Shown: positions 1 to 64,000 of the stretch, piece by piece | Layout: the number at the start of each line of letters is the position of its first letter | How positions within the stretch are numbered: the stretch's first letter is position 1 | Origin: Streptosporangiaceae bacterium | GTDB taxonomy: Bacteria; Actinomycetota; Actinomycetes; Streptosporangiales; Streptosporangiaceae | Direction: 5' to 3' | Assembly: GCA_036378315.1 (NCBI GenBank) | Contig: DASUWU010000046.1 | Coordinates: forward strand, 1,253-65,252 | DNA length: 64,000 nucleotides | Notes under the pieces: model-generated | The model's database searches: none | What the model saw: the letters and a program-made list of their open reading frames with translations, nothing else | Told to the model about the DNA's origin: nothing | Program-made: the position numbers and the translations under genes

Positions 1-777
1 GCCCGCCTCGTTGAGCGTGTCGGAGTGCAGCGCCACCTGCACGCCCGAGGCGTCGGCCACCCGCAGGCACGCGTCGATCGCCGCCGGCGTCGAGCCCCAG
101 TCCTCGTGCAGCTTGAACCCCGAGGCGCCCGCGCGGAGCTGCTCCCAGAGCCCTTCGGTCGACACGGTGTTGCCCTTGCCGAGCAGCGCCACGTTGACCG
201 GCCAGGCGTCCAGCGCCTCCAGCATGCGGCCCAGGTACCAGGCGCCGGCCACGGTCGTCGCCTTGGTGCCCTCGGCCGGGCCGGTGCCGCCGCCGATGAT
301 CGTGGTCACGCCGGCGCCGAGCGCCTCGTCGAGCAACTGGGGGCAGATGAGATGGACGTGGGCGTCCACCGCCCCAGCGGTGAGGATCTTGCCGTTGCCG
401 GCCAGGATCTCGGTGGACGGGCCGATGACGAGGTCGGGGTGGACGCCGTCCATCGTGTCCGGGTTGCCGGCCTTGCCGAGCGCGGCGATGCGGCCGTCCC
501 TGACGCCGACGTCGGCCTTGACGACGCCCCAGTGGTCGAGCACCACCGCGCCGGTGATCACCAGGTCGGGCGCGCCCTCGGCGCGGGTGGCGAGCGACTG
601 GCCCATCGACTCCCTGATCACCTTGCCGCCGCCGAAGACGACCTCGTCGCCGGCGCCGGCGCCGCGCGCGAGGTCGTCGGTCACCTCGATCAGCAGGTTG
701 GTGTCGGCGAGCCTGACCCGGTCGCCCGTGGTGGGTCCGTACAGCTCCGCGTAGCGCGCGCGGGAGATCTCAGCCAT
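1..777 (-). CDS. ureC: Urease alpha subunit, N-terminal 259 codons (C-terminus lies beyond the window edge)
   Basis: My own minus-strand translation from the ATG at 775-777 gives [29 protein letters not shown]...[19 protein letters not shown]...[40 protein letters not shown]. It contains the HxH and KLHEDWG urease motifs. The ORF is absent from the track because it is open-ended. It sits directly downstream of ureA-ureB. Confidence 0.93.
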
Positions 778-1171
778 CGGACGCCTCCCTGCCCTCGTCG
801 CCCTCCCGGCGCTCGTCGCCCTCCGGGGCGGCCCGGCCGCCGTCCGCGCCTCCCAGGCGCAGCCCGGGCACGTGGCGCCGCCCCGCGAGCGGAACGAGGT
901 CGACGTCCCTGGTGACGCCCGGCTCGAACCGCACCGCGGTACCGGCCGGCACGTCAAGGCGGTGGCCGCCGGCGGCCGTACGGTCGAACTCCAGTGCCGG
1001 GTTGGCGGCGGCGAAGTGGTAGTGCGACCCGACCTGGACCGGCCGGTCGCCCGCGTTCACCACGGTCAGCGTGACGCGCCGCCGCCCGGGGTTCAGCTCG
1101 ACCGGCTCCGTCCCGACGAGCACCTCGCCGGGCACCTCGCCCGGCACTGGGGCCTGTCCCGGCCCGGTCAC
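770..1171 (-). CDS. ureB: Urease beta subunit
   Basis: C-terminal part of ORF 770..1537: [51 protein letters not shown]. The GTG at 1171 overlaps the ureA stop (GTGA). The long upstream extension in the track is unlikely to be real. Confidence 0.85.
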
Positions 1172-1470
1172 GGGATGGGCCGGTGGACGGTGACGAGCTT
1201 GGTGCCGTCGGGAAAGGTGGCCTCGACCTGGACCGACTCGAGCATCTCGGGGATGCCGTCCATCACGTCGTCGCGGGTCAGTACGGTACGGCCGGCCTCC
1301 ATCAGATCGGCGACGCCCCGCCCGTCGCGAGCTCCCTCGAGGACGTACGCGGCGATCACGGCGGTCGCCTCCGGGTGGTTGAGCCGCAGCCCGCGGGCGC
1401 GCCGTTCGCGCGCCAGCGAGGCCGCCAGATGGATCAGCAGGCGCTCCTGCTCGTGCGGCGTGATCAGCAC
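1168..1470 (-). CDS. ureA: Urease gamma subunit
   Basis: 100 aa, [51 protein letters not shown]..., a canonical UreA sequence. It is the first gene of the ureABC order. Confidence 0.93.
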
Positions 1471-1614
1471 ATACGGACGTTACACCGCGGTTGACTGACC
1501 GAGATATCCCCGCCCGCAAACGTAACGCCGATTTCACGTCGCGGGAGCCGGGTCCGGCGTCGATCCGGGCCGATCCTGGACCGGACGTCGCCCGGCTTCA
1601 CTAGACTCGCCGAC

Positions 1615-3546
1615 GTGGCAGGCCGGATCCGCAACGAGGACATCGCGCTCGTCCGCGAGCGGTCGCCGATCGCCGACGTGGTGGGCGAATACCTCCAGCT
1701 CAGCAACGCGGGGGGCGGCAACCTCAAGGGCCTGTGCCCCTTCCACGACGAAAAGACCCCGTCGTTCAACATCACCCCGGCGCGTGGCATGTGGTACTGC
1801 CACGGCTGCGGCGAGGGCGGCGACGTCATCACGTTCGTCTCGAAGATCGAGCACCTGCCGTTCGCCGAGACGATGGAGCGGCTGGCCGCCCGCGCGGGCA
1901 TGGAGCTGCGCTACGAGCAGGGCGGCTACGCCCCGCGCAAAGACCAGGGCCAGCGGGCGCGGCTGGTCGAGGCGCACCGGGCGGCCGCCGAGTTCTTCGC
2001 CGCGCGGCTGGCCGCGCCCGACGGCGCCATCGGCCGCGAGTTCCTGGCGCAGCGCGGCTTCGAGCCGGCGCACGGCGAGCACTTCGGCGTCGGCTACGCC
2101 CCCAGGGAGTGGGAGGCGCTGGTGCGCCACCTGCGCGGCCGCGGGTTCTCCGACAAAGAGCTGATCGTCGGCGGGCTGGCCAAAGAGGGCCGGCGCGGCC
2201 CGATGGACCGCTTCCGCGGCCGGCTGATGTGGCCGATCCGCGACCTGACCGGCGACGTGATCGGCTTCGGCGCGCGCAAGCTGTACGACGATGACGACGG
2301 GCCCAAATACCTCAACACACCCGAGTCGCCGCTGTTCAAGAAGGGTTCGGTGCTGTACGGCGCCGACCTGGCGAAGAAGGAGATCGCGCGGCGCCGCCAG
2401 GCCGTCGTCGTCGAGGGCTACACCGACGTGATGGCCTGTCACCTGGCCGGCGTCGAGACCGCGATCGCCACCTGCGGCACCTCCTTCGGCGACGAGCACA
2501 TCAAGATCCTGCGCCGGCTGCTCATGGACCAGGACGAGTTCCGCGGCGAAGTGATCTTCACGTTCGACGGCGACTCGGCCGGCCAGCGGGCCGCGCTGCG
2601 CGCCTTCGCCGACGAGCAGAAGTTCGTCACGCAGACCTTCGTCGCCGTGCAGCCCGACGGGCTCGACCCGTGCGACCTGCGCCTCAAGCACGGCGACGCG
2701 GCGGTGCGCGACCTCGTGGCCGCCCGGGTGCCGCTGTTCGAGTTCGCCATCAGGAACGTCATCGCCGGCCACGACCTCGACACGGCCGAGGGGCGGCTGG
2801 CCGCGCTGGACGCCGCGGCGCCCGTGGTGGCCCGCATCAAGGACCGCGGGCTGCGGCAGATGTACGCGGTCAGCCTCGACCGCTGGCTCGGCATCATGGA
2901 CGAAGAGTTCGTGCTGCGCCGCGTCCGCGCGCACAGCGGCCGTACGAGCGGACCCAACGGGCCCAGCGGGGCGAGGGGCGGGCGGGCCGCGGCGGCAGCC
3001 GGGGGAGCGCAGGGCGGTCCGGCCGGCGAGGCGTACGACCTGAGCAACCCGGCGGTCCAGATCGAGCGCGAGACGCTCAAGCTGGCCGTCCAGCGGCCGG
3101 CGGCGCTCGGCCCCGGCTTCGACGCCCTGCCCGACGAGGTGTTCACGGTGCCGCAGCACCGGGCGGTCCGCGCCGTGATCGTGGCTGCCGGCGGGGTGTC
3201 CGGGGTATCGGGCGGCGCCGGAGCGGCCGGGGTGGTGCGGAACGTGTCCGAGTGGGTGGCCAGGTTGCGCGAGGATGCCCCGAACGACGAGGTCAGGAAT
3301 CTCGTCACGCGGCTGGCGGTGGAGCCGCCCCGATCGGAGCAGGATTCGGACGACCGATACGCGGTGAGCCTGCTGGCTAGAATCCAGGAGCTCCAGCTCA
3401 CGCGAGAGATCGCCGAATTGAAATCCAAACTCGGTCGGCTGAATCCGGTCGAACAGCAGGACGACTACTACCGGCTCTTCGGCGACCTGGTGGCGCTTGA
3501 GCAGCAGCGACGGGTGTTGCGGGAGCGCGGGATTGGGACTCTGTAA
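1615..3546 (+). CDS. dnaG: DNA primase
   Basis: 643 aa with a GTG start. It has the zinc-ribbon [34 protein letters not shown] and the Toprim motif [11 protein letters not shown]. Confidence 0.95.
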
Positions 3547-3587
3547 CCCCAGAGCCGCAAAAATGGGTCCTCCGATCTTGGTACCTA

Positions 3588-4763
<1,176 letters not shown>

Positions 4764-4802
4764 CCGGCCCGTCTCGGGGTCGGCCGCCATGAGGCCAGTC
4801 GA

Positions 4803-4842
4803 CACCGGCGCACCGCACCGGTGACGGTGCGGTGCGCCGGTG
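4803..4842 (+). terminator. Intrinsic terminator-like hairpin after the sigma gene
   Basis: Perfect 17-bp inverted repeat caccggcgcaccgcacc / ggtgcggtgcgccggtg with the 6-nt loop ggtgac, followed by ttcgttcg. Confidence 0.7.
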
Positions 4843-4909
4843 TTCGTTCGCGCCGGTGTAGGCATCTGGTTCGGTGATCTTCGGGGGTTGTTCCAGCGGT
4901 CAAGTGAGG

Positions 4910-4943
4910 TTAGGTTAAGCTAAGTTAGGTAAACCTAACTAGC
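4910..4943. promoter_or_regulatory. IdeR/DtxR-type iron box(es) upstream of efeO
   Basis: TTAGGTTAAGCTAAGTTAG (4910-4928) matches the remembered IdeR consensus TTAGGTTAGGCTAACCTAA at 15 of 19 positions by my count. A second overlapping half-palindrome TTAGGTAAACCTAA lies at 4925-4938. This is an A/T-rich island 35-65 nt before the efeO ATG. Confidence 0.65.
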
Positions 4944-4976
4944 CTCTGTCCACCCGTCCGGCCGACTGGAGAACCC

Positions 4977-6116
4977 ATGCGCCGTGCCCATCCGATCGCG
5001 CTCGCCGGGGCGACCGCCGTGCTGATCTCGACCCTCACCGCCTGCGGCGACGACGCGGCCAAGGGCACGGGCGGCGCGAGCACGATCGCGGTCACCGCGA
5101 CGGACAGCTCCTGCGCGATCGCCAAGAAGAGCGTGGCCGCCGGAGCCGCGACGTTCAAGGTGACCAACAACGGGAGCCGCCCGACCGAGCTCGAGATCCT
5201 CAAGGCGGACGGCAAGGTCGTCTCCGAGCGGGAGAACATCGGGCCGGGAACCGCCGCCGAGCTGACCGTGCAGCTGGCCGCCGGGACGTACAAGGTGTTG
5301 TGCAGTCCGGGGATGACGGGCAAGGGCCCCAGCCAGGTCATCGTCGTCTCGGGGAGCAGCGGCGGCGGGCGCGCCGACCTGTCTCTGGAGCAGGCCGTCG
5401 CCGGCTATCGCGGCTACGTCAAGGACCAGGTCGACGACACCCTCGCCAAGACCAGGACGTTCGCCGCCGCCGTGAAGGCGGGCGACGTCGCGCGGGCCAA
5501 GAAGCTGTACGCGCCGTCGCGGGTCGGCTGGGAGCGCATCGAGCCGGTCGCCGAGTCGTTCGGCGACATCGATCCCAAGGTCGACCTGCGCGAGGCCGAC
5601 CTCGAGCAGGGCCAGACGTGGACCGGCTGGCACCGCCTGGAGAAGGCGCTGTGGAAGGCGGGGTCGGTCAAGGGCCAGCAGCAGTACGCCGGCCGGCTCG
5701 TCGCCGATCTCGAGGCGCTCCAGCAGCGGGTGGGCGGCGCGGAGATCACCCCCACGTCCATGAGCAACGGCGCCAAGGAGCTCCTCGACGAGGTGGCGAC
5801 CGGAAAGATCACCGGTGAGGAGGAGGCGTACTCCCACACCGACCTCGTCGACTTCGCTGCCAACGTCGACGGCGCCGAGAAGGTCTACCGGCTCCTCGAG
5901 CCGGTCGTCCGGCAGCGGGACGCCGCGCTCGCCGGCACCATCGACGACGAGTTCGCCAAGGTCAAGCGCCTGCTCGCCACGTACAAGGACGGCGCGGGCG
6001 ACGGCGGCTACGTCTCCTACGACACCGTCGGCGAGGCCAAGCGCAAGGAGCTGTCGGACGCGGTCAACGCGCTCGGCGAGCCGCTGTCCCGGCTGGCGGG
6101 CGTGGTGGCCAGGTGA
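4977..6116 (+). CDS. efeO: EfeO-like iron uptake lipoprotein (cupredoxin-like N-domain plus M75 domain)
   Basis: Lipobox LISTLTAC, cupredoxin-like GTYKVLCSPGMTGKG, and the C-terminal HTD..E imelysin-like region. It is translationally coupled to efeB. Confidence 0.85.
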   Translation: MRRAHPIALAGATAVLISTLTACGDDAAKGTGGASTIAVTATDSSCAIAKKSVAAGAATFKVTNNGSRPTELEILKADGKVVSERENIGPGTAAELTVQLAAGTYKVLCSPGMTGKGPSQVIVVSGSSGGGRADLSLEQAVAGYRGYVKDQVDDTLAKTRTFAAAVKAGDVARAKKLYAPSRVGWERIEPVAESFGDIDPKVDLREADLEQGQTWTGWHRLEKALWKAGSVKGQQQYAGRLVADLEALQQRVGGAEITPTSMSNGAKELLDEVATGKITGEEEAYSHTDLVDFAANVDGAEKVYRLLEPVVRQRDAALAGTIDDEFAKVKRLLATYKDGAGDGGYVSYDTVGEAKRKELSDAVNALGEPLSRLAGVVAR

Positions 6117-7471
6117 CCTCCGAGCACGGCGAACCGGACGCGAGCGGGGAACCAGACGTTGCCGGCGGGGCCGACTCGAGCGGCGGGGCCGCCGCGAGCG
6201 CCGGGCCGGCCGCGGCCGGCGGGCACCGGGGGCGCGGTGCCGGAGTCAGCAGGCGGCGGCTCCTCGGCTTTTCCGGGCTCGGCGTCGTCGCGGGCGCCGC
6301 GGCCGGTGCCGGGCTGACCCACCTGGCCGACGCGGCGGACCGTTCCCGGCTCGACCACGACTCCTCCGTCCCGTTCCATGGACCCCACCAGGCGGGCATC
6401 GCGACGCCCGTGCAGGACCGGTTGCATTTCGCCGCGTTCGACGTCGTGACCGGCGACCGGGCCAGGTTGGTCCAGATGCTGAAGGACTGGACGGCGGCCG
6501 CCGCCGCGATGGCGGCGGGCCGTCCGGTCGGCGCGGGCGCGGTCGGCGGTTTCCCGGAGTCGCCCCCCGACGACACCGGCGAGGCGCTCGGCCTGCCGCC
6601 GGCCCGGCTGACCCTGACCGTCGGATTCGGGCCGACGCTGTTCGAACGGGACGGCAAGGACCGGTTCGGCATCAGGGCCAAGCGCCCTGCCGCCCTGGTC
6701 GACCTGCCGCACTTCCCCGGCGACAACCTCGACGCGCGGCGCAGCGGCGGCGACATCGCCGTCCAGGCGTGCTCCGACGACCCGCAGGTCGCGGTGCACG
6801 CCATCCGCAACCTGGCCCGCATCGGGTTCGGCGTCGTCGCGGTCCGCTGGTCGCAGCTGGGCTTCGGGAAGACCTCGTCGACGACCCCCGACCAGCAGAC
6901 CCCGCGCAACCTGATGGGGTTCAAGGACGGCACCAACAACATCCCGGGAACCGACGAGCAACTCCTCTCCCGGCACGTCTGGGCCGCCGCCGCGGACGAC
7001 CCGGGGCGCGCCGGCTGGATGGCGGGCGGCTCGTACCTCGTGACCCGCCGCATCAGGATGCACATCGAGACCTGGGACCGTACGTCCCTGCGCGAGCAAC
7101 AGGACGTCATCGGCCGGGACAAGAAGGAGGGCGCCCCGGCCGGGCGGGCGAAGGAGCACGATCCGGTGGTGCTGGCCAAGATGCCGCCCACCGCACACGT
7201 GCGGCTGGCCAACCCGGGCAGCAACGGCGGCGTCCGCATCCTGCGCCGCGGCTATTCGTTCACCGACGGCACCGACGGGCTCGGTCGGCTGGAGGCCGGC
7301 TTGTTCTTCATCGCCTACCAGCGCGACCCGCGCAGGGGCTTCATCCCGCTGCAACGCAACCTCGCCACCGACGCCCTCAACGAATACATCGAGCATGTCG
7401 GCTCCGCCGTCTTCGCCGTCCCGCCCGGGGTCCGGCGCGGCGGCTACGTGGGCGACACGCTGTTCACCTGA
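6113..7471 (+). CDS. efeB: Dyp-type peroxidase / deferrochelatase EfeB with Tat signal
   Basis: Twin-arginine SRRRLLGFSGLGVVAGAAAGAG and DyP motifs FKDGTNN and RRGYSF. The GTG at 6113 overlaps the efeO TGA. Confidence 0.9.
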   Translation: MTSEHGEPDASGEPDVAGGADSSGGAAASAGPAAAGGHRGRGAGVSRRRLLGFSGLGVVAGAAAGAGLTHLADAADRSRLDHDSSVPFHGPHQAGIATPVQDRLHFAAFDVVTGDRARLVQMLKDWTAAAAAMAAGRPVGAGAVGGFPESPPDDTGEALGLPPARLTLTVGFGPTLFERDGKDRFGIRAKRPAALVDLPHFPGDNLDARRSGGDIAVQACSDDPQVAVHAIRNLARIGFGVVAVRWSQLGFGKTSSTTPDQQTPRNLMGFKDGTNNIPGTDEQLLSRHVWAAAADDPGRAGWMAGGSYLVTRRIRMHIETWDRTSLREQQDVIGRDKKEGAPAGRAKEHDPVVLAKMPPTAHVRLANPGSNGGVRILRRGYSFTDGTDGLGRLEAGLFFIAYQRDPRRGFIPLQRNLATDALNEYIEHVGSAVFAVPPGVRRGGYVGDTLFT

Positions 7472-7570
7472 ACGGTCCACCTGCCGGCGGGAACGCGGCC
7501 TGTCAGGGGGCGTAGTCGACTACGGGTAAAGAACCCTGTCGACAGAACGGCGGCGAGGCGTCACTGTGGG

Positions 7571-8905
7571 GTGGTGGGGACCCGTCTGACGGGAGACGAA
7601 ACCGTCCTCTGGCAGGCCGCGGCACACGTTCTGGACGCGAACTGGACCGGCGCGGCCACCGTGCCGTCCCCGGTGCTCTACCCGCATCAGTGGAGCTGGG
7701 ACTCCGCGTTCATCAGCATCGGGCTGGCACGGCACCGCCCCGAGCGGGCCGAGCGGGAGCTGCTGTCGCTGTTCAGCGGCCAGTGGGCGAACGGCCTGGT
7801 GCCGCACATCGTCTTCAACGACTCGGTGACGCGCCGCGCGTACTTCCCGGGCCCCGAGCTGTGGCGCAGCTCGAAGCACCAGGACGGGCCGCGCCCGCTG
7901 GAGACCTCGGCGCTGATCCATCCGCCGTTGCACGCGCTGGCGGTGCTGCGGCTGCACGCCGCCGCCCGCGCGGCGGGCGACGCCGCGGGGGAGCGCAGCA
8001 GGGCGTTCCTCCGCCGCATCTACCCCTGCCTGGTCGCCCAGCATCGCCACCTCGCCCGTACCAGGGACATCGGCGGCGCCGGCCTGGTGTCGATCTGCCA
8101 CCCGTGGGAGTCGGGCCTCGACAACAGCCCGGCGTGGGACCGCGCGCTGGCCGACCTGCAACTGCCCCCGGCCGAGTACGCCCCAGGCGCGGTGCGGCAG
8201 GGCTCGGCCGCGGGCGCCGACCACGACCGTTACGTCTGGCTGGTGACGACCTACCGGGACGCCGGGTACCGCGACGAGCACCTCCGCGACGTCCACCCGT
8301 TCGTCGTGGAAGACCCGCTGGTCAACGCCACGTACCTCGCATCGACGCATGCCCTCGCCGAACTGGCGACGATCGTCGGCGCCGACCCGGTGCCGCACCG
8401 CGAGCGCGCGCAGCGCGTCCACGAGGCGCTGTTGACCCGGCTCTGGGACGAAGGCAGCGCCTGCTTCCGCGCCCGCGACGTGCGCGCCGACCGGCTCATC
8501 CCGGTCGCCACGGTCGCCGCCTTCGCCCCGCTGCTCGACCCCGACCTGCCCGAGTACGCGCTGCGCGGCCTGGTCGACCTGCTGCTGTCGGCGCGCTTCG
8601 CGGGAGCCGCCGGCTATCCGATGCCCACCTGCGACATCCAGTCCGCCGCCTTCGACCGGAGCGCATTTTGGCGCGGCTCGACGTGGGTCAGCACGAACTG
8701 GCTGTTGTGGTACGGCGCGATGCGCCACAACCTGACCGTCCTCGTCGACCTGCTGTACGGGTCGACGCTCCGACTGGTCCGGCAGTCGGGCTTCAGGGAG
8801 TACTTCGACCCGTTCGACGGCACGGGGCGCGGCAGCCACGACTACAGTTGGTCGGCCGCTCTCGTGCTGGACCTCCTCGCCACCCGCCCCACCTCGCTAC
8901 CGTGA
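7571..8905 (+). CDS. GH63-like glycoside hydrolase (glucosyl/mannosylglycerate hydrolase-like)
   Basis: YPHQWSWDSAFISIGL, GLVPHIVFN, CHPWESGLDNSPAWD and FWRGSTWVSTNWLL resemble the (alpha/alpha)6 MGH/GgH family as I remember it. Confidence 0.7.
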   Translation: MVGTRLTGDETVLWQAAAHVLDANWTGAATVPSPVLYPHQWSWDSAFISIGLARHRPERAERELLSLFSGQWANGLVPHIVFNDSVTRRAYFPGPELWRSSKHQDGPRPLETSALIHPPLHALAVLRLHAAARAAGDAAGERSRAFLRRIYPCLVAQHRHLARTRDIGGAGLVSICHPWESGLDNSPAWDRALADLQLPPAEYAPGAVRQGSAAGADHDRYVWLVTTYRDAGYRDEHLRDVHPFVVEDPLVNATYLASTHALAELATIVGADPVPHRERAQRVHEALLTRLWDEGSACFRARDVRADRLIPVATVAAFAPLLDPDLPEYALRGLVDLLLSARFAGAAGYPMPTCDIQSAAFDRSAFWRGSTWVSTNWLLWYGAMRHNLTVLVDLLYGSTLRLVRQSGFREYFDPFDGTGRGSHDYSWSAALVLDLLATRPTSLP

Positions 8906-8909
8906 ACCC

Positions 8910-9404
8910 ATGCGCTTTCGAGTCCACTCCCTGCCCAAGGCCGTGCGGGACGGGCTCGCGCTGGACCGTGGCGAACACGTCCTGGCCCATGCGGTGACCA
9001 GGGAGGGCGGGTACGTGGTGGCCACCGACCGCGCCCTGCACCTGCCCGCCTCCCCGGACGCCTCCCTCCGCCTTCCCTGGGAACGCGTCGAACAGGCCGC
9101 CTGGCAGAACGGGTGGCTGCACGTCCGCGAGAACGCCGGCGCCGCCGTCCACCATCTACGGCTCGCCGATCCAGGATCCATACCGGAAACCGTCCAGGAA
9201 CGCGTGACCGCCACGATCGTCGTCAACCAGCCGGCAACGCTCCCCGGCGGCGGGCGCGTCCGCATCGTCGGTCGCCGCCCGGCGGGCGGCGACGCCGTTC
9301 GCTGGACCTTCGTCTTCGACGCCGGCCTCGACCCGGACGATCCGGAGCTGCGCGCCCAGGCCGGCGAGCTCCTCGCCGCCCTCCGCCGCCAAACCGGCCT
9401 CTAG
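8910..9404 (+). CDS. Conserved hypothetical protein
   Basis: 164-aa ORF with typical codon bias, 4 nt after the preceding gene. No recognised motif. Confidence 0.5.
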   Translation: MRFRVHSLPKAVRDGLALDRGEHVLAHAVTREGGYVVATDRALHLPASPDASLRLPWERVEQAAWQNGWLHVRENAGAAVHHLRLADPGSIPETVQERVTATIVVNQPATLPGGGRVRIVGRRPAGGDAVRWTFVFDAGLDPDDPELRAQAGELLAALRRQTGL

Positions 9405-9506
9405 CACAAACCTGCCGTGATCAAGCAATGGCTCCCCGGGCGGAGAACCACCGCGTGATCACGGCAGGGGTCGATCAGGCCGGACCGGCGGGCGGCCCGG
9501 CGGTGG

Positions 9507-9797
9507 TCAGTTGGGCGAGGGCGTCGACTCGTTGGCGGAACGCCGCGAGCCGTCATCGTCGCCCGACCGGCGCAGCCCGGGGATCTTGTCCCCGACCGTC
9601 TCGTTGACCTTGCTGCGGGCGTTTCCGGCAAGCTCACCCGCCTGCGCGCGGATCAGCCCGGCGGTCTCCTGCACCGTCGGGTTCTCCGAGATCCAGCGGG
9701 ATGCGCGTTTGATCTGCTCGTAACGCTCCCGCCCGGCCTTCGTGCCCAGGACGTAGCCCAGGGCAGCTCCTGCGATGAACGTGGCGCGATACTTCAA
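9507..9797 (-). CDS. YtxH-like small membrane-anchored protein
   Basis: MKYRATFIAGAALGYVLGTKAGRERYEQIK: an N-terminal hydrophobic helix followed by GxKAGRERYE, typical of YtxH-type proteins. Confidence 0.65.
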   Translation of the reverse strand: MKYRATFIAGAALGYVLGTKAGRERYEQIKRASRWISENPTVQETAGLIRAQAGELAGNARSKVNETVGDKIPGLRRSGDDDGSRRSANESTPSPN

Positions 9798-9939
9798 TGT
9801 GCACCCCCTGTGTGGTTGGGGCTAGCTATACCCAACCAGGGCATACCCAGTCACGGTGCGCCTGGTCGGCGCGGACCATCCCCATCATGCGCTAACCTAG
9901 AGCCCGCCGGTGCGAGGGTGGTGCCCTCCTGCACCGCGA

Positions 9940-10012
9940 TCCCGCGTAGCTCAATCGGCAGAGCGTCCGGCTGTTAACCGGCAGGTTACTGGTTCGAGTC
10001 CAGTCGCGGGAG
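9940..10012 (+). tRNA. tRNA-Asn (GTT)
   Basis: Acceptor stem TCCCGCG/CGCGGGA, D-arm tagctcaatcggcagagc, anticodon loop ctGTTaa, T-arm ggttcgagtcc. 73 nt. Confidence 0.93.
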
Positions 10013-10068
10013 CCTTAGACGCGCTGCCGGAACTTGTGCCCGAACGGATGCCGGCTACGCCCGGCCGG

Positions 10069-10806
10069 TCAGACGTCGATGCCGCCTCCGACGACGATGT
10101 TCTGCCCGGTGATATAGCTGGCACCGTCGGAGGCGAGGAAGGCGACGAGTTCGGCAACCTCGCGTGCGGTGCCGAATCTGCCAAAGGGAACCCTGGCGGA
10201 CACCGACTCCATCGTCTTCGCGAGCGTCTCGGGGGAAGCTCCGGACTTCGACCAGATCGGCGTCTCGATGGCTCCGGGGCTCACGGCGTTGACCCGGATC
10301 CGGCGTGGTGCCAGTTCGGCGGCCAGCGAAGGCACCATCGCCAGGAGAGCTCCCCGGCTCCCTGCGGTGACGCTGCCGCCGGGCATGCCGCGGGTCACGC
10401 CGACCCCCACGGTGAAGACGATCGACGCGCCGTCGGCCAGCAGGGGAAGAGTCTTCTGCAAAGTGAAGAACTGCCCCTTCGTGTTGATGGCGAACAACTC
10501 GTCGTAGGCCGACTCGTCGACTGCCGGCACGGGCGCGCGACGGCTGATCCCGGCATTGAGGAACAGGGTGGTGAGCTGACCGAACCGGGTCCTTGCCTCC
10601 TCGGCGACACGGTCGCTGTCGGTCAGGAAGCGTGAGTCGGCGCGCAGGATGACGACGCTATCCGGAAGCTCATCGCGGGCGACGGCGAGCGTGTCCGGAT
10701 TCCGGCCGGTGACCATCACCTGGAACCCGTGCTCGTGCAGGAGCCGGGCCGTGGCGAGGCCGATACCGCTCGTTCCGCCGGTGATGAGGGCTGCGGGTGC
10801 AGGCAT
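10069..10806 (-). CDS. SDR family oxidoreductase
   Basis: From the ATG at 10806: MPAPAALITGGTSGIGLATA (TGxxxGIG). The NAG motif is present and the C-terminus is ITGQNIVVGGG. The upstream 35 codons of the track ORF were discarded. Confidence 0.88.
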   Translation of the reverse strand: MPAPAALITGGTSGIGLATARLLHEHGFQVMVTGRNPDTLAVARDELPDSVVILRADSRFLTDSDRVAEEARTRFGQLTTLFLNAGISRRAPVPAVDESAYDELFAINTKGQFFTLQKTLPLLADGASIVFTVGVGVTRGMPGGSVTAGSRGALLAMVPSLAAELAPRRIRVNAVSPGAIETPIWSKSGASPETLAKTMESVSARVPFGRFGTAREVAELVAFLASDGASYITGQNIVVGGGIDV

Positions 10807-10880
10807 GGGGAAGCTCCTTCGCGAGGCGCGTCGCCGCCGTGGATCGAGGTGCCGCGCGTGCCGTATGAGACCGGCATCAG

Positions 10881-10904
10881 TCAATCGGAGGGTCCTCCGA
10901 TTGA
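10881..10904. promoter_or_regulatory. Palindromic operator in the SDR/TetR divergent intergenic region
   Basis: TCAATCGGAGG gt CCTCCGATTGA: perfect 11-bp arms, located between the divergent starts at 10806 and 10934. Confidence 0.65.
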
Positions 10905-10933
10905 ACGCCACTGTAGCGATGCGGTTCTAGAGT

Positions 10934-11551
10934 GTGCAAACGATGACTTCCACTGGCGGAGATCGGCCCCGTGCCCGGATCGCCGAGGCTCGTCGGAACC
11001 GGCAGAGCCTGATTGCCGCTGCTACGCGGGCGTTCGCGTCCGGGGGCGAACACGTCTCTCTGGAGGCGATCGCGAAGGACGCGGGAGTGGGCGTCGGTAC
11101 CCTCTACCGGCACTTCCCGAAACGCGAGCTGCTGGTCGAGGCCGTCTACGCGGACCAGGTGGAGCGGCTTGGCGCGAGCGCGCGCGAACTGCTCGCGCAG
11201 CACCCTCCGGCGGAGGCTTTCGGGTTGTGGATGGTGGTGTTCACCGACTGGGCGGCCACCAAGCACGGGATGGTCGACGCGCTCCGCGCGCTGATTTCGT
11301 CCGGGCGGGTCGAGCCAGGCCGGATGCGGCAGCAACTGATCGAGATCGTGTCGCTGTTCCTTCACGCCGGGGTTGCTGCGGGAGACCTTCGCTCCGACGT
11401 CGCCGCGCCCGATGTGGCCGCGATACTCACCGGCGTCCTGGGCGTCGCCGGCGCGCCCGACCAGCGAGCTGAGGCGGTGCGCATGCTCAACATCGTCCTT
11501 GACGGCCTCCGACCGGGGGGTCCCGCGCATCCAGGTGACCAAGCACGCTGA
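10934..11551 (+). CDS. TetR family transcriptional regulator
   Basis: HTH region SLEAIAKDAGVGVGTLYRHFPKRELL. Divergent from the SDR gene. Confidence 0.9.
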   Translation: MQTMTSTGGDRPRARIAEARRNRQSLIAAATRAFASGGEHVSLEAIAKDAGVGVGTLYRHFPKRELLVEAVYADQVERLGASARELLAQHPPAEAFGLWMVVFTDWAATKHGMVDALRALISSGRVEPGRMRQQLIEIVSLFLHAGVAAGDLRSDVAAPDVAAILTGVLGVAGAPDQRAEAVRMLNIVLDGLRPGGPAHPGDQAR

Positions 11552-11693
11552 TCAAAGCGAGAAAGGGCACCCCGTGGCGCCGTTCGCCATCCGCCGCTCA
11601 GGGGTGGCCCGCGACGCGTGACCCGCGGAAAGGCCCACAAGCCGACCCCGGCGATGTTTGACGTCGTCGGGGTGGGCAGTGCATGGGAGAGGG

Positions 11694-11729
11694 CTTGACA
11701 GGTGAATTGACGGGAGGCCTTGACAGGTG
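11694..11729 (+). promoter_or_regulatory. Direct repeat CTTGACAGGTG x2 (plus a third TTGAC), candidate promoter/operator
   Basis: cttgacaggtg occurs at 11694-11704 and 11719-11729, with aattgacggg between them. This is about 160-190 nt upstream of the small secreted protein gene. Confidence 0.35.
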
Positions 11730-11884
11730 CGGTCGGTGGCCGGGTCCGGCGGGTTGCCGTCGCGGCCATGCCCTTCCGGTGCGCCGATGGCGCGACCTCT
11801 GATCGCAGAAAGCACTATTTGCTTACCTTGAGCTAATGGCGGGAGCGGCCAAGAGATGGATACACCGCGAAAGGAGACAAACCC

Positions 11885-12190
11885 ATGAACCCCCTCACTC
11901 CGATCACCATGGCGACGGTCGCGCTCGGCGGATTGCTGCTGGCTCCCCCGGCCACGGCCGCCGCGGCCGACACCCCGACCTATACCTGCCAGTCCCTCGG
12001 CGAGGACGGGCACGGCACGGTGATGGGCGTTCAGAACTGCCGGGCTTCCTCGGGTGCTGTCACAAACGGCACCTTTACCGGGACCTCTGTCATGCGCAGC
12101 GGTGATTACGGCTACTTCTTTACCTGCACGGCCGGCGGAGAGGCGAATATCCCCGACACGGTGACCGCCGACGGCTGCACCGGGCGGTAG
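11885..12190 (+). CDS. Small secreted cysteine-containing protein (hypothetical)
   Basis: RBS aaaggag lies 8 nt upstream. The signal peptide is MNPLTPITMATVALGGLLLAPPATAAAAD. The mature part is about 70 aa with 4 Cys. Confidence 0.65.
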   Translation: MNPLTPITMATVALGGLLLAPPATAAAADTPTYTCQSLGEDGHGTVMGVQNCRASSGAVTNGTFTGTSVMRSGDYGYFFTCTAGGEANIPDTVTADGCTGR

Positions 12191-12251
12191 CACCCGGCCA
12201 ATGAACCTTCCTACGTAGCATGGATCTACGTAGTTAAATTCTACCAAGATT

Positions 12252-12269
12252 GGCCGCCTAACGGCGGCC
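12252..12269. terminator. Hairpin between convergent genes
   Basis: ggccgcc taac ggcggcc followed by ttctcc. Two copies of the palindrome CTACGTAG (12211-12218 and 12226-12233) lie just upstream in an A/T-rich patch. Confidence 0.5.
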
Positions 12270-12290
12270 TTCTCCTGGACTAGGCCGGGA

Positions 12291-13901
12291 CTACGCCCGC
12301 GGGACGTCCCGGCGGCGGAAGGTGATGAACCCGGCCAGTACGAGCGCGATGGCGACGATGGCCAGTGCGGCAAGGGGACCGGGATCGGCCGTGCCGAGCG
12401 GAGGGTTCCCGACGTGCGTCGTGGGAGCGATGTCGAGCACCCACTGCGCGAGCTTCAGGCCGGGGCCGAGGAAGGCGATGAAGGTCGCCACCGCGTACGC
12501 CACCCAGGCGAACCCGAAGCCGCGCGGCCACAGGCCGAACAACGCCAGCGCGAGACCGGCGAACACCAGCTCCTCCGGCAGGTAGTCCAAGCCGGCCCTC
12601 ATGATCGCGGCGAACTCGTGGGTGTTCCCGACCGACCACGCGGTCGAAATCGCGAGGACCAACGACGAGCCGACGACGACGAGCACCAGCCCCGCCGCGA
12701 CGACCGTGCCGTGAGCCGCCAGCCAGCGGGCCCGGGAGAGCGTGCCGGCGAGCCGGGCTTCCAAGCGGCCCTCGGCCTCCTCGGCGCGGAGGGTGCCGAT
12801 CGCCTGGATGACGTACCCGGCGCCGATGACCGCCAGGTAGAGCTGGGTCGCGGCGACGAAGCCGTGCAGCGGGCGGCCGCCCTCGATGCCCATGGCCTGG
12901 GCCAGCGCGGGGTTGCCGGCCAACGCGTCGAGAAGCTGTTGGGCCAGCGCGCCCATCATTCCGGTGAGCAGGATCCCGCCGGCCAGCCAGCCCGCGGTCG
13001 CCGGACCGTGGATCCAGGCCGCGAAGCCGATCGGCCGTCGCCGCTGCCGGGTCGCTCGTGCCGGACCGGCGCCGCCACGCAGCAGGGCGCTGCCGACGTC
13101 GCGGCGGGCTGCCAGCCACACCGCCGCGCCGCAGGAGGCGAGGCCGGCGGCGACCGGGACGGCGAGCACCCACCACCGCTGGTCCCCGAACGGGGCGGTC
13201 TTCTCCGTCCACCCCAGCGGAGACAGCCAGGTCAACCAGATCTTGGCCGTGTCGCCGACGCCGCGCAGGACGTAGGCAGCGGCCAGCACGATCAGGCTCC
13301 ACGTGTAGACCCCGCGGGCATGGAGCACAAGTTGCGCCAGCAGGGCCGCGAGCCCGGCGAACGTGAAGGCCAGCGCGCCGAGCGCCGCGCTGTAGAGGAC
13401 CGCTCCGTACACCGGGACTCCCGAGAGCGCCAGCCCGGCGGCGAACAGGATGGACGTGACGAGTATCGCCGCGGTCGCGACGGCGAAGGCCGCCAGAGCC
13501 GGCTGGTGCCGGGCGATCCGGCCGCCGAGGAGCGTCTCGAGCCGGCCAGACTCCTCCTCCCGTCGCGTCGAGCCGGCGACCAGTCCGATGCCCAGCAGCG
13601 GAAGCAGGAACGAGGCCAGGAACCCGAACTCGTCCTGGATGACCCCACCCAGGCTGTCGATGCCCTCGACATGGCCGTTGATCGCGGCCAGCGCGCTACC
13701 GGAGGTGACCGCCTCGGCATAGGTGTGGATCTTGGCCGGGGTGTCGTAGATGCCGGCGACGGCGGCGGCCGTCCCGACCATGCTCACGGCGAGGGCGATC
13801 ACCCAGACGAGGATGCCGCGGCGGCGCGTGCGCCAGACGATCCCGACCATGGTGGCCAGGTCGCGCCGGCGGGGGCTCGCCGCACGGTGGCCGGCGCTCA
13901 T
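12291..13901 (-). CDS. ABC-2 type exporter permease
   Basis: 536 aa from the ATG at 13901, which overlaps the ATPase stop (ATGA). It is polytopic and hydrophobic throughout. The track ORF extends spuriously upstream into the ATPase gene. Confidence 0.8.
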   Translation of the reverse strand: MSAGHRAASPRRRDLATMVGIVWRTRRRGILVWVIALAVSMVGTAAAVAGIYDTPAKIHTYAEAVTSGSALAAINGHVEGIDSLGGVIQDEFGFLASFLLPLLGIGLVAGSTRREEESGRLETLLGGRIARHQPALAAFAVATAAILVTSILFAAGLALSGVPVYGAVLYSAALGALAFTFAGLAALLAQLVLHARGVYTWSLIVLAAAYVLRGVGDTAKIWLTWLSPLGWTEKTAPFGDQRWWVLAVPVAAGLASCGAAVWLAARRDVGSALLRGGAGPARATRQRRRPIGFAAWIHGPATAGWLAGGILLTGMMGALAQQLLDALAGNPALAQAMGIEGGRPLHGFVAATQLYLAVIGAGYVIQAIGTLRAEEAEGRLEARLAGTLSRARWLAAHGTVVAAGLVLVVVGSSLVLAISTAWSVGNTHEFAAIMRAGLDYLPEELVFAGLALALFGLWPRGFGFAWVAYAVATFIAFLGPGLKLAQWVLDIAPTTHVGNPPLGTADPGPLAALAIVAIALVLAGFITFRRRDVPRA

Positions 13902-14848
13902 CGCGCGGTCCCGGCAAACGTTTCGCCGGTCTCCCGGGCGTCGAGCGGCTCCCCGTAGTTGCTCAGGAACAACGCGTCGAGGCTCGGTGGGGTGACGGTC
14001 AGGGTGTGGATCCGCGCGGCGTGCAGGCTGCCGATCACCGCGTCGAGATGATCCGGGTCGATCGTGAACCTGGTGTCGACGTGCCCGTCCAGCCGTTCGT
14101 GGACACAGTCGGCCACGCCCTCGGCGCCGGCCAGTCCTTCGGGTTCGTCGACGGTGACCGCGTGTACCGACGTCCGGGTGTGGCGGCGCAGGTCGGCGAG
14201 GGTGCCGGTGGTGACGGTGCGGCCGCGGCGGATGATGCTGACCCGGTCGGCCAGCGCCTCGACCTCGCCGAGGATGTGGCTGGAGAGCAGCACTGTGACG
14301 CCGTCCTCCCGCCGCTCGCGTACGCACTGCTGGAATGCCTGCTCCATCAACGGGTCGAGTCCGGCGGTGGGTTCGTCGAGGATGAGCAGATCCGCATCCG
14401 CGGCCAACGCCGCCACGAGGGCGACCTTCTGGCGGTTGCCTTTGGAGTAGTCCCTGATCCGCTTCGTCGGATCGAGATCGAACCGTTCGATCAGCTGTTC
14501 TCGCCGCTTCTCGTCGACCCCGCCGTGCGTCGCGCCGATCACGTCGAGGCACTGGCCGCCGGTCAGGCCGGGCCACAGCGCGACGTCCCCGGCGACGTAG
14601 GCCAGGCGCCGGTGCAACTCGGCGGCCTCGCGCCAGGGATCGGCGCCGAACAGCCGGACGTGGCCGCCGGTGGCCCGGATGAGCCCGAGCAGGATGCGGA
14701 TGGTGGTGGACTTGCCCGCCCCGTTGGGGCCGAGGAAGCCATGGACCTCACCCGGACGCACGGTGAGGTCCAGGCCGTCGAGGGCGCGAACCTTCCCGAA
14801 CGCCTTGGTGAGGTCCTGGATATGGATGACATCGGTCGGGTGGTTCAC
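13898..14848 (-). CDS. ABC transporter ATP-binding protein
   Basis: Walker A GPNGAGKST, signature YSKGNRQK, Walker B LLILDEPTAGLD. The GTG start overlaps the TetR stop (GTGA). Confidence 0.92.
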   Translation of the reverse strand: MNHPTDVIHIQDLTKAFGKVRALDGLDLTVRPGEVHGFLGPNGAGKSTTIRILLGLIRATGGHVRLFGADPWREAAELHRRLAYVAGDVALWPGLTGGQCLDVIGATHGGVDEKRREQLIERFDLDPTKRIRDYSKGNRQKVALVAALAADADLLILDEPTAGLDPLMEQAFQQCVRERREDGVTVLLSSHILGEVEALADRVSIIRRGRTVTTGTLADLRRHTRTSVHAVTVDEPEGLAGAEGVADCVHERLDGHVDTRFTIDPDHLDAVIGSLHAARIHTLTVTPPSLDALFLSNYGEPLDARETGETFAGTAR

Positions 14849-15483
14849 GAGGGATCCTCCTCGGGCGCGGCCACGAACGCGCCCTTCGTGTAGACGTCGG
14901 TGACCTCTTTGGTCCAGCGGGTGATGCCCTCCGCCGTGAGCGGGTCGACGCCGATCGCGGCGGCGATCTGGTTCCGCAGCAAGACCAGCGCCAGGTCGTT
15001 GACCAGGAGGAACGCCGCACGAACCGCCGGGTCCTCACCCGGCCGGACGGCGCCCATCTCGGCCATGGAGTCGAGCAGTTGGCGAGTCAGTGCGTACCAG
15101 CGACCGAACAGCGCGGCGCCCGCCGGGTCGTTGACGAGCAACAGGCGGCGCAGGTACGCGGGCAACGGGGAGCCGTGCGGGAAGGCACGCGCGAACATCT
15201 CGGCGATGGACGCCCAGTTGTCCCCGGTCAGCGCCTCGGCGAGCTCCTGCCCGTCCATCGCGAAGAGCGAGTCGAAGGCCTGCGCGGCATAGCCGTCCAC
15301 CGCGGCCCGCAAGCCCTCCTTGCTGCCGAAGTGGTGCACCACGAGCGCGGGTGACACCCCCGCCGCAGCGGCGATCTCCCGCACCGTGACGGCATCGTGC
15401 CCGCGCTCGGCGAACAGGCGAAGCGCGGCGTTGCGGATGTTGGCCTTGGCCGTGAGGTCCCCCTCATCAGCGACTGAACTCAT
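14845..15483 (-). CDS. TetR family transcriptional regulator
   Basis: IRNAALRLFAERGHDAVTVREIAAAAGVSPALVVHHFGSKEGL. I chose the start at M13 (15483) because an A/T-rich palindrome sits there. 15519 is the alternative. Confidence 0.85.
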   Translation of the reverse strand: MSSVADEGDLTAKANIRNAALRLFAERGHDAVTVREIAAAAGVSPALVVHHFGSKEGLRAAVDGYAAQAFDSLFAMDGQELAEALTGDNWASIAEMFARAFPHGSPLPAYLRRLLLVNDPAGAALFGRWYALTRQLLDSMAEMGAVRPGEDPAVRAAFLLVNDLALVLLRNQIAAAIGVDPLTAEGITRWTKEVTDVYTKGAFVAAPEEDPS

Positions 15484-15508
15484 GTTCAGTACATTAAACA
15501 CCTGAACA
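15483..15508. promoter_or_regulatory. Inverted repeat at the TetR start, candidate autoregulatory operator
   Basis: TGTTCAG tacattaaacac CTGAACA, unusually A/T-rich for this DNA. Confidence 0.45.
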
Positions 15509-15591
15509 GCGCGATGCAAGAGACCTGGTCACACCCCATCGTCCGAGTGCTGACAGGCCTGGCGTCGTGGCGTGCCGGGAATGACCGCCGG

Positions 15592-18075
15592 TCAGTCGAT
15601 CGCCTGCCGGGTGAGGGCGGGCGGGCGGCGGGTGGGCAGGAGCCAGGCCGTGGCGGTGGCGAGCAGCGGGACGCCGGCCACGGTGGCGACGAGGCTGAGC
15701 ACGGGAACGTGGCTCAGCATGCCGAGATGCCGCACGTACGCGCCGAACAGGGCCAGGTAGGCACCCATGGTGCCGAGCAGCGCGCCCAGCAGGGCGAGCC
15801 CGCCCGCGGTGGCGGCCGCGAGCGTCCGGCGGATCGAGCCGGTCGCGCCCGTGGCGATGAGGGTGCGCAGGTCGCGTGCGCTCTCGCCGCGGATGAGTCC
15901 CACGGTCATGGCGAGCACGCCCAGGGCCACCAGTGCCCCGGCGATCGTCGCGACGGTACGGACCGTCGCCAGCGAGCGTTGTTCGTCCCTGCTCTCGAGC
16001 GTCAGGCCCGCGTTGACGGACATGTGCTTGGCCGCCGTGATCTGCGCGGCGGTGAGCGGTTGGTCCGCCTCGATGAGCCAGCCGACCGGCGCGGCCTGCC
16101 AGCCCGCGCGGCGTAGCCCGTACGGGGTGATGAGCGTGCTCGGGCCTGAGGAGTAGCGCGGCACGTCGACGTGCTCGGTGCGCGGCGTGGGGGCGTCGCG
16201 CGCCGCGTTGACGTAGCTCAGCGGGCCCGGCTGCGAGGTGAGGACGTCGACGTCGGGCCGGGGGGTGAGGCGGAGGCGCCGGAGCAGGTCCGGGGTGGCG
16301 ACGTAGACCATGCCGACGTCGCGGAAGCTGTTCGACCCCACGTGCCTGCCGAGCCCGATCATCGGGCGGACCGCCTTTCCGTGCGATGTTTCCCGGTCCT
16401 CGTCGCCGACGGCGGCGTACAGGGCGACCACGCTGGAGTGGGGGAGCGTGGCCGCGAACCGGTCGACCTGGGACCGCAGGCCGGCCACCTGCGCGGGCGT
16501 ACGTTCCGGGACGACGGGGCCTGTGGTGCCGATGCGCACCAGTAGCTGCCGGTCCGACAGGTTGCCCTCGGCGGCCGGATGCTTGGCGGTGGTCGCGATG
16601 ATGGCGACGGCCACCGCCATCCCGAGGGCGAGGCTGATGGCGGCGAGCGCAGCGGCCGATCGTGCCTGGTAGCGGACCAGGTCGCGGAACGCCAACCGGA
16701 CCGCGACGGGGAGCCGCGACCCGCTCCCGCCGAACACGCGGACCGCGAGCGGGCCGGCGAAGAGGATCCCGAGGGCGATGGCGATCGTGCCGGCGAGGAA
16801 CAGCGGCGGGTTGGCGTGGTCCTTGGCCGTGTCGACCCCGAGCGCCAGACAGCCGACGCCGGCCATGAGGAGGAGGACGGCGGCGATGGCCGGGCGATGC
16901 GCCTGCTTCGGCCGCGGCGGCCGCGCGGACAGGGCCCGCACGATCGGCACGCGCGCCGCGGTCCTGGCCGGCCACCAGGCGGCCGCGGTGGCCGTCGCGA
17001 CGGCGAGGACGACGTCGGCTCCGATGATCGCCCAGGGGACGGCGAGGCGGTCGATGCGATGCCCGGCCGCCGGCTCCAGCCACGGGGCGCCGGCGAACCA
17101 GCCGGCCAGTCCGGCGGCCGTCCCGATCAGCGCGGCGATGCCGCCGATCAGCGCGCCGCCCGCCAGCATCACCAGGCGCAGGTGCCGCGCGGTCGCGCCG
17201 ATCGCGGCGAGCATGCCGAGCTGGCGCAGGCGGCGTTGCGCCACGACGGCGAAGCCGGCGGCGGCGATGAACGCGACGAGGAGGAGGGTCAACGTGGTGG
17301 CCGCGAACGCGACCAGGGCCGCGGCGCCGTTCTCCGTCCGTCCGCGCTCCCGCACCGTCGGCCGCGCCCCGCCCGCGCCGCGGAACGACGCGACCCGCTC
17401 GGCGTCCGCCCGCACCAGGATGGTGGTCGATTCGGCCCGTGCATGAGCCTGCGGCGCCACCAGGGCGAACGTGTCGCTCAGGTCGCTGGGATTCTCGACG
17501 GTCCCGACGACGGTCAGGCGGCTGCCGGCGAGGACGAGCGACCGCCCGAGGCCGGTATCGAAGAGGCTCGCAGCGTGATCGGTGAGCGCGACCTCGCCGG
17601 GCCGCGCCGGATAACGTCCTGCGCGCAGGCGCAGCATCGGCCGGCCGTACGGGCCGTGCGGGTCCTGGGCTCGTACGTCGACGGTCTGGATCGACCCGGG
17701 AACCGGCGCTGCGGCGTGATTGATCACATCGATGGTGCCGAACCACTTCCGGGCGGCGGCGATGCCGGCGTCGCCGGGACCGTCGAGCTGGATGCGCGCC
17801 GTGGCCGTGCCGAAGTCGGCGGCGCGCAACGGGACCATGTTGGAGGCGACCGACGCGCTCAGCACGGCGGCCGTGACGGCCAGGCCGAGCAGCCCCAACG
17901 TCAGGATCTGCTGCCGCCAGTCGCGGCGGAACAGCCGCCAGGCCCAGCGGACCAGCGCCCGGCGGGCCGCGACACCCCCATGGCCGCGTCCATTCCCGCG
18001 CCACCCGCCGGTGGCGGGCCGGGCCGCGTGCTCCCTCGTGCCTGCGCTCATGCCTGTGCTCATGCCTGCGCTCAT
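15592..18075 (-). CDS. FtsX/MacB-type ABC permease (two FtsX domains)
   Basis: 827 aa from the ATG at 18075, which overlaps the ATPase stop (ATGA). There are two blocks of 4 TM helices separated by large extracytoplasmic regions, as in DevC/MacB-like permeases. Confidence 0.8.
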   Translation of the reverse strand: MSAGMSTGMSAGTREHAARPATGGWRGNGRGHGGVAARRALVRWAWRLFRRDWRQQILTLGLLGLAVTAAVLSASVASNMVPLRAADFGTATARIQLDGPGDAGIAAARKWFGTIDVINHAAAPVPGSIQTVDVRAQDPHGPYGRPMLRLRAGRYPARPGEVALTDHAASLFDTGLGRSLVLAGSRLTVVGTVENPSDLSDTFALVAPQAHARAESTTILVRADAERVASFRGAGGARPTVRERGRTENGAAALVAFAATTLTLLLVAFIAAAGFAVVAQRRLRQLGMLAAIGATARHLRLVMLAGGALIGGIAALIGTAAGLAGWFAGAPWLEPAAGHRIDRLAVPWAIIGADVVLAVATATAAAWWPARTAARVPIVRALSARPPRPKQAHRPAIAAVLLLMAGVGCLALGVDTAKDHANPPLFLAGTIAIALGILFAGPLAVRVFGGSGSRLPVAVRLAFRDLVRYQARSAAALAAISLALGMAVAVAIIATTAKHPAAEGNLSDRQLLVRIGTTGPVVPERTPAQVAGLRSQVDRFAATLPHSSVVALYAAVGDEDRETSHGKAVRPMIGLGRHVGSNSFRDVGMVYVATPDLLRRLRLTPRPDVDVLTSQPGPLSYVNAARDAPTPRTEHVDVPRYSSGPSTLITPYGLRRAGWQAAPVGWLIEADQPLTAAQITAAKHMSVNAGLTLESRDEQRSLATVRTVATIAGALVALGVLAMTVGLIRGESARDLRTLIATGATGSIRRTLAAATAGGLALLGALLGTMGAYLALFGAYVRHLGMLSHVPVLSLVATVAGVPLLATATAWLLPTRRPPALTRQAID

Positions 18076-18797
18076 GCCTTCTGTCCGGGCTCGAGCAGCG
18101 ACTCGGGGCCCGCGGGCGCGACGGTCTGGTCGACCATCCGCCCGTCCCTGATGAACACCACGCGGTCGGCCCACGACGCCAGCCGCGAGTCGTGCGTGAC
18201 GACCACCCCGGCGACTCCCGACCGGCAGGCGGCACGCAACAGGCGCATCACCGCCTCGCCGTTGACGGAGTCGAGGGCGCCGCTCGGCTCGTCGGCGAGC
18301 AGCAGCTTGCGCTCGCCCACCAGGGCCCGCGCGATCGCCACCCGCTGCCGCTCTCCGCCCGACAGTTCGTCCGGGTGGCGGTCGGCCCGGTCGGCAAGGC
18401 CGAGCCGCTCGAGCACCGCGAGACCGGCCGCCCGCGCGTCCTTCGCGCCGAGGCCGTCGAGCTCCAGCGGCAGCGCGACGTTCTCGACCGCGGTGAGCCC
18501 GGCGAGCAGGTTGAAGTCCTGGAAGACGTAGCCGATCGTGCGCCGGCGCAGCCGGGCCCTGGCATGACGCGACATGGTCGACAGCGCCGCGCCGGCGACC
18601 AGGACCTCCCCGCTCGTCGGCTCCTCCAGGCTGCCGGCGATCGTCAGCAGCGTGCTCTTGCCGGCGCCGCTCGGGCCCATGACGGCCACCAGTTCGCCTT
18701 GGTGGACCGACAGATCGACCTCACGGAGCGCATGGACCTCGGCCGCGCCCGCGCCGTGCACCTTCGACACCCGGCGCAGCTCGAGCATCGTCGTCAT
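18072..18797 (-). CDS. ABC transporter ATP-binding protein (MacB/LolD-like)
   Basis: MTTMLELRRVSKVHG..., GPSGAGKSTLL, LSGGERQRVAIARAL, LLLADEPSGALD. The ATG at 18797 overlaps the padR stop. Confidence 0.92.
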   Translation of the reverse strand: MTTMLELRRVSKVHGAGAAEVHALREVDLSVHQGELVAVMGPSGAGKSTLLTIAGSLEEPTSGEVLVAGAALSTMSRHARARLRRRTIGYVFQDFNLLAGLTAVENVALPLELDGLGAKDARAAGLAVLERLGLADRADRHPDELSGGERQRVAIARALVGERKLLLADEPSGALDSVNGEAVMRLLRAACRSGVAGVVVTHDSRLASWADRVVFIRDGRMVDQTVAPAGPESLLEPGQKA

Positions 18798-19408
18798 CGC
18801 CGTGCCCCCTGACGACGTGCGGTCCGGCCCCCGGCGCCGGATGCCGGCGCGGCTGGTGCCGGTGTGGCGGGCGCGGGTGTGGCGGGCGGCGCCGGCTCCC
18901 GCAGGCGGATCTCCGCAGCGTCCAGCCACCGTACGACCCCTTCGAGCCGGAAGAGCTCGGCGTCCACGACGAGCGCCAGGCCCACGTCGCGCTCCGCGTC
19001 CTCGCCCCCGTGGGCCTTGAGCCGCGTGTACCGCTGCATCATCTCGACGAGGTGCCGGCGGTGGGCCTGGATGACCTCGCTTACGTCGACACCCGGCACC
19101 CGCAGGCTCACCAGCACCTTGATGACCAGCTCGTCCCTCGGCGGCGCCGCGCCGTCCGGAGCCCGGAGCCACCCGGTCAGCTCCTCGGTCCCGGTCGCGG
19201 TGATACGGAAGAGCTTCTGCGGACCGTCGCGGTCCGTGTCGTCGGACTCGACGAGCCCGTCGCGTTCGAGGCGCTGCAGGGTCGTGTAGACCTGCCCGAT
19301 GTTCAGCGGCCAGAGGTCGCCGGTCCTCGACTCGAACTCCTGCCGCAGCCGCAGGCCGTACGACGGGCCCTCGCTCAGCAACGCGAGCAGCGCGTGTCGG
19401 ATGCTCAT
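18794..19408 (-). CDS. PadR family transcriptional regulator
   Basis: MSIRHALLALLSEGPSYGLRLRQEFESRTGDLWPLNIGQVYTTLQRLERDGLV. The C-terminal tail is Pro/Ala-rich and repetitive. Confidence 0.9.
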   Translation of the reverse strand: MSIRHALLALLSEGPSYGLRLRQEFESRTGDLWPLNIGQVYTTLQRLERDGLVESDDTDRDGPQKLFRITATGTEELTGWLRAPDGAAPPRDELVIKVLVSLRVPGVDVSEVIQAHRRHLVEMMQRYTRLKAHGGEDAERDVGLALVVDAELFRLEGVVRWLDAAEIRLREPAPPATPAPATPAPAAPASGAGGRTARRQGARR

Positions 19409-19439
19409 GATTGGTCCGCACAGGTGATCATGTGAGGAC

Positions 19440-19464
19440 TATACCGAGTATCATACCCGGTATA
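19440..19464. promoter_or_regulatory. Near-perfect 25-bp palindrome upstream of padR, candidate PadR operator
   Basis: TATACCGAGTAT C ATACCCGGTATA: 12-bp arms with one mismatch, 32 nt upstream of the padR ATG, A/T-rich. Confidence 0.55.
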
Positions 19465-19478
19465 CAACTCCTCGCCGG

Positions 19479-20909
19479 CTAGAGCCCGATGGACTGGCGG
19501 AGGAGTGGGGCGTTGCGGCGCGCGACCGGGACCGTCTCGTGGGTGCGCGCGTCGGTGATGAGCAGCAGGGTTCCCTTGAAGCCCTGCTCCACTTCTCTGA
19601 TCCGGCCGAGGTTGACGAGGAACCGGCGGTGCACGCGCAGGAATCCCTTGTCCTGGAGTTGTTGCTCGAGGCGGTCGAGGCCGCGGGTGGCGGCCTGCAG
19701 GCGTCCTTGGTCGCTCGTCAGCCACACCTTGTTGTGGTCGGCCTCGGCGAACCGGATCTCGCGGGGATCGAGGAGCACCCACCGGTCGTCGCGCAGCGCG
19801 ATGACCCGGCTCGGCAGCGCGCGGGGCTGGGAGGAGGCGAACAGCGGGTCGCTCGACGACGCCCCGAAGGTGTCGGGAGATCCGAAGGCGGCCAGCACGC
19901 CGATCACCCTGGTACCGGTGAGCACCGGGCGTACCGAGACCCAGACGGGTGTGCCCAGGAACGGCACGAAGATCTGTGTCGATCCGGTCCAGTGCGGATC
20001 CTGCCTGGCGCGCTCGACGGCGCGCCGGGTCAGCCGCGGCAGGGTGGGCAGTTGCGGAGTCCACCGGTGGGCCGGCGCGTACGCCGGCGTATCAGCCGGC
20101 GTGCCCATCAGCGCGGCCGCCTCGCTGTTCGCGAGCACGACGTTTCCGGCCGGATCGATCGCGGCGAGCGGGGTCGCCGGCGCCAGGCGGGCGTCGGTGA
20201 GGGCGGCGGCCAGGAGCGTGCCGCTCTGGTGTGCGCGCTGCCGCAGCTTGGCCTCGGTGGCCGCGGCGACTTTGCGCAGCCACGGCAGGACGGCGTCCGA
20301 CAGCGGTGACTTCCAGCACGAGATGTTCAGGACGGCGAGCGGTTCCTGGGTGACGACGTCACGGACGGCGACGCCCGCGCACGCCCACGGATGGAAGCCG
20401 CGGCACCAGTGCTCGGGCCCCCTGACCATGACCGGGCGGTGGCTTTCCAGCGCCGTCCCCATGCCGTTCGTCCCGCTCGCCCATTCGGACCAGGTGAACC
20501 AGGGAGCGAGGTTCCGGTCCGCGGCGAGGTGCAGGATGCGCCGGCTTCCCCAGGTCGCCAGGATGCGCCCGTCGGAGTCGGCCACGGTGACCAGCCCGTC
20601 GAGGCCGTCGACCTCGCCGGCGGCGGAGGCTGCCAGGCCGCCGAGCTCGGCGAACACCACATCGTGGTCGATGGAGTGCGGGCTCATCTCGACCGCGGCC
20701 GGCGCCTGGTCCAACCCGGGGTCGACCTCGTATTCCTCCCGGCAGCGGTACCAGGACATGAGGATCTCGGGCCGGACCCCGCGGACGGCGTCCGCGCCCG
20801 CGGCGAAGCTCTCCCAGGCGGCGGTGGTCCGCCTCAGGTCGTCGTCGGCCAGTCCCGGTCCGCTCGTCGCGTGTCCGGTACCGCTCGTTCGGTCTCTCGC
20901 GCCGTTCAT
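19479..20909 (-). CDS. GAF-type sensor domain fused to a LytTR DNA-binding domain
   Basis: N-terminal ILMSWYRCREEYEVDPG plus a GAF-like core resembles AcoR-type sensory modules. The C-terminal IRFAEADHNKVWLTSDQGRLQAATRGLDRLEQQL..GFLRVHRRFLVNLGRI is a LytTR domain. Confidence 0.8.
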   Translation of the reverse strand: MNGARDRTSGTGHATSGPGLADDDLRRTTAAWESFAAGADAVRGVRPEILMSWYRCREEYEVDPGLDQAPAAVEMSPHSIDHDVVFAELGGLAASAAGEVDGLDGLVTVADSDGRILATWGSRRILHLAADRNLAPWFTWSEWASGTNGMGTALESHRPVMVRGPEHWCRGFHPWACAGVAVRDVVTQEPLAVLNISCWKSPLSDAVLPWLRKVAAATEAKLRQRAHQSGTLLAAALTDARLAPATPLAAIDPAGNVVLANSEAAALMGTPADTPAYAPAHRWTPQLPTLPRLTRRAVERARQDPHWTGSTQIFVPFLGTPVWVSVRPVLTGTRVIGVLAAFGSPDTFGASSSDPLFASSQPRALPSRVIALRDDRWVLLDPREIRFAEADHNKVWLTSDQGRLQAATRGLDRLEQQLQDKGFLRVHRRFLVNLGRIREVEQGFKGTLLLITDARTHETVPVARRNAPLLRQSIGL

Positions 20910-21079
20910 CCCATCCCCCTTTGCGGTCGGGGAAGAGCGATTCAGGATCGTGATCCGGACGCAACAACGACGTAATGAGCAACCCGCCGCACTGCTGACC
21001 CAGCACCCAGGCTAGCTGTCACGGGACGGCACACCAATAGTCAACCGCGACATGACTGTAGAAGTGGGGCGATGCGTAC

Positions 21080-22228
21080 ATGCGGGCCGTGGTGTACCTA
21101 AAGCCCTTCGAGGTGGGAGTTGAGGAAGTCCCCGACCCGCGCATCGAGCAGCCGAACGACGTGATCGTACGGATCACGTCCTCGTGCATCTGCGGGTCCG
21201 ACCTGCACATGTACGAGGGGCGAACATTGGCCGAGCCCGGCATCGTTTTCGGTCACGAGAATCTCGGGATCATCGAGGAGGTCGGCAGCGGCGTCACCCG
21301 CCTGGAGCAGGGTGACCGCGTCGTGATGCCGTTCAACGTGGCCTGCGGATTCTGCAAGAACTGCGTGGCCGGCCGTACCGGATTCTGCCTCACGGTCAAC
21401 CCGTCGGGCTTCGCCGGCGGCGCCTACGGCTATGTGGCCATGGGGCCGTATCCCGGCGGCCAGGCCGAATACCTGCGGGTGCCCTACGCCGACTTCAACT
21501 GCCTGCCGCTGCCGCCGGGCACCGAGCACGAGGCCGACTACGCGCTGCTCGCCGACATCTTCCCGACCGGGTACCACGGCTGCGAGCTCGCCGACGTCTC
21601 GCCAGGGGAGACGGTGGCCGTGTACGGCGCCGGGCCCGTCGGGCTGATGGCCGCGTACTCCGCGCAGCTCCGCGGGGCCTCCCGGGTCTTCGCCGTCGAT
21701 CGCGTGCCCGAGCGGCTCGCCAAGGCGCGGGAGATCGGCGCGATCCCCATCGACTTCTCCCAGGGCGACCCGGTCGAGCAGATCCGGGAGCAGACCGGCG
21801 GCGAAGGTACCGACAAAGGCATCGACGCGGTCGGGTACCAGGCGCTCACGCGGACCGCCGATCGTGAAGACCCGGCCACGGTCTTGAACCAGCTCGTACG
21901 GACCGTGCGCCCGACGGGCGCGCTCGGCGTCCCCGGCCTGTACGTGCCCGCCGACCCCGGCGGGGTCGACGAGCACGCCAGGAAGGGGATGTTGCGGGTC
22001 GCGATCGGCGCGCTGTTCGAGAAGGGACTGCGCGTGGGCACCGGGCAGGCGAACGTCAAGCGCTACAACCGGCAGCTGCGCGACATGATCACCACGGGCC
22101 GGGCCACGCCGAGCTTCGTGGTCTCGCACGAACTTCCGCTCGCCGACGCACCCGACGCCTACCGGAAATTCGACCAGCGCGTGGATGGCTACACCAAAGT
22201 CATCCTCAAACCCGACTCCATCCCATGA
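21080..22228 (+). CDS. fdhA: Zn-dependent, glutathione-independent formaldehyde dehydrogenase-like ADH
   Basis: ICGSDLHMYEGR, GHENLGIIEEVG, FNVACGFCKNCVAGRTGFCLTVNP..AGGAYGYV..GGQAEYLRVPYADFN and FPTGYHG closely track Pseudomonas FdhA as I remember it. Confidence 0.8.
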   Translation: MRAVVYLKPFEVGVEEVPDPRIEQPNDVIVRITSSCICGSDLHMYEGRTLAEPGIVFGHENLGIIEEVGSGVTRLEQGDRVVMPFNVACGFCKNCVAGRTGFCLTVNPSGFAGGAYGYVAMGPYPGGQAEYLRVPYADFNCLPLPPGTEHEADYALLADIFPTGYHGCELADVSPGETVAVYGAGPVGLMAAYSAQLRGASRVFAVDRVPERLAKAREIGAIPIDFSQGDPVEQIREQTGGEGTDKGIDAVGYQALTRTADREDPATVLNQLVRTVRPTGALGVPGLYVPADPGGVDEHARKGMLRVAIGALFEKGLRVGTGQANVKRYNRQLRDMITTGRATPSFVVSHELPLADAPDAYRKFDQRVDGYTKVILKPDSIP

Positions 22229-22346
22229 CCGTAGCCCCCAGGCGAGCATTGCGGAAATCCCTGTCCCGAGCTGCGCCATGCCGTCCAGGAACCATTCGTC
22301 CGCTTCGGCGGAGAAGCAATATCCGTTCTATTTAGGAGGTGACGTA

Positions 22347-22811
22347 ATGGCGACCCCCACCGACGATCGATCCCAACTGGTAAGCAAGTTGGGGCTGGAC
22401 CGGCAAAACGGGGCGGCGCTGGGCCGAGTGCTGGCCACGGGAAACATCGGTGAGGCCGAGGAGGGGCCCGACGGCCGCATGCGGGCCACCATCCGGATCA
22501 AGCCGGACGAGCTGGTCTACGACCCCTCGGTCCTCATCCTTCCCCATGGTGGTGACCTGGATATCGAGATCATCAACGATGACCTCAACACGCATTGCGC
22601 GCTCTTCCCGAGCAATGGCGACAGCCAGTTCATCTGGCTGGTGAACCATTCTCGGGGAACGGCGAGCATCAATCTCGACGGCCCGGGCTACTACTGGTAC
22701 AGCTCCCCCACAGGAAACGACGAAGGCCGGGGTCTGACCGGTGCCATCGTCGTGCTCGGGGAAGTTCCGCCGGAAGCCCGCCTCGACCGTCCGCAGCAGC
22801 CACGACCGTAG
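22347..22811 (+). CDS. Cupredoxin-like small protein associated with the PQQ dehydrogenase (no signal peptide)
   Basis: RBS aggaggt lies 7 nt before the ATG at 22347. The beta-rich sequence runs RATIRIKPDELVYDPSVLILPHGGDLDIEIINDDLNTHCALF...GYYWYSSPTGNDEGRGLTGAIVVLG. It ends 13 nt before the dehydrogenase gene. Confidence 0.75.
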   Translation: MATPTDDRSQLVSKLGLDRQNGAALGRVLATGNIGEAEEGPDGRMRATIRIKPDELVYDPSVLILPHGGDLDIEIINDDLNTHCALFPSNGDSQFIWLVNHSRGTASINLDGPGYYWYSSPTGNDEGRGLTGAIVVLGEVPPEARLDRPQQPRP

Positions 22812-22824
22812 AAAGGAGCAGGCG

Positions 22825-24513
22825 ATGACGGAATATGTGGACGCGGGACATGCCGTCGACTGGGGAACCCTGAGCGGGGTGCCCGGCAGCGCGCCGCCGG
22901 TGGCGCGGAATGTCGATTACCAGCGAATCCTCCAGGCCCGATCGACGGAGCCGCAGAACTGGCTCACCTATTTCGGTGCCTACGACGGGCAGCGCTACAG
23001 CCTGTTGGACCAGATCAACACCGACAACGTCCGGCGCCTCACCCCGGCGTGGGTGTTCCAGTGCGGGCCGGCCGGCCTGCAGGCGGGCGGCTCGACGTAC
23101 GCGTTCGAGGCGACCCCGATCGTGGTCGACGGCATCATGTACGTGACCGGATGGGACGGCTGGGTCTGGGCCCTCAACGCCGTGACCGGGCAGGAGCTCT
23201 GGCGCTACCACCACGCGACCCCGTTCGACACGTCGCTGTGCTGCGGCAACGTCAACCGCGGTGTGGCCGTGGCGCAGGGCAAGGTGTTCGTCGTGAGCCC
23301 CAACGCCCACGTCCTGGCGCTCGACGCCGAGACCGGCAAGTGCGTCTGGGACCGGACGAACGGCGACGTGCGGGCCGGGGAGAGCGCCACGCTCGCTCCG
23401 CTGGTCATCAAGGACAAGGTCATCGTCGGCAGCGCGGGCGGCGAGTTCGGCGTGCGGGGTCACCTCGACGCCTACGACCTGGAGACCGGGGAGCACGCCT
23501 GGCGCACCTACACCATCCCCAAGCCCGGGGAGCCGGGCTCGGAGACGTGGCCGGCGGACGGTGAGCAGTGGGCACGTGGTGGCGGGAATCCCTGGATCAC
23601 CCCCACCTACGACCCGGAGCTGAACCTCCTCTACACCGGGACCGGCAACCCGGCGCCCGACTTCGACGGCGACGTGCGCCCCGGCGACAACCTGTACACC
23701 GACTCGTGCATCGCGGTGAACCCCGACAACGGCGCGCTGGTGTGGCACTACCAGCACAACCCGCACGACCTGTGGGACTACGACAGCATCTCGGAGAACA
23801 TCCTCTTCGACCAGGGCGGTCGCAAGTTCCTCGGTCACTTCAACAAGAACGGCTACGGCTACGTGCTCGACCGCACCAACGGTGAGGTGGAGCGGGTGTT
23901 CCCGTTCGTCGACCGCATCGACTGGGGTGAGATCGACTCCAAGGGACAGATCACGGTCAAGAAGTACCCCGACAAGGAAGGGGAGCCGGTCCACTTCTAC
24001 CCGGGCCCGGGCGGCGGCAAGGAATGGACGCACGCGGCCTACAGCCCGCGGACCGAGCTCTTCTACGTCCCTGTGCAGGACGTCGGGGCGACGGCCACGC
24101 GGCGGCGCAGGGAGTTCAAGGAAGGTATCCCGTACTGGGGCGCCGGCGTCGCCGTGGACTCCGAGGGCATGGCGGGCTGCATCAGCGCCTTCGACCCGGC
24201 CACAGGTCGGGAGGTGTGGCGCTGGCGCAACGAGGTGCCGATGTGCGCGTCGGTGCTGGCCACGGCCGGCGACCTGGTGTTCGCCGGCGAACCCACCGGT
24301 GAGTTCAACGCGCTGAACGCCCGTACCGGTGAGCTGCTGTGGCAGTTCCAGTGCGGCAGCGGCCACCACAGCAGCCCGATGACCTACAGCGCCGGCGGGC
24401 GGCAGTACGTCGCCGTGCCGAGCGGCTGGGGCGGCTGGATCGAGGGGTTCGCGCCGGGCATGCTGGCCGGCACCCACGGAGCCGCGCTCTTCGCCTTCGC
24501 GCTGCCGGAATAG
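22825..24513 (+). CDS. PQQ-dependent dehydrogenase, methanol/ethanol family, lanthanide-type signature
   Basis: RBS gaaaggag before the ATG at 22825. Motifs seen: NWLTYFGAYDGQRYS, vicinal Cys TSLCCGNVNRG, GGGNPW, PHDLWDYDS, and propeller W-motifs. Confidence 0.92.
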   Translation: MTEYVDAGHAVDWGTLSGVPGSAPPVARNVDYQRILQARSTEPQNWLTYFGAYDGQRYSLLDQINTDNVRRLTPAWVFQCGPAGLQAGGSTYAFEATPIVVDGIMYVTGWDGWVWALNAVTGQELWRYHHATPFDTSLCCGNVNRGVAVAQGKVFVVSPNAHVLALDAETGKCVWDRTNGDVRAGESATLAPLVIKDKVIVGSAGGEFGVRGHLDAYDLETGEHAWRTYTIPKPGEPGSETWPADGEQWARGGGNPWITPTYDPELNLLYTGTGNPAPDFDGDVRPGDNLYTDSCIAVNPDNGALVWHYQHNPHDLWDYDSISENILFDQGGRKFLGHFNKNGYGYVLDRTNGEVERVFPFVDRIDWGEIDSKGQITVKKYPDKEGEPVHFYPGPGGGKEWTHAAYSPRTELFYVPVQDVGATATRRRREFKEGIPYWGAGVAVDSEGMAGCISAFDPATGREVWRWRNEVPMCASVLATAGDLVFAGEPTGEFNALNARTGELLWQFQCGSGHHSSPMTYSAGGRQYVAVPSGWGGWIEGFAPGMLAGTHGAALFAFALPE

Positions 24514-24553
24514 CGAGCGCAGCGGTCCCGCTCCGGCGGTCGCCGCCTCGTAA

Positions 24554-24589
24554 CACCATCTCGCTCTACATCACCATCTCGCTCTACAT
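24554..24589 (+). repeat. Perfect 2 x 18-bp tandem repeat just upstream of the pqqA RBS
   Basis: caccatctcgctctacat | caccatctcgctctacat, then c-ggggaggagg (RBS) and the pqqA ATG at 24609. Confidence 0.9.
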
Positions 24590-24608
24590 CGGGGAGGAGG
24601 TGACAAGC

Positions 24609-24707
24609 ATGGACATGGAGACCTGGGAGACCCCCGCTTGCGAAGAGATCAGAGTGTCCGCCGAGGCGAGCGCGTACATGAAGATCTGGGAGTACGGCGG
24701 CGACTAG
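24609..24707 (+). CDS. pqqA: PQQ precursor peptide
   Basis: 32 aa, MDMETWETPACEEIRVSAEASAYMKIWEYGGD. It fits the W-x-x-P...E-x-x-x-Y PqqA core (EASAY). The RBS is ggaggagg and pqqB-E follow. Confidence 0.85.
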   Translation: MDMETWETPACEEIRVSAEASAYMKIWEYGGD

Positions 24708-24854
24708 CCGGGCCGGGCGCCGGGCCGCGGCGGCATGGGGTCCGGCGCCCCCAGTCCGGCACGCGCGGGAAGGACGGGTCCCGGGCCCCGCGGCCCGGGC
24801 CGCGTCTCGGCGGGATCTCCGCGGGGTCCCGCCGGAGCCCGCGGCCCGGCAGCG

Positions 24855-24905
24855 GGCGTTCACAGGGCGGCGGGGTTCACAGGGCGGCGGGGTTCACAGG
24901 GCGGC
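24855..24905 (+). repeat. 3 x 17-bp tandem repeat in the pqqA-pqqB spacer
   Basis: ggcgttcacagggcggc | ggggttcacagggcggc | ggggttcacagggcggc. The repeat ends 20 nt before the pqqB GTG. Confidence 0.9.
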
Positions 24906-24924
24906 GGAAGGACGGCGGATCGGC

Positions 24925-25875
24925 GTGTGGGTGCGGGTGCTGGGATCGGCGGCCGGTGGCGGGTTCCCGCAGTGGAACTGCGCCTGCCCGTCGTGCGGTG
25001 CGGTGCGGGACGGGTCGCGGCCGGCTCGCCGGCGCACCCAGTCGTCGATCGCGGTGAGCGCCGACCGGCGGCTGTGGTTCCTGCTCAACGCCTCGCCCGA
25101 CATCCATGCCCAGATCGAGTCGTTCCCCGCCCTGCATCCGTCCGGCGGCAACCCAGGCGGCGGCCCTGTCGGCGGCCCTGTCGGCGGCCCAGGCGGCGGC
25201 CGGAAGGTCCCGCTGCGGGCGGTGGCGCTCACCGACGCCGAGCTCGACCACACGCTCGGGCTGCTGCTGCTCCGCGAGGGTGGCGGCGTCGAGCTGCACG
25301 CGACCGAGGCGGTGTACGACACACTCCGCGACGGGAGCTCGCTGCTCCGCACGCTCGAGGCGTACTGCCCTGTCGACTGGCATCCGGTCGTCCCGGACGC
25401 CGACGTGGAGCTGGGCGGCGGGCTGGCGTACCGGGCCTTCGACGTGCCCACGACGAAGCGGGCGCGGTTCGGCTCCGGCATCGGCGCCGGAAAGGGACGG
25501 GTCGTCGGCTACCGCCTCACCGGCGGGCGTGGCGGCCGGTCGCTGGTGTACCTGCCGGGCGTACAGGACCTCACGGCGGCGGTGCTCGACCAGCTGGACG
25601 GCTGCGCCTGCCTGCTGGTCGACGGCACCTGCTGGCGCGATGACGAGTTGGTCAGGCTGGGCCTGGCGGGCAAGACGGCGCGCGAGATGGGCCACGTGCC
25701 GATCGAGGGGCCGGGCGGCAGCCTCGAACGGCTGGCGCCGCTCCCCATCGAGCGCAAGATCTACATCCACATCAACAACACCAACCCGATCCTGCTCGAG
25801 GACTCGCCCGAGCGGCGCGTCCTGGAGCGGCACGGCATGGAAGTCGCCGTGGACGGGATGGAACTGCGGATCTGA
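24925..25875 (+). CDS. pqqB: PQQ biosynthesis protein B (metallo-beta-lactamase fold)
   Basis: VWVRVLGSAAGGGFPQWNCACPSC..., TDAELDHTLGLLLLRE, and IHINNTNPIL near the C-terminus. Confidence 0.92.
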   Translation: MWVRVLGSAAGGGFPQWNCACPSCGAVRDGSRPARRRTQSSIAVSADRRLWFLLNASPDIHAQIESFPALHPSGGNPGGGPVGGPVGGPGGGRKVPLRAVALTDAELDHTLGLLLLREGGGVELHATEAVYDTLRDGSSLLRTLEAYCPVDWHPVVPDADVELGGGLAYRAFDVPTTKRARFGSGIGAGKGRVVGYRLTGGRGGRSLVYLPGVQDLTAAVLDQLDGCACLLVDGTCWRDDELVRLGLAGKTAREMGHVPIEGPGGSLERLAPLPIERKIYIHINNTNPILLEDSPERRVLERHGMEVAVDGMELRI

Positions 25876-25884
25876 GGGCCATAG

Positions 25885-26577
25885 ATGACGCTGGCAATCG
25901 AGAACGAGAGCTTCCTCGCGGCGCTGCGCGCGCAGGGCCGCCGGTACCACGACCAGCACCCCTTCCACCGGAGGATGAACGAGGGCGCGCTGAGCCGCCG
26001 CCAGCTCCAGGGCTGGGCGGCCAATCGCTTCTACTACCAGGTGAATCTCCCGCGCAAGGACGCCGCCGTGGTGGCGAACTGCCCGGATCGCGAGGTACGC
26101 CGGCGCTGGATCCAGCGCATCCTCGACCACGACGGCACGGTGGACGGCGGGGGCGGGATCGAGGCGTGGCTGCGGCTGGGCCAGGCGCTGGGCCTGACCC
26201 GGGAGGAGCTGCTCGACGAGCGGCATGTCGTTCCGGGGGTACGGTTCGCCGTCGACGCCTACGTCACCTTCGCCCGTACCCGCCCGTGGGTCGAGGCGGT
26301 GGCCTCCTCGCTCACAGAGCTGTTCGCGCCGGATCTGATGGCCGAGCGGCTGGCCGCCTTCGAGCGGCACTACCCATGGATCGACCGTCAGGGATTGGCC
26401 TACTTCCGGGCCCGCCTGACGCAGGCGCCGCGCGACTCCCAGCACGCCATGCAGGTGGTCACCGAGCACTGCAGGACGGCCGACGAGCAGGCGGCAGCCG
26501 TCGCGGCGCTGTCGTTCAAGTGCGACGTGCTGTGGAGCATGCTGGACTCCATCGATCGCGCCTACCCGGACCGCTAG
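25885..26577 (+). CDS. pqqC: Pyrroloquinoline-quinone synthase
   Basis: [28 protein letters not shown] and the overall PqqC length (230 aa). Confidence 0.92.
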
Positions 26578-26579
26578 CC

Positions 26580-26921
26580 ATGCCGGCGCGGACCGTTGAC
26601 GATGCCGACCGCCCCCGCCTTGCCCGGCACGTCCGCCTGAGGTTCGACCGGGCGCGGGGCCGCCACGTGCTGCTGGCGCCCGAGGCGGTCTCGGTGCTGA
26701 ACGGCACGGGCGCCACCATCCTGGGTCTGTGCGACGGCCGGCGCACGGTCTCCGACATCGTGGCGGAGCTGCGCGCCGGCTACGACCGTGTGGACGGCGC
26801 CGAGGTACGGGACTTCATCGCCGGCCTTGTCACCAGGCGATGTGTCGAGGTCGGCGACGGGCCGGTAGCCGACGGACGGGTCGGCGACGGACGGGAGGCG
26901 GGGGATGGACGGACCGGATAG
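26580..26921 (+). CDS. pqqD: PQQ biosynthesis peptide chaperone
   Basis: From the ATG at 26580: RPRLARHVRLRFDRARGRHVLLAPEAVSVLNGTGATILGLCDGRRTVSDIVAEL. It overlaps the pqqE start. Confidence 0.88.
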   Translation: MPARTVDDADRPRLARHVRLRFDRARGRHVLLAPEAVSVLNGTGATILGLCDGRRTVSDIVAELRAGYDRVDGAEVRDFIAGLVTRRCVEVGDGPVADGRVGDGREAGDGRTG

Positions 26922-28041
26922 CCCGTTCGGCATGCTGGCCGAGCTCACCTATGCCTGCCCGCTGCACTGCGCGTACTGCTCCAACCCGCTCAACCTCGCC
27001 GACTACCGCGACGAGCTGACGACGGGGGAGTGGCTGCGGGTGATCGCCGAGGCCGCTGAGCTGGGGGTGCTGCAGCTGCACCTGTCGGGCGGCGAGCCGC
27101 TCCAGCGCCGCGACGTCGTCGAGATCGTCCGCGGCGCCGCCGGGCTCGGCCTGTACACGAACCTCATCACGAGCGCCATCGGCTTCTCCGCTCGCCGTGC
27201 CGAGCAGCTGCGCGCCGCCGGTCTCGACCACGTACAGATCAGCGTTCAGGCCGACGAGGCCGCCTTGTCCGACCGCCTGGCCGGCATGCCGTCGTTCGAC
27301 CGCAAGGTGGCGGCCGCCCGGCTGACGAAGAAGCTGGGCTGGCCGCTGACCCTCAACGTGGTCCTCCACCGGCAGAACATCGACCGGATCGGTCGCGTCC
27401 TCGAGCTCGCCGAGGAGCTGGACGCCGACCGCGTCGAGCTGGCCAACACGCAGTACTACGGCTGGGCCCTGCGCAACCGGGACGGGCTGCTGCCGAGCCG
27501 GGCCCAGCTCGACCGCGCCGAGACAGTGGTGCGTGCGGCTCGGGAGCGGCTGAACGGACGGATGCAGATCATCTACGTGGTCCCCGACTACTACAGCCGG
27601 TATCCCAAGGCCTGCATGGACGGCTGGGGACGGCGGCAGCTCACGGTGACGCCGAACGGCGACGTGCTGCCCTGCCCGACCGCGCATACGGTGCCGCTGC
27701 CGCGCGCCAGCGTGCGCGCGCACTCGCTGGCCTGGATCTGGCAGCGGTCACCCGCCTTCCAGCGTTTCCGCGGTACGGACTGGATGCCCGACCCCTGCCG
27801 CGGCTGCGACCGTCGCGAGCTCGACTTCGGCGGCTGCCGGTGCCAGGCGTTCCAGCTCACCGGGGACGCGGCCCGTACCGATCCGGTCTGCCATCTCTCG
27901 CCGGATCACGGAGTCGTCGCGGCGGCGGTGCGGGCCGCCAACGCGCCGGCCGCCCCGGACGCGCCGACCGGGGCGGCCGGGGACGCGCTCATCCCGCGAC
28001 CGCATCCGCGCGACGTGACCCGGCAAGGCCCACTTCAGTGA
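26905..28041 (+). CDS. pqqE: Radical SAM PQQ biosynthesis enzyme
   Basis: CPLHCAYCSN (CxxxCxxC) plus the C-terminal SPASM cysteines PCRGCDRRELDFGGCRCQA. Confidence 0.93.
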   Translation: MDGPDSPFGMLAELTYACPLHCAYCSNPLNLADYRDELTTGEWLRVIAEAAELGVLQLHLSGGEPLQRRDVVEIVRGAAGLGLYTNLITSAIGFSARRAEQLRAAGLDHVQISVQADEAALSDRLAGMPSFDRKVAAARLTKKLGWPLTLNVVLHRQNIDRIGRVLELAEELDADRVELANTQYYGWALRNRDGLLPSRAQLDRAETVVRAARERLNGRMQIIYVVPDYYSRYPKACMDGWGRRQLTVTPNGDVLPCPTAHTVPLPRASVRAHSLAWIWQRSPAFQRFRGTDWMPDPCRGCDRRELDFGGCRCQAFQLTGDAARTDPVCHLSPDHGVVAAAVRAANAPAAPDAPTGAAGDALIPRPHPRDVTRQGPLQ

Positions 28042-28094
28042 CGCCTTCAGTGACGCCTTCTGTGACGACCCTTTTGTGACGACTTCTGTGACGG
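28033..28094 (+). repeat. Five phased copies of a cttc(a/t)GTGACG(c/a) 12-mer spanning the pqqE stop to the mntP start
   Basis: cttcagtgacgc, cttcagtgacgc, cttctgtgacga, cc, cttttgtgacga, cttctgtgacgg. The pqqE TGA lies inside copy 1. The mntP start follows at 28098/28101. Confidence 0.85.
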
Positions 28095-28097
28095 TGG

Positions 28098-28637
28098 TTG
28101 ATGATTGAGGTACTGGCTCTCGGCTTGTTTCTCAGCCTGGACAACTTCAGGTCGTCGATCGCGATCGGCACGATTCCCTTCAGATTCCGTCGCGCCATGC
28201 AGATCGCCGTCGTGTTCGGCGTCTGGGACGGCGTCGCGCCGCTGGCGGGAGGCGTGCTCGGGCACTACGTCGGCAAGATGATGGGCCCGATCGCCGAGTA
28301 CGTCGGGCCCGCGTTGCTGGGCATCTACGGCCTGTATCTTCTGTTCGGGGCGTTCAGGAAGCCGGCGCCGGATGAGATCGATCAACCATGGGTCACGCTG
28401 TTCGGCATGCCTCTTACCCTGAGCGTGGACAACCTGCTCGCCGGCGCGGGACTGGGGTTGCTCGGTTTCTCTCCCTTCATCTCGGCTTTGATATTCGGAA
28501 CCACGACCGCGGTGATGTCGCTCGTCGGGTTGTGCATCGGAAGGTTCGCCGCGCGTCTGATCCCCATGCGCCCCGACCTGGTGGGTGGAGTCTCGCTCGT
28601 CGCCGCGGCCATCGTCCTGCCAATCGTGTTCTCCTGA
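28098..28637 (+). CDS. mntP: MntP-family manganese efflux pump (DUF204)
   Basis: LALGLFLSLDNFRSSIAIG and LTLSVDNLLAGAGLG: the duplicated DUF204 motifs. About 6 TM helices. Start is TTG 28098 or ATG 28101. Confidence 0.8.
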   Translation: MMIEVLALGLFLSLDNFRSSIAIGTIPFRFRRAMQIAVVFGVWDGVAPLAGGVLGHYVGKMMGPIAEYVGPALLGIYGLYLLFGAFRKPAPDEIDQPWVTLFGMPLTLSVDNLLAGAGLGLLGFSPFISALIFGTTTAVMSLVGLCIGRFAARLIPMRPDLVGGVSLVAAAIVLPIVFS

Positions 28638-28710
28638 GCCGTGGATAGTGGCGCCCGCGGCAGGGTGCTGGTGCGGCGGGCCGGTGCGGGACGTGCCGTC
28701 GGACGGCCGG

Positions 28711-29238
28711 TCATGCGTGGTGCCGGCACCCGCGTGGGTCGAGGCGGAGCCTGCCCCAGACCACCTTGCGGGACGTGTGGTCCTGGACGGCCGTGGACTC
28801 CGTGCCGTCCGTGGGGTACCAGCCCCAGCCGTCGCAGAGGGTCTCGACGAGTAAGAGGCCGCGGCCGCCTTCGGCGTCGATGCCGGGAGTCTGCGGCACC
28901 GGCGGGTCGCCGCTCCGGTCCCCGACCTCGATCAGCAGGTGCGACCGTGCGTCCGAGGACAGGCGCAGCCGGACCTGCCCGAGCGCGGCCATGTCGAGGG
29001 AGCAGCGTGCCGCCGGGCAGCGGTCGTGCCGGCGCCGCTCGTCTTCGGCGAGCAGTACGGTGGCGTTCGCGGCATTCGTCACCAATTCGGACACGACGAG
29101 CTTCACCCGGTAGACGAAAGTCTCGTCCCGGCCGAGCCGCCAGTAGCGGAGCAGTTCTTCGGTGTGGCGCCGCGCCCGGTACGCGGCATTGGGCATCGCC
29201 GCCAGGGGAAGTTCATCGTGCAGGGTCCACGGTGTCAT
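28711..29238 (-). CDS. HATPase_c-type ATP-binding protein (SpoIIAB/anti-sigma-like)
   Basis: VVSELVTNAANA ... EVGDRSGDPP ... GGRGLLLVETLCDGWGW: the N, G1 and G2 boxes of GHKL kinases found in AbaA/WhiJ-type loci. Confidence 0.8.
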   Translation of the reverse strand: MTPWTLHDELPLAAMPNAAYRARRHTEELLRYWRLGRDETFVYRVKLVVSELVTNAANATVLLAEDERRRHDRCPAARCSLDMAALGQVRLRLSSDARSHLLIEVGDRSGDPPVPQTPGIDAEGGRGLLLVETLCDGWGWYPTDGTESTAVQDHTSRKVVWGRLRLDPRGCRHHA

Positions 29239-29256
29239 CTATGTCTTCATCCGGAA

Positions 29257-29610
29257 TCAGGCGCGGAAGGACAGGCGCTCGGCGATGAGCCGGGTCGCGG
29301 TCGGGAGGTCTGAAGTCCGGCAAATGCGCTCGTTTTCCCGCTCCCACTCGAACCACGACTCGGAATGCGGGACGTGGGTGGTCCGCGTGGTCACCCGGAC
29401 CGCCTCCTCGGGGCCTTCCCCGGTTGGACGGAGCACGTAGAGGCGTGGCTGTTCGACGCCGTGCGCGCCGGGCCGCTCGTACCGCGTGGCCAGGCCGATG
29501 AGGTGGAGCGCCGATTGGAGTTCTCCCAAAAGGCGGGTCGCGACGTAAAGCGACAGGCGGTCCTCCGCGGGCAGCGCGTTGCCGAGATAAGTCAGATCAG
29601 GGGCGGGCAT
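29257..29610 (-). CDS. Hypothetical protein (117 aa)
   Basis: ATG at 29610, preceded by AAGGAG 5 nt upstream. The sequence starts MPAPDLTYLGNALPAEDRLSLYVATRLLGEL. No recognised domain. Confidence 0.55.
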   Translation of the reverse strand: MPAPDLTYLGNALPAEDRLSLYVATRLLGELQSALHLIGLATRYERPGAHGVEQPRLYVLRPTGEGPEEAVRVTTRTTHVPHSESWFEWERENERICRTSDLPTATRLIAERLSFRA

Positions 29611-29867
29611 GTCGACTCCTTGTCTCGCTCGCGTTCGAGTTGAACGGTCAGGTCGGCCACATCCCGCTCGATGAGGGTGGGGGACAGGCCGGAGGACGCC
29701 TCGACGCGGGTCAGGTGCCGGCGCCTGGTGGCGCAGATCAGGCTTCCCGCCCGGCTCGTCCAGAACGACCATTCAGGCCAGGCGCGCCGCAGTGGCTCCA
29801 AATCCGGTATGGCCGGTGTCTTGGTATGCATCGCTCCAGGAAGCCTCTCTCGGACTTTCGCCACCAT
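29592..29867 (-). CDS. Hypothetical small protein (79-91 aa)
   Basis: GAGGAG lies adjacent to the ATG at 29867; the alternative start is 29831. The motif WPEWSFWTSRAGSLICATRR...TLIERDVADLTVQLERE resembles small proteins I recall next to XRE regulators in actinomycetes. Confidence 0.5.
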   Translation of the reverse strand: MVAKVRERLPGAMHTKTPAIPDLEPLRRAWPEWSFWTSRAGSLICATRRRHLTRVEASSGLSPTLIERDVADLTVQLERERDKESTCPPLI

Positions 29868-30004
29868 GACTCCTCACTTGACGGCGGTCAACTTGCGGCT
29901 TGGATGAAACTGGCTTCTTGTCTACCCTGATCGGCGTACGCTCTGTATACGGAATCGGCCGCACTGGTAACAGTGAGTGACGGAAGATCATCCGTGAGGA
30001 GGCG

Positions 30005-30826
30005 GTGAGGCCCATGGCGCCAGTGCCCCACGAACGCCGGACCTGGCTCCACTACTGGGCGGGGGAGTTAGTCGCCTGGCGGGAGTTCCGCGGGTTGACG
30101 CAGTGCCAGCTGGCGTCCGCCATCAATTACGCGGAATCGACGGTGGCCATGATCGAAACGGCCAAGCGCAAGCCCAAGCCGGACTTCGTGCAGCGCTGCG
30201 ACGTCGCTCTCCAGACCGGCGGGGCGTTGGAGCGCCTCAAGGACGAACTCGTCGACCGCGAGCTCGTGCCCGACTGGCTCGACCGCTGGCGTCAGATCGA
30301 AGAGCAGGCCAGCGAGTTGAACTGGTTCGAGATATTCGTAATTCCTGGACTGCTCCAGACGCCGGAGTATGCTCGGGCCATCCTGGAAGCAGGACATACC
30401 AAACCCTTCGACCTTGAAGCGCAGGTGAAGGCTCGGCTCGAACGACAACTGATTCTTACCCGCGAAGACCCGCCGATGTTCGTGGCCGTGGTGGATGAGA
30501 ACGCCATTCGGCGGATGATCGGCGGCGAAAAGGTTATGTACGACCAGCTCACGCATTTGCTTGAGCTGGCAGAGCAGCCGCATATTCGGCTGCAGATCAT
30601 CCCACATGATGTGGGCGCGTACGCCGGATTGACCGGTCCGTTCGTGGTCGCCACCCTTGACGGCGATGAGGTCGTCTACCAGGAAGCGGCCCTGCGCGGG
30701 CACATCATCGAGGGTCATGAGGACGTCGCTGCCTTCAAACGCATGTGGGCGGCGTTGCGAGCCGATGCGCTTCCGCGGAAGGCATCGCTCGACCTGATTT
30801 CGGAAGTGACCAAAGAATGTACATGA
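30005..30826 (+). CDS. XRE-family HTH regulator with DUF5753-like C-domain (WhiJ/Scr1-like)
   Basis: LVAWREFRGLTQCQLASAINYAESTVAMIETAKRKP is the HTH. The C-terminal region contains PGLLQTPEYARAIL. The coding sequence is visibly less GC-rich than its neighbours. Confidence 0.85.
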   Translation: MRPMAPVPHERRTWLHYWAGELVAWREFRGLTQCQLASAINYAESTVAMIETAKRKPKPDFVQRCDVALQTGGALERLKDELVDRELVPDWLDRWRQIEEQASELNWFEIFVIPGLLQTPEYARAILEAGHTKPFDLEAQVKARLERQLILTREDPPMFVAVVDENAIRRMIGGEKVMYDQLTHLLELAEQPHIRLQIIPHDVGAYAGLTGPFVVATLDGDEVVYQEAALRGHIIEGHEDVAAFKRMWAALRADALPRKASLDLISEVTKECT

Positions 30827-31002
30827 TGTGGCGTAAGGCCCAGCGCAGTAACGCCAATGGCGGTGCCTGCGTCGAGGTGGCTCGCGGGCAGGGCATGATT
30901 CTCGCCCGGGACAGCAAGAACCCGGACGGCCCGCGGCTCCAGTTCACTCCGACCGAGTGGCGCGGATTCCTCGCCCGAGTGAAGGAGGAGACGAGCCGGT
31001 AG
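30817..31002 (+). CDS. DUF397 (BldB-like) small protein
   Basis: WRKAQRSNANGGACVEVARGQGMILARDSKNPDGPRLQFTPTEWRGFLARVK. It overlaps the XRE stop. The start is 30817 or 30823 (ATGA). Confidence 0.85.
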   Translation: MYMMWRKAQRSNANGGACVEVARGQGMILARDSKNPDGPRLQFTPTEWRGFLARVKEETSR

Positions 31003-31013
31003 CCCGTCTCATC

Positions 31014-31050
31014 ACACAAAAAGCCTCCTCGACCAGGGGGCTTTTTGTGT
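31014..31050. terminator. Bidirectional intrinsic terminator
   Basis: acacaaaaagcc / ggctttttgtgt: perfect 12-bp arms around a 13-nt loop, with an A-tract and a T-tract on either side. Confidence 0.8.
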
Positions 31051-31134
31051 TTACCAATCCTGGCGCCCGGCGGAAAGGCCCGCCCTACCCCACGAACGGG
31101 TCAATCGAGCCACGGCCCGCCGCGCGTCACGAGG

Positions 31135-31830
31135 TCAGCCGGCGCGGGCGGCGGCCAGCGATGCGGGGTCGAGGCCCGCCGCGCGCAGCACGGTGACGGC
31201 CACGCCGCGGCCGACGCCGGCGAGCCCGACTAGGAGATGGTCGCAGCCGATGGCCGGAGAACCGTCCTGGGCGGCGAGTTCGGCGGCGGTCGCGATGGCC
31301 TTGCGGCTGTAGGGCGTCCAGGCGATCCTTTCCGCGGCCTGGGACGCTCCCGTGCTCAGCCGCGACTCGAGTCTTCGGCGCAGATCGTCGCGCGGCACGC
31401 CGAGGCCGTCGAGCAGCCGGGTGGCGCTGTTGTCCTCGGCGATGAGGCCCCACAGAAGGTGCTCGGTGCCGACGTAGTTGTTGCGGTGCTGGACCGCGAC
31501 CCGCTTCATGCTGGTCATGGCCCGGCGCAGTTCGTCGGCGAGCTGTTCGGGGTCGTACTGCTTGTGCGGCGCGAGGAAGCGTTGCTGCGCCGCCTGCCGC
31601 GTCACGCCGAGCGCATGCCCGATGTCGGTCCACGAATACCCGTGCAGGCGGCAGTGCTCGACGTAGTCCTCCACCAGGTCATCGGCCAACGCCTGCAGCC
31701 GCCCCGACAGCTCGGCCGCCGTGGTCAGCAACGCGAGCCAGTCGGGCTGCGCTCCGCCGTCCTGCCGCACGGCGGTGGCGCACGTGCGGTCCACCTCGGC
31801 GATGAGCTGGTCCAGGTCCGGAAGTGTCAT
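31135..31830 (-). CDS. Clp N-terminal (Clp_R) domain protein with N-terminal HTH-like segment
   Basis: GTEHLLWGLIAEDNSATRLL and CDHLLVGLAGVGRGVAVTVL form the double Clp_N repeat. WTDIGHALGVTRQAAQQRF is HTH-like. Start chosen at M10. Confidence 0.75.
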   Translation of the reverse strand: MTLPDLDQLIAEVDRTCATAVRQDGGAQPDWLALLTTAAELSGRLQALADDLVEDYVEHCRLHGYSWTDIGHALGVTRQAAQQRFLAPHKQYDPEQLADELRRAMTSMKRVAVQHRNNYVGTEHLLWGLIAEDNSATRLLDGLGVPRDDLRRRLESRLSTGASQAAERIAWTPYSRKAIATAAELAAQDGSPAIGCDHLLVGLAGVGRGVAVTVLRAAGLDPASLAAARAG

Positions 31831-31843
31831 AACGCAAGTTTCG

Positions 31844-31866
31844 GTTGACAATCTCAAATTGTCAAC
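31844..31866. promoter_or_regulatory. Inverted repeat GTTGACAAT-n5-ATTGTCAAC between the methyltransferase stop and the Clp-N gene start
   Basis: Perfect 9-bp arms that contain TTGACA. It could be an operator/-35 region or a weak terminator. Confidence 0.4.
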
Positions 31867-31876
31867 TGGACGTTGC

Positions 31877-32713
31877 TCAGGGCCGGCGGCCGACTCCGGC
31901 CCAGAGCCAGAAGCGTCGCTCCATGGAGACCGGTCCGTCCGGCCGCCACTGGTGCACCGGCACGATGCCCGGATCGAGCACCTCCAGCTTCTCGAACAGC
32001 CGCTCGATCTGCTCGAAGGTGCGCGGCAGGGAGACGACGCTGACCGGAGAGCGCTTGACGATGTTGATCGAACCTTCCATCGTCCGCGGGTCGTCGTCGC
32101 CGGTGAGATGCGACAGGATCACCTGGCTTCCCGGGGCGATGGCGTCGCGGATCCTGGACATGATGTCGTAGGGGTCCTCTTCCTCGGCGACGTAGTGCAG
32201 GACGCCCAGGAGCAGGACGGCGACCGGCTGGTCGAAGTCGATCAGCTCGCGCACCTCCGGATGATCGAAGATCATCTCGGGGTGCCGGACGTCGCCCTGG
32301 ACGGCGATCGTTCCTCCGCTGTCGGCGAGGATGGCCCGGCCGTGCACGACCGCGATCGGGTCGATGTCGACGTAGGCCACGCGCGGATCGGGCACGTACC
32401 GCTGCGCCATCTCGTGGGTGTTCTCCACGGTGGGCAGGCCGGACCCGATGTCGATGAACTGCCGGATACCGGCGTCGGCCGCGTTGCGCACGGCGCGCTT
32501 CAAGAACGCGCGGTTGGCCCGGATGCTCTCCAGCGACCCCGGCTGCGCGGCGACGATCTTGTCGCCCAGCTCGCGATCGACGGCGAAGTTGTCCTTGCCG
32601 CCCAGCCAGTAGTCGTACAGCCGAGCCGGATGGGCGACGGTGGTGTTGAGCTCGCTTGGCAGCCGGTATTCGCGGGGCACGAAGGGCCTTTCGGAGGGCG
32701 GGCCAGAGGGCAT
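31877..32713 (-). CDS. SAM-dependent methyltransferase (Methyltransf_19-like)
   Basis: ARLYDYWLGGKDNFAVDRE and RQFIDIGSGLPT. The start (32713, 32728 or 32743) is uncertain. Confidence 0.8.
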   Translation of the reverse strand: MPSGPPSERPFVPREYRLPSELNTTVAHPARLYDYWLGGKDNFAVDRELGDKIVAAQPGSLESIRANRAFLKRAVRNAADAGIRQFIDIGSGLPTVENTHEMAQRYVPDPRVAYVDIDPIAVVHGRAILADSGGTIAVQGDVRHPEMIFDHPEVRELIDFDQPVAVLLLGVLHYVAEEEDPYDIMSRIRDAIAPGSQVILSHLTGDDDPRTMEGSINIVKRSPVSVVSLPRTFEQIERLFEKLEVLDPGIVPVHQWRPDGPVSMERRFWLWAGVGRRP

Positions 32714-32785
32714 CTCTTTACCTATCATGCCTCGCGCCGGCACTGCCGGACGGGGCGCGCGGCCGCCTCCGGCCGGAGCGCGGCG

Positions 32786-33673
32786 TCAACCGGCGGCGAC
32801 GATGTCGGCATAGCGGGCCTTCAGCGTCGAGACGACGGTGTCGGGGTCGGCGGCCCAGACGTCCGCGTTGAAGATCTCCACCTCGATGTCGCCGTCGTAG
32901 CCGGCGCCGGCCACCGCCCGGTGCAGTCCCCGGAACTCGATCACGCCGTCGCCCATCATGCCGCGGCCAAGAAGCACGTCCGCCGGCAGCGGCACGAGGA
33001 AGTCGCACAGCTGGAAGCTCGCGATCCGGCCGCCGGCGCGGGCGATCTGCGCGTACACCTCCGGGTCCCACCACACGTGGAACGTGTCGACGCAGACCCC
33101 GACCCGTTCGGCGGGGTACGGTGCGGCGAGGTCGAGCGCCTGCCGCAGGGTCGACAGGACGGCGCGGTCGGCGCAGTACATGGGATGCAGCGGCTCGAGC
33201 GCCAGCCGTACGCCGTGGTCGGCCGCCGCCGGCACCAGGGCGTCGAGCGCCTCGGCGACGCGGCGCCTGGCGTCCAGCAGGTCGCGGCTGATGCCGGCGC
33301 CGAGCGGCCGGCCGGGCACCACGCCGGGCAGCCCGCCGACGACGAGCACCAGGCAGGCGGCGCGCAGCTCGGCCGCCTCGTCGATGGCCCGCAGATTGTC
33401 CTTGAGCCACGTCTCGCCGGTGAGGAACCCGCCCCGGCACAGCGATGACACGCGCAGCCCGGCGCCGGCCACCCGCCTGGCGGTCGCGGCGAGGCCGTAC
33501 GCGGCCACCTCCTCCCGCCACAACCCGATGGCCTCGATGCCGTGCCGCAGGCAGCCGTCCACCGCCTCGGGCACCGACCACCGCTTGGTCGTCCGCTGGT
33601 TCAGCGACAGCCGGCGGTTGGGCGACAGCCGGTGGTCGGGCGGCGGCCGGTCGCGGTCGAAGACCCCGGTCAC
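32786..33673 (-). CDS. Sugar phosphate isomerase/epimerase (xylose isomerase-like TIM barrel)
   Basis: LALEPLHP, VCVDTFHVWWD and GDIEVEIFN. Its start overlaps the stop of the upstream gene. Confidence 0.8.
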   Translation of the reverse strand: MTGVFDRDRPPPDHRLSPNRRLSLNQRTTKRWSVPEAVDGCLRHGIEAIGLWREEVAAYGLAATARRVAGAGLRVSSLCRGGFLTGETWLKDNLRAIDEAAELRAACLVLVVGGLPGVVPGRPLGAGISRDLLDARRRVAEALDALVPAAADHGVRLALEPLHPMYCADRAVLSTLRQALDLAAPYPAERVGVCVDTFHVWWDPEVYAQIARAGGRIASFQLCDFLVPLPADVLLGRGMMGDGVIEFRGLHRAVAGAGYDGDIEVEIFNADVWAADPDTVVSTLKARYADIVAAG

Positions 33674-34896
33674 GCGCCCACCCCGTACACCGCGAGCAGG
33701 GAGCGCATCCGGCCTGCGGCCAGCTCCGGATCGGGCAGCAGCCCGGCGGCATCGGCCAGCCGGAACACCTCGGCCAGGTGGGGCAGCGATCGGGCCGCCT
33801 GCGCGCCGTTCACCATCACGAACGCGTCCTGGTGGCCGGCCAGCCAGGCGAGGAAGGTGAGGCCGGTCTTGTAGTGGTACGTCGGCGCCTCGAAGATCTT
33901 CCGCGCCAGCGGCACCGTCGGGCCGAAGATCGTGTCGTACGCGGCCGTGTCTCCCGCGTCCAGGGCCGCCAGCGCGGCGGCCGCGGCCGGCGCGATGGCG
34001 TCGAAGATGCCGAGCAGCGCGTGGCTGCCCGAGGCGATCAGGCTCGGGTAGTTGAAGTCGTCACCCGTGTACAGCCGTACGCCGGGCGGCAGCGCGGCAC
34101 GCAGCCGTACCTCGTGGTCGGCGTCCAGCAGCGACACCTTGACGCCGTCGACCTTGGCCGCGTGGTCGCGGATCAGCGCGAGCAGCGACTCCGTGGCGGC
34201 CGCGACATCGGAGGACCCCCAGTAGCCGGCGAGGTGCGGGTCGAACATCTCGCCCAGCCAGTGCAGGATCACCGGCTGGTCCGCCTGGCGCAGCAGCTCC
34301 CCGTACACCGCGTGGTAGTCGTCGGGTCCGCGGGCGGCGGCGGCCAGCTGCCGGCTGGCCATCAAGATCACGGAAGCGCCGGCGGCCCTGACCACCTCGA
34401 CCTGTTCCTCGTAGGCCGCGACGATCCCGGCGAGGGCGGCCCGGCCGCCGGGTGGGCCGGCGGGTGGGGCGGCGCCGGCCGCGGGGAGGTGGTCGGTCCC
34501 GGCCCCGCAGGCGAGCAGCTCGGCCGGGTCGCCGTACGCCTTGGCCTCGGCGGCGCTGCGCTGGACGAGTTCCCGGGTGGCGGCCCAGTCGAGGCCCATG
34601 TTGCGCTGTGCGGTGTCCATGGCGTCGGCGACGCGCAGGCCGTAGGACCACAGGTGGCGGCGGAAGCGCAGCGTCGCGTCCCAGTCGACCGCGGCGGGGG
34701 AGCCGGGCGTGTTGTCACCGAGCGGGTCGGCCACGACGTGCGCCGCCGCGTAGGCGATCCGGCTCGCCGCCGGCGCCGGCGCCGGCGTTCCGGGACGCGC
34801 CGTCTCCGTACCGGCCGTCCAGGCGGACGGGCCGCTGAGCTCGTACGGTTCGAGCCGGCCGCCGGCCGCCGGGAGCGAGATCTTGGCGGTCGTCAC
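33670..34896 (-). CDS. Dihydrodipicolinate synthase-family / DUF993-like protein
   Basis: The GTG at 34896 overlaps the Gfo stop (GTGA). The 408-aa product starts VTTAKISLPAAGGRLEPYEL... The family assignment is from memory of this conserved three-gene neighbourhood. Confidence 0.6.
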   Translation of the reverse strand: MTTAKISLPAAGGRLEPYELSGPSAWTAGTETARPGTPAPAPAASRIAYAAAHVVADPLGDNTPGSPAAVDWDATLRFRRHLWSYGLRVADAMDTAQRNMGLDWAATRELVQRSAAEAKAYGDPAELLACGAGTDHLPAAGAAPPAGPPGGRAALAGIVAAYEEQVEVVRAAGASVILMASRQLAAAARGPDDYHAVYGELLRQADQPVILHWLGEMFDPHLAGYWGSSDVAAATESLLALIRDHAAKVDGVKVSLLDADHEVRLRAALPPGVRLYTGDDFNYPSLIASGSHALLGIFDAIAPAAAAALAALDAGDTAAYDTIFGPTVPLARKIFEAPTYHYKTGLTFLAWLAGHQDAFVMVNGAQAARSLPHLAEVFRLADAAGLLPDPELAAGRMRSLLAVYGVGA

Positions 34897-36038
34897 AGCT
34901 CGGGCACCTCCAGGCGACGGCCCTCTGTGGAGGAGCGCAGGCCGAGCTCGGCGAGTTGCACACCGCGCGCTCCGGAGGCGAAGTCGTACGGGAACGGCGC
35001 GTCCTCGACGACATGCCGGACGAACCGCTCCCACTGGACCTTGAATCCGTTGTCGAAATGCCCGTTGTCCGGCACCTCCTGCCACTGGTCGCGAAACCGC
35101 TCTGTCGTCGGCAGGTCGGGGTTCCAGACCGGCTTCGGCGTCGCCCCCCGGTGCTGCATCCTGCAGGTGCGCAGCCCGGCGACGGCGCTGCCGTCGGTGC
35201 CGTCGACCTGGAACTCCACCAGCTCGTCGCGGTTGACCCGTACGCACCAGGAGGTGTTGACCTGCGCGATGGCTCCGCCCGCCAGCTCGAAGATCGCGTA
35301 CGCCGCGTCGTCGGCGGTGGCGTCGTAGCCGCGTCCGCTCTCGTCGTAGCGCCGCGGCACGTGCGTGACGGCACGCGCGGTGACCGCCTCGACCCGGCCG
35401 AAGAGGTTCTCCATCAGGTACGCCCAGTGCGGGAACATGTCGAGCACGATGCCGCCGCCGTCCTCGGCACGGTAGTTCCATGACGGGCGCTGCGCCGGCT
35501 GCCAGTCGCCCTCGAAGACCCAGTAGCCGAACTCGCCGCGCACCGACAGGATCCGCCCGAAGAACCCGCCGTCGATCAGCCGCTTGAGCTTGAGGATGCC
35601 GGGCAGGAAGAGCTTGTCCTGGACGACGCCGTTCTTCACGCCCGCCGCCTGCGCGCTCTTGGCGAGGATGACGGCGTCATCGAGCGTCTCCGCCGTGGGC
35701 TTTTCCACGTAGACGTGCTTGCCGGCCTCGATGGCCTCGCTGACCGCGGGGACCCTCGCCCGTGTCACCTGAGCGTCGAAGTAGATCTCGCTGGCGCCGT
35801 CGCCGAGCGCATGGGACAACTCCGTGGTCCAGTCGGCGACGCCGTGGCGCGCGGCGACCTCGCGCAGCTTGGCGCCGCTGCGGCCGACGAGCACGGGGCG
35901 CAGCCGAACGCGGCGGCCGGTGGACAGCTCGACGCCGCCCTCCTTGTTGATCGCCAGCACCGACCGTACGAGGTGCTGGTGATGCCCCATCCGGCCCGTC
36001 ACGCCGTTCATCACCACGCCGAGCGTGTCAATGGTCAT
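34893..36038 (-). CDS. Gfo/Idh/MocA family oxidoreductase
   Basis: The ATG at 36038 has GAGGAG 9 nt upstream. LGVVMNGVTGRMG is the Rossmann motif and VYVEKP is the EKP motif. Confidence 0.88.
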   Translation of the reverse strand: MTIDTLGVVMNGVTGRMGHHQHLVRSVLAINKEGGVELSTGRRVRLRPVLVGRSGAKLREVAARHGVADWTTELSHALGDGASEIYFDAQVTRARVPAVSEAIEAGKHVYVEKPTAETLDDAVILAKSAQAAGVKNGVVQDKLFLPGILKLKRLIDGGFFGRILSVRGEFGYWVFEGDWQPAQRPSWNYRAEDGGGIVLDMFPHWAYLMENLFGRVEAVTARAVTHVPRRYDESGRGYDATADDAAYAIFELAGGAIAQVNTSWCVRVNRDELVEFQVDGTDGSAVAGLRTCRMQHRGATPKPVWNPDLPTTERFRDQWQEVPDNGHFDNGFKVQWERFVRHVVEDAPFPYDFASGARGVQLAELGLRSSTEGRRLEVPEL

Positions 36039-36085
36039 CGGGTGTGTCTCCTCAGGCTCGGGTGCACTGCCAGGACGGGGAGGAC

Positions 36086-36099
36086 GGAAAGCGCTTTCC
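36086..36099. promoter_or_regulatory. Perfect 14-bp palindrome GGAAAGCGCTTTCC (LacI-family operator type)
   Basis: It lies 48-61 nt upstream of the Gfo/Idh/MocA start. The central CG with AA/TT flanks fits the generic LacI/GalR operator shape. Confidence 0.55.
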
Positions 36100-36220
36100 A
36101 ACAAACCGTACGTCGTCAAGGTGTTATTCGTCAACGTGACGGCACGTAACGGAGTTCCGGCCCGGCGGGCTTTACCTTCCTGTGATCATCTTGCGTCTGA
36201 TCCTCTTCCGTCGGGGCCGT

Positions 36221-37819
36221 TCACGCAATGGGTGAGGCCGCGGTCGGTGCCGCCGGGTCGTGGCCGGCCGCCGCGGCGCCCGGCCCGGCCCCGGCCGGGG
36301 CCGTACGGCGGCCGAGCGTGAGCGCGGCCGCCGCGCCCAGCGCGCACAACGCGGCGGTGACCAGGAAGATCTCGCGGTACTGGGTGTGCAGTGCCTGCTT
36401 GAGCAGCGCGTTGTACGCGGCCAGCCGCCGCTGGTACACGTCGCCTGGGACGCCGAACGGCAGCGGCGTGTCGAGGTGCGCGGTCAGCGTCTGGAAGCGG
36501 TGGAAGCCCCAGGCGGACAGGCCGGCGATGCCGAGCAGCATCCCCATCATGCGGGCCACGACGACGGCCGCCGACGCGACCCCGTGCCGGGCCGACGGCA
36601 CCGCGCGCAGCACGGCTGAGGAGACCGGCGCGATCACCAGCCCGAGCCCGAGGCCGGTGAGGGCCAGATCGACGTCCATGCGGGGGAGCGGGCCGTACCG
36701 TGCCGCGGCCGCCTCCACCGGCCAGCCGGCGATGAGCAGGTAGCCGGCGGCGGCGACCGCCAGGCCGAGCGCCGCGGTCCAGCGTTCGCCGAGCCCGCGC
36801 CGCCCGCCGGCGCCGTCCCCGCGGGCGGTGGCGGCGGCGAGCCACCCGCCGAGCAGCGCCGCCAGCGCGAGCGGCAGCAGGAACCTGACCAGCACCAGGG
36901 CGCCGCCGGCCGCCGACCTGCCGAGCACGGTCTGCGCGAGCAGTTGGACGTCGACGAGGGTGACCATCAGCGCGGCCCCGGACACGAAGGCCACCCCGAG
37001 CGCGCCGAGCAGCGGCCCCCGGCGCACGCCGGACAGATCCAGCAGCCTGACCCGCGCCCAGCGCACCTCCCAGGCGGCGAACGCGCCGAGCACGACAAGC
37101 CCGCCGGCGATCGCGGCGACGCCCCAGCGGGGCAGCGCCGCCTCGCCCGGCCTGGGATTGTACGTGCCGGCCACCAGCAGGCCGAGGGCGCCGGCGAGCA
37201 GCAGCCCGCCGGTGACGTCGATCCGGGAACCCGCGGGGTGGTTGCCGGCCCTGCGCCCGGCGGGCACCGCCCGCTGCACCGCCACCATGGCCAGCGCGGC
37301 GAGCGGGACGTTGACCCAGAAGATGCCGCGCCAGCCGACGAGCGCGGCGAGCCCGGCGCCGTACAAGGGGCCGAGCACGCTGCCGAGCTCCTGCGCCGCG
37401 CCGACCGCGCCGAGCGCGAGCGGCCGCCGGCGCTCGTCCCACAGGTCGCCGGCGAGCGCCATCGTGATCGGCAGCAGCGCGCCGCCGGCGACGCCCTGGA
37501 GCGTGCGGCCGGCGACCAGTGGCCACAGGCCGTGCGCGGCTGCGGTCAGCGCCGACCCGATCGCGAACCCGGCCAGGCAGGCGTGCATGACCGGACGCCT
37601 GCCGAACCGGTCGGACAGCTGGCCGAGCAGCGGCATGGCGGCGACGTAGCCGAGCAGGAATCCCGTGACGACGGGCGTCGCCCGTTCGAGGTGGTTGACC
37701 GGGATGCCGAGGTCGCCGACGACGTCGACGAGGATCGTCACGATCACGTACGCGTCGAGGGCCGCGAGCAGTACCGCCGTACCGCCGATGCCGATGGCCG
37801 CGGCCCGGGATCGTCGCAC
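36221..37819 (-). CDS. MFS transporter, 14-TM DHA2-like (P55/Rv1410c-like)
   Basis: [12 protein letters not shown] motif A and multiple TM helices. It starts 8 nt downstream of the LprG-like gene. Confidence 0.85.
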
Positions 37820-37827
37820 GGTACGGT

Positions 37828-38517
37828 TCAGCCCTTCGGCGCGGAGATGGCGAAATTTCGGTTGAAGTCGGCCAACGTCACGGTTACCGCACCCTGGGTG
37901 CCGTCGCCGCCGCCCGCCTTGGGGATCGGCACGCGCACCTTGAGCACACGGTGATCACCGGCGGCCACCCACACCTGCCCGTCGATGTCCTTGCCGACCC
38001 CCGGCACCAGGGACGGCACCACCGACCTCGACAGCGTGGCCTTGACCCGGAACGCGTCCTGGCCGCCCACCTTCTCGCGCTTGTCGGTCTTGGGCTTCGC
38101 GGCCGTGTCCAGCAGTTTCACGATTCCCCGCTGCGGATCGAGGATCGCCGACGGGTCGTACACGGCCAGCACGGTCGCCCTGGGCAGCCGCTGATACCCG
38201 CCGGTCGCCCCCTTGAAGTAGACGGTGTTGCCCACCAGCGTGAACGCCATCTCGACCGACTGTCCCGACTGGGTCACCTGCAGCGTCCCCTCGGCGTCCC
38301 CCGACTTGAGCAGCCTGCCGTCGGCGCTCTTGATCGCGATCGGCGGGTTGCCCTCGGAACGGATGGCGAACCCGACGCTCTGCACCCCGCGCATGGCGGC
38401 GGACGCCTGCTGGAGCAGCTTCCGCCCGTCGGGCAGCGACCCGCCGCCAGAACATCCCGCGCCGGCCAGCGCGACGAGCGCCAGCCACGCGAACACCCGA
38501 CCCCCGGTCAACGACAT
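37828..38517 (-). CDS. lprG: LppX/LprAFG-family lipoprotein
   Basis: Lipobox LAGAGC. The size (229 aa) and pairing with the MFS gene match the mycobacterial lprG-Rv1410c operon. Confidence 0.75.
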
Positions 38518-38723
38518 AGCGGGACCCTACCGACGAGTCGCTCCCCGCGTCACCCCGTTCCGGCGCTCCCTCCCCGCACATCGCATCCCGCACGGCCGCG
38601 CCCCGTACCGGCCGATGGCCCGGCGATGCGCCCCAAGACCTCTACACTATGAGCCAGCCCGAGCGGGCGCCCGAGATCCTCCGCTCGTCCACCCGCGTGC
38701 GCGCGGGTCGACCAGCGGTGTGC

Positions 38724-38797
<74 letters not shown>

Positions 38798-38856
38798 ACG
38801 CAGCGGGCGCGGGTGCTCGGCGGGCATTGCCGGCCTTCGCGCCACTTGTCGCCGGA

Positions 38857-38890
38857 CAGATCCTGATCCATTGAATTGGATCAGGATCTG
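38857..38890. other. Perfect 14-bp-stem hairpin in the A/T-rich flank of tRNA-Met
   Basis: cagatcctgatcca ttgaat tggatcaggatctg, followed by atttat. Confidence 0.8.
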
Positions 38891-39092
38891 ATTTATCGGA
38901 ACTTGTTCCGTGACATTGGAACTTAGTCGAAGTGTCCTGAACCATTCCCATTATAGCGGGAAATCCTTGTCCTAATCACCATTTTATGTAAGTCTGCTGG
39001 TAGCCATCGTTATACCAATCAGTCTCCCGGGCGGGCTCGGGGTATTGTCGCCGTGCGTCAATATCCGCTCGGTGGAAAGACCAGGAGGCGCT

Positions 39093-40043
39093 ATGGCCAA
39101 CGTACTGGCCAAAGACCCGGGCGGGCGACGCGGCTTTCCCCTCGGGCTCGGATACTTTCGGTGGGTGAATTGTGCCCCGCGGCCCGTCCGGGTCGCCTTG
39201 GCGGCTTTCCTCGGCGCGGCGCTCGCGGCCGGCTGCGGCTCGGGTGGTTCGTCGGGCAAGTCGGGCGGTTCCGGCGAGGTCAACGTGCTGTACGCCGGGT
39301 CCATGGTGGACCTGATGCAGCATCACGTCGGGCCGGCCTTCGAAAAGGCGACCGGACATTCCTTCAAGGGCTTCACGGCCGGCGACAAGGACGTGGCGAG
39401 CCAGATCAAGGCCGGGGTCCACGCAGGCGACGTCTTCATGAGCGCGAGTCCCGATGTCAACAACACCCTGATCGGGCCGGCCAACGACAACCTGATCTCG
39501 TGGTACGCCACGTACGCCACCTCGCCGCTGGTCATCGGGTACAAGCCGAGCAGCAAGTTCGCCGCCGACCTGAAGAGCAAGCCGTGGTACACGGCCATCA
39601 CCGAGCCCGGGCTCCATATCGGGTTCAGCGACCCGAAGACCGATCCGAAGGGCGAGAAAGCCGTCCAGGCGATGAACGACACCGCCGCCAAGAACCCGGC
39701 GCTGAGGAAGCTGGCGACCGACACCTCCTCCATGTTCCCCGAGGAGACCTTGGTCGGCAGGGTCCAGTCCGGCCAGCTCGATGCCGCGTTCTTCTACGCG
39801 AGCGAGGCGGCCGTGGCCAAGATCCCGACCGTGCCGGTGACCGGTGAGAGCCTGGGGGCGACCTACACGGTGGCCGTGTTGAACAAGGGTCCGCACCAGG
39901 CCACCGCCCAGGCGTTCGTCTCCTACCTGCTCGGGCCCGACGGCCAGCGCCTCCTCAAGCAGGACAACTTCACCCTCATCACGCCGCCGAAGGTGACCGG
40001 GTCCAACATCCCGGCCAGCCTGAAAGGCCTGTTGGCGGGATAA
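39093..40043 (+). CDS. ModA/WtpA-like periplasmic oxyanion (molybdate/tungstate-type) binding lipoprotein
   Basis: GGAGG lies 4 nt before the ATG at 39093. The lipobox is LAAGC. VNVLYAGSMVDLM...DVFMSASPD fits the ModA-family pattern. Confidence 0.7.
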   Translation: MANVLAKDPGGRRGFPLGLGYFRWVNCAPRPVRVALAAFLGAALAAGCGSGGSSGKSGGSGEVNVLYAGSMVDLMQHHVGPAFEKATGHSFKGFTAGDKDVASQIKAGVHAGDVFMSASPDVNNTLIGPANDNLISWYATYATSPLVIGYKPSSKFAADLKSKPWYTAITEPGLHIGFSDPKTDPKGEKAVQAMNDTAAKNPALRKLATDTSSMFPEETLVGRVQSGQLDAAFFYASEAAVAKIPTVPVTGESLGATYTVAVLNKGPHQATAQAFVSYLLGPDGQRLLKQDNFTLITPPKVTGSNIPASLKGLLAG

Positions 40044-41914
40044 TGGCTTACCGAGCGTCGCGCAGCCCGCTCACCTGGCTGGGCGGGCTGTTGGCCCTGT
40101 ATCTCATCGTCCCGATCGGCGCCTTCGTCGTCCGGCTGGCCGGGTCCGACCAGCGCGGTTTCAACACCCCCGGACTGTGGTCGGCGGTCTGGGTGTCCGC
40201 GGCGGCAGCGACGATCTCGACCCTGCTGGTGGCGCTGTTCGGCATCCCGCTGGCGCACTGGCTGTCCAGGTCCCGTGGCGCCGTGGCCCGCGTCGTCGGC
40301 GTCCTCGTGCTGTTGCCGCTGGCGCTGCCCTCCGTGATGAGCGGCGTCGTGCTGATCTACCTCGTCGGCCCGTACACGCCCATCGGGCAGTTCTTCGGCG
40401 GCCGTCTCACCGACTCGGTGATCGGGGTGGTCCTCGCGATGACGTTCGAGGCCGCGCCGTTCCTCGTCATCGCGGCGCGCGCGGCCTTCGAGGCCATCGA
40501 CCCCGCGTTCGAGGACCTCGCGGCGAGCCTCGGGCATCGCGGCCCGGCCCGGTTCTGGCGGGTGCGCATGCGCATCGCGGCCCCGGGCATCCGGGCCGGG
40601 GCGCTGATGACCTGGCTGCGCGCCCTCGGCGCGTACGGCGCGGTCGTCCTCCTCGCCTACCATCCGTACTCGCTGCCGGTGTTGACCTACGTCCAGTTCT
40701 CGAGCGCCGGGGTTCCCGGCACCCAGGCGCCCACGGCGCTCGCGCTCGGCGTCGCGGTGCTCATCGTGCTGCTCACCCTGATCCGGCGGCCGGTCCGGCT
40801 GCGGCCCTCGGGTCGCCTGCCCGACCCCAGGCAACCCGGTCTTGGCGCGCCGACCGTCGTCGGCTTCGACCTCGACCTGGCCGTCGGCTCGTTTCCGCTG
40901 AAGCTGAACCACCAGGCGGCCAGCCACCGGATCGCCATCCTCGGCCCGTCCGGGGCGGGGAAGTCGGTGGCGCTGCGCGCCCTGGCGGGCTTCCTCGGGC
41001 CGCACGCGGGGCAGGTCAGCTACAACGGGCAGCCGGTCTCCGGTGTCCCGGTGGAGGAACGGCACATCGGGTACGTGCCGCAGAGCCTGGCCCTGTTCCC
41101 CGGCCGCACCGTGTGGCAGCAGGTGCTGTTCGCCACCAACGCCGACCCCGCGCTCGCCGCGTGGTGGTTGCGCACGCTGGGCCTGACCGGTCTGGAGGAC
41201 CGCCTGCCCGAGCAGCTGTCCGGAGGCCAGCGGCAGCGAGTGGCGCTGGCCAGGGCGCTGAGCCACGGTCCGCGGCTGGTCCTGCTCGACGAGCCGTTCA
41301 GCGCCCTCGACGCGCCGGTCCGCGACGAACTCCGCCGCGAGCTGCGGCGGCTCCAGCGTGAGACCGGTCTGTCCACGGTGCTGGTCACCCACGACCCGGA
41401 GGAGGCCGCGCTGCTGGCCGACGAGATCCTCGTCATCGCCGACGGCCGGCTGCTCCAGGCCGGGCGGCGCAACGACGTGTTCAACCGGCCCGCCTCGCCG
41501 CAGGTCGCGCGGCTGCTCGGCATCCAGAACATCAACCGGGCCACCGTGACGGTGCCCGGCGTCATCACCGCGGGCGGGACGCGGATCACCGTCGACACGC
41601 CGGACCTGCCGGCCGGCAGCGAGGTGCTCTGGTCCATCAACCCCGACCACGTCACCATCACCCCGCGAGGCGCGTACGCCGCGGTGGTCGACGACGTCGC
41701 CGACATCGGCCGGGGCACCACGATCACCGTCCTGCTGGACGGCGGTCTCGAACTGCGGGCCAGGACCGTCGACTCCGGCGGGCTCGACCCCGGCCACCCC
41801 TGCTACATCGACCTCGACCCGGCCGCCATCGCGCTCTGGCCGGCCGACTCCCCGGTGCTACTCGATGGCGAGCAGGTCGCCGTCACCGGCAGAAAGGCGC
41901 CGTTGAACGAATAG
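40043..41914 (+). CDS. Fused ABC permease (ModB/CysT-like) plus ATPase (ModC-like) with C-terminal TOBE-like domain
   Basis: The N-terminal ~260 aa has TM helices. Then GPSGAGKSVAL, LSGGQRQRVALARAL and LVLLDEPFSALD follow, then a beta-rich tail. The ATG overlaps the binding-protein TAA. Confidence 0.85.
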   Translation: MAYRASRSPLTWLGGLLALYLIVPIGAFVVRLAGSDQRGFNTPGLWSAVWVSAAAATISTLLVALFGIPLAHWLSRSRGAVARVVGVLVLLPLALPSVMSGVVLIYLVGPYTPIGQFFGGRLTDSVIGVVLAMTFEAAPFLVIAARAAFEAIDPAFEDLAASLGHRGPARFWRVRMRIAAPGIRAGALMTWLRALGAYGAVVLLAYHPYSLPVLTYVQFSSAGVPGTQAPTALALGVAVLIVLLTLIRRPVRLRPSGRLPDPRQPGLGAPTVVGFDLDLAVGSFPLKLNHQAASHRIAILGPSGAGKSVALRALAGFLGPHAGQVSYNGQPVSGVPVEERHIGYVPQSLALFPGRTVWQQVLFATNADPALAAWWLRTLGLTGLEDRLPEQLSGGQRQRVALARALSHGPRLVLLDEPFSALDAPVRDELRRELRRLQRETGLSTVLVTHDPEEAALLADEILVIADGRLLQAGRRNDVFNRPASPQVARLLGIQNINRATVTVPGVITAGGTRITVDTPDLPAGSEVLWSINPDHVTITPRGAYAAVVDDVADIGRGTTITVLLDGGLELRARTVDSGGLDPGHPCYIDLDPAAIALWPADSPVLLDGEQVAVTGRKAPLNE

Positions 41915-41954
41915 TCTCCGGGCAGGCGCCGGCCGGCCGGGCTTCATGCCTGGA

Positions 41955-42800
41955 TCAGGGCAGGAAGTAGTTGGGGTTGGGCAGCTTGAACGTCCGGTCG
42001 GCGTGGCCGCCCACGAGGTCGCTGAACTGGTCGCCGAAGTTGGCGACGATGTCGTACCCCGTGGACTCGATGTGCGCCCGCGTCGCCGACTTGTAGTGGA
42101 TCGTGGTGCACGCGCCGTTCGGGTCGGCGGCGCAGGCCTGCTTCAGGTAGTCGGGGTAGTCCGCGACGGCGGGCTTGGTGAACAGCCCGTCCTCGGTCCC
42201 GCTGAGCGCGGTGGGCTTCGGGTAGCCGGCGTCCACCCCGACCCCGTCCGCGGTCAGGTTGCCCAGCGTGGCGGCCTCCTGGGTGGTGGGCCGGCCGGTC
42301 AGATAGAAGATGGCGTAGCCCTCGCGCTCGGCCGCCCGCACCATGTCGACCATCCCGAACACGGCGGGAAAGCGCTGCTCGGTGACGAACGTGGCGTTGG
42401 TGGCCGGGTTGAACGCCCAGTTGCTGAAGATCTCGTAGTTCCAGGTCAGCAACGTGGTGTCGTCGACGTCGAGCACGATCGCGCGCGTTCCGCGCACGCG
42501 GTGGGGGCCGGCCAGCCAGCGCGTCCCCGCACTCGCGACCGACCTCGCCTCCTTGGCGTAGTTTCCGTCATCGGCCGCGACGCCCGTGCCCAGCGGGTCT
42601 CCGTAGTAGTTGCGGATCTGCTGCCGCAGCACGTCGATGTTCGTGATCTGATGCTCGGAGCGCGGCGTGAAGGTCTTGATGGCCGGCTCCGGCGCCGCCG
42701 CGATGGCCATGCCCCCGCCCACGATGGACGTGACCGCGAGCGCGGCGACCGCGATCAGAAGGGACCGGCGTGAGCGATGACGCCACAGACGTGCATACAC
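41955..42800 (-). CDS. Secreted HAD-superfamily acid phosphatase (class B/plant VSP-like)
   Basis: A signal peptide, then IVLDVDDTTL (DxDxT) and GDQFSDL. Confidence 0.8.
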   Translation of the reverse strand: MYARLWRHRSRRSLLIAVAALAVTSIVGGGMAIAAAPEPAIKTFTPRSEHQITNIDVLRQQIRNYYGDPLGTGVAADDGNYAKEARSVASAGTRWLAGPHRVRGTRAIVLDVDDTTLLTWNYEIFSNWAFNPATNATFVTEQRFPAVFGMVDMVRAAEREGYAIFYLTGRPTTQEAATLGNLTADGVGVDAGYPKPTALSGTEDGLFTKPAVADYPDYLKQACAADPNGACTTIHYKSATRAHIESTGYDIVANFGDQFSDLVGGHADRTFKLPNPNYFLP

Positions 42801-42842
42801 GGTGACCTCCCCGGCGACGGATGATGTCGCTTCCCGCTGCGA

Positions 42843-42877
42843 CCTAGATCCTGCAACCTAGATCCTGCAACCTAGAC
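42843..42877. repeat. 2.5 x 14-bp tandem repeat in a divergent promoter region
   Basis: cctagatcctgcaa | cctagatcctgcaa | cctagac, between the phosphatase start (42800) and the oxidase start (43092). Confidence 0.85.
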
Positions 42878-43091
42878 CGTGGCCCGCCCCGAGCGCTACC
42901 AGGGCCCGCGCCCTTCCGGGGTATGGACCACGAGCCAGAGGTGCCGGTCGCCGCGCCAGGTCGCTCCTTGTCACCATACAGTTACTGGCTGCGCGTCACG
43001 CGGGACGCCTACCGTCGGATTGTAAGCACGCGACTCCAAGGAGTCATCGACCGGAGTCATGGATGCGAACGGATGACGAGGAGGTGGGTGC

Positions 43092-44534
43092 ATGACGCTG
43101 GACGTCCTGGATCTGCTCAAGGAGGGGCTGCCGGAGGGCTCGGCGCGGCCGCGGCGCATCGTGATCGTTGGCGCCGGCATGGCCGGCCTCACCGCGGGCC
43201 TGCTGTTAAAGGAGGCCGGCCATGAGGTGACCATTCTGGAAGGGCAGAACCGGGTGGGCGGCCGCATATTAACCTATCGCGGTTTTGCCGGGGACATGTA
43301 CGGCGAGTTCGGCGCCATGCGTTTTCCGCGCCAACACCCCTTGGTCCAGTGGCTGATCCAGGAAAAGTTCAAGCTGCGGACCAAACCGTTCGCCATGTAC
43401 GACGAGGACACATTCATCTACCTGCAGGGCAAGGCCGTCAGGCGCCATGACTTCAGCGTCGACATGTTCGACTTCGATCTGCTGCCGCACGAGGCGGACA
43501 AGGCGCCGCACGAGTTGTTGCGGCATACGATGCGGCCGCTCCTCGAGATCATGGAGAACGAGGACGAGGCGACCGCGTGGCACCGGCTGCTCGAGGACTA
43601 CGACAGGTACTCCCTGCTCGGCTATCTCAAGGAGCGCAACGTCAGCGACGGAGCGCTGTCCATGCTCGGCCCTTTGTTCAACCTCGAGGGCCGCTACCAC
43701 TTCTCCCTCGTCGAATGGTTCTCGCATTTTTACGAGGACGTCTTCGGCGACCTGGTTTACGTGGTCGACGGGGCGGACTCGCTGCCCAGGGCGTTCGAGG
43801 CCTACCTCATGGACGACATCAGGTTCGGCGCCCAGGTCCATGCCATCGACCAGACGGACAAGAAGGTCCACGTTCATTTCCGGGTCGGCCGCAGGTCGCA
43901 GGTCATCACCGCGGACGAATGCATCGTGACCGCTCCGCTCTCCGGCCTCCGGCACATGGAGATCGAGGGGCTGGACGCGGACAAGTGGTACGCGATCCGC
44001 AACTCCTACTACGGCCGGGCGCACAAGCTCTTCATGCAGTTCAGCGAGCGGTGGTGGGAGACGAAGTACGACATCACCCACGGGCTGACCGTCACCGACC
44101 TCGCGATCCGCAACGTCGTGTACCCGCCGGCCGGCCAGGACGACCGGTTCCAGAAAGGCGTGATGATCGCGTCCTACTGCTGGGAGCAGGACAGCATTCC
44201 CTACACGCCGCTGGCCGGCGAGGAATGCGTCGCCCAGGCGCTGGAAGACCTGGTCAAGATCCATCCCGAAGCGCGCGACACCTTTGAGTTCGGCGTCTAC
44301 AAAGACTGGGCCCTCGACTGGTTCGCCGGCGGCATCGGCCCGTTGTTCCGCGCCTTCGAGATGAGCGAGGCGTTCTACGAGGACATCATCCGGCCGGTGC
44401 ATCGGGTGTGGTTCGCCAACGATGCCTGCGATCGACGTCATCGGCGCTGGGTCGAAGGCGCCCTCAAGGCCGCCATCAAGAACGCCTACGCCATCCACAC
44501 CGGCCTGCGGGACGAGATGCCCTGGAAGGACTGA
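43092..44534 (+). CDS. Flavin amine oxidase / L-amino-acid oxidase-like
   Basis: IVIVGAGMAGLTAGLLLKEAGHEVTILEGQNRVGGR is the FAD dinucleotide fold plus GG motif. RBS gaggagg. Codons are more A/T-ending than in the neighbours. Confidence 0.85.
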   Translation: MTLDVLDLLKEGLPEGSARPRRIVIVGAGMAGLTAGLLLKEAGHEVTILEGQNRVGGRILTYRGFAGDMYGEFGAMRFPRQHPLVQWLIQEKFKLRTKPFAMYDEDTFIYLQGKAVRRHDFSVDMFDFDLLPHEADKAPHELLRHTMRPLLEIMENEDEATAWHRLLEDYDRYSLLGYLKERNVSDGALSMLGPLFNLEGRYHFSLVEWFSHFYEDVFGDLVYVVDGADSLPRAFEAYLMDDIRFGAQVHAIDQTDKKVHVHFRVGRRSQVITADECIVTAPLSGLRHMEIEGLDADKWYAIRNSYYGRAHKLFMQFSERWWETKYDITHGLTVTDLAIRNVVYPPAGQDDRFQKGVMIASYCWEQDSIPYTPLAGEECVAQALEDLVKIHPEARDTFEFGVYKDWALDWFAGGIGPLFRAFEMSEAFYEDIIRPVHRVWFANDACDRRHRRWVEGALKAAIKNAYAIHTGLRDEMPWKD

Positions 44535-44619
44535 GCACGACCCCGGTTGCCGGCCTCGAGACCGGCGTCGTCGCTCGCCCCGCTCCGGGGAGCGACGTGG
44601 GCCGGGCGGACCGGGCGGG

Positions 44620-45072
44620 TCAGCCGCTGCCGGCCGGCGGGTCGGCCAGGACACCCTCGAGCAGCCCGGTGGACTGGCCGACCTCGATGAGGTAGCCATC
44701 GGGGTCACGCATGTAGCAGCGCAGTTCGGCTTTGCGGTCGATGGGCGGCGTGAGGAAGGTGGCTCCCCTCTCGCTCCATTCCTGGTAGCAGGCCCAGATG
44801 TCGGCCACCCGGACGTTGAGGAAACTCGTGGCCGTGCTCGCGTCGGTCGGGGGATGCAACGTGACGTCTGGCTTGTCGGGAGTGGGGCCGCCACCCGGGT
44901 TCATGATCACCCAACTGTTCGCCAATCTGACGATGCACGGGTTCTCCTCCAGGGCCACCTGGCCGCCGAGGACGTCGGTATAGAAAGCCCGGGAGCGGGC
45001 CACGTCGGCCACCGTTATGAAATGCGTCAGCACGATCCCGATGTCAGGTGCCGGGAGATCCTCTCGGCGCAT
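44620..45072 (-). CDS. VOC/glyoxalase-bleomycin resistance family protein
   Basis: HFITVADVARSRAFYTDVLGG and RDPDGYLIEV. Confidence 0.8.
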   Translation of the reverse strand: MRREDLPAPDIGIVLTHFITVADVARSRAFYTDVLGGQVALEENPCIVRLANSWVIMNPGGGPTPDKPDVTLHPPTDASTATSFLNVRVADIWACYQEWSERGATFLTPPIDRKAELRCYMRDPDGYLIEVGQSTGLLEGVLADPPAGSG

Positions 45073-45277
45073 GTCAGCCTCCCCTCGTCATCGCATCGCG
45101 TCGGTCCGCGAGGGAGCGGGCGAACGCCGCACCGGCCACCTCGATCTGAATAACTCTCGCGGTGAAGCGGTGCCCGAGCCGGTGGCACCAGCGGCCTGCT
45201 GGCTTTCGTACCCGAGATGATCAGAGACGACCCATAGGGGAGCGAGATCCTTCTTTACCCTCTGCCTCCTGATCGGC

Positions 45278-45997
45278 ATGGCATGTCCGCGGCCGCCCCG
45301 CCGGCGGGGCGGACGGAAAGAACCTTCCGGTGCGCTCCGGTGTATAAGGAGCATCATCGATGACGCCGAGGCGGTAACGCGGTCTCTCGACGGTGACCTG
45401 GACGCCTACGCCGTGCTGGTCGCCCGCTACACCGCGCCCGCGCACCGGGCGGCCTACCTGCTGGGCGCGGGGGACGAGGCCGACGACGTCGTTCAGGAGG
45501 CGCTGGTGAAGGCGTACCGGCACCTGTCCGGCTTCCGCGTCGGCGAACCGTTCGGTCCCTGGTTGTTGCGCATCGTGGCCAACGAGACCAAGAACCTCAC
45601 CCGATCCCGGCGGCGCCGCGCCGCGCTGGCCCTACGGCTGTCCGCGCTCGGCGGCGAGGACGAAGCGGTCGACGGCACAGGGGGCCCGGTCGGCGCGGTG
45701 CTCGCCGGGGAACGGCGGGGCGCGCTGCTGCGCGCGCTCGACGCGCTCCCCGGCAAGGAGCGGCAGGTCGTGGTGTGCCGCTACTTCCTGGAACTGTCGG
45801 AGGCGGAGACGGCGCAGGTGCTCGGATGGCCGCTGGGCTCGGTCAAGTCTCGTACGTTCCGCGCGCTGAACAGGCTGCGCGGGTCGCTCCTGCCGGCGGC
45901 GGCCCCGGCGGCGGACGCGGATCGGCCGGGTCCTGGCGGTGCCGGGCCTGGCCACCGGGCCCGCCGCGGGCCGGGTTGGGCGGCATCCGATGACTGA
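45278..45997 (+). CDS. ECF (group 4) sigma-70 factor, start codon uncertain
   Basis: Region 2 DDVVQEALVKAYRHLSGFR..FGPWLLRIVANETKN and region 4 ELSEAETAQVLGWPLGSVKSRTFRAL. AAGGAG at 45345 suggests a start near 45352-45357, but no canonical start codon is there. Confidence 0.85.
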   Translation: MACPRPPRRRGGRKEPSGALRCIRSIIDDAEAVTRSLDGDLDAYAVLVARYTAPAHRAAYLLGAGDEADDVVQEALVKAYRHLSGFRVGEPFGPWLLRIVANETKNLTRSRRRRAALALRLSALGGEDEAVDGTGGPVGAVLAGERRGALLRALDALPGKERQVVVCRYFLELSEAETAQVLGWPLGSVKSRTFRALNRLRGSLLPAAAPAADADRPGPGGAGPGHRARRGPGWAASDD

Positions 45998-46913
45998 TCC
46001 GGCCCGCCTGCCGTCCGAGCCGCCGTCCGGCCTGCCGTCCGGCCTGCCGTCCGGCCTGGAGGCCGAGCTGCGTGAGCTGGGCCGCCGGATCGACGTGCCG
46101 GCCGCGCCCGACCTCACCGCCGAGGTGCGGCGGCGGCTCGAGAGCGGCGGGCGCCGTGACCGGCGCCCCGGCGGGCGGCGGTTCCGGTGGCCGCTCACCC
46201 ATAGGGTCACGTGGCCGATCGGGTGGCCATTCAGGTGGCCATTCGGGTGGCCGGTGGCGCGGCCACCGGAGTGGCGGATCAGGTGGCGGGTGGCCGTCCC
46301 CGTCGCGCTGGCGCTGCTCGCCGTCCTGGCCGTCACCCCGCCGGGCCGGGCCGTGGTCGGCCACGTCGTCCGGTTCGCCGGCATCGAGCTGCGCCAGGAG
46401 CCCGCCCCGGTGCGGCCGCCGACCCCGCCGACCCAGGCTTCCGCGACGCCGCCGGGGAGCGGCCGGCCGCTGCCAGGCGAGCAGGTGCTGCCGCTCGGCG
46501 AGGCCCGCCGCCGGGTGACCTTCCCGATCCTGGTGCCGGCACCGCTCGGCGCCCCCGACCGGGTGGTGGTGCGCGACGGCGGCCGGGTGGCGACCCTCGT
46601 CTACCGCCGGACCCCGTACGGCGCGGTGCGGGTCGACGAGTTCGACGGCCATGTCGACTCCATCTTCTTCCGCAAGATCGTGGGCATGGGGGACGCGAGC
46701 GTGGCGCACGTGCGCGGCAGGGAGGCGCTGTGGGTGGGGCATCCGCACGAGGTGGTGTACGTCCGCCGCGACGGCACCACAGATGTAGCCTCGGCCAGGC
46801 TCACCACAGGCGGCACGCTGATCTGGGACACCGGCCGGGTGGCGATGCGGCTGGAGGGCCGGATCGATAAGGGCCGGGCCGTCGCCATCGCCGCCTCCGT
46901 CACCCGGCCATGA
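45990..46913 (+). CDS. Putative membrane anti-sigma factor
   Basis: It overlaps the sigma stop by 8 nt. It has a single TM helix (VAVPVALALLAVLAV) and an extracytoplasmic C-domain. PSGL x3 and WP(I/F)(G/R) repeats are present. Confidence 0.65.
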   Translation: MTDPARLPSEPPSGLPSGLPSGLEAELRELGRRIDVPAAPDLTAEVRRRLESGGRRDRRPGGRRFRWPLTHRVTWPIGWPFRWPFGWPVARPPEWRIRWRVAVPVALALLAVLAVTPPGRAVVGHVVRFAGIELRQEPAPVRPPTPPTQASATPPGSGRPLPGEQVLPLGEARRRVTFPILVPAPLGAPDRVVVRDGGRVATLVYRRTPYGAVRVDEFDGHVDSIFFRKIVGMGDASVAHVRGREALWVGHPHEVVYVRRDGTTDVASARLTTGGTLIWDTGRVAMRLEGRIDKGRAVAIAASVTRP

Positions 46914-46988
46914 GGGGCGCGCCGCCTCCCGGGAACCCGATCGGCCCCGCCGGTGTAGGAGCGGGTGAGGACTGATCGGGAGGGCGCC

Positions 46989-48566
46989 ATGCAACGGCCG
47001 GTTCGCTGGTTCACCGTCGTCGCCTCGGCTCTCGCGCTGCTGCTCGGCGGCGCGTGCGTCGCGGGATCTCCCCCCGCGACGGGCCCGGCGCCGTCGCCGG
47101 GCATCCCGTCGCCGGACACCCCGTCGCCGGACAGCAGCGACACGCCGGCGCTTCCGCTCGCCGGCCGGCCGGCGGGACCGCTGTACGGGATCGGTTGGGA
47201 GATCTCGACCGGGGCGTCCTACCTGAGCAGGCTCGACCCCCGCACCTTGCTTCCCGAGGCCGGCCGGCCGCGGCTGCGGGTGGACGGCCTCGCGGCGTGG
47301 ACGGTGGCACCGGACCGCACCGTGGCACTGTTCGGGCCGGGCGACGCGAGCGGCGCCAACCTGGCCGACGCGAGCATCGCCGACGACGCGAGCATCCACG
47401 TCGTGGATCTCGGCCGGATGCGGCAGACCGCCGTGATCAAGGCCGCCGCCGAGGTCGGCTCGCCGCGCGCCGCGCTGTGGCTGGGACACGGCCGCGTCCT
47501 GCTGCTCGGCATCGCGGAGGACCAGCGGAGCGTCGAGCACGACGGGGTGACCAGCATGGTGGTGCGGCCCGCGCTGGTGGCGACGATCCTGGACGTCGAT
47601 GCGCGGCGGGTGGTCGCGCAGCGCCGCCACCCCCTGGGTGCCCGCGCGGAGGACCCCAGCGCCGCCGAGCCGGCCGGCGCGGCGGAGGCCGTCGACGTGA
47701 CGGCCGTGGAGCCCGCCCGCGCCGGCCTGGTCGTCCTGCTCCAGCCGGCCGACCGGATCGGCACCGTCGAGGTCGGCCGGGTCGACGCGGGCGGGGCGTT
47801 CACCTTCGTCCGGCTCGACCGGGTCACCGCCGGGTTCCGGCGGGCCCCTGACGGAGGCGACGTGGGCAGCCGGCAGAACGTGCCGGGACTGGCGGTGGAC
47901 GCCCAGAGCGACCGCGCCTACGTCGTCGCCGCCGGGTCCCCGGTGGCCGAGGTGGACCTCACCGCCGCCCGTCCGGCCGTCGGCTACCACTCGCTGACCG
48001 TCCCCGGGCGGGCGCCGTCCGTGCTCGGCATGCTGCGCCGGGCTCTCGTGCCGGCCGCGCCGGCCGCCGAGGCGAAGCTGCAGAGCGGCCCGGAGCGGCA
48101 CGCCCTGTGGCTCGGCGGCGGCAGGCTGGCGGTGTGGGGGACGGACGCCGACTTCTCCGGCACCGACGGCGCGGCGACCGGCGGGTCGCGACCGTCCGGC
48201 CTGCAGATCATCGACACGCGGGACTGGTCGGTCCGCACGCTCGACCCGCGGGTCGGCCAGGTCGTCCGCGCCGAGGGGCGGCTGGTCACCGCCGGCGTCA
48301 CGACGCGCAGGAGCGACGACGCCGACATGGTGACCTCGGGGGACGGCCTGCGCATCCGCGTCCCCGGGCCGCGGCAGCCCGCCGTTCACCTGTACGCGGG
48401 GCGGCCCATCGAGTGGCTGCAGGCATCCGGCCGGTACGCCTACGCCGATCTCACCGATCCGAACGCGGGCACCGCGGGGGCGTCCGGGTACGCGGTGATC
48501 GACACCCGCACCGGCACCGTGGTCGGCGAACACAGAGGCCGTCCGCTCCCGGACCTGCTGGACTGA
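46989..48566 (+). CDS. Lipoprotein, function unknown
   Basis: GGGAGG lies before the ATG at 46989. The lipobox is LLLGGAC. A Pro/Ser-rich linker is followed by about 480 aa. Confidence 0.65.
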   Translation: MQRPVRWFTVVASALALLLGGACVAGSPPATGPAPSPGIPSPDTPSPDSSDTPALPLAGRPAGPLYGIGWEISTGASYLSRLDPRTLLPEAGRPRLRVDGLAAWTVAPDRTVALFGPGDASGANLADASIADDASIHVVDLGRMRQTAVIKAAAEVGSPRAALWLGHGRVLLLGIAEDQRSVEHDGVTSMVVRPALVATILDVDARRVVAQRRHPLGARAEDPSAAEPAGAAEAVDVTAVEPARAGLVVLLQPADRIGTVEVGRVDAGGAFTFVRLDRVTAGFRRAPDGGDVGSRQNVPGLAVDAQSDRAYVVAAGSPVAEVDLTAARPAVGYHSLTVPGRAPSVLGMLRRALVPAAPAAEAKLQSGPERHALWLGGGRLAVWGTDADFSGTDGAATGGSRPSGLQIIDTRDWSVRTLDPRVGQVVRAEGRLVTAGVTTRRSDDADMVTSGDGLRIRVPGPRQPAVHLYAGRPIEWLQASGRYAYADLTDPNAGTAGASGYAVIDTRTGTVVGEHRGRPLPDLLD

Positions 48567-48735
48567 CGAGCGGCTGCCGCCGGCCGCCCCGGCCGCCGCG
48601 GCCCCCGGGGTCTTCCGCGCCGCCGATCTTCCTGCGCCGCCGATCTTCCTGCGCCGCCATCGCCCGGTGTCCGAGACTTGGTGTCGCGGGCCGGGCGCGA
48701 GCCCGCGACACAGGGGCAGAACGGGAGTGAGTTTG

Positions 48736-49545
48736 GTGGCGGAGCTGGGACGGGTGCCGATCATCGCCGTGGGCAGCGGGAAGGGGGGAGTGGGCAAGAC
48801 CACGGTCGCGGTCAACCTGGCGCTGGCGCTGGGCGCGCGCGGGATGAACGTGGGTCTCGTCGACGCCGACCTCTACGGCCCGGACGTCCCCCGGATGATG
48901 GGGCTGCGGCGCCGCGCCGACACCTCGGCCATCACCGTCTTCGCCGCCCAGGGCTCCCCGGGCGCGCGGTTGGAACCGGTCCGGCGGCACGGCGTGCAGC
49001 TCGTGTCGGCCGCCTTTCTGCTCGGCGAGAGCCAGGCGTTCAGCGCCGGCGGGTCGCTGGCGCAACTCATGGCGCGCCGGCTGCTGGTCGACACGGCGTG
49101 GGAGGATCTCGGCTGCCTCGTCGTCGACCTGCCCCCGGGGACAGCCGACATCCAGCAGTTCGTCTTCGGGCTGCGCGGGCGCAGGGCGTTCGTCCTGCTT
49201 GTCCTCACCCCCCAGGTGATCGCGCACCAGGACGTACGCCGCCTGATCGCCGACCTGGCAAGGTACCGGGCCGTACCGCTGGGCGGGGTGGAGAACATGA
49301 GCGGCCTGCTGTGCCCGCGGTGCGGCGAGACCACGGCGCTGTTCCCGTCGGCCGCCGGGGAGGACAGCGTCTGGACCGAGATCCCGAAGCTGGCGAGCAT
49401 CCCGTTCAGCCCGCAGGCGGCGTCCGACGCCGACCAGGGGCGTCCCGTCCTGGTCACGCGGGCCATCCCCGAACACGTCGCGGCGTACGAGCGGCTGGCC
49501 GCGGAGGTCGCCCGCCGGCTCGACGAGGACCAAGGCGCGGCGTAG
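48736..49545 (+). CDS. Mrp/NBP35/ApbC-family P-loop Fe-S cluster carrier ATPase
   Basis: IAVGSGKGGVGKTTVAVNLA, VDADLYGPD and the CPRCG motif. The start (GTG 48727 or 48736) is uncertain. Confidence 0.85.
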   Translation: MAELGRVPIIAVGSGKGGVGKTTVAVNLALALGARGMNVGLVDADLYGPDVPRMMGLRRRADTSAITVFAAQGSPGARLEPVRRHGVQLVSAAFLLGESQAFSAGGSLAQLMARRLLVDTAWEDLGCLVVDLPPGTADIQQFVFGLRGRRAFVLLVLTPQVIAHQDVRRLIADLARYRAVPLGGVENMSGLLCPRCGETTALFPSAAGEDSVWTEIPKLASIPFSPQAASDADQGRPVLVTRAIPEHVAAYERLAAEVARRLDEDQGAA

Positions 49546-49707
49546 CCGCACGTGGTGACGACCACCGGTACCGGCGGTTCGTCCCTGCGGGAAATGGCTC
49601 GTCCATGCCAAAAGCGGCTCGTACCGCGCCGCCGACCGCGCTTACCATCGCGAACGCGGCCCCCTACGGGCGAGCGGCTCCAGGCAGGCGAGCGGGAGGA
49701 GCGGCCG

Positions 49708-50961
49708 ATGACGACGGCGGATCCCGGGCAGGCGGGCGCGGCGCGGACCCGGGAGCTCATCGAGGCGGTCCGGGCGCGGCGGGAGACCTTCGAGGCGGCG
49801 GTCCGGCGCGCGGAAGAGGAGCGGACGTTGCCGGCCGACGTGGTCAAGGTGCTGCGCGACCTGCGGCTGTTCTGGCTCAAGACGCCACGCGAGCTGGGCG
49901 GCGGCGAGCTCGACCCGCTGGACTTCTGCGACGTGCTCGAGGAGCTCGCCTACTACGACGCGTCCGCCGCCTGGACGATGATGGTGGGGAACGGGACCAC
50001 CGGCATGGTCGCCGGCTGGCTGCCGGACGAGGGGCTGCGTGACATCTTCCCCACCGTGCCCGGCGCGCCCACCGCACCCACCGCGGCCGGCGCGCCCACC
50101 GCCGCGCCCATCGCCGCGCCCGCCGGTGCGGCCGCTGACAACCTGCCGATCTGCGCCGGGCAGTTCGTCGCCCGCGGTACGGCCGTGCCGGTGGACGGCG
50201 GCTTCACGGTGAGCGGCCGGTGGAGCTTCTGCAGCGGCATCAACCACGCCGACTGGGTGGTCGGCGGGTGCCGGGTGGCCGGCGGCGACGACCGGCAGGT
50301 GCTGGTGGTGGTGCCGAAGAGCGAGGCGACCCTGCACGACACGTGGTACGCGGCCGGGCTGCAGGGCACCGGCAGCGGTGACTTCTCGCTGACGGAGACG
50401 TTCGTGCCCGCCACCCGCACGTTCGACTGGGCCGGCGGCGCGCCGGCGGTGCGCGGCGGCGACCTGTTCCGGCAGCTTCCGCTGCTGTTCGTGTCGAACG
50501 AGCTCGGCCCGGTCGTCGTGGGCGTCGCGCGGCGCGCCATCGACGACATGTACGCCCTGGCGAGCGCGACCGACCGCCGGGGGAGCCGGGTGTACCTCAG
50601 CGAACGCGCCGCCTTCCTCAAGGACATCGCGCGGGCCGAGTGCCGGCTGCGCGCGGCGCGCCTGCTCTACCGCGACACGGTGGCCGAGTGCTGGTCGGTG
50701 GCCAGGGCGGGCGCCGAGCCCGGCGCGGCCTTCGTGCCGTGGCAGCTCGCCCGGCACACGCTCGTCGTCGAGGAATGCGCGGCGCTGGTCGACCAGATCA
50801 TCCGCTATGCGGGCGGGCGCGCGCTGGCGCTCGACCACCCGATGCAGCGGCACCTGCGCAACCTCGTCGCGGCGCGGCAGCACGTGTACGTCTCGGACGA
50901 GAACTACGAGATGGCCGGCCGGGCCCGGCTGGCGACGCCGGCCGAGCCCGGACGCGCGTAG
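49708..50961 (+). CDS. Acyl-CoA dehydrogenase-fold flavoprotein (hydroxylase/monooxygenase-like)
   Basis: RBS gggaggag. It shows ACAD N, middle and C domain-like order, including GRWSFCSGINHADW. An Ala/Pro-rich repetitive insert APTAPTAAGAPTAAPIAAPAGAA is present. Confidence 0.7.
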   Translation: MTTADPGQAGAARTRELIEAVRARRETFEAAVRRAEEERTLPADVVKVLRDLRLFWLKTPRELGGGELDPLDFCDVLEELAYYDASAAWTMMVGNGTTGMVAGWLPDEGLRDIFPTVPGAPTAPTAAGAPTAAPIAAPAGAAADNLPICAGQFVARGTAVPVDGGFTVSGRWSFCSGINHADWVVGGCRVAGGDDRQVLVVVPKSEATLHDTWYAAGLQGTGSGDFSLTETFVPATRTFDWAGGAPAVRGGDLFRQLPLLFVSNELGPVVVGVARRAIDDMYALASATDRRGSRVYLSERAAFLKDIARAECRLRAARLLYRDTVAECWSVARAGAEPGAAFVPWQLARHTLVVEECAALVDQIIRYAGGRALALDHPMQRHLRNLVAARQHVYVSDENYEMAGRARLATPAEPGRA

Positions 50962-51007
50962 CCGACCGCATCCGGGCAGCGGCGCGCAGGCGCGAGCGGG
51001 GCTGCGG

Positions 51008-52159
51008 TCAGCCGCCCGCGGCGACGCCCAGCGGCCGCAGGACCGGCATGACCTCGGCGGCGAAGAGCTCCATGTTGGCGACGGTCCGGTCGTGCGGCAT
51101 GTCGCCGACCTCGAACAGCCCGATGATCTGGCCGAAGCCGAGGTCGCTTTGCAGCTCGCCCAGCCGGTTTGCGACGGTGTCCGGGCTGCCGACCACCACG
51201 AGGCCCTCGGCGACCAGCTCCTCGTACGACAGCTGGGCGGGCGGCTTCGCCCGGGACGACAGCACGCCGCGCATGGACGACGGGCTCATGTAGCCGGGCG
51301 GGAAGACGATCTCGGGGCCCTGCTTGAGCCCCTTGTGGAACAGCCACTCCATGTGCTGGCGGGCCTCGCGGTGCGCCTGCTCGTCCGTGCGGGCGACGTA
51401 GATCGGTACGGAGAACGCGAGCTTCTCCGGGTCGGGCGCGATGCCGATCTCTTCGGCGATCTGCCGGTACCCGTCGAACCACCGTTTGATCACGCGGGAC
51501 GGCGAGTAGACGGACATCAAGGTGTAGCCGCGCTCGGCGACGAACTTGATCGTCTCACTGCTGCCGGCGCCGGGGATGTAGATGGGCGGATGCGGCTGCT
51601 GCAGCGGCCGGGGCCAGAGATTGACGTAACGGTATTCGTAGTTCGGGCTGATCCACTGGAACATCTCCTTCGACGTCCACGCCTTGATGATCAGGTCGTG
51701 GGCCTCGTTGAAGCGATCCCGCGACCGCGTCGGGTTGATGCTGTGCGCGAAGTACTCCCAGCCGATCCCGCGCACGAAACCGGACACGATGCGGCCGTTG
51801 CTGAGATGGTCGAGCATGGCGATCTCCTCGGCCACCCGCAGCGGGTTGCCGCGGATGCCGATCGCGTTGCCCAGCACCATGATCTGGGCCCGTTCCGTGC
51901 GGCGGGCCAGCGCCGCCGCCATGAGGTTGGGCGAGGGCATCAGGCCGTAGGCCGACTGGTGATGCTCGTTGACGGCGATCCCGTCGAACCCGATCCGCTC
52001 GGCGTGCTCGAGCTCGTCGAGGTAGCGGTGGTAGAGCTTGTTCCCGAGCTCGGGGTCGAAGTTCTTGTTCGGGAAGGTGAGCGACGGCGTGGCGTACGCC
52101 TCGTCGAAGTCGTCCGGCAGGTAGGCGTAGGGCATCAGGTGGAAGAAGATGAACTTCAT
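51008..52159 (-). CDS. LLM-class (luciferase-like) flavin-dependent oxidoreductase
   Basis: MKFIFFHLMPYAYLPDDF ... AVNEHHQSAYG. The ATG at 52159 overlaps the hydrolase stop (ATGA). Confidence 0.85.
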   Translation of the reverse strand: MKFIFFHLMPYAYLPDDFDEAYATPSLTFPNKNFDPELGNKLYHRYLDELEHAERIGFDGIAVNEHHQSAYGLMPSPNLMAAALARRTERAQIMVLGNAIGIRGNPLRVAEEIAMLDHLSNGRIVSGFVRGIGWEYFAHSINPTRSRDRFNEAHDLIIKAWTSKEMFQWISPNYEYRYVNLWPRPLQQPHPPIYIPGAGSSETIKFVAERGYTLMSVYSPSRVIKRWFDGYRQIAEEIGIAPDPEKLAFSVPIYVARTDEQAHREARQHMEWLFHKGLKQGPEIVFPPGYMSPSSMRGVLSSRAKPPAQLSYEELVAEGLVVVGSPDTVANRLGELQSDLGFGQIIGLFEVGDMPHDRTVANMELFAAEVMPVLRPLGVAAGG

Positions 52160-52995
52160 CGGCTCCTCCCGTTCGTTCCGGCCCCCGACCCCGCATCCGC
52201 GAGGAAGTCGATGACGAGCTCGGCGAACTCCGCCGGACGCTCGAAGTACATGGCGTGGCCGCAGTCTTCGACCACGGTGAAGTTCGCGTTCGGGATCAGC
52301 TCGGCGTACCTGCGGCCGTGCGCGATCGGGATCAGCCGGTCGTCGGACGCCCACGCCACCAGCGTGGGCGCGGACACGCGGTGCAGCCGTCGTTCCAGCT
52401 TGGGGTTGCACAGGAACGGCGTCCACGCGAAGCGGGCCAGCGCGGTCGCGTCGCGGTAGCCCGCCAGCACGGCGTCCAGGTCGGGTTCGGCCGGCAGCGC
52501 CGCCGCCGCCTTGGCCTGGTCGTGGTACAGCGTCGCGCCGAGCTGCGGCGGCGGGACGAGGAACAGGTCGAGCACCGGATGGTCCGGCAGCCGCAGCCCG
52601 GCCGCCCCGAGCAGCACCAGCGACCGGAACGCGTGCGGCGCGATGACGGCGAGCTCGGCGGCGATCCAGCCGCCGAAGGAACCGCCCACGAGGTGCGGGC
52701 GGTCGAGGCCGAGGCGTTCGATGACGTCGAGGTAGTGGTAGACGAGGTCGTCCATCGCCTCGACCTCGGGCAGCTCGTCCGACTTGCCGAAGCCGGGGTG
52801 ATCGGGCGCGAACACCTCATACCGCCGCGCGAGCAGATCGTGGAACTCCAGCCACTCTCCCGCGCCGCCGGCCGCGTGCAGGAACAGCACCGGCTCTCCC
52901 GCGCCGCCGCGGTACACATGGACCCGGCCGCTGGGAAAGTCCAGATACTCGGTCACCGGCGCGCCCACCGCCGGCGCACCCGCATCACTGGTCAC
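52156..52995 (-). CDS. Alpha/beta hydrolase
   Basis: HAAGGAG oxyanion region, nucleophile elbow GGSFGG, and C-terminal CGHAMYFE. Confidence 0.85.
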   Translation of the reverse strand: MTSDAGAPAVGAPVTEYLDFPSGRVHVYRGGAGEPVLFLHAAGGAGEWLEFHDLLARRYEVFAPDHPGFGKSDELPEVEAMDDLVYHYLDVIERLGLDRPHLVGGSFGGWIAAELAVIAPHAFRSLVLLGAAGLRLPDHPVLDLFLVPPPQLGATLYHDQAKAAAALPAEPDLDAVLAGYRDATALARFAWTPFLCNPKLERRLHRVSAPTLVAWASDDRLIPIAHGRRYAELIPNANFTVVEDCGHAMYFERPAEFAELVIDFLADAGSGAGTNGRSR

Positions 52996-53119
52996 AAGTC
53001 ACCTCCGAGATCCGGCCGACGCGGCTGACCATGGCCGACGCGGCCGACCAGGCCGTTGAGTGGCCTGCTCAGGTCGATGCCGCCGCCGTCACCTCGACGC
53101 TAGGAAACCCGTTGCCGGC

Positions 53120-53159
53120 CGTCGAGCCGGTTTCCGCACCGTCGAGCCGGTTCCCGCAC
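53120..53159. repeat. 2 x 20-bp direct repeat in the hydrolase/AraC divergent region
   Basis: cgtcgagccggtttccgcac | cgtcgagccggttcccgcac, with one mismatch. Confidence 0.85.
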
Positions 53160-53210
53160 CCGGCGCACGGCGCGGAAAGGAGGCACTGGCCTTGACGAGC
53201 GCGCTATGAA

Positions 53211-54386
53211 GTGCAGATCCTTCGTCACAGGCGCGTCGTTAAGGACGGGCCGGTCGTGGAGGTGGTGATGGGCGCTTCGGCGGTGCTCATGGGCAGCGAA
53301 CCGGCACCGGACGAGACGGCGCGGGCCCCCGCGGGCGGCTCGGTGGGTGGCTCGGCGGGTGCCTCAACAGGTGGCTCGGCGGGTGGCCCGATGGGGGCCT
53401 CGGCGGGCGACGAGATCCCGCTGCCGTACCCGCAGGTGATCCGCACGGACGATCCGGACGACGCGCGGGTGCGGACCCAGGAGTTCCTCAGCTGCTCCCA
53501 CCGGATGCGGCTGCTGGACCGCGAGCGCGAGTTCCTCGCCCGGGTGCAGTACCGCTCGCTCGGCGGTCTCGGCCTGATGACGTCGGTGTACGGCACGTCC
53601 GTGGAGATCGGATGCTCGCCGCCGATCCCGCTGATGACCGTCAACTTCGTCTTCGGCGGGTCGATGGCGATCGCCGACGGTGGCAGCGAGACCATCGCCG
53701 ACGACGGCACCGCGGCCGCGTTCTGCTTCCACGAGGACCTTGCCATGCGCTGGACGCCGGGACTCAGGCAGCTGATGCTCACGATCGACAAGCCGCTCAT
53801 GGAGCGCTACCTGCAGAACCTGCTGAACGAGCCGCTGCACGAGCCGCTGCGGCTGCACCCGCGCATCGCCCTGGACGGCACCAGCGGCCAGGGCATCGTC
53901 GCCGCCGTCCGGACGCTCCACCGGGCGCTCGAACGGTGCGGCAAGGCCGGGCCGCCGCCGCTGCTCGCCGCCGAGGTGGAGCACGGCATCCTGTCCGCGC
54001 TGCTGCTCGGCCACCGGCACAACTACACGGACGCCATCTTCTCCGCCAGGGCGCTGCCCGCCCCACGGGTCGTCCGGCGGGTCGTCGAGCTGATCGACTC
54101 CGCGCCGCAGACCGCGTTCACCGTGGCCGACCTCGCCCGCTGCGCCGGGGTCAGCGAACGGTCCCTGCACGCCGCGTTCCGCCGCCAGCTCGGCACGTCA
54201 CCCATGGCCTACCTGCGGCGCCGCCGCCTCGAACAGGCCCACGACGAGCTGCTCCGCATCGACGCCACGGCTGGGGTCAAGGTCACGGACGTGGCGCTGC
54301 GCCACGGGTTCGCGCACGCCGGCCGGTTCGCCGCCGCCTACCGCGCCCGCTTCGGCGAACCGCCGTCGGCCACGCTGCGCCGCTGA
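53211..54386 (+). CDS. AraC family transcriptional regulator (start uncertain)
   Basis: C-terminal double HTH: FTVADLARCAGVSERSLHAAFRRQLGTSPMAYLRRRRL...VTDVALRHGFAHAGRFAAAYRARFGEPPS. The N-terminus is Gly/Ser-rich and repetitive. Confidence 0.88.
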   Translation: MQILRHRRVVKDGPVVEVVMGASAVLMGSEPAPDETARAPAGGSVGGSAGASTGGSAGGPMGASAGDEIPLPYPQVIRTDDPDDARVRTQEFLSCSHRMRLLDREREFLARVQYRSLGGLGLMTSVYGTSVEIGCSPPIPLMTVNFVFGGSMAIADGGSETIADDGTAAAFCFHEDLAMRWTPGLRQLMLTIDKPLMERYLQNLLNEPLHEPLRLHPRIALDGTSGQGIVAAVRTLHRALERCGKAGPPPLLAAEVEHGILSALLLGHRHNYTDAIFSARALPAPRVVRRVVELIDSAPQTAFTVADLARCAGVSERSLHAAFRRQLGTSPMAYLRRRRLEQAHDELLRIDATAGVKVTDVALRHGFAHAGRFAAAYRARFGEPPSATLRR

Positions 54387-54454
54387 CGTCTCGAAATGCC
54401 GGCGGACGACCTGCGAGGAGGGAACATAGCGATGAACCCGGTGAGGAGGACGCG

Positions 54455-54913
54455 ATGACGAAGGACGCGATGATGACCAAGAAGGAGGCGGCGGAGGCCG
54501 TCCGCGCGGCGAAGGCCCGCCTCGGGGTGACGTGGGCCCAGCTCGCCGAGGCGGTCGGCCGGCCGGTGGCATGGACGACGTCCGCACTGCTCGGCCAGCA
54601 GCCGATGACCGACGAGCAGGCCCGGGCCGCCGCCTCGCTGCTGGATCTCGGCGAGGACGTCCAGGAGGCGTTGCGGCTGCAGCCGACCCGCGGCGCGCTG
54701 GAGACCGCGGTGCCGAAGGACCCGACGATCTACCGCTTCTACGAGGTGCTTCAGGTGTACGGGCCGACGATCAAGGAGCTGATCCACGAGGAGTTCGGCG
54801 ACGGCATCATGAGCGCCATCAACTTCCGCCTCGACGTCGCGCGGGTCGCCGACCCGGCGGGCGACCGGGTCGTGGTGACGCTGGACGGCAAGTTCCTGCG
54901 CTACGACTGGTAG
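54455..54913 (+). CDS. cynS: Cyanate hydratase (cyanase)
   Basis: RBS gaggagga. The 152-aa product contains KELIHEEFGDGIMSAINF and a C-terminal KFL.Y..W-type end. Confidence 0.9.
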   Translation: MTKDAMMTKKEAAEAVRAAKARLGVTWAQLAEAVGRPVAWTTSALLGQQPMTDEQARAAASLLDLGEDVQEALRLQPTRGALETAVPKDPTIYRFYEVLQVYGPTIKELIHEEFGDGIMSAINFRLDVARVADPAGDRVVVTLDGKFLRYDW

Positions 54914-55017
54914 CCCGGGCGCCCGCGATGACCGGACCTTGACCATAGTCAGGCGGCTGCCTACTTTTGGGTGGTTCGGGGCTCGCGAGCTCAGCCGATC
55001 GAGCGGAATGAGGCGCC

Positions 55018-56679
55018 ATGCGACCTCGTCGTTCAGGACCTCGTCGTTCAGGACCTCGTCGTTCAGGATTTCGTCGTTCAGTCCGGGTGCCATCAGTCCG
55101 GGTGCTGTCGATCATCGGTTCGGTGGCACTCGCGGTCTCGCTGGCGGCGGCCATGCCGGCGCGTGCGTCCGGCGGTGGTCCGGTCGTCCGCACGGAGAAC
55201 GGCGCGTTGCGCGGGCAGCGGGCCGGCGGCGTCGACAGCTTCCTCGGCGTGCCGTACGCCGCGCCGCCCGTCGGGGCGCTGCGGTGGCGGGCCCCTGGCC
55301 CGGCGCCCGCGTGGCGGGGGGTGCGGGACGCGGTCGCGTACGGCAACCGGTGCGCGGCGCTGGCGAGCACGAACGGGCCCGAGTCCGACACCGAGGACTG
55401 CCTGTATCTCAACGTCCAGCGGCCGGCCACGGCCCGGCCCGGCGACCGGCTGCCGGTCTTCTTCTGGATCCACGGCGGCGGCCTGGTCAACGGCAGCTCC
55501 AACCAGCACGACGCCGGGCTCATCGTGCGGAACACCGGCGTGGTCGTGGTGACGATCAACTACCGGCTGGGCGTGTTCGGGTTCCTCGCCCATCCGGCGC
55601 TCACCGCCGAGCCCGGCGCAACGGGCGAGTCGGGCGACTACGGGTTCATGGACCAGCAGGCGGCGCTGCGCTGGGTGCACCGCAACATCGGCGCCTTCGG
55701 CGGCGACCCCCGGCAGGTGACGATCGGCGGGGAGTCGGCGGGCGGCTGGTCCACCTGCGGGCACCTCACGGCGCCGGGGTCCAAGGGCCTGTTCAGCCGC
55801 GCCATCATCGAGAGCGGGTCGTGCGCGAGCCGGACGCTGAGCGCGGCCGAGGCGACCGGGACCGACATCGCGGCGGCGGCAGGATGCGCGGACGCCGCGA
55901 CCGCGGCGCCCTGCCTGCGCGGCAAGAGCACGAAGGATCTCCTCACCGCCGCGTCGAGCCAGGGGTCCTTCCTGCTGGTGCACGGCGGGCCGACGCTGCC
56001 GGTGGCGCCGGACGCCGCCGTACGGGCGGGCGACTTCGCCAGGGTGCCGGTCATGATCGGCGCGAACCGCGACGAGGGCCGCACCTTCTCGCAGGGCTTC
56101 ATCGGCCAGACGCGGGAGCAGTACGAGGGTTTCGTCCGGTCGACGTTCGGCGCGAACGCCGACGCCGTCCTCGCCCGCTACCCGTGGCCGGCGACCGCCG
56201 ACGCCTTCACGCCGGCGTACCTCGCCGGCGCGATCCTCACCGACTCGGGCCTGGTCGCCCAGATCGGCGGCTGCACCAACCGCGGGTTGACGCGGGCGCT
56301 CGCCGGCGCCGTCCCGACGTACGCCTACCAGTTCGACCACCGGACGGGCCCCGGGCTCTCGCCCAACCCGGCGGGATACGTGTGGGGCGCCGGGCACGCG
56401 GCCGAGCTGGCCTACCTGTGGCCGAGCTTCGACAACGGCACCCCGATCGCGCCGACGTTCAACGCGGCCGAGCGGCGGCTGGCCCTCGACATGGTCCACT
56501 ACTGGGGTTCGTTCGTCCGCGCCGGGCGGCCGGCCGCGACCGGGTCGGCGGCGTGGGCTCGCTACGACCGGACCGGGCGGGTGCTGTCGCTGCGCGCCGG
56601 CGGCCGGTCCACCCTCATCTCCGACGCGCGGCTCGCCGCCGAGCACCAGTGCGCCTTCTGGGACGCCCTGTCGCGGTGA
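55018..56679 (+). CDS. Secreted type-B carboxylesterase/lipase
   Basis: FLGVPYAAPPVGALRW, EDCLYLNV, the nucleophile GESAGG, and signal peptide LSIIGSVALAVSLAAAMPARA. The exact start is uncertain. Confidence 0.88.
   Translation: MRPRRSGPRRSGPRRSGFRRSVRVPSVRVLSIIGSVALAVSLAAAMPARASGGGPVVRTENGALRGQRAGGVDSFLGVPYAAPPVGALRWRAPGPAPAWRGVRDAVAYGNRCAALASTNGPESDTEDCLYLNVQRPATARPGDRLPVFFWIHGGGLVNGSSNQHDAGLIVRNTGVVVVTINYRLGVFGFLAHPALTAEPGATGESGDYGFMDQQAALRWVHRNIGAFGGDPRQVTIGGESAGGWSTCGHLTAPGSKGLFSRAIIESGSCASRTLSAAEATGTDIAAAAGCADAATAAPCLRGKSTKDLLTAASSQGSFLLVHGGPTLPVAPDAAVRAGDFARVPVMIGANRDEGRTFSQGFIGQTREQYEGFVRSTFGANADAVLARYPWPATADAFTPAYLAGAILTDSGLVAQIGGCTNRGLTRALAGAVPTYAYQFDHRTGPGLSPNPAGYVWGAGHAAELAYLWPSFDNGTPIAPTFNAAERRLALDMVHYWGSFVRAGRPAATGSAAWARYDRTGRVLSLRAGGRSTLISDARLAAEHQCAFWDALSR
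55022..55081 (+). repeat. 4 x 15-bp in-frame tandem repeat at the 5-prime end of the esterase ORF
   Basis: gacctcgtcgttcag x3 then gatttcgtcgttcag. It encodes (PRRSG)3-FRRS in the esterase frame. Confidence 0.9.
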
Positions 56680-56718
56680 GCGCCGCCGGAACCCGACGGT
56701 TCGCGCCGCCGCCGGGCG

Positions 56719-57039
56719 TCAGGCGTGGAAGCTCTCGACCCTGCTGTAGTGGAAGCCTTGGGTGCTCTTGCAGGCCGGACAGGTGTGGTCTTCCAGTGAG
56801 ATCGAGACCGGCCAGCCACGCTCCCATATCGTCTGGGCCCGGCAAGAGATTTCGACCATACAGTTCGCGCAATTGGCGACGATGCCGAATTTCGCCGCCT
56901 TGCGCACATGGTGGTTGGGATCGGTGAGGTGGTTGGCGAACGTCCGATGGTTTTCGGTGCCGGCCAACCCGGCCTTGCAGGCATTGAGAAGATCGGTCAG
57001 ATCCGCCTTGAGAACGTCCGCGTCGAAATGTAAGGGCAT
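56719..57039 (-). CDS. Cys-rich hypothetical protein (possible zinc ribbon)
   Basis: 106 aa with CANC...C...CPAC spacing. Composition is more A/T-rich than the neighbours. The RBS is weak or distant, so coding status is not certain. Confidence 0.4.
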   Translation of the reverse strand: MPLHFDADVLKADLTDLLNACKAGLAGTENHRTFANHLTDPNHHVRKAAKFGIVANCANCMVEISCRAQTIWERGWPVSISLEDHTCPACKSTQGFHYSRVESFHA

Positions 57040-57226
57040 CCGCAGGCCGCCTATCTACTCCAAGGGATCACCATCCAGGATCCATTGCGTTCTGTAATCA
57101 TGCGGCACCAGAGTTTTCGAAGCAATACGGCTATTGGGGGTTGACCGCGCCTCCAAGGCGCGGCGACGGGCTGGCGCGGCAGGAAAGCGCCCGCGCGGCG
57201 GGTTGCCGTTTTCCCCGCCGCGGAGG

Positions 57227-57537
57227 TCACGGTTTGCGGGCGACGCCGGCCACATGGCGCGCGGCTCGCCGGCGGGCGGATCGCCCGGGGCGCCACAGCG
57301 CCGTGGGGACGATGCCAGGGGCGAGCAGCTCCCAGCCGTCGAAGTACCGCGCGACAGGGTCAGCGGAATAGTGAGCGGACCAGCGAAATAGTTGTCCTTG
57401 CCGCCCAGCCAGTAGTCGTAGATGCCTGCTATGCGCGGGACGTTGGTGTTGAGATCGACCGGCGGCCGGTCGGCCGTCGCCACATCGAGTCCTTCCGTCC
57501 CTGGCCCTACGGGAACGGCCCTCGGGCTCCAAGCCAA
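57227..57537 (-). pseudogene. Remnant of a Methyltransf_19-like SAM methyltransferase (internal deletion plus frameshift)
   Basis: One frame gives NTNVPRIAGIYDYWLGGKDNYF, which parallels ARLYDYWLGGKDNF of the intact paralog at 31877..32713. Another frame gives RYFDGWELLAPGIVPTALWRPG...AGVARKP-stop, which parallels the paralog C-terminus LFEKLEVLDPGIVPVHQWRPDG...AGVGRRP. About 200 central codons are missing. Confidence 0.7.
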
Positions 57538-57540
57538 AGG

Positions 57541-58542
57541 CTAGACGCGCTCCGGGTCGCTGTCGGCTGCGGCGCCGGTCGCGGCGCTGGTTGCGGCGTT
57601 GCGGAGGAGGAGCTCGCCCGTACGGCGCAGCCTGTCGCGCAGCTCGGCGGGCTGGACGACGTGAAAGTCGGCGCCAACGGCGGCCAGCGTCCAGACGGGC
57701 CAGTCCAGCGAGTCGACGCTCATCAGCAGCCGGCAGGACCGCTCGCCGAGCGGCTCGACCACGCCCCACCGCGACACGACGCGGCGTACGTCGGCGGCCG
57801 CGGCAGCCACCTCGACGACGACCTCGTACCTGGCCGGCATCGAGGCGATCCGGTCGCGCACGAACGCCGCGGCGTCGCCGCCGGGCAGCTCGCGCGGCCG
57901 GAAGCGCGCGCCGGTCGGGCGCGGCTCGGCGAGCCGGTCGATCCGGAACGTGCGCCACCCGTGGCGTTCTGCGTCCCACGCGACGAGGTACCAGCGGCGG
58001 CCGAGCGACACCAGCCGGTGCGGCTCGACCAGCCGCGTCGTCTCGCGCCCGTCCCGCGCGGTGTAGCCGAACCGCAGCCGCTCGTCGTCGCGGCAGGCCT
58101 GGGCGATCACCGTCAGCGCGCCGGCGTCGACGGTCGGCCCGCCGCCCCAGAACGCGGGCACCGTGTAGGCCTGCAGCGCGTCGACCCGGCGGCGCAGCCG
58201 GGGCGGCATCACCTGCGTGACCTTGGTCAGCGCGCGTACGGAGGTCTCCTCGATGCCGTCGACGGCGCCGGCTGCCGCGGTGCGCAGGCCCACCGCGATG
58301 GCCACCGCCTCCTCGTCGTCGAGCAGCAGCGGCGGCATCGCGGCGCCCGACTGCAACTGGTAGCCGCCCGCGACGCCGCGGCTGGCGCTGACCGGATACC
58401 CCAGCTCGCGCAGGCGGTCGACGTCGCGGCGCAGCGTCCGCGCGCTGACCTCGAGCCGGTCGGCCAGCTCGTGGCCGGGCCAGAACCGGTGGGTCTGCAG
58501 CAACGACAGCAGCCGGAGCATCCGGGCACTCGTGTTCGTCAT
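57541..58542 (-). CDS. YafY-type HTH-WYL domain transcriptional regulator
   Basis: From the ATG at 58542: ARMLRLLSLLQTHRFWPGHELADRLEVSARTLRRDVDRLRELGYPV, then LVSLGRRWYLVAWD (WYL). The track ORF upstream extension was discarded. Confidence 0.88.
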   Translation of the reverse strand: MTNTSARMLRLLSLLQTHRFWPGHELADRLEVSARTLRRDVDRLRELGYPVSASRGVAGGYQLQSGAAMPPLLLDDEEAVAIAVGLRTAAAGAVDGIEETSVRALTKVTQVMPPRLRRRVDALQAYTVPAFWGGGPTVDAGALTVIAQACRDDERLRFGYTARDGRETTRLVEPHRLVSLGRRWYLVAWDAERHGWRTFRIDRLAEPRPTGARFRPRELPGGDAAAFVRDRIASMPARYEVVVEVAAAAADVRRVVSRWGVVEPLGERSCRLLMSVDSLDWPVWTLAAVGADFHVVQPAELRDRLRRTGELLLRNAATSAATGAAADSDPERV

Positions 58543-58605
58543 GAGTCCCAGATTCCTCTCAATTGCGGTCAGAAAGTGGCCGTTATCGATCCTAGCGTGG
58601 TGTCC

Positions 58606-59643
58606 ATGAACGCAACGATGATCCGCGCACGCGGACTGACCAGGCACTTCACGGTGAAGAAGGAGACGGTCGAAGCCGTCCGCGATCTCGACCTGGACGT
58701 CAGGCCGGGGGAGATGGTGGCGCTGCTCGGCCCGAACGGCGCAGGAAAGTCGACCACCCTCCGTATGCTCACCACCCTGCTGCGGCCCACGGCGGGCACC
58801 GCCGAGGTGGCCGGGCACGACATCGTGACCGATCCCCGCGCCGTACGCCGCCGGATCGGCTACATCGGCCAGGGCAACGGCGCCGGCCACAACCAGCGGG
58901 GCCGCGACGAGCTGGTCAGCCAGGGCCGGGCGTACGGGATGAGCACCGCCGCGGCGCGCGCCAGGGCCGCCGAGCTCATCTCGTCGCTCGACCTCGACGG
59001 CGTCGCCGACCGTGTCGTCTCCTCCCTGTCGGGCGGGCAGCGCCGGCGGTTGGACATCGCGATGGGGCTGATCCACGCCCCCGACCTGCTGTTCCTCGAC
59101 GAGCCCTCCACCGGCCTCGACCCGCAGAACCGGGCGAACCTCCAGGACCACATCCGCCGGCTGCGCGCCGAGCACGGCACCACGATCGTGCTGACCACCC
59201 ACTACCTGGACGAGGCCGACCAGCTCGCCGAGCGGGTCATCGTGATCGACCACGGCAGGCTCATCGCCGACGACACCCCGGCGCGGCTCAAGGCCGACCA
59301 CGCCGGCGACCGGATCTCCCTGACGTTCGACCGCGAGGACGAGGCGCGGCGGGCGGACGCGTACGCGGCCGGCATCGCCGAAAGCGCGCGGGTCGAGCGG
59401 CACGGCGCGAACCTCGTCCTGCGGGCCGCCGGCGGCACGCGGCTGGTGCCGAAGCTGCTGCGCGGGCTCGACGACGCCGGCATCGCGGTGGCCGCCGTCG
59501 AGGTGGCCAGGCCCACGCTCGACGACGTCTTCCTCAACCTGACCGGTCGCAGCCTCCGCGAGGACGGCGCCGCGCCCGGCGAGATCGCCCCGACCGACAA
59601 GACCGGCCGTCCAAACGCCCGCCAGGAGGAGTACGCCGCATGA
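58606..59643 (+). CDS. ABC transporter ATP-binding protein (DrrA-like)
   Basis: GPNGAGKSTTLRML, LSGGQRRRLDIAMGL, LLFLDEPSTGLD. Divergent from the WYL regulator. Confidence 0.92.
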   Translation: MNATMIRARGLTRHFTVKKETVEAVRDLDLDVRPGEMVALLGPNGAGKSTTLRMLTTLLRPTAGTAEVAGHDIVTDPRAVRRRIGYIGQGNGAGHNQRGRDELVSQGRAYGMSTAAARARAAELISSLDLDGVADRVVSSLSGGQRRRLDIAMGLIHAPDLLFLDEPSTGLDPQNRANLQDHIRRLRAEHGTTIVLTTHYLDEADQLAERVIVIDHGRLIADDTPARLKADHAGDRISLTFDREDEARRADAYAAGIAESARVERHGANLVLRAAGGTRLVPKLLRGLDDAGIAVAAVEVARPTLDDVFLNLTGRSLREDGAAPGEIAPTDKTGRPNARQEEYAA

Positions 59644-60425
59644 GCACCACCATGGTCACCAACACCATCACGAACCCGATCACCGGCACGGTCACCGACA
59701 CCGCCACTGTCTTCAGCCGCGAGCTGCGGCCGGTGCTGCGCAACCCGTTCTCCGTGATCTTCACGATCGTGCAGCCGCTGTTCTTCCTCGCGCTGTTCGC
59801 GCCGCTGCTGCCGGACACGGTGGGCGGCGAGCCGGCCCTGCAGTGGTTCGTCCCCGGCATCATCGTGATGTCCTGCCTGTTCGGCACCTCGACGACCGGG
59901 GCCAACCTGCTGCTCGAGATGCAGAGCGGGTCGCACGAGCGGATGCTGGTCTCGCCGCTCAGCCGGCCCGCGCTGATCGTGGGGCGGGCGCTGAAGGAGA
60001 CCGCGCCGATGTTCGCGCAGACGGCCTTCATCGTGGCGGTGACCATCCCGTTCGGCTTCCACCTGCACCTCGCCGGAGCTGTCGTCGGCCTCCTGCTCCT
60101 CGCGGTCTTCTGCGTCGGCCTCGGCGCGATGTCGTACGCGCTGGCGCTGGCGTCGAAGAGCCAGGACTGGATGTTCTGGGCGATCCAGCAGACGCTGCTG
60201 TTCCCGCTGCTGCTGCTCGCCGGGATGCTGCTGCCCATCGACGGCGGGCCGGGCTGGCTGCGGTTCCTCGCGCGCCTCAACCCGCTGTCCTACATCGTCG
60301 ACGCCGAACGCGCCATGTTCAGCGGCAGCGTGGTCTCCTCCACCGTCGGCGCGGGCGTGCTCGCCGCCGCGGCCGTGGCCGCCCTCGGCCTCTTCGTCGG
60401 CACCCGCATGATCCGCCGCGCCTGA
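59640..60425 (+). CDS. ABC-2 type transporter permease (DrrB-like)
   Basis: 261 aa with 6 predicted TM helices. Its start overlaps the ATPase stop. Confidence 0.85.
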   Translation: MSTTMVTNTITNPITGTVTDTATVFSRELRPVLRNPFSVIFTIVQPLFFLALFAPLLPDTVGGEPALQWFVPGIIVMSCLFGTSTTGANLLLEMQSGSHERMLVSPLSRPALIVGRALKETAPMFAQTAFIVAVTIPFGFHLHLAGAVVGLLLLAVFCVGLGAMSYALALASKSQDWMFWAIQQTLLFPLLLLAGMLLPIDGGPGWLRFLARLNPLSYIVDAERAMFSGSVVSSTVGAGVLAAAAVAALGLFVGTRMIRRA

Positions 60426-60544
60426 ACGGACACTCAGGCATCCCCGTGCTTCGGGGCCCGGCCGTCGGGGTGTCTCCCCGCTCCCCGGGGCGGGGGGACA
60501 CCGCGCATGGTGTCACGCACGTCCAAGGATGGCTAGCTAGAATT

Positions 60545-60841
60545 ATGGCTATGGAGACTTTGCCGATCACCGAGGCCAAGAACCGGTTCACCGAGCTTGC
60601 CGATCGCGCCGCCGCCGAGCACGACCACTTCACCGTGACCCGTAACGGGCATCCGCATGTCATGGTCGTCTCCGTTGCCGAGTGGGATGAGCTGCAGGAG
60701 ACCATCGCCGTGCTGTCCGATGCTCGGGCCCGCGCCGACCTGGCCGAGTCCGAGGAGGCCGCGCAGCGCGGTGACTTCACCACGGAAGAGGAGATGCAGG
60801 CGATACTCGACGCCAAACTCGGTCGCCGGAATGCGCCGTGA
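60545..60841 (+). CDS. Phd/YefM family antitoxin
   Basis: METLPITEAKNRFTELADRAAAEHDHFTVTRNGHPHVMVVSVAEWDELQETIAVLSD. Confidence 0.88.
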   Translation: MAMETLPITEAKNRFTELADRAAAEHDHFTVTRNGHPHVMVVSVAEWDELQETIAVLSDARARADLAESEEAAQRGDFTTEEEMQAILDAKLGRRNAP

Positions 60842-61110
60842 CCTCCCGATATTCCGTTCTGCTGACCCCTCCGGCCAGGCGGGCGCTCGCGGAGCAGCTG
60901 CCTCCCTCAGTGGCGGCTGCCGCGTGGGAGCTGATCTCCGGCGCCTTGGCGGACGATCCCTGGCGGGTCGGCAAGCCCCTGCACGAGCTATACGAGGGGC
61001 TGCATGCGGCCAGACGCGGCACCTACCGCGTCCTGTACAAGATCGACGAAGGTAAGCACGCGATAGAGATCCGCTCCATCCGCCACCGCGCGGACGCTTA
61101 TCGCACCTGA
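60838..61110 (+). CDS. RelE/ParE family type II toxin
   Basis: The GTG overlaps the antitoxin TGA. The 90-aa product contains GLHAARRGTYRVLYKIDEGKHAIEIRSIRHRADAY. Confidence 0.85.
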   Translation: MTSRYSVLLTPPARRALAEQLPPSVAAAAWELISGALADDPWRVGKPLHELYEGLHAARRGTYRVLYKIDEGKHAIEIRSIRHRADAYRT

Positions 61111-61454
61111 GCCGTGATCCGTCCAGCCGGACGCGGCCTCGTCATCGCCCGGCGGCACCGATGGACCTCCTGATCGCTTACGTTCGGTCATGAATCAGCG
61201 GAAGACGGTGCAAAGGTGCCCGTCGTCGTTCCACAATGAACGGTGCGTGACCCGGCCGTCACCTGTCCCGTCCGGCGCCCGCCCCGTGCGGACGGTCCAG
61301 CATCGTGGCCGGCTGCGGTCATGCGCTTGAGCGCGGCGGCCCGCACCGCGAACCTAGAAGGCTTTGCGAAGTTTTGCGGCGTCGCCTGACGTACGCGCAC
61401 GACGGGATGGGGATCCGACGATGACCTGCGCTGAGGTGCCGGGGGGCGGGCACG

Positions 61455-64000
61455 ATGGCTGAGGCGGCGGGGCAGGACGACCAAATCAGGCGGCTCGCCG
61501 AGCGCTCCCCGAACTTCGGGTTCCTGCTCCAGCACGAACCGCTGCTCGTCTTCGACGGCGCCACGGCCGAGGCGTGCGTGTACACCGACCCCAACATGGC
61601 CCTGGTGCGGGCGCGCCAGTTCGGCGAGGTGTTGGCCAGGAAGGTGGTCAGCGTCACCGGGACGCGGGTGCAGGGGCGCAACCAGGCCGACCGGCTGCGG
61701 GCGCTCAGCCAGTCGGGCGCCATCGTGCCCGAGATCCGGGCGGCGTTCGACCAGATCCGTACGGTCGGAAACCACGCGGTGCACGGCCACTACGCGGGGG
61801 TGCGGGCCGCGCTGACCGCCGTACGAACTTGCTTCGAGCTCGGCGTCTGGTTCCATCGCGCGGTCACCAGGAGCCGCGAGCCGATGGCGTTCGTGCCGCC
61901 GCCCGACCCGACCGCGCAGCCGGTGGACGCCGCCGACCGGGCCGAGCTGGACGCCGTCCTGGCGGAGCTCGGCGTCCAGCGCGACCGGCTCGCCGAGATC
62001 CGGTTGCGGCTCGACGACCAGACGTCGCTGCTGGAGGCGGAGCGCCGGGCGCGCGCGGACGCGGAGCGGTTGGTGCGGCAGGCGATGGCCGACCGGGACG
62101 GGCTGCACGCGCTCGTCGACCAGTTAAGCAGGCGCGTGGGCGAGCTCGAGGCGTCGTTCGAGCGGGCCACCAGGCCGCGACGGGTGTCGGCACTCGATCG
62201 TGAGGCGTTCATCGAGGACGCCCGGCGCGCCGCCAGCGAGCCGCGGACGGAACGCGAGGTCCGTGAAGAGGTCGACCGCATGCTGGTCGATGCCGGCTGG
62301 CTGGTGCAGGACGCCGGCGAGGAGAACCTCTTCGCCGGAACGGGGGTCGCGGTGCGGGAGGCGACGACCGCGACCGGCCCCGCCGACTACCTGCTGTACG
62401 TCGAGCAGAAGCTGGTCGGCGTGATCGAGGCCAAGCGGGAGGGGGTCGTGCTGTCCGCGGCCGAGCGGCAGACGGCCCGCTACGCCGAAGGGCTCACCCC
62501 GGGCCAGCGGCTGCGGGCGTGGCGGCTGCCGCTGCCGTTCCGGTACGAGACGACGGCGGTGGAGACGCATTTCACCAACGACCTCGACCCGAGCCCGCGA
62601 GCGCGTGCCGTGTTCTCGTTCCATCGTCCGGAGACGCTGGCGCGCTGGATGCGCGAGGCCGGGGCCGACCCCGAGGCGCCGACGCTGCGGGCCCGGCTGC
62701 GCCGCGGCCTGCCGGAGCTGGCCGACGACCGGCTCCGCCCGGCGCAGGACAGGTCGGTGCGCGGCCTGGAGGAGTCGCTGCGGCACGACCGGCCGCGCGC
62801 GCTGATCCAGATGGCCACCGGCGCGGGCAAGACGTTCGCCGCCGTCACGGCCTCCTACCGGCTGCTCAAGCACGGGGGCTTCGAGCGCGTCCTGTTCCTG
62901 GTGGACCGCAACAACCTCGGCAAGCAGGCGTACACCGAGTTCACCAACTACGTGACCCCGGACGACGGCCGGAAGTTCAGCGAGCTGTACAACGTGCAGC
63001 GGCTGGCCGGCGCCGGCATGCTCGGCTCGTCGAAGGTCGTGATCTCCACCGTGCAGCGGCTGCATGCGATGCTGCGCGGCCAGGAGCCGCCCGACCCCGA
63101 CGTCGAGGACGAGGCGTACGACTCCTGGGACGTGGACGAGCCGGTGGAGGTGCGCTACAACGCCGCCGTCCCGCCCGAGACGTTCGACCTGATCATCGTG
63201 GACGAATGCCACCGATCGATCTACGGCAGCTGGCGCTCGGTGCTGGAGTACTTCGACGCCTACCTCGTGGGGCTGACCGCCACGCCGGTCGCGCAGACGT
63301 TCGGGTTCTTCCACCAGAACCTGGTGAGCGAGTACACCTACACCGAGGCGGTCGCCGACGGCGTCAACGTCGACTTCAACGTCTACCGGATCCGTACCGA
63401 GCTGGGCGAGCAGGGCGGCACCATCCCGGCCGGCATCGTGGTGCCCAAGCGCGACCGGCGCACCCGGCGGCAGCGCTACGAGGAGCTGGACGAGGACTTC
63501 ACCTACGGCGGCAGCCAGATCGGCCGCAAGGTGATCAGCAAGGGGCAGCTCAAGCTCGTCCTCGAGACCTTCCGCGACAAGCTGTTCACCGAGATCTTCG
63601 CTCCGCAGCCCGGGCAGCCGCCGCGCCGGTACGTGCCCAAGACGCTGATCTACGCGGTCGACGACAACCACGCCCAGGAGGTCGTCGACATGGTCCGCGA
63701 GGTGTTCGGCGAGGGCAACGAGTTCTGCCAGAAGATCACCTACTCCGCGCGCAACCCCGACCGGCTGCTCGCCGCCTTCCGCAACAGCCCGGAGCTGCGC
63801 ATCGCGGTCACCGTCGACATGATCGCGACCGGTACGGACGTGCGGCCGCTGGAGTGCGTGTTCTTCCTGCGGGACGTCAAGAGCTGGGCCTACTTCGAGC
63901 AGATGAAGGGTCGCGGCGCCCGTACGGTCAGCCCGGACGAGATCCGCGCGGTCACCCCGGACGTGGTGAGCAAGGACCGTTTCGTCATCGTGGACGCGGT
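61455..64000 (+). CDS. hsdR: Type I restriction R-subunit-like helicase-nuclease with N-terminal DUF4145-like domain (C-terminus beyond window)
   Basis: My own translation from the ATG at 61455 gives MAEAAGQDDQIRRLAERSPNFGFLL. DUF4145-like: IRAAFDQIRTVGNHAVHG. Nuclease-like: ADYLLYVEQKLVGVIEAKRE. Walker A QMATGAGKT and DEAH-box IIVDECHRS are present. The ORF is open to the window end and absent from the track. Confidence 0.85.
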   Translation, partial: MAEAAGQDDQIRRLAERSPNFGFLLQHEPLLVFDGATAEACVYTDPNMALVRARQFGEVLARKVVSVTGTRVQGRNQADRLRALSQSGAIVPEIRAAFDQIRTVGNHAVHGHYAGVRAALTAVRTCFELGVWFHRAVTRSREPMAFVPPPDPTAQPVDAADRAELDAVLAELGVQRDRLAEIRLRLDDQTSLLEAERRARADAERLVRQAMADRDGLHALVDQLSRRVGELEASFERATRPRRVSALDREAFIEDARRAASEPRTEREVREEVDRMLVDAGWLVQDAGEENLFAGTGVAVREATTATGPADYLLYVEQKLVGVIEAKREGVVLSAAERQTARYAEGLTPGQRLRAWRLPLPFRYETTAVETHFTNDLDPSPRARAVFSFHRPETLARWMREAGADPEAPTLRARLRRGLPELADDRLRPAQDRSVRGLEESLRHDRPRALIQMATGAGKTFAAVTASYRLLKHGGFERVLFLVDRNNLGKQAYTEFTNYVTPDDGRKFSELYNVQRLAGAGMLGSSKVVISTVQRLHAMLRGQEPPDPDVEDEAYDSWDVDEPVEVRYNAAVPPETFDLIIVDECHRSIYGSWRSVLEYFDAYLVGLTATPVAQTFGFFHQNLVSEYTYTEAVADGVNVDFNVYRIRTELGEQGGTIPAGIVVPKRDRRTRRQRYEELDEDFTYGGSQIGRKVISKGQLKLVLETFRDKLFTEIFAPQPGQPPRRYVPKTLIYAVDDNHAQEVVDMVREVFGEGNEFCQKITYSARNPDRLLAAFRNSPELRIAVTVDMIATGTDVRPLECVFFLRDVKSWAYFEQMKGRGARTVSPDEIRAVTPDVVSKDRFVIVDA

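Follow-up and report, generated by a model that had tools for sequence, protein, structure and literature searches.

An actinobacterial quinoprotein operon of the MSMEG_3726/3727 type with a predicted cytoplasmic enzyme and a putatively copper-less cupredoxin-fold partner

The window analysed here, a stretch of 64,000 nucleotides from a Streptosporangiaceae bacterium, carries an operon that we interpret as the minority, FdhA-type form of the actinobacterial 'MSMEG_3726/3727' quinoprotein system. In this interpretation, to which we give about an even chance, a lanthanide-type enzyme would work in the cytoplasm with a copper-less cupredoxin subunit, and O2, giving H2O2, is our best guess for the oxidant. 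A sequence-only reading had proposed nine genes forming a self-contained alcohol-oxidation block with no recognisable electron-acceptor gene, an interpretation which is partly supported by our analysis. The features, in window coordinates, are the following.

19479-20909, minus strand: GAF-LytTR regulator (PF04397 LytTR, 63.7 bits; PF01590 GAF, 31.5 bits)
20910-21079, no strand: putative divergent promoter region, with the motif CAGGCTA[AG]C at 21008-21016
21080-22228, plus strand: FdhA-like Zn-dehydrogenase (ADH_N, ADH_zinc_N; TIGR02819, 356 bits, under the cutoff of 637)
22347-22811, plus strand: MSMEG_3727-family cupredoxin-fold protein, 154 aa (TIGR04339, 282 bits; PF23509, 271 bits)
22825-24513, plus strand: PQQ methanol/ethanol-family dehydrogenase, 562 aa (TIGR03075, 628 bits, cutoff 480)
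24609-24707, plus strand: pqqA precursor peptide, 32 aa (direct reading of the sequence, preceded by GGAGGAGG)
24925-25875, plus strand: pqqB (TIGR02108, 375 bits, cutoff 245)
25885-26577, plus strand: pqqC (TIGR02111, 336 bits, cutoff 240)
26580-26921, plus strand: pqqD (TIGR03859, 75.9 bits, cutoff 46)
26905-28041, plus strand: pqqE, radical-SAM/SPASM enzyme (TIGR02109, 526 bits, cutoff 381)
28101-28637, plus strand: MntP-like (LysE-superfamily metal efflux family) membrane protein (PF02659, 87.9 bits)

Gene calls and profile matches recovered all nine genes proposed for 19479-28041, to which the MntP-like gene should probably be added, and the block is self-contained in that it encodes its own PQQ synthesis genes, pqqABCDE. 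The description of the genes from the cupredoxin-like one onwards as tightly spaced or overlapping is right for cupredoxin and dehydrogenase (13 nt), pqqB and pqqC (9 nt), pqqC and pqqD (2 nt, the pqqD ATG lying 3 nt downstream of the pqqC stop) and pqqD and pqqE (17-nt overlap), but not for dehydrogenase and pqqA (95 nt) or pqqA and pqqB (217 nt). The pqqA peptide carries E-x3-Y (...E-A-S-A-Y...); it gave no match in the HMM search and was found by tblastn in two related loci, L001 and L003. The true start of the dehydrogenase is the ATG at 22825. A longer pqqB frame from 24735 was rejected as the wrong frame, and an ORF start at 22185 for the cupredoxin-like protein was discarded as over-extended, relatives sharing the ATG at 22347 behind AGGAGG. 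The reading frames of the cluster are all intact and the coding signal is strong, with third-position GC of 0.89-0.93 in eight genes (above 0.85 for GAF-LytTR, FdhA-like, PQQ dehydrogenase, pqqB, pqqC and pqqE, and 0.85 for MntP-like) in a listing whose filter left out P3727, pqqA and pqqD. Eleven further actinobacterial genomes show the same gene order, and the pair of a cupredoxin gene followed by the dehydrogenase gene is kept in 80 of the 80 related actinobacterial loci examined, so that the arrangement is not due to chance.

The system has been catalogued before: the small protein is the 'MSMEG_3727 family PQQ-associated protein' (TIGR04339/PF23509), whose archetype is Mycobacterium smegmatis MSMEG_3721-3727. 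That cassette was noted in 2011, and its descriptions come solely from comparative genomics (PMC3023750, PMC6529628); a katG paralogue, MSMEG_3729, accompanies it (PMC9325904). Our literature search found no functional study of the system, but the family is named and the cassette described. Window and cassette share the families of PQQ dehydrogenase and small partner, the pqq genes inside and an actinobacterial host. Judged from its gene numbers and katG neighbour, the cassette fits the majority KatG type, whereas in the window that position is taken by an FdhA-like gene and the regulator is divergent. Growth of M. smegmatis on ethanol depends on mycofactocin and does not require the cassette (PMC6529628), a dispensability that counts against our best explanation. 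The family matched 1958 proteins at E <= 0.001, and the system is carried by about 400 of 185,579 species genomes, every listed locus belonging to Actinomycetota.

Comparison of the related loci revealed two architectures, a division not reported before. The haem enzyme KatG is present in the cluster of 44 of the 55 fully flanked actinobacterial loci (about 80%) and lies directly upstream in most related loci, while the FdhA-like type, the minority architecture of the window (type A), accounts for 9 of the 55, the two genes being nearly mutually exclusive at one operon position. The presence of KatG in most related clusters bears directly on the question of re-oxidation. KatG was absent from the cluster of the window, from its 11 type-A relatives and from the whole 64-kb window. 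The linkage could also have another cause, such as shared regulation or peroxidase use. The best solved relatives of the FdhA-like protein are glutathione-independent formaldehyde dehydrogenases (4jlw, 1kol, E 1e-93), followed by formaldehyde dismutase (2dph); in 12 loci its gene precedes the cupredoxin gene on the same strand at a distance of 14-145 nt, which suggests that it is the first gene of the operon in type A. A GAF-LytTR homologue occurs in 51 of the 55 loci, divergent in the architecture of the window and co-directional in the majority one, and alignment of the intergenic region of 12 type-A loci showed the CAGGCTA[AG]C block to be conserved upstream. The MntP-like protein has four TM-like segments, and its gene adjoins the cluster in 29 of the 55 loci and still stands beside the dehydrogenase in loci without pqq genes (L005, L008, L034), making it a probable further member of the system.

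The dehydrogenase is strongly supported, from its residues, as an eight-bladed PQQ alcohol dehydrogenase with complete catalytic and lanthanide-coordinating positions. It has the CC ring, GGE, GNP and HDLWDYD motifs, as do 74 of 74 actinobacterial orthologues, and the lanthanide Asp and lanthanide-type active site are likewise kept in all of them. The closest solved structure is PedH of Pseudomonas putida (6zcv/6zcw, E 1e-116). Both enzymes have the vicinal Cys pair, Glu and Asn as metal ligands, the catalytic Asp and, within W-D-[YF]-D, the additional lanthanide Asp. PedH, however, is periplasmic, with a signal peptide and a c-type cytochrome (cytochrome c550) as partner, while the window enzyme has neither signal peptide nor cytochrome gene. 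The XoxF/MxaF systems (xoxF-xoxG-xoxJ; mxaFJGI) share enzyme superfamily and cofactor with the window, and XoxF also the lanthanide-type active site, but their cytochrome cL (XoxG/MxaG), XoxJ/MxaJ binding protein, small subunit and export signal are all missing here. In sequence the dehydrogenase is nearer to ethanol dehydrogenases than to XoxF, and its substrate could be methanol, ethanol or another alcohol. The reported absence of a cytochrome c and of an MxaJ/XoxJ-like gene was confirmed: no CxxCH occurs in any real protein translation of the block, neither block nor 80 related loci contain an MxaJ/XoxJ-like gene, and no cytochrome c is conserved in the same 80 loci.

The fold proposed for the small protein was borne out by an AF2 model (pLDDT 79.6, about 90 in the core), for which Foldseek returned auracyanin, CuA domains and Cupredoxin_1 with probability 1.0, amicyanin-loop chimeras being also among the matches. 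In the alignment the window protein has H83-S120-D125-L130 in the ligand columns, where exported relatives have H-C-H-M. H-S-D-L was counted in 123 sequences and H-C-H-M in 122, plus three odd sequences, and within the actinobacterial branch H-S-D-L occupies these positions in 123 of 123. The alignment thus strongly supports the exchange of three of the four copper ligands in the actinobacterial lineage (Cys to Ser120, His to Asp125, Met to Leu130). Conservation of the partner matches that of the enzyme, at about 75% identity between genera (73-91% for the cluster proteins), a level higher than expected of a passive relic and suggestive of a further function outside our best explanation.

The exported relatives (L081-L160) belong to Acidobacteriota, Armatimonadota, Verrucomicrobiota and other phyla, and consist of two orthologous genes in the same order as in the window, the copper-type gene always directly upstream of the dehydrogenase orthologue. 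Identity to the actinobacterial proteins is 57-74% for the dehydrogenase and 38-53% for the partner, and the C-terminal tail EA[RK]LDRPxQPRP is common to both kinds of partner. Both exported proteins are lipoproteins, and a complete type-1 copper site, His-Cys-His-Met, is present in their partner, whereas the window pair has neither feature. Nothing else is conserved around the exported pair: genes for KatG, an FdhA-like protein or a regulator are not linked to it in these loci, an MntP-like gene is nearby in one (L108) and pqq genes occur in two only. These comparisons strongly support the descent of enzyme and partner from an exported lipoprotein pair of diderm phyla; lipoproteins with canonical copper ligands on one side, and an actinobacterial branch without signal peptides and with H-S-D-L on the other, are described here for the first time. 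Being a canonical type-1 blue-copper protein, the diderm partner presumably serves as electron acceptor there. The claim that no acceptor gene is recognisable holds for cytochrome c, MxaJ and XoxJ but is an oversimplification, the cupredoxin-like gene being the direct homologue of that blue-copper partner of the same enzyme. The ancestral pair follows the same logic as methylamine dehydrogenase and amicyanin, where a cupredoxin encoded beside a quinoprotein is its dedicated acceptor, although methylamine dehydrogenase has a TTQ cofactor, another enzyme fold and a periplasmic location, and amicyanin binds copper while the window partner has lost the ligands.

As proposed earlier, the soluble proteins of the block have neither a hydrophobic N-terminus nor a twin-arginine signal. 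A hydrophobic N-terminal segment was found in 0 of 79 actinobacterial dehydrogenases, against 61 of 63 from other phyla, and in 0 of 122 actinobacterial cupredoxins against 118 of 122 in the exported group, where 86 lipobox-like motifs were counted. The N-termini read directly agree with these counts, both signal peptides having been lost precisely at the lipoprotein cleavage site. This double loss in the actinobacterial lineage makes it most probable that dehydrogenase and partner work in the cytoplasm. A missing signal peptide is, in itself, no strict proof of cytoplasmic location.

Under our best explanation, the operon makes its own PQQ and the 154-aa cupredoxin-fold partner, two steps that are strongly supported. 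The partner would still dock on the dehydrogenase as a subunit but would no longer act as a blue-copper carrier, and the oxidant would not be encoded as a classical carrier, none having replaced it. Most probably, O2 would re-oxidise the reduced cofactor, either by direct reaction or by way of a remodelled His/carboxylate site on the partner, yielding aldehyde and H2O2. KatG, found in about 80% of loci, and, in the window, the FdhA-like NAD-dependent aldehyde/formaldehyde dehydrogenase would be accessory alternatives matching the toxic H2O2 and aldehyde, the GAF-LytTR protein would control the operon, and the MntP-like transporter would handle metal needed or displaced by the enzyme. Since neither the window nor its 11 type-A relatives have KatG, the H2O2 argument is borrowed from the sister architecture. 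Characterised PQQ dehydrogenases react slowly with O2, which counts against O2 as oxidant.

An unlikely alternative is that the cupredoxin-like protein is still a dedicated acceptor, with type-2 copper, iron or manganese at a site rebuilt from His83, His101, Asp78, Asp79, Asp125 and Glu126. An alignment of 12 actinobacterial sequences shows all six residues without variation, and the full C84-H101-D78-D79-E126 pattern occurs in 112 of the 123 H-S-D-L sequences (position 101 is also Q, N or S), but not every family member has Cys84 and His101 (P0124 and P0128 lack them). The strand order of the model would place the residues in loops at the former copper-ligand end, a clustering that depends on topology, and we know of no cupredoxin with such a site for electron transfer. 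The conservation of the partner, the linked MntP-family transporter and the KatG directly upstream in most loci would suit this reading, although type-A loci, the window included, are without KatG. Cupredoxins are electron donors to bacterial di-haem peroxidases; electrons might here pass to O2, or to KatG compound I/II as a peroxidase sink, and the system would be an alcohol-driven peroxide or oxygen reductase.

It is improbable that the protein is instead a lanthanide or calcium chaperone or insertase with no redox role, the MntP-like transporter supplying or balancing the metal. Hard oxygen donors (Ser, Asp, Glu, Asn) now abound at the former copper site, a cytoplasmic enzyme with the invariant lanthanide Asp would need a supply route, and the MntP-like gene remains beside the dehydrogenase in loci whose pqq genes are elsewhere. 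However, the exported homologues share the docking tail and are clearly blue-copper carriers, so a complete change of function would be needed; inspection of the sequence by eye showed no likeness to lanmodulin-type EF hands, and MntP-family proteins are annotated as exporters.

Export without an N-terminal signal, with enzyme and partner feeding a respiratory chain outside the membrane as classical quinoproteins do, is distinctly improbable. To our knowledge every characterised bacterial quinoprotein alcohol dehydrogenase is extracytoplasmic, and all 74 orthologues retain the vicinal Cys-Cys pair that forms a disulfide in the periplasmic enzymes. Against this stand the exact loss of both signal peptides, the lack of a Tat motif or TM segment in enzyme and partner, the loss of the copper site that an extracytoplasmic carrier would use, and linked accessory enzymes (KatG, FdhA-like, PqqB-E) of cytoplasmic types. 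Finally, a decaying or silent remnant of a horizontally acquired periplasmic system, with no current function, is barely credible: the dispensability in M. smegmatis (PMC6529628) and the lost canonical acceptor site would agree with it, but not the intact frames and third-position GC, the retention by about 400 species, the identity between genera, the invariant catalytic residues, or replaced ligands that are themselves invariant in 123 of 123 sequences, which indicates selection and not drift.

Returning to our best explanation, if O2 is the oxidant, aldehyde and H2O2 would be cleared by dedicated enzymes, in the manner of yeast peroxisomal alcohol oxidase and catalase, an analogy only, since that oxidase is an unrelated flavoenzyme without homology. 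The importance of the finding lies in a mechanism within a known family, that of an actinobacterial quinoprotein with a putatively copper-less partner, and how such an enzyme hands over its electrons within the cell is now a testable question.

Gene calls and family HMMs confirmed the presence of the nine genes that the sequence-only reading had placed in this interval of the window, whose G+C content is about 71%. The elements of the block, together with the membrane gene that follows it, are:

19479-20909, minus strand: GAF + LytTR regulator, the first of the nine genes in the flagged interval
170 nt: divergent spacer separating the regulator from the next gene (FdhA-like)
21080-22228, plus strand: FdhA-like Zn-dehydrogenase
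start ATG at 22347, plus strand: small protein (TIGR04339/PF23509), 154 aa, its ORF trimmed to the conserved start with a ribosome-binding site
start ATG at 22825, plus strand: PQQ dehydrogenase of the methanol/ethanol family (TIGR03075), 562 aa, its ORF trimmed in the same way to a conserved start with a ribosome-binding site
plus strand: pqqA, 32 aa, with E-A-S-A-Y, read by inspection and preceded by GGAGGAGG
24925-25875, plus strand: pqqB
start ATG at 26580, plus strand: pqqD
28101-28637, plus strand: MntP-like membrane gene, directly 3' of pqqE

The small protein ends 13 nt 5' of the dehydrogenase, and pqqABCDE lie 3' of the latter. The tight spacing or overlap previously described for these genes holds in parts of the block; it does not hold around pqqA, where the gaps are 95 and 217 nt. 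With equivalog HMMs, PqqB scored 375 bits (cutoff 245), PqqC 336 (240), PqqD 76 (46) and PqqE 526 (381). No match for pqqA was obtained in the HMM search; its product has the Glu-x3-Tyr feature of PqqA peptides, a strong ribosome-binding site lies upstream, and tblastn found matches in two of the related loci (L001 and L003). The frame at 24735-25643 was considered for pqqB and rejected, being an arginine-rich wrong frame that matches no family. The MntP-like gene is probably part of the operon unit. Rfam (E <= 0.1) and promoter/terminator scans of the window between 18 and 30 kb gave no usable result.

Three tandem repeats lie between the genes: 2 x 18 nt (CACCATCTCGCTCTACAT) at 24554-24590, just 5' of pqqA; 3.5 x 17 nt at 24848-24907, between pqqA and pqqB; and about 5 x 12 nt (CTTCTGTGACGC) at 28033-28093, running over the stop codon of pqqE and through the spacer that precedes the MntP-like gene. 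On sequence grounds these arrays look like local expansions, because the spacer from the dehydrogenase to pqqB is longer in the window (412 nt) than in relatives (153-344 nt). LytTR regulators typically bind direct repeats.

The dehydrogenase scored 628.3 bits against TIGR03075 (cutoff 480) and 293.7 bits against PF01011, and the closest solved structure is that of PedH, a lanthanide-dependent ethanol dehydrogenase (E 1e-116). Its segments SLCCGNVNRG, GGEFG, GTGNPAP and HDLWDYD align with PedH and supply the vicinal Cys-Cys, the Glu/Asn metal ligands and the catalytic Asp, all of which are conserved in 74 of 74 actinobacterial orthologues. The extra lanthanide Asp, two residues past the catalytic one (W-D-Y-D), is likewise found in the window enzyme and in every one of these 74 orthologues, and the enzyme is predicted to belong to the lanthanide-dependent subgroup (XoxF/PedH/ExaF type).

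In the classical periplasmic systems (MxaFI/XoxF/ExaA/PedH) the enzyme has a signal peptide and is extracytoplasmic, and it is co-encoded with a c-type cytochrome (MxaG/XoxG/cytochrome c550) and a periplasmic binding protein of MxaJ/XoxJ type. The block of the window has neither signal peptide, cytochrome nor binding protein of these kinds, as had already been noticed from the sequence, and its enzyme is most probably cytoplasmic; the wider comparison bears this out. A search for an N-terminal signal peptide in the window dehydrogenase found none, and the soluble proteins encoded in the block are all without a hydrophobic N-terminal stretch or a twin-arginine signal. A hydrophobic segment ahead of the mature dehydrogenase was seen in 0 of 79 actinobacterial sequences versus 61 of 63 relatives from other phyla. 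The CxxCH motif is absent from every protein of the block, and clustering of the ORFs of 80 related loci revealed no conserved cytochrome c family. As for MxaJ/XoxJ, every gene of the block was assigned to another family, and no such family occurs among the conserved neighbours. Export by Tat "hitch-hiking" was rejected, the twin-arginine signal being absent from both the dehydrogenase and the small protein.

The small protein scored 281.8 bits against TIGR04339 (cutoff 75) and 270.6 bits against PF23509 (cutoff 27). Its AlphaFold2 model (mean pLDDT 79.6, about 90 over residues 34-136) shows two helices and, after them, a beta-sandwich. With this model Foldseek retrieved only cupredoxins from the PDB (E about 1e-6, probability 1.0), among them auracyanin (6kol), the CuA domains of N2O reductase and cytochrome oxidase, Cupredoxin_1 (4hci), CupA and amicyanin chimeras, so that the label "cupredoxin-like" was well chosen. 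However, while the fold is shared with type-1 blue copper proteins (auracyanin, azurin, amicyanin), their His...Cys-x(n)-His-x(n)-Met ligands are not: the former ligand positions are occupied by His83, Ser120, Asp125 and Leu130. His83, His101, Asp78/79, Asp125 and Glu126 are invariant in an alignment of 12 actinobacterial sequences; judging from the strand topology of the model, they would lie at the former copper end, where they could form a new metal site. The 'LPSNG' segment after His83 is conserved.

Distant relatives proved scarce in an exhaustive profile-free search with the small protein (164 among 1.8 billion representatives). The full-length ones have a lipoprotein-type N-terminal signal peptide and the type-1 ligands His...Cys-x4-His-x4-Met. 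Scanning metagenomes with these copper-type sequences gave 80 loci, assigned by source names to Armatimonadota, Acidobacteriota and Verrucomicrobiota. In every locus that includes the DNA 3' of it, the copper-type gene directly precedes an orthologue of the dehydrogenase (57-74% identity) that also begins with a lipoprotein signal. Conserved neighbours of this pair, such as a possible downstream acceptor, were looked for in these loci, and nothing was found beyond the pair itself.

To describe the split between actinobacterial and exported forms, we scored 248 members of the small-protein family and the dehydrogenases adjoining them. The ligand columns read H-S-D-L in 123 actinobacterial sequences versus H-C-H-M in 122 exported relatives, with other combinations in three sequences. 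The N-terminus is hydrophobic in none of 122 actinobacterial proteins versus 118 of 122 exported ones, and a lipobox-like motif occurs in 0 versus 86, respectively. Both groups have the C-terminal tail [ED]A[KR]LDRPxQPRP in common, and the actinobacterial proteins start where the mature lipoproteins do. Two individual relatives, P0175 and P0191, are intermediate forms: the lipoprotein signal peptide is present and Met is retained, the Cys ligand is already replaced (Ser or Asp), and the first loop His is Gln in P0175 and retained in P0191. Because of these forms, the copper site may have been lost more than once, or ahead of the loss of export.

The small-protein family is defined in NCBIfam and Pfam, under the name 'MSMEG_3727 family PQQ-associated protein'; the system is catalogued but uncharacterised. 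The earlier interpretation is supported in part, and what it had described is a member of a named family rather than a new discovery. In a large protein collection the family matched 1958 proteins at E <= 0.001, and roughly 400 of the 185,579 species genomes contained a match; carriers include Streptomyces, Pseudonocardia, Amycolatopsis, Actinomadura and M. smegmatis. Among the loci listed, 80 of 80 belong to Actinomycetota, and the closest are from Streptosporangiaceae MAGs and Actinomadura (86-88%), which makes this group the probable source of the window. In our literature search no biochemical or genetic work on the system came up, nor any paper joining PQQ enzymes to this cupredoxin family. 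The clade may correspond to the 'PQQ-ADH type 8' named in a 2026 preprint. The only PQQ alcohol dehydrogenase of M. smegmatis, MSMEG_3726, is encoded in one cassette with the genes for PQQ synthesis (Haft 2011, PMC3023750). Krishnamoorthy et al. (2019), who cite MSMEG_3721-3727, found that growth on ethanol depends on mycofactocin, so that the PQQ cassette cannot substitute under those conditions (PMC6529628).

Two architectures emerged when the window proteins were mapped onto the 80 loci and all ORFs of those loci were clustered. The small protein is followed by the dehydrogenase in 80 of 80 loci, and pqqA-E are usually next. In the architecture of the window (type A), the FdhA-like gene lies directly 5' of the small protein on the same strand, with a gap of 14-145 nt (12 loci), and the regulator is divergent; this is a minority arrangement, present in 9 of the 55 fully flanked loci. 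The majority type has a co-directional regulator and then, at the position of the FdhA-like gene, the catalase-peroxidase KatG (about 750 aa; for example 7448-9727 in locus L048). KatG occurs in 44 of the 55, lies 3' of pqqE in four loci, and is almost mutually exclusive with the FdhA-like gene; none was found in the 64-kb window. The cassette of M. smegmatis matches the majority type, since MSMEG_3729 is one of the three katG genes of that species (PMC9325904).

Concerning the accessory genes, TIGR02819 is the best-matching family for the FdhA-like protein, which among solved structures is nearest to 4jlw and 1kol (E 1e-93). However, the score of 355.8 bits is under the equivalog cutoff of 637, and for this reason we call the protein FdhA-like and treat its substrate as putative. 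The MntP-like protein scored 87.9 bits against PF02659 (gathering cutoff 24.4) and has four TM-like segments, which places it by sequence in the MntP manganese efflux family, with the transported ion as a prediction. An MntP-family gene adjoins the cluster, on either strand, in 29 of 55 fully flanked loci, and it stays beside the dehydrogenase in L005, L008 and L034, three loci whose pqq genes lie elsewhere. Among the exported copper-type loci a similar gene was seen only in L108, about 5 kb away. This linkage to the actinobacterial loci, and near-absence from the copper-type ones, points to a role in metal handling that goes with the cytoplasmic form.

A search for a redox partner elsewhere in the 64-kb window gave no cluster-linked cytochrome, ferredoxin or flavoprotein; the rest of the window contains dnaG, a sigma-70 gene, an EfeO/EfeB-like pair, transporters and regulators. 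The dnaG primase gene and a full-length sigma-70 of principal-sigma type (regions 1.1-4) lie at 1615-4763 on the plus strand, a core chromosomal neighbourhood, so that no obvious mobile element carries the PQQ cluster. At 4977-7471 (plus strand) an EfeO-like protein with Cupredoxin_1 and imelysin domains is followed by an EfeB-like Dyp-type peroxidase; this pair, probably an EfeUOB-type iron uptake module, is 15 kb from the PQQ cluster and unlinked to it in related loci. The G+C content falls to about 0.67 at 28711-30826, where a HATPase_c_2 protein and an unassigned 171-aa ORF (both minus strand) and an HTH_31 + DUF5753 regulator (plus strand) form a regulator cluster unrelated to the PQQ operon. 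At 45278-48566 on the plus strand, an ECF-type sigma factor precedes two large proteins, of 324 and 533 aa, that match no Pfam family.

The operon encodes PQQ synthesis, an intact quinoprotein dehydrogenase of lanthanide type and a cupredoxin-fold partner. This partner is the orthologue of a blue-copper protein but is devoid of three of the four ligands; both proteins are without an export signal, and no cytochrome is linked to them. We propose that the ancestral pair was a periplasmic quinoprotein with its dedicated cupredoxin acceptor, as in methylamine dehydrogenase with amicyanin, and that it was relocated to the cytoplasm in the actinobacterial lineage. The partner would still dock on the dehydrogenase, given the shared C-terminal tail and the conservation of 'LPSNG', but could not serve as a type-1 copper carrier. 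NAD+ and F420 were rejected as direct acceptors on thermodynamic grounds, the PQQ couple being far more positive than either. Reportedly, a 'NAD-dependent, PQQ-containing methanol dehydrogenase in a multienzyme complex' was described in 1984 from Nocardia sp. 239. Given that the couple is too positive for these cofactors, and that the lost copper site has not been made up for by a carrier gene, O2 would be the most plausible oxidant of the reduced enzyme. Alcohol and O2 would then give aldehyde and H2O2, two toxic products that would match the two alternative genes of the operon: KatG would remove H2O2 in the majority of lineages, and the FdhA-like enzyme would remove the aldehyde in the window. 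This reaction, with removal of its products by KatG or the FdhA-like enzyme, is a tentative proposal that rests on synteny, and the window architecture is one without KatG.

The two main rival readings are that the former copper end was rebuilt as a redox metal site, or that the partner is a metal chaperone; both arise because the invariant residues there could form a metal site. In a further-reaching reading, the system could be a cytoplasmic lanthanide/PQQ alcohol dehydrogenase whose acceptor, once a blue-copper protein, was rebuilt as a non-blue His/carboxylate metal subunit coupling alcohol oxidation to O2/H2O2 reduction. Such a PQQ 'alcohol oxidase/peroxidase' module, with one built-in detoxifier (mostly KatG, here the FdhA-like enzyme) and metal supply of the MntP family, seems to us improbable in its entirety. 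Export of the dehydrogenase and partner by a signal-less route is also unlikely, because the loss of both signal peptides was exact, and the partner no longer has the copper site that an extracytoplasmic carrier requires. That the cluster is a dead relic is hard to reconcile with its retention by about 400 species, with 73-91% identity between genera and with the invariance of the very residues that replaced the copper ligands.

To our knowledge, all characterised bacterial PQQ alcohol/methanol dehydrogenases work outside the cytoplasmic membrane and pass electrons to a c-type cytochrome or, in membrane-bound types, to quinone; nor do we know of any demonstration of lanthanide use in the phylum or the cell compartment of this system. 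If the cytoplasmic reading is true, the enzyme would be the first bacterial quinoprotein dehydrogenase to be placed in the cytoplasm. Throughout the loci examined it is without export signal or cytochrome, and the copper site of the ancestral copper carrier has been dismantled. Identifying the oxidant would show how, or whether, PQQ chemistry operates in a Gram-positive cytoplasm, would extend lanthanide biology to a new phylum and cell compartment, and would explain a widespread soil gene cluster whose present annotation goes no further than 'PQQ system protein'. The comparison of exported and cytoplasmic forms sharpens the puzzle and, by supplying concrete residues for mutation, makes the mechanism testable.

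Follow-up and report, generated by a model that had tools for sequence, protein, structure and literature searches.

The open reading frame at positions 22347-22811 of the window, the 64,000-nucleotide stretch of Streptosporangiaceae DNA that was analysed, encodes a 154-residue cupredoxin-like protein of the MSMEG_3727 family. The protein is very probably the obligate partner of the PQQ-dependent alcohol dehydrogenase encoded directly downstream, derived from a blue-copper electron acceptor and no longer holding type-1 copper. The overall model that we favour, a copper-less, subunit-like "fossil" electron acceptor, is held with roughly even confidence. If the protein is an obligate partner of this kind, a redox-dead subunit comes just short of an even chance, a new and still redox-active metal site has a smaller though appreciable share, and a cofactor or metal chaperone is improbable. 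All coordinates below are on the plus strand of the window unless stated otherwise.

The frame starts with ATG at 22347, ends with TAG at 22809-22811 and is preceded by a Shine-Dalgarno sequence, AGGAGG, 7 nt 5' of the start codon (22334-22339). A spacer of 13 nt separates it from the dehydrogenase start codon at 22825; this spacing and a strong ribosome-binding site had both been claimed in the original prediction, and both can be read in the sequence. The protein matches TIGR04339 (E=3.6e-85, 283 bits against a cutoff of 75, model positions 3-151 of 151) and PF23509 (E=1.2e-81, 272 bits against a cutoff of 27, full length), which is far above chance, and has 1958 database homologues. A Pfam scan of the protein to E=1 returned PF23509, a weak Cupredoxin_1 match and nothing else. 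These results confirm that the ORF is genuine and that it encodes a full-length MSMEG_3727 "PQQ-associated protein". The PQQ-associated family that had been half remembered as lying near mycobacterial PQQ dehydrogenases is real, and the ORF belongs to it.

The family is already catalogued, without an experimentally known function. TIGR04339 is classed by NCBI as a "hypothetical equivalog" and older records label its members "copper oxidase". Literature searches on MSMEG_3727, MSMEG_3726, MSMEG_3729 and on cupredoxin together with PQQ found mentions of the cluster only and no functional study, and the lanthanide-enzyme literature that was examined does not treat a pair of a cupredoxin-like protein and a dehydrogenase. 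Since the gene is an ordinary member of a catalogued family, matched over its full length and no different from the rest, the analysis is of value for its interpretation and adds no new object.

The dehydrogenase (22825-24513, 562 residues, no signal peptide) matches TIGR03075 (628 bits) and PF01011, and the closest solved structure is the lanthanide-dependent PedH (6zcv, E=8.5e-116). Its WDYD motif, Asp318-Tyr-Asp320 (23773-23784), aligns with WDFD of PedH; D-x-D at residues 318-320 is what we take, from established knowledge of XoxF and PedH, to be the lanthanide signature, and the enzyme clade is probably of the lanthanide type. The vicinal pair Cys139-Cys140 in LCCG (23236-23247) is conserved in all clades. 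Downstream lies a candidate pqqA (24609-24707, 32 residues, containing EASAY); in 26 loci a conserved peptide of the form WETP..EIRVSAExxAY is encoded between pqqB and the gene for the dehydrogenase, and the candidate has no match in NCBIfam. It is followed by pqqB (24925-25875, TIGR02108), pqqC (25885-26577, TIGR02111), pqqD (about 26580-26921, TIGR03859) and pqqE (26905-28041, TIGR02109), each above the cutoff of its model. The gene neighbourhood is that of the founding Mycobacterium smegmatis cluster, MSMEG_3721-3727.

Upstream of the ORF is a gene resembling Zn-dependent alcohol/formaldehyde dehydrogenases (21080-22228; PF08240, PF00107), with a TIGR02819 score of 356 bits that is under the cutoff of 637; the same position is filled alike in 9-10 Streptosporangiaceae-like loci and in one copper-type locus (L127). 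A divergent gene on the minus strand (19479-20909) encodes a GAF and LytTR transcription regulator (PF01590, PF04397) with a homologue in most related loci. A scan of 20800-25000 for promoters and terminators gave nothing, a result that is uninformative in DNA of 71% GC. Pfam scans of several large ORFs of the window, some of them probably in the wrong frame, gave nothing relevant.

The fold of the ORF protein is predicted to be a Greek-key cupredoxin beta-sandwich, as had been proposed. The AF2 model has a pLDDT of 81, and the best Foldseek matches are auracyanin (6kol), Cupredoxin_1 (4hci, with 4hcf and 4hcg also among the top fold matches) and CuA domains, at E of about 1e-6 to 1e-7 and probability 1.00. 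Additionally, a profile search found pseudoazurin (E=4.8e-6), plastocyanin and NirK. The core sandwich comprises residues 34-136 (22446-22754), with strands at a pLDDT of about 90. It is preceded by a family-specific extension of two predicted helices (residues 4-31, 22356-22439, pLDDT 57-67) that is partly conserved in all clades (N21, R27, G32). It is followed by a tail, EVPPEARLDRPQQPRP (residues 139-154, 22761-22808, pLDDT 51-61), in which P141, A144, L146, D147, R148, P149, Q151, R153 and P154 are conserved at >=0.9 in both main clades and are kept in the lipoprotein clade too. This tail, conserved in every clade despite the low model confidence, is probably a docking peptide.

The C-terminal strand cited in the original prediction, GYYWYSSPTGNDEGRGLTGAIVVLG (residues 114-138), and NTHC (residues 81-84) are both found in the protein as described, and the EfeO used for comparison lies at 4977-6116. 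For the mapping of ligands, regex-anchored tallies and a two-clade alignment replaced a MAFFT alignment of 351 sequences that contained fragments and multi-domain matches. The former copper-ligand loop is SPTGNDEGRGL (residues 120-130, 22704-22736), which aligns with GCPxxNHAGRGM of the copper-type relatives so that Cys is replaced by Ser120, His by Asp125, Ala by Glu126 and Met by Leu130. In the HMM alignment the loop corresponds to C78/H81/M86 of pseudoazurin, and the spacing of the family copper loop is C-x4-H-x4-M. His83 (His83-Cys84 codons CAT TGC, 22593-22598) is the conserved N-terminal copper-ligand histidine; no clade departs from it, and its counterpart in pseudoazurin is a ligand histidine. 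The ligand positions had been read as Ser, Thr and Leu: the Ser and Leu stand, as does the loss of the type-1 site, and the Thr gives way to Asp125, the equivalent of the His in the family alignment. Because Cys, His and Met are all replaced, the alignment would make a classical type-1 copper site impossible.

The position of Ser120 is Cys in 100% of the copper-type relatives. Regex tallies gave C/H/M in 12 sequences and S/D/L in about 230, and C/H/M was found in 109 of 118 relatives of the sequence P0153. Ser120, Asp125, Glu126 and Leu130 are almost invariant in more than 200 sequences and other combinations are nearly absent; the invariance seen in the two-clade table is built in, since these residues served to define the clades, and it is the regex tallies that show it independently. 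The Cys84 of the proposed "unusual His-Cys pair" cannot be called retained, as the residue that follows the equivalent of His83 in the copper-type relatives is Ala, Met or Val. It is present in about 88% of the actinobacterial clade, is shifted to position 85 in an Arthrobacter/Cryobacterium group, and is absent from Mycobacterium (HAA) and Rhodococcus (HSA) loci. Cys84 is thus a clade-specific and dispensable acquisition, neither ancestral nor universal.

The relatives in diderm bacteria (Acidobacteriota, Armatimonadota, Verrucomicrobiota) keep both the His/Cys/His/Met set and a signal peptide, and the diderm partner is predicted to be an exported type-1 blue-copper protein. A hydrophobic N-terminus is present in 95% of 115 copper-type relatives versus 1% of 162 actinobacterial-type sequences, and 48% of the copper-type sequences have a lipobox-like N-terminus. 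No hydrophobic stretch was found at the N-terminus of the ORF protein, which bears out the reported absence of a signal peptide. The dehydrogenases follow the same pattern: those of the copper-type loci carry a signal peptide or lipobox, whereas that of the window does not, and in most loci the 16-60 nt between the two genes are too few to encode a dehydrogenase signal peptide. A further exported lipoprotein clade has S/Q/M or D/H/M ligand sets, and some relatives have His/Asp/His/Met. Since the lipoprotein clade keeps the dehydrogenase pairing, the family persists without a thiolate ligand.

The pairing with one clade of PQQ alcohol dehydrogenases is strict in both directions, in agreement with the co-occurrence that the original prediction implied. 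The dehydrogenase lies directly downstream of the partner in 79 of 80 genome loci, the exception being a contig end. It is found there likewise in copper-type loci (L081, L082, L084-L088), in the lipoprotein clade (L083, L169) and in a transitional group (L171, L172) whose ligand positions read Ser/Asn-Glu/Leu, so that all relatives examined are encoded directly 5' of a dehydrogenase of the same clade, whether their copper ligands are kept or lost. In the reverse direction, dehydrogenases of at least 69% identity have an S/D/L partner upstream in 34 of 34 assessable loci, those of 57-62% identity have a C/H/M partner in 6 of 6, and those of 40-47% identity have a partner of either type in 0 of 36. 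In this last group a same-strand ORF with CxxCH lies just upstream in 28 of 36 loci, mostly ending at the dehydrogenase start, and the four such ORFs that were checked are all cytochrome c (PF00034/PF13442). Because the diderm partner gene sits in the slot that cytochrome c fills in the neighbouring clade, we infer that the diderm partner is the electron acceptor of the enzyme.

The sequences of the two proteins also vary together. Pairwise identities of partner and dehydrogenase correlate with r=0.82, compared with 0.52-0.69 for the partner versus PqqB/C/E and 0.86-0.93 for PqqB/C/E among themselves. Across orders and two classes of Actinomycetota, the partner averages 0.74 in pairwise identity and the enzyme 0.77; the figure for the partner equals that for PqqC and exceeds those for PqqB and PqqE. 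The loss of three of four copper ligands might suggest a decaying and functionless relic kept by its operon position alone. This reading is already contradicted by the conservation data, namely the mean identity of the partner, a frame without disruption in any locus and conservation of at least 98% at more than 60 positions; the strong ribosome-binding site of the gene also counts against it, and we regard it as extremely improbable.

Within the actinobacterial clade, and only there, Asp125-Glu126, Asp54, Glu55 and Asp78 of the partner are conserved. Judging from strand order and general cupredoxin topology, Asp54, Glu55, Asp78, Asn100, His101 and the 120-129 loop would lie on one "northern" face. 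The enzyme carries RRRR at Arg426-429 (24100-24111), present in all 78 actinobacterial loci where the region was aligned. RRRR is found only in enzymes that are paired with a copper-less partner; six copper-type enzymes have F[KR][IL]xxx and the transitional group has LRHV. A charge switch, Asp-Glu in the partner and RRRR in the enzyme, accompanies the loss of the ligands, and it counts as a single evolutionary event and not as a statistical correlation.

The acidic positions could also be explained if the protein were a cofactor chaperone, with an oxygen-rich loop (Ser, Thr, Asn, Asp, Glu) that loads Ln3+/Ca2+ or PQQ into the dehydrogenase. The actinobacterial clade gained conserved Asp/Glu/Asn at positions 54, 55, 78, 81, 92, 100, 125 and 126, the D-Y-D of the enzyme aligns with that region of a lanthanide-dependent enzyme, and a gene order that couples the partner closely to the enzyme and to the pqq genes would suit such a role. 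However, the copper-type partners lack the acidic residues although their enzymes also have D-Y-D, so lanthanide loading is not the general job of the family. No EF-hand or known lanthanide-binding domain appeared in the Pfam scan, and the partner co-evolves with the enzyme and not with PqqB/C/E. We consider the chaperone very unlikely.

On the favoured model, the family is the dedicated small partner of one, probably lanthanide-type, clade of PQQ alcohol dehydrogenases. In the Actinomycetota, export signals would have been lost from both proteins and the ligands of the partner replaced by the invariant Ser120, Asp125(-Glu126) and Leu130 with His83 kept, leaving no blue copper centre. The partner may still bind the dehydrogenase stoichiometrically, in the manner of a beta subunit, through the family-specific N-terminal helices and the conserved C-terminal PxEAxLDRPxQPRP tail, and the acidified former copper face would pair with the clade-specific RRRR loop of the enzyme. 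A hydrogen-bond network of His, Asp and Ser, and no redox metal, would occupy the old metal pocket, so that the protein would act as an adaptor or stabiliser and not as an electron carrier. Physical docking, the location of the interface and the loss of redox activity are inferred; as far as the ligand positions indicate, the partner probably no longer carries electrons through copper. The original prediction had offered an electron acceptor, a lanthanide chaperone or a scaffold; its observation is confirmed, the central claims of its interpretation are supported, and of its guesses the scaffold or subunit fits the comparative data best.

Some observations sit less easily with a redox-dead subunit, and such a subunit does not explain where a PQQ enzyme in the cytoplasm would deliver its electrons. 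With a potential of about +90 mV, PQQ is poorly suited to reducing menaquinone or NAD+, so that an enzyme using it in the cytoplasm must have an out-of-the-ordinary acceptor. The residues that replace the ligands do not vary, although those of a decayed site would be free to do so, and His83, Asp125, Glu126 and Ser120 could equally form a new hard-metal site. The partner may therefore still be an electron carrier in which these residues, perhaps with His101 or Cys84, hold a metal other than blue copper, such as iron or type-2-like copper, and relay the electrons of PQQH2 to an acceptor of high potential in the cytoplasm (for example O2, or H2O2 via catalase-peroxidase); this is a possible but less probable reading. 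Both by its ancestral role and by its gene slot the family belongs with the electron acceptors, and the His/Asp/His/Met set of some exported relatives resembles azurin Cys112Asp, an engineered variant that still binds copper. Of 80 loci, 44 have a catalase-peroxidase gene, katG, in most cases immediately upstream and in the same orientation, which hints at a peroxide/oxygen chemistry that the favoured model does not use. MSMEG_3729 is a katG (PMC9325904).

Against an electron carrier, the protein has a single invariant histidine; His101 is conserved in 91%, and Cys84 is lacking from the Mycobacterium and Rhodococcus loci. The Ser/Gln/Met clade, a poor metal site, keeps the pairing. There is no universal downstream acceptor gene, and a search of the window for katG found none. 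As a rule, the cytoplasm of bacteria contains essentially no copper proteins. Two further candidates were set aside: a Ser120-His83-Asp125 hydrolase triad, as the residues line a buried metal pocket and there is no hydrolase homology, and a thiol-disulfide relay between Cys84 and the Cys-Cys of the enzyme, as the cysteine is dispensable and the potential of PQQ is far above that needed for disulfide reduction.

In textbooks, PQQ alcohol dehydrogenases are enzymes of the periplasm that pass their electrons to cytochrome c. Here a whole clade of D-Y-D enzymes appears to be paired with a cupredoxin in place of cytochrome c, and in the Actinomycetota export signals have gone from both proteins and the partner has lost its ligands while remaining as conserved as the enzyme. 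The analysis supplies a function-level hypothesis for a family that is annotated "PQQ-associated", "PQQ system protein" or, misleadingly, "copper oxidase". It raises two directly testable questions: what takes up the electrons of PQQ in Gram-positive cells that have menaquinone as their only quinone, and whether a protein once active in redox chemistry now serves as a structural subunit. A bolder proposal, which we think unlikely, is that in the Actinomycetota a cytoplasmic, probably lanthanide-type PQQ dehydrogenase and a new hard-ligand metal site of the partner (His83, Asp125, Glu126) couple alcohol oxidation to O2 or peroxide. If true, electrons would flow to KatG, making an alcohol:H2O2 oxidoreductase, or to O2 with the resulting H2O2 removed by KatG, and menaquinone-only monoderms would have a soluble cytoplasmic electron outlet for PQQ enzymes. 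We know of no comparable outlet in such bacteria.

The ORF protein shares the Greek-key beta-sandwich and the N-terminal ligand histidine with the type-1 blue-copper proteins (auracyanin, pseudoazurin, plastocyanin, azurin, amicyanin). It differs from them in having Ser/Asp/Leu for Cys/His/Met, in lacking a signal peptide, and in the helical extension added at its N-terminus and the conserved tail, rich in Pro and Arg, at its C-terminus. The loop spacing of auracyanin and rusticyanin, C-x4-H-x4-M, is like that of the copper-type sister clade. Azurin and amicyanin are dedicated acceptors of quinoprotein dehydrogenases, azurin being the natural acceptor of a quinohemoprotein alcohol dehydrogenase (PMC8348568). 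Azurin Cys112Asp and the "type zero" copper variants are cupredoxin scaffolds with oxygen donors in place of the thiolate, to which the natural His/Asp/His/Met set of the lipoprotein clade can be likened, and the site of the Bacillus anthracis Cupredoxin_1 protein (4hcf/4hcg) accepts copper or zinc. In the ORF protein, unlike all of these, the second His and the Met are missing as well.

Cytochrome cL, XoxG and cytochrome c550 occupy the same slot as the partner, immediately 5' and co-directional, next to dehydrogenases of the nearest other clade. The ORF protein, however, has an unrelated fold and no predictable redox cofactor; it has a single Cys and no CxxCH haem motif, and no cytochrome Pfam was matched. 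The docking of methanol dehydrogenase and cytochrome cL is electrostatic, which a pairing of RRRR with Asp-Glu would resemble. MxaI, the small beta subunit of the MxaF methanol dehydrogenase, is a short and mostly helical peptide with no sequence or fold relationship to the ORF protein. It is nevertheless non-catalytic, permanently bound and without a redox role, and the partner would be alike in these respects if the favoured model is right.

The partner gene is a real gene that runs on the forward strand from the ATG at 22347 to the TAG at 22809-22811 and encodes a protein of 154 residues. An AGGAGG lies 7 nt 5' of the ATG, and 13 nt separate the stop codon from the start of the next gene. 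The peptides quoted in the original prediction, NTHC and GYYWYSSPTGNDEGRGLTGAIVVLG, are both found in the ORF, at residues 81-84 and 114-138, respectively. The protein matches NCBIfam TIGR04339, "MSMEG_3727 family PQQ-associated protein", over the whole model (E=3.6e-85) and Pfam PF23509 (E=1.2e-81), which bears out the tentative link to a PQQ-associated family in the original prediction. The database contains 1958 homologues. The family is already catalogued, and the window gene, one of its ordinary members, is not a new object. Experimental work on the MSMEG_3727 family was not found in the literature, and the M. smegmatis cluster is named merely in passing in two papers (PMC3023750, PMC6529628). 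Seven very long proteins (P0230, P0234, P0241, P0248, P0256, P0257, and P0263; 738-1777 residues) with 4-12 weak family matches each are presumably arrays of cupredoxin-like repeats.

The gene directly 3' of the partner (22825-24513, forward strand) encodes a 562-residue PQQ dehydrogenase of the methanol/ethanol family (TIGR03075, 628 bits) that has a vicinal Cys-Cys pair and lacks a signal peptide. The closest solved structure is that of the lanthanide-dependent PedH (6zcv, E=8.5e-116). The WDYD of the enzyme, which aligns with WDFD of PedH, is taken by us to be the lanthanide-type Asp pattern of XoxF and PedH. A candidate pqqA (24609-24707, forward strand; 32 residues, MDMETWETPACEEIRVSAEASAYMKIWEYGGD) lies 3' of the dehydrogenase gene and is followed by pqqB, C, D, and E. 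NCBIfam gives no match for the candidate PqqA; its WETP..EIRVSAExxAY core is kept between the dehydrogenase gene and pqqB at 26 related loci. Directly 5' of the partner gene is a Zn-dependent alcohol/formaldehyde-dehydrogenase-like gene (21080-22228, forward strand) whose product is similar to glutathione-independent formaldehyde dehydrogenase with a score below the curated cutoff. A Zn-dependent alcohol dehydrogenase is also found directly 5' of the cupredoxin gene in one metagenome locus of the copper type, in which the partner carries Cys/His/Met (L127:401-1609), and its placement at both loci suggests a recurring alcohol-to-aldehyde-to-acid module. The GAF and LytTR protein encoded divergently from the cluster (19479-20909, reverse strand) has homologues with 46-88% identity at most related loci and may regulate the operon in response to alcohol or metal. 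EfeO, an iron-uptake protein (4977-6116, forward strand; NF041757, E=1e-141) with a lipoprotein-like N-terminus and the Cup-domain motif CSPGM, had served as a comparison protein in the original prediction and has no relation to the partner finding.

The predicted Greek-key, cupredoxin-like fold is upheld by both structure prediction and profile comparison. The AlphaFold2 model of the partner, built from an input alignment of 26 sequences, has a mean pLDDT of 81 and consists of two N-terminal helices, eight to nine strands (pLDDT ~90), and a low-confidence C-terminal tail. The top of the Foldseek list against the PDB is all cupredoxins with E values of ~1e-6 to 1e-7 (auracyanin 6kol, Cupredoxin_1 4hci/4hcf, CuA domains, and AcoP). 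The sequence profile alone matches pseudoazurin 3tu6 (E=4.8e-6) as well as plastocyanins and the type-1 domain of nitrite reductase; in the pseudoazurin alignment the family His falls on the ligand His and the YW(F/Y)xS...GRGL loop on the Cys-His-Met loop.

Distant family members were found by exhaustively searching 1.84 billion cluster representatives, and a subset of them carry ...PG(L/Y)YWFGCPxxNHAGRGM(L/V)G... and an N-terminal signal peptide or lipobox. In the alignment, the homology mapping of ligand positions from these copper-type relatives is unambiguous: the N-terminal ligand His is His83 in the window protein and invariant everywhere, the Cys is Ser120, the His is Asp125, the Ala following it is Glu126, and the Met is Leu130. 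The ligand replacements had been read as Ser, Thr, and Leu; the Ser and Leu are correct and the equivalent of the His is Asp125, not Thr. The Ser/Asp/Leu set occurs in ~230 sequences and the Cys/His/Met set in 12, and 109 of 118 relatives of the copper-type protein P0153 have Cys/His/Met. Judged by source names, the copper type comes from Armatimonadota, Acidobacteriota/Thermoanaerobaculia, and Verrucomicrobiales, and the copper-less type from Actinomycetota, from Rubrobacter and Solirubrobacterales through Streptomyces, Mycobacterium, and Arthrobacter. The N-terminus contains a hydrophobic stretch in 95% of copper-type sequences versus 1% of copper-less ones. The His-Cys pair had been described as retained, but position 84 is Ala, Met, or Val in copper-type proteins, so Cys84 does not go back to an ancestral ligand. 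Within the actinobacterial clade the Cys is at 84 in ~88%, at 85 in the Arthrobacter/Cryobacterium group, and absent in Mycobacterium (HAA) and Rhodococcus (HSA) loci, which makes it an unlikely essential ligand or redox residue.

A third clade consists of exported lipoproteins (L083:1834-2361; L169:7001-7519; P0175 and P0389-P0407; one from a named Woeseia sp.). Their loop carries Ser/Gln/Met or Asp/His/Met instead of Cys/His/Met, the latter set being a natural counterpart of the engineered azurin Cys112Asp, and a lipoprotein PQQ dehydrogenase then follows. There is also a small transitional group (L171:3380-5428; L172:682-3070; P0415-P0417). Its partner has no signal peptide, PHC after the ligand His, and a Ser/Asn-Glu/Leu loop, and its dehydrogenase has a hydrophobic, Tat-like or membrane-anchor segment at the N-terminus (M..NRQQLSA...RKSRRK); co-export of a pre-formed complex is a possibility.

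The pairing of the two genes is nearly invariant. The gene directly 3' of the partner encodes a dehydrogenase with 69-91% identity to the window's at 79 of 80 genome loci, and the one exception ends at a contig edge. L081, L082, and L084-L088, all of the copper type, keep this order, with an enzyme that has a signal peptide or lipobox, and the dehydrogenase is likewise directly 3' in the lipoprotein clade and the transitional group. At two Thermoanaerobaculia loci (L087:10312-12102; L088:5044-6834) the dehydrogenase gene overlaps at its end with a gene for a TonB-dependent receptor, which may take up PQQ or lanthanides. In the reverse direction, metagenome contigs were scanned with the dehydrogenase and the region 5' of each match was inspected. 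A Ser/Asp/Leu partner was found 5' of the enzyme at all 34 loci with at least 69% identity to the window's dehydrogenase, a Cys/His/Met partner at all six with 57-62%, and a family member at none of the 36 with 40-47%. In 28 of these 36, a same-strand CxxCH ORF, mostly of 250-345 residues, lies just 5' of the dehydrogenase gene, with most ending at its start, and all four ORFs checked are cytochrome c (PF00034/PF13442). The slot held by the cytochrome c acceptor in this neighboring clade is thus held by a blue-copper cupredoxin in another and by a copper-less cupredoxin in Actinomycetota. Co-occurrence with the PQQ alcohol dehydrogenase is therefore found in both directions.

Across 47 loci the mean pairwise identity is 0.74 for the partner, 0.77 for the dehydrogenase, 0.74 for PqqC, 0.71 for PqqE, and 0.65 for PqqB. 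Pairwise identities of partner and dehydrogenase correlate with r=0.82, those of either with the Pqq proteins with 0.52-0.72, and those among the Pqq proteins with 0.86-0.93; partner and dehydrogenase are thus tied more tightly to each other than to the Pqq proteins and make up a separate co-evolving module. Residues common to the copper and copper-less clades include the Gly/Pro framework of the fold, His83, and nearly the whole tail P141-x-x-A-x-L-D-R-P-x-Q-x-R-P. Although the monomer model shows it poorly ordered, the tail is deeply conserved and kept in the lipoprotein clade too, a pattern that would suit a docking peptide. Positions 29, 120, 125, 126, 130, 131, and 133 switch between the two clades, and Asp54, Glu55, His67, Asp78, Asn81, Thr82, Asp92, Trp97, Asn100, His101, and Ser102 are additionally fixed in the copper-less clade. 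Strand order and general cupredoxin topology would put loops 52-61, 78-82, 99-102, and 120-129 around the former copper site, and with this placement the former copper face of the copper-less partner would have become acidic. In the dehydrogenase, RRRR at residues 426-429 (24100-24111, forward strand) is present in all actinobacterial enzymes where the region aligned (78 loci) and only in enzymes paired with a copper-less partner. It aligns with I441-E444 of PedH 6zcv; the position is hydrophobic, F(K/R)(I/L)xxx, in six copper-type partner enzymes and LRHV in the transitional group. This change in step with the partner is suggestive, being a single-branch co-switch and not statistical proof.

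The family is best read as having originally served this clade of dehydrogenases as a dedicated electron acceptor. In Actinomycetota, both the partner and the dehydrogenase would have turned cytoplasmic. Copper is not known to be available to proteins of the bacterial cytoplasm, and loss of the copper ligands would fit a move to this compartment, leaving an obligate, strongly constrained partner. We tentatively favor a docked, beta-subunit-like adaptor in which a His-Asp-Ser network would take the place of the metal in the former pocket, mainly because the exported lipoprotein clade, although it also lost the thiolate, is still paired with the dehydrogenase and retains both the tail and the N-terminal region. 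The main rival, in which the partner has gained a new redox-active site with hard metal ligands, is less probable. A role as a lanthanide or PQQ chaperone is improbable because copper-type partners, which are without the acidic residues, go with enzymes that carry this D-Y-D pattern too.

A catalase-peroxidase gene (KatG-like, PF00141) is present at 44 of the 80 related loci (e.g. L018:5448-7727, forward strand), mostly on the same strand and usually with the GAF-LytTR regulator on one side and the partner gene on the other. No katG was found in the window, where the Zn-dehydrogenase occupies that place. M. smegmatis has three katG genes, one of which is MSMEG_3729 (PMC9325904). The katG neighborhood points to peroxide or oxygen chemistry tied to the cytoplasmic PQQ enzyme, and given this link an oxygen or peroxide outlet is the most interesting possibility for the electrons of such an enzyme in a menaquinone-only organism.

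The ancestral partner role is comparable to that of amicyanin, the acceptor of methylamine dehydrogenase. It is likewise comparable to that of azurin, the acceptor of quinohemoprotein alcohol dehydrogenase (PMC8348568). Relative to characterized systems, the window protein is new as a variation on the cupredoxin-acceptor theme: it lacks copper ligands, is predicted to be cytoplasmic, and would be bound to a PQQ enzyme that is probably of the lanthanide type.

Follow-up and report, generated by a model that had tools for sequence, protein, structure and literature searches.

Quinoproteins of the PQQ alcohol/methanol dehydrogenase family are regarded as periplasmic without exception, and lanthanide biochemistry counts as a Gram-negative trait. 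PedH, a lanthanide enzyme, carries a Sec signal and passes its electrons to cytochrome c. Small cupredoxins also take electrons from quinoproteins, as azurin does from ADH-IIB and amicyanin from MADH. PedH is described as a periplasmic enzyme in PMC6839425. XoxF is periplasmic and works with XoxG, a cytochrome, and XoxJ, a binding protein; one paper in the field does not expect it in Gram-positive bacteria because of that location (PMC10875860). In Mycolicibacterium smegmatis, a lone PQQ-dependent alcohol dehydrogenase beside PQQ biosynthesis genes (MSMEG_3721-3727) has been noted bioinformatically (PMC3023750), and these genes have been described as uncharacterised (PMC6529628). Neither paper takes up localisation, a lanthanide signature, transporter linkage, or, for the associated protein, its cupredoxin nature and lost copper site. 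In the literature searched, neither MSMEG_3726 nor any homolog of it has proteomic data. A cytoplasmic or signal-less Ln-type PQQ alcohol dehydrogenase, or its cupredoxin partner, is likewise not described in that literature, which did not include Huang et al. (2019, ISME J) or Keltjens et al. (2014).

Here, we analyze a 64,000-nucleotide stretch of a Streptosporangiaceae genome (the window; contig DASUWU010000046.1) with a comparison set of 80 related loci. We propose, with moderate confidence, that it encodes a cytoplasmic PQQ quinoprotein module of the Actinomycetota, probably lanthanide dependent, that would descend from a periplasmic lipoprotein pair. An initial annotation of this DNA had singled out the dehydrogenase; it missed what is most informative here, namely a cupredoxin partner whose copper site is gone, a diderm sister clade that bears signals, the transporter, and the formaldehyde-handling neighbors.

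Lanthanide-type active site of the dehydrogenase

The dehydrogenase gene occupies positions 22825 to 24513 of the forward strand. It encodes 562 amino acids between an ATG at 22825 and a TAG at 24511 to 24513, with a good ribosome-binding site (GAAAGGAG) 6 to 13 nt upstream of the ATG. The product is a signal-less PQQ alcohol/methanol dehydrogenase that scores 628.6 bits against TIGR03075 (cut-off, 480.05), and its best solved relative is PedH (E value, 8.5e-116). The AF2 model (pTM, 0.81) adopts an eight-bladed beta-propeller fold, with Foldseek TM-scores of 0.84 to PedH (6ZCV) and 0.78 to 0.82 to XoxF, MxaF, and ExaA. The TIGR03075 match starts at residue 29, in agreement with the initial annotation, which had placed the beginning of the propeller at about residue 28.

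The active-site residues are C139-C140, E207, N275, D318, and D320; the segment TSLCCGNVNRG supplies the vicinal cysteines, and PHDLWDYDS supplies Asp318 and Asp320. In the alignment, PedH and XoxF have identical residues at C139-C140, E207, N275, and D318. Together with Y319 and D320, these residues are invariant in 198 to 199 of 199 aligned homologs with an overall identity of 60 to 86%, and Asp320 itself is kept in all 199. The WDYD motif aligns with WDYD of XoxF (6DAM and 4MAE) and WDFD of PedH (6ZCV/6ZCW), while Ca-type ADH-IIB (1KV9) reads WDFT, with Thr in the Asp320 column. The initial annotation had assigned the second Asp to the lanthanide column and remarked on the retained Cys-Cys pair. 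The alignment bears out both points: Asp320 corresponds to the Ln-ligand Asp of XoxF and PedH, and the cysteine pair is conserved throughout. This extra Asp is reportedly needed for Ln function, in work attributed to Good et al. (2020). Since all catalytic and metal residues of XoxF and PedH are kept, including Asp320, the most likely reaction is the PQQ- and Ln3+-dependent conversion of methanol, or of some other small alcohol, into the aldehyde, and the active-site metal is probably a lanthanide.

Gene neighborhood and cation transporters

The complete pqqABCDE set lies immediately 3' of the dehydrogenase gene on the same strand. Translation reveals a pqqA precursor peptide with an E-x3-Y motif (MDMETWETPACEEIRVSAEASAYMKIWEYGGD; 24609 to 24707), which sits before pqqB and is preceded by GGAGGAGGTG. 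It is followed by pqqB (24925 to 25875; TIGR02108, 374.8 bits; cut-off, 245), pqqC (25885 to 26577; TIGR02111, 336.2 bits; cut-off, 240), pqqD (ATG at 26580, to 26921; PF05402, 46.6 bits), and the radical SAM gene pqqE (26905 to 28041; TIGR02109, 526.2 bits; cut-off, 381). Just 5' of the pqqA ribosome-binding site is a perfect 18-bp tandem duplication, CACCATCTCGCTCTACAT. TRF reports it at 24554 to 24590 with 2.1 copies, the two full copies filling 24554 to 24589, and two matches were reached in 0 of 100 shuffles. This duplication is a possible regulator-binding site. A transcriptional regulator with GAF and LytTR domains (Pfam, 31.5 and 63.7 bits) is encoded divergently from the cluster on the reverse strand at 19479 to 20909, and its homologs occur within 6 kb of the dehydrogenase gene in about 29 related loci.

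Upstream of the module, a forward-strand gene at 21080 to 22228 encodes an FdhA-like, Zn-dependent medium-chain dehydrogenase (Pfam ADH_N and ADH_zinc_N). Its score of 355.8 bits against TIGR02819, the glutathione-independent formaldehyde dehydrogenase, is below the cut-off of 637 and thus makes it a relative rather than an equivalog. Such a gene is found at this position, 5' of the partner gene described below, only in the window and in one other locus (L003, 87% identity). In 13 loci, genes for Fae (246 bits; cut-off, 118), Mpt_N, DUF1464, and PCD stand directly 5' of the module instead. With FdhA-like genes in 2 loci and Fae in 13, methanol as the substrate is supported for parts of the clade only. 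A katG gene lies within the operon in 20 loci.

The initial annotation had pointed to a need for cation transport, and a candidate is found directly 3' of pqqE. The forward-strand gene at 28098 to 28637 encodes an MntP-family membrane protein (PF02659, 87.9 bits) that reaches only 47.6 bits against the MntP equivalog model NF008546 (cut-off, 214). In 33 further monoderm loci an MntP homolog sits beside the cluster, and in 24 a CaCA-family gene stands there instead. Overall, a gene of either family adjoins the cluster in 56 of 69 monoderm loci, counting the window, and in none of 12 diderm loci. We regard the MntP-family protein as a candidate transporter of the dehydrogenase's metal cation. 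The characterized members of the MntP and CaCA families act as exporters, so that an import role here is an assumption.

The metal could instead be Ca2+ (or Mn2+/Mg2+) in an equally cytoplasmic enzyme. With the extra Asp, the enzyme would then bind more tightly a divalent ion that is scarce in the cytoplasm, and the MntP or CaCA protein would adjust the level of that ion. The linked transporter families are indeed named for Mn2+ and Ca2+/Na+, and the scanned parts of the window contain no LutH/LutAEF-type or lanmodulin lanthanide-uptake genes. The ABC ATPase and FtsX permease at 13.9 to 19.4 kb resemble a generic efflux system and, like the TetR and PadR regulators in the same interval, offer no lanthanide-specific lead. 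However, the column of Asp320, occupied by Asp in 199 of 199 sequences, separates the characterized Ln enzymes (XoxF and PedH) from Ca-type ADH-IIB. The cluster-linked MntP and CaCA proteins both fall far below their equivalog cut-offs, and as members of distant subfamilies their family names do not fix the substrate. We consider the divalent-ion alternative unlikely.

Absence of export signals and loss of copper ligands

The initial annotation had stated that the dehydrogenase has no signal peptide and that its leading 27 residues lack both a hydrophobic core and a twin-arginine. We evaluated this with a heuristic criterion, a Kyte-Doolittle scan of 9-residue hydrophobicity combined with homolog comparison. 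Over the first 60 residues, the 9-residue mean peaks at 0.67 whichever start is taken; homologs with signal peptides reach 2.4 to 3.0. Neither a hydrophobic core nor a lipobox is present from either start, and the native N terminus has no RR. In the AF2 model, residues ~20 to 45 are packed (pLDDT, 84 to 89), and no N-terminal hydrophobic helix is seen. The sole in-frame extension begins at a GTG at 22741, 28 codons upstream of the ATG, and lacks a Shine-Dalgarno sequence. It overlaps the partner gene by 71 nt, and its "peptide" is the conserved C terminus of the partner read in the wrong frame, with two RR pairs and no hydrophobic core behind either. The statements of the initial annotation on the N terminus thus hold, as does its view that the extension is not a signal, and the trait proves to be clade-wide and shared by the partner protein, whose maximum is 1.32. 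Across the two proteins, diderm homologs attain 2.4 to 3.2 and have a lipobox.

About 66 loci from Actinomycetota and other monoderm bacteria have a common signal-less N terminus, M..EYVDAG.A.D..LS...G.APPV, which aligns with the mature N terminus of the diderm lipoproteins. The nearest diderm relatives of the dehydrogenase (60 to 63% identity) bear lipoprotein signal peptides. At least 11 related loci have an in-frame stop 2 to 10 codons 5' of the Met, which makes a hidden extension impossible in those loci. Public gene calls of the same clade are 560 to 567 amino acids long; no exact copy of the window dehydrogenase turned up in public assemblies, and comparison places its source near Streptosporangiaceae/Streptosporangiales MAGs. 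The signal peptides of both the dehydrogenase and its partner appear to have been lost across the whole clade; loss rather than gain is read from the export of all other family members.

The partner gene, at 22347 to 22811 of the forward strand, is preceded by AGGAGGTG 5' of its ATG at 22347, and its stop at 22811 is 13 nt before the dehydrogenase ATG. It encodes a protein of the MSMEG_3727 family (TIGR04339, 283.2 bits; cut-off, 75; PF23509, 272 bits) and stands directly 5' of the dehydrogenase gene in every locus with enough upstream DNA, including 11 of 12 diderm loci. Profile and structure searches identify the family as cupredoxins. The family profile matches the type 1 domain of Cu-nitrite reductase (4.8e-7) and pseudoazurin (5.4e-6), as well as plastocyanin and auracyanin. 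Foldseek returns cupredoxins on top with a probability of 1.0 for a model that is of low confidence (pLDDT, 59.6, and below 50 in the loop at 119 to 129).

Diderm partners carry lipobox signals and the full type 1 Cu set H83/C120/H125/M130, found as H/C/H/M in 11 of 11, and are likely the electron acceptors of their quinoproteins by analogy with known pairs. Actinobacterial partners have no such signal, and 98 to 100% of 66 monoderm partners read H/S/D/L. In the window, H83 is kept, S120, D125, and L130 replace Cys, His, and Met, and C84 and E126 are new. Three of the four copper ligands are gone, and a blue-copper site is therefore impossible. Representatives at 50% identity show the same association of signal peptide with ligand set. 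A thiol-disulfide relay from Cys139-Cys140 to Cys84 of the partner was considered and set aside because the potential of a disulfide, about -200 mV, is too low for reduction by PQQH2 (about +90 mV).

These observations suggest that a dehydrogenase of a type thought to be solely extracytoplasmic probably works in the cytoplasm here. The invariant cysteine pair counts against this location, as a strained vicinal disulfide should break under mycothiol/thioredoxin reduction. The disulfide that this pair makes in periplasmic enzymes is also an argument for a different reading, in which the dehydrogenase and the partner would continue to function outside the membrane, having been exported without a classical signal. 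They could, for instance, hitchhike with a Tat substrate, follow a type VII-like route, or use other non-classical secretion. All characterized family members are extracytoplasmic, and transporters of the exporter type could carry the metal outward. Against such export, no neighbor has a Tat or Sec signal that would make it a carrier; the conserved neighbors are cytoplasmic enzymes, Fae and the FdhA-like protein among them, or polytopic membrane proteins. The copper ligands are lost exactly where the signals are lost, for which an exported carrier gives no reason, and Actinobacteria can make lipoproteins, so that the ancestral lipobox could have stayed. Non-classical export seems to us distinctly improbable.

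The cluster encodes no plausible electron acceptor of high potential. The copper site of the partner is gone, a CxxCH motif occurs in 1 of 716 open reading frames called within 6 kb of the module in monoderm loci, leaving no cytochrome c partner, and the annotated recurrent neighbor families include neither a cytochrome nor an XoxJ-like periplasmic binding protein. Menaquinone has a potential below that of free PQQ. The missing copper ligands and acceptor would fit a non-catalytic relic whose propeller is kept for a structural or regulatory role, but the catalytic, PQQ-site, and metal residues are all invariant in 199 sequences at 60 to 86% identity and a full pqqABCDE set is tightly linked to the gene, which makes a relic highly improbable. 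An artifact of a wrong start codon or a local deletion in the window genome is barely credible and is refuted as far as sequence allows: the in-frame GTG is its one argument, and against it stand the flaws of the extension, the gene calls of the clade, and a short N terminus common to ~66 independent genomes, many with a stop 2 to 10 codons upstream.

Proposed origin and function of the module

The self-contained cytoplasmic module that we favor would go back to two periplasmic lipoproteins, a PQQ alcohol dehydrogenase of the lanthanide type and the blue-copper cupredoxin that accepted its electrons. Within the monoderm lineage, each of them would have shed its signal peptide and lipobox, and the cupredoxin also its Cys, His, and Met ligands, in keeping with a compartment without free copper. 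The pair would then have become linked to pqqABCDE, so that PQQ is made where it is used and no cofactor export is needed, and to a cation transporter (MntP type here and CaCA type elsewhere) that may handle the active-site metal. The dehydrogenase would oxidize methanol or a small alcohol with PQQ and Ln3+, and cytoplasmic enzymes would clear the resulting aldehyde, namely the FdhA-like dehydrogenase in the window, or Fae and a methylene-H4MPT dehydrogenase-like enzyme in Solirubrobacterales-type loci. This proposal is built on gene anatomy, residue conservation, concerted signal loss, copper-ligand loss, and gene linkage; from these we infer the cytoplasmic location, the lanthanide metal, the methanol substrate, and the import role of the transporter.

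A bolder version joins further elements and is, taken as a whole, rather doubtful. Actinomycetota, among them many Streptomyces, Pseudonocardia, Saccharopolyspora, Amycolatopsis, and Solirubrobacterales, would carry out lanthanide- and PQQ-dependent oxidation of methanol or other alcohols in the cytoplasm, and monoderm bacteria would have their first lanthanide (or Ca/Ln) importers in the cluster-linked MntP and CaCA proteins. Without its copper, the cupredoxin may have been rebuilt around a putative H83/C84/D125/E126 site as a metal chaperone or a new type of redox partner. Electrons would end on O2 and yield H2O2, which would account for KatG inside the operon in 20 loci and would make the system a bacterial counterpart of the alcohol oxidase and catalase pair of yeast.

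Several hundred actinobacterial genomes contain this conserved signal-less Ln-type enzyme along with its cofactor pathway and a cation transporter. If our proposal is true, rare-earth-dependent metabolism extends to very abundant soil bacteria and the main antibiotic producers, which raises the questions of how Ln3+ crosses the monoderm membrane, what reoxidizes PQQH2 in the cytoplasm, and what role a vicinal Cys pair has in a reducing compartment. It would also provide a PQQ/Ln alcohol dehydrogenase for engineered hosts that needs no export. The paired change, in which two signals and one copper site appear to be lost together, would represent a clean natural case of a periplasmic redox module moved into the cytoplasm.

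Comparison with known systems

Among the lanthanide-dependent PQQ ethanol dehydrogenases of the PedH and ExaF type, PedH of Pseudomonas putida KT2440 matches the window enzyme in its propeller of eight blades, its adjacent Cys residues, its Glu, Asn, and Asp metal ligands, and the additional Asp (W-D-F/Y-D), with a TM-score of 0.84 and 38% identity in the structural alignment. In contrast to PedH, the window enzyme has no signal and no cytochrome c neighbor; it has an obligatory cupredoxin-like partner, and pqq and transporter genes are part of its cluster. XoxF1-5 share the identical W-D-Y-D motif (6DAM and 4MAE), and the Fae and methylene-H4MPT dehydrogenase-like genes that flank the module in 13 related loci add to the likeness with methylotroph systems, but XoxG and XoxJ are both absent near the module. 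Compared with azurin and amicyanin, the window partner lacks the Cys, the second His, and the Met.

The direct sister systems are the uncharacterized pairs of lipoprotein PQQ alcohol dehydrogenase and lipoprotein cupredoxin in Gemmatimonadota, Thermoanaerobaculia, and Armatimonadota (L069-L080). Their dehydrogenases are 60 to 63% and their partners 40 to 46% identical to those of the window, with the same two-gene order, D-Y-D motif, and Cys-Cys pair. They differ in that both proteins have lipobox signals, the partner retains H/C/H/M, and neither pqq nor MntP/CaCA genes adjoin. The MSMEG_3721-3727 cluster of M. smegmatis, whose TIGR04339/PF23509 member is named "PQQ-associated protein," comprises the same families in the same arrangement as the window.

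Active-site residues and linked transporters

By score (628.6 bits against a cut-off of 480), fold and residues, the dehydrogenase (22825-24513, plus strand, 562 aa) is a member of the PQQ dehydrogenase family TIGR03075. Among solved structures the closest relative is PedH, a lanthanide enzyme (6ZCV/6ZCW, E about 1e-115); the AlphaFold2 model of the dehydrogenase (pTM 0.81) superposes on it with a TM-score of 0.84. The two motifs quoted in the initial annotation are present, TSLCCGNVNRG as Cys139-Cys140 and PHDLWDYDS as Asp318 with Asp320. In HMMER alignments, W-D-Y-D of the dehydrogenase coincides with an identical W-D-Y-D in two XoxF enzymes, those of Methylomicrobium buryatense (6DAM) and Methylacidiphilum SolV (4MAE), and with W-D-F-D in PedH, while the Ca-type quinohaemoprotein ADH-IIB (1KV9) has W-D-F-T in the same column. 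Because Asp320 pairs with the XoxF and PedH Asp rather than with Thr, it falls in the metal-site column of lanthanide enzymes, as had been proposed. The alignments also match the GGEFG Glu, the GNP Asn and the two vicinal cysteines. An alignment of 199 sequences, drawn from the clade and from its diderm relatives, shows no variation at C140, E207, N275, W317, D318, Y319 or D320; C139 is kept in 198 of them, in agreement with the reported retention of the vicinal cysteines. On these alignments, the dehydrogenase bears the diagnostic residue of the lanthanide subclass.

Scanning a single genome for each species yielded more than 590 related loci, 80 of which were retrieved. The first 68, whose dehydrogenases are 69-78% identical to that of the window, are monoderm and comprise Actinomycetota (Streptomyces, Saccharopolyspora, Pseudonocardia, Amycolatopsis, Geodermatophilus, Solirubrobacterales, Rubrobacteraceae and others), one Bacillota MAG and one Chloroflexota MAG. 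The next relatives, at 60-63% identity, are 12 diderm loci (L069-L080) from Armatimonadota, Gemmatimonadota, Thermoanaerobaculia and a Gammaproteobacterium.

The dehydrogenase gene of the window is followed on the plus strand by pqqA (24609-24707), by pqqB, pqqC, pqqD and pqqE (24925-28041) and by a gene for an MntP-family membrane protein (28098-28637). Among the 69 monoderm loci (window included), 34 have an MntP-family gene, 24 a CaCA (Na_Ca_ex) family gene and two have both, giving 56 with either; the 12 diderm loci have neither. The window's MntP-family protein (47.6 bits, MntP equivalog cut-off 214) and the CaCA-family protein (76 bits, cut-off 180) are both distant from the characterised exporters, so the family names fix neither substrate nor direction. 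The presence of two unrelated cation-transporter families at one place by the enzyme points to a role in handling the enzyme's metal, and it supplies a concrete candidate for the cation import remarked upon in the initial annotation. A cytoplasmic enzyme that uses Ca or another divalent ion would fit transporter families named for Mn2+ and Ca2+/Na+, and the placement of Asp320 argues against it; we consider this reading unlikely.

The cluster, from which the gene for a GAF-LytTR regulator (19479-20909, minus strand) is divergent, holds three intergenic tandem repeats: a perfect 18-bp x2 repeat, CACCATCTCGCTCTACAT (24554-24590), ending 19 nt before the pqqA start; a 17-bp x3.5 repeat, GGCGGCGGGGTTCACAG (24848-24907), just upstream of pqqB; and a 12-bp x4.9 repeat, CTTCTGTGACGC (28033-28093), spanning the pqqE stop and the MntP-like start. 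LytTR binding sites are typically direct repeats. An in-frame 12-bp x4.8 repeat (25144-25201) gives PqqB a Gly/Pro-rich insertion, GGPVGGPVGGPGGG. Downstream, a HATPase_c_2 protein (28711-29238, minus strand) and an ORF of helix-turn-helix-like appearance (30005-30826, plus strand) resemble WhiJ/AbaA-type regulatory cassettes of Streptomyces and are unrelated to the PQQ cluster. Upstream lies a MacB-like efflux unit (13898-18174, minus strand) made up of an ABC ATPase, a TetR regulator and an FtsX-type permease of 860 aa, and next to it a PadR regulator (18794-19408); the other loci showed no link between this unit and the PQQ module.

Probable joint loss of export signals and copper ligands

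The ATG of the dehydrogenase has GAAAGGAG 6 nt upstream and the stop codon of the preceding gene 13 nt upstream. The sole in-frame extension, from GTG 22741, overlaps that gene and has neither a Shine-Dalgarno sequence nor a hydrophobic core. From either start, the Kyte-Doolittle mean over 9 residues peaks at 0.67 within the first 60 residues. The AlphaFold2 model has no hydrophobic N-terminal helix, and residues ~20-45 pack confidently in it; the TIGR03075 match begins at residue 29, next to the propeller start annotated at about residue 28. The initial observation on this ORF, that neither the protein nor its upstream extension carries a signal peptide, is confirmed.

Wherever the 5' end is present, the 68 monoderm loci share the short N-terminus M..EYVDAG.A.D...LS...G.APPV...V.YERIL, and in many of them an in-frame stop precedes it by 2-10 codons. 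The diderm dehydrogenases start with lipoprotein signal peptides (e.g., MKTIAVVSLSILLAAC followed by THYPSHPVTQ), and the actinobacterial N-terminus aligns with the stretch after their lipobox Cys. In all loci where the upstream DNA is long enough, the dehydrogenase is directly preceded by a gene of the MSMEG_3727 family (in the window 22347-22811, plus strand; TIGR04339, 283 bits); this includes 11 of the 12 diderm loci, at 40-46% identity. Diderm partners have lipobox signals (e.g., ...LLLAGC followed by EYARLLRP) and actinobacterial partners have none. Since both proteins bear a lipobox in diderms and neither has a signal in actinobacteria, their export signals were probably lost jointly, and the missing signal peptide is a clade trait common to the partner.

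The partner-family profile matches the type-1 copper domain of Cu-nitrite reductases (4.8e-7), pseudoazurin (5.4e-6), plastocyanin, auracyanin and rusticyanin, and the top Foldseek matches of the partner's low-confidence AF2 model (pLDDT 59.6) are cupredoxins only. All 11 diderm partners have the canonical blue-copper set, His83 ... Cys120-x4-His125-x4-Met130. The 66 monoderm partners have His83 ... Ser120-x4-Asp125-x4-Leu130 (98-100%), with new residues Cys84 (98%) and Glu126 (100%). Among 50%-identity representatives of the whole family, which counts only 164 clusters among 1.84 billion proteins, every full-length C/H/M partner has a hydrophobic signal, and no S/D/L partner has a credible one. 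The partner is thus a cupredoxin whose copper site was probably lost where the signals were lost, and blue-copper binding should no longer be possible for the window's copy. Available copper is generally kept out of the cytoplasm of bacteria, so this loss is independent evidence for a cytoplasmic pair. Non-classical export would account for the missing signals but not for the lost ligands, and we hold it to be quite improbable. An artefact or relic is very improbable indeed.

Candidate reaction and electron sink

Thirteen Solirubrobacterales-type loci (L034, L035, L037, L042, L047, L048, L050, L051, L053, L054, L056-L058; about 0.2-5.4 kb) encode formaldehyde-activating enzyme (Fae; TIGR03126, 246 bits) directly upstream of the pair, with a methylene-H4MPT dehydrogenase-like protein (PF09176, Mpt_N), DUF1464 and pterin-4a-carbinolamine dehydratase. 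The block implies that these Actinomycetota lineages, which are uncultured or little studied, have C1 metabolism linked to H4MPT. Together with the window's FdhA-like Zn dehydrogenase gene (21080-22228, plus strand), it suggests that the reaction, in part of the clade at least, takes methanol to formaldehyde.

In 20 loci (Streptomyces, Amycolatopsis, Pseudonocardia and Kineosporia; L008, L009, L012, L013, L015-L024, L026-L028, L031, L032, L065, about 0.9-5.4 kb in locus coordinates), katG lies between the GAF-LytTR regulator and partner genes; the KatG of L015 has 753 aa and two peroxidase domains. This linkage hints that the module may produce H2O2 and makes O2 reduction to H2O2 a candidate electron sink. 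An R2lox-like protein, a possible O2-reactive di-metal partner, occurs beside the cluster in 14 loci (L002, L014, L030, L037, L044, L045, L057, L059-L064, L066); that of L002 (4567-5367) is a 266-aa ferritin-like protein that matches R2-like ligand-binding oxidases weakly (NF006200, 66 bits, below cut-off). A cytochrome c association was not seen, CxxCH occurring in only one of 716 neighbouring ORFs. The potential of menaquinone is below that of free PQQ.

Judged by sequence, the cluster encodes the whole PQQ pathway, a quinoprotein whose lanthanide-type active site is intact, a tightly coupled cupredoxin-fold partner and a cation transporter, with no export signals. PQQ would be both made and used in the cytoplasm, where E207, N275, D318 and D320 would hold it with a trivalent lanthanide. 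The dehydrogenase would oxidise methanol or another small alcohol, cytoplasmic enzymes would capture the aldehyde, and the candidate transporter would supply or balance the metal. That the dehydrogenase is at once cytoplasmic, lanthanide-type and alcohol-oxidising is, on balance, probable, although an invariant vicinal Cys pair is unexpected in a reducing compartment. The fuller proposal, in which methanol is oxidised with Ln and PQQ in the cytoplasm, the lanthanide importers are new and the electron sink is linked to O2 or to a rebuilt cupredoxin, is speculative and less likely than not. All functional claims here are inferences from sequence; the interpretation first offered is supported, and the comparative data make it firmer and narrower than first proposed.

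Comparison with known systems

Neither the enzyme family nor the lanthanide signature is new. Haft (2011) noted the M. smegmatis counterpart, MSMEG_3721-3727, as a lone PQQ-dependent ADH clustered with PQQ biosynthesis genes (PMC3023750), and Krishnamoorthy et al. (2019) called it uncharacterised and dispensable for growth on ethanol (PMC6529628); neither discusses localisation, metal signature or partner. According to a 2024 study, XoxF is periplasmic and so is not to be expected in MAGs of Gram-positives (PMC10875860). In a 2026 preprint, "PQQ-ADH Type 8" is placed with the Ln-type enzymes, and Actinomycetes appear in the list of phyla for species with the most abundant PQQ dehydrogenases; the signal peptides it gives concern other proteins. 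As far as we found, a cytoplasmic, cupredoxin-coupled, transporter-linked architecture derived from a lipoprotein pair is undescribed, although earlier remarks may exist.

The diderm loci hold an uncharacterised two-gene module of a lipoprotein blue-copper cupredoxin and a lipoprotein Ln-type PQQ-ADH; in L075, an upstream ORF resembles a TonB-dependent receptor by appearance. The module suggests that a cupredoxin, rather than cytochrome c, is the electron acceptor of a lanthanide enzyme. In contrast to the lanthanide subclass of XoxF/PedH type, the dehydrogenase of the window has neither an export signal nor cytochrome c/XoxJ partners.
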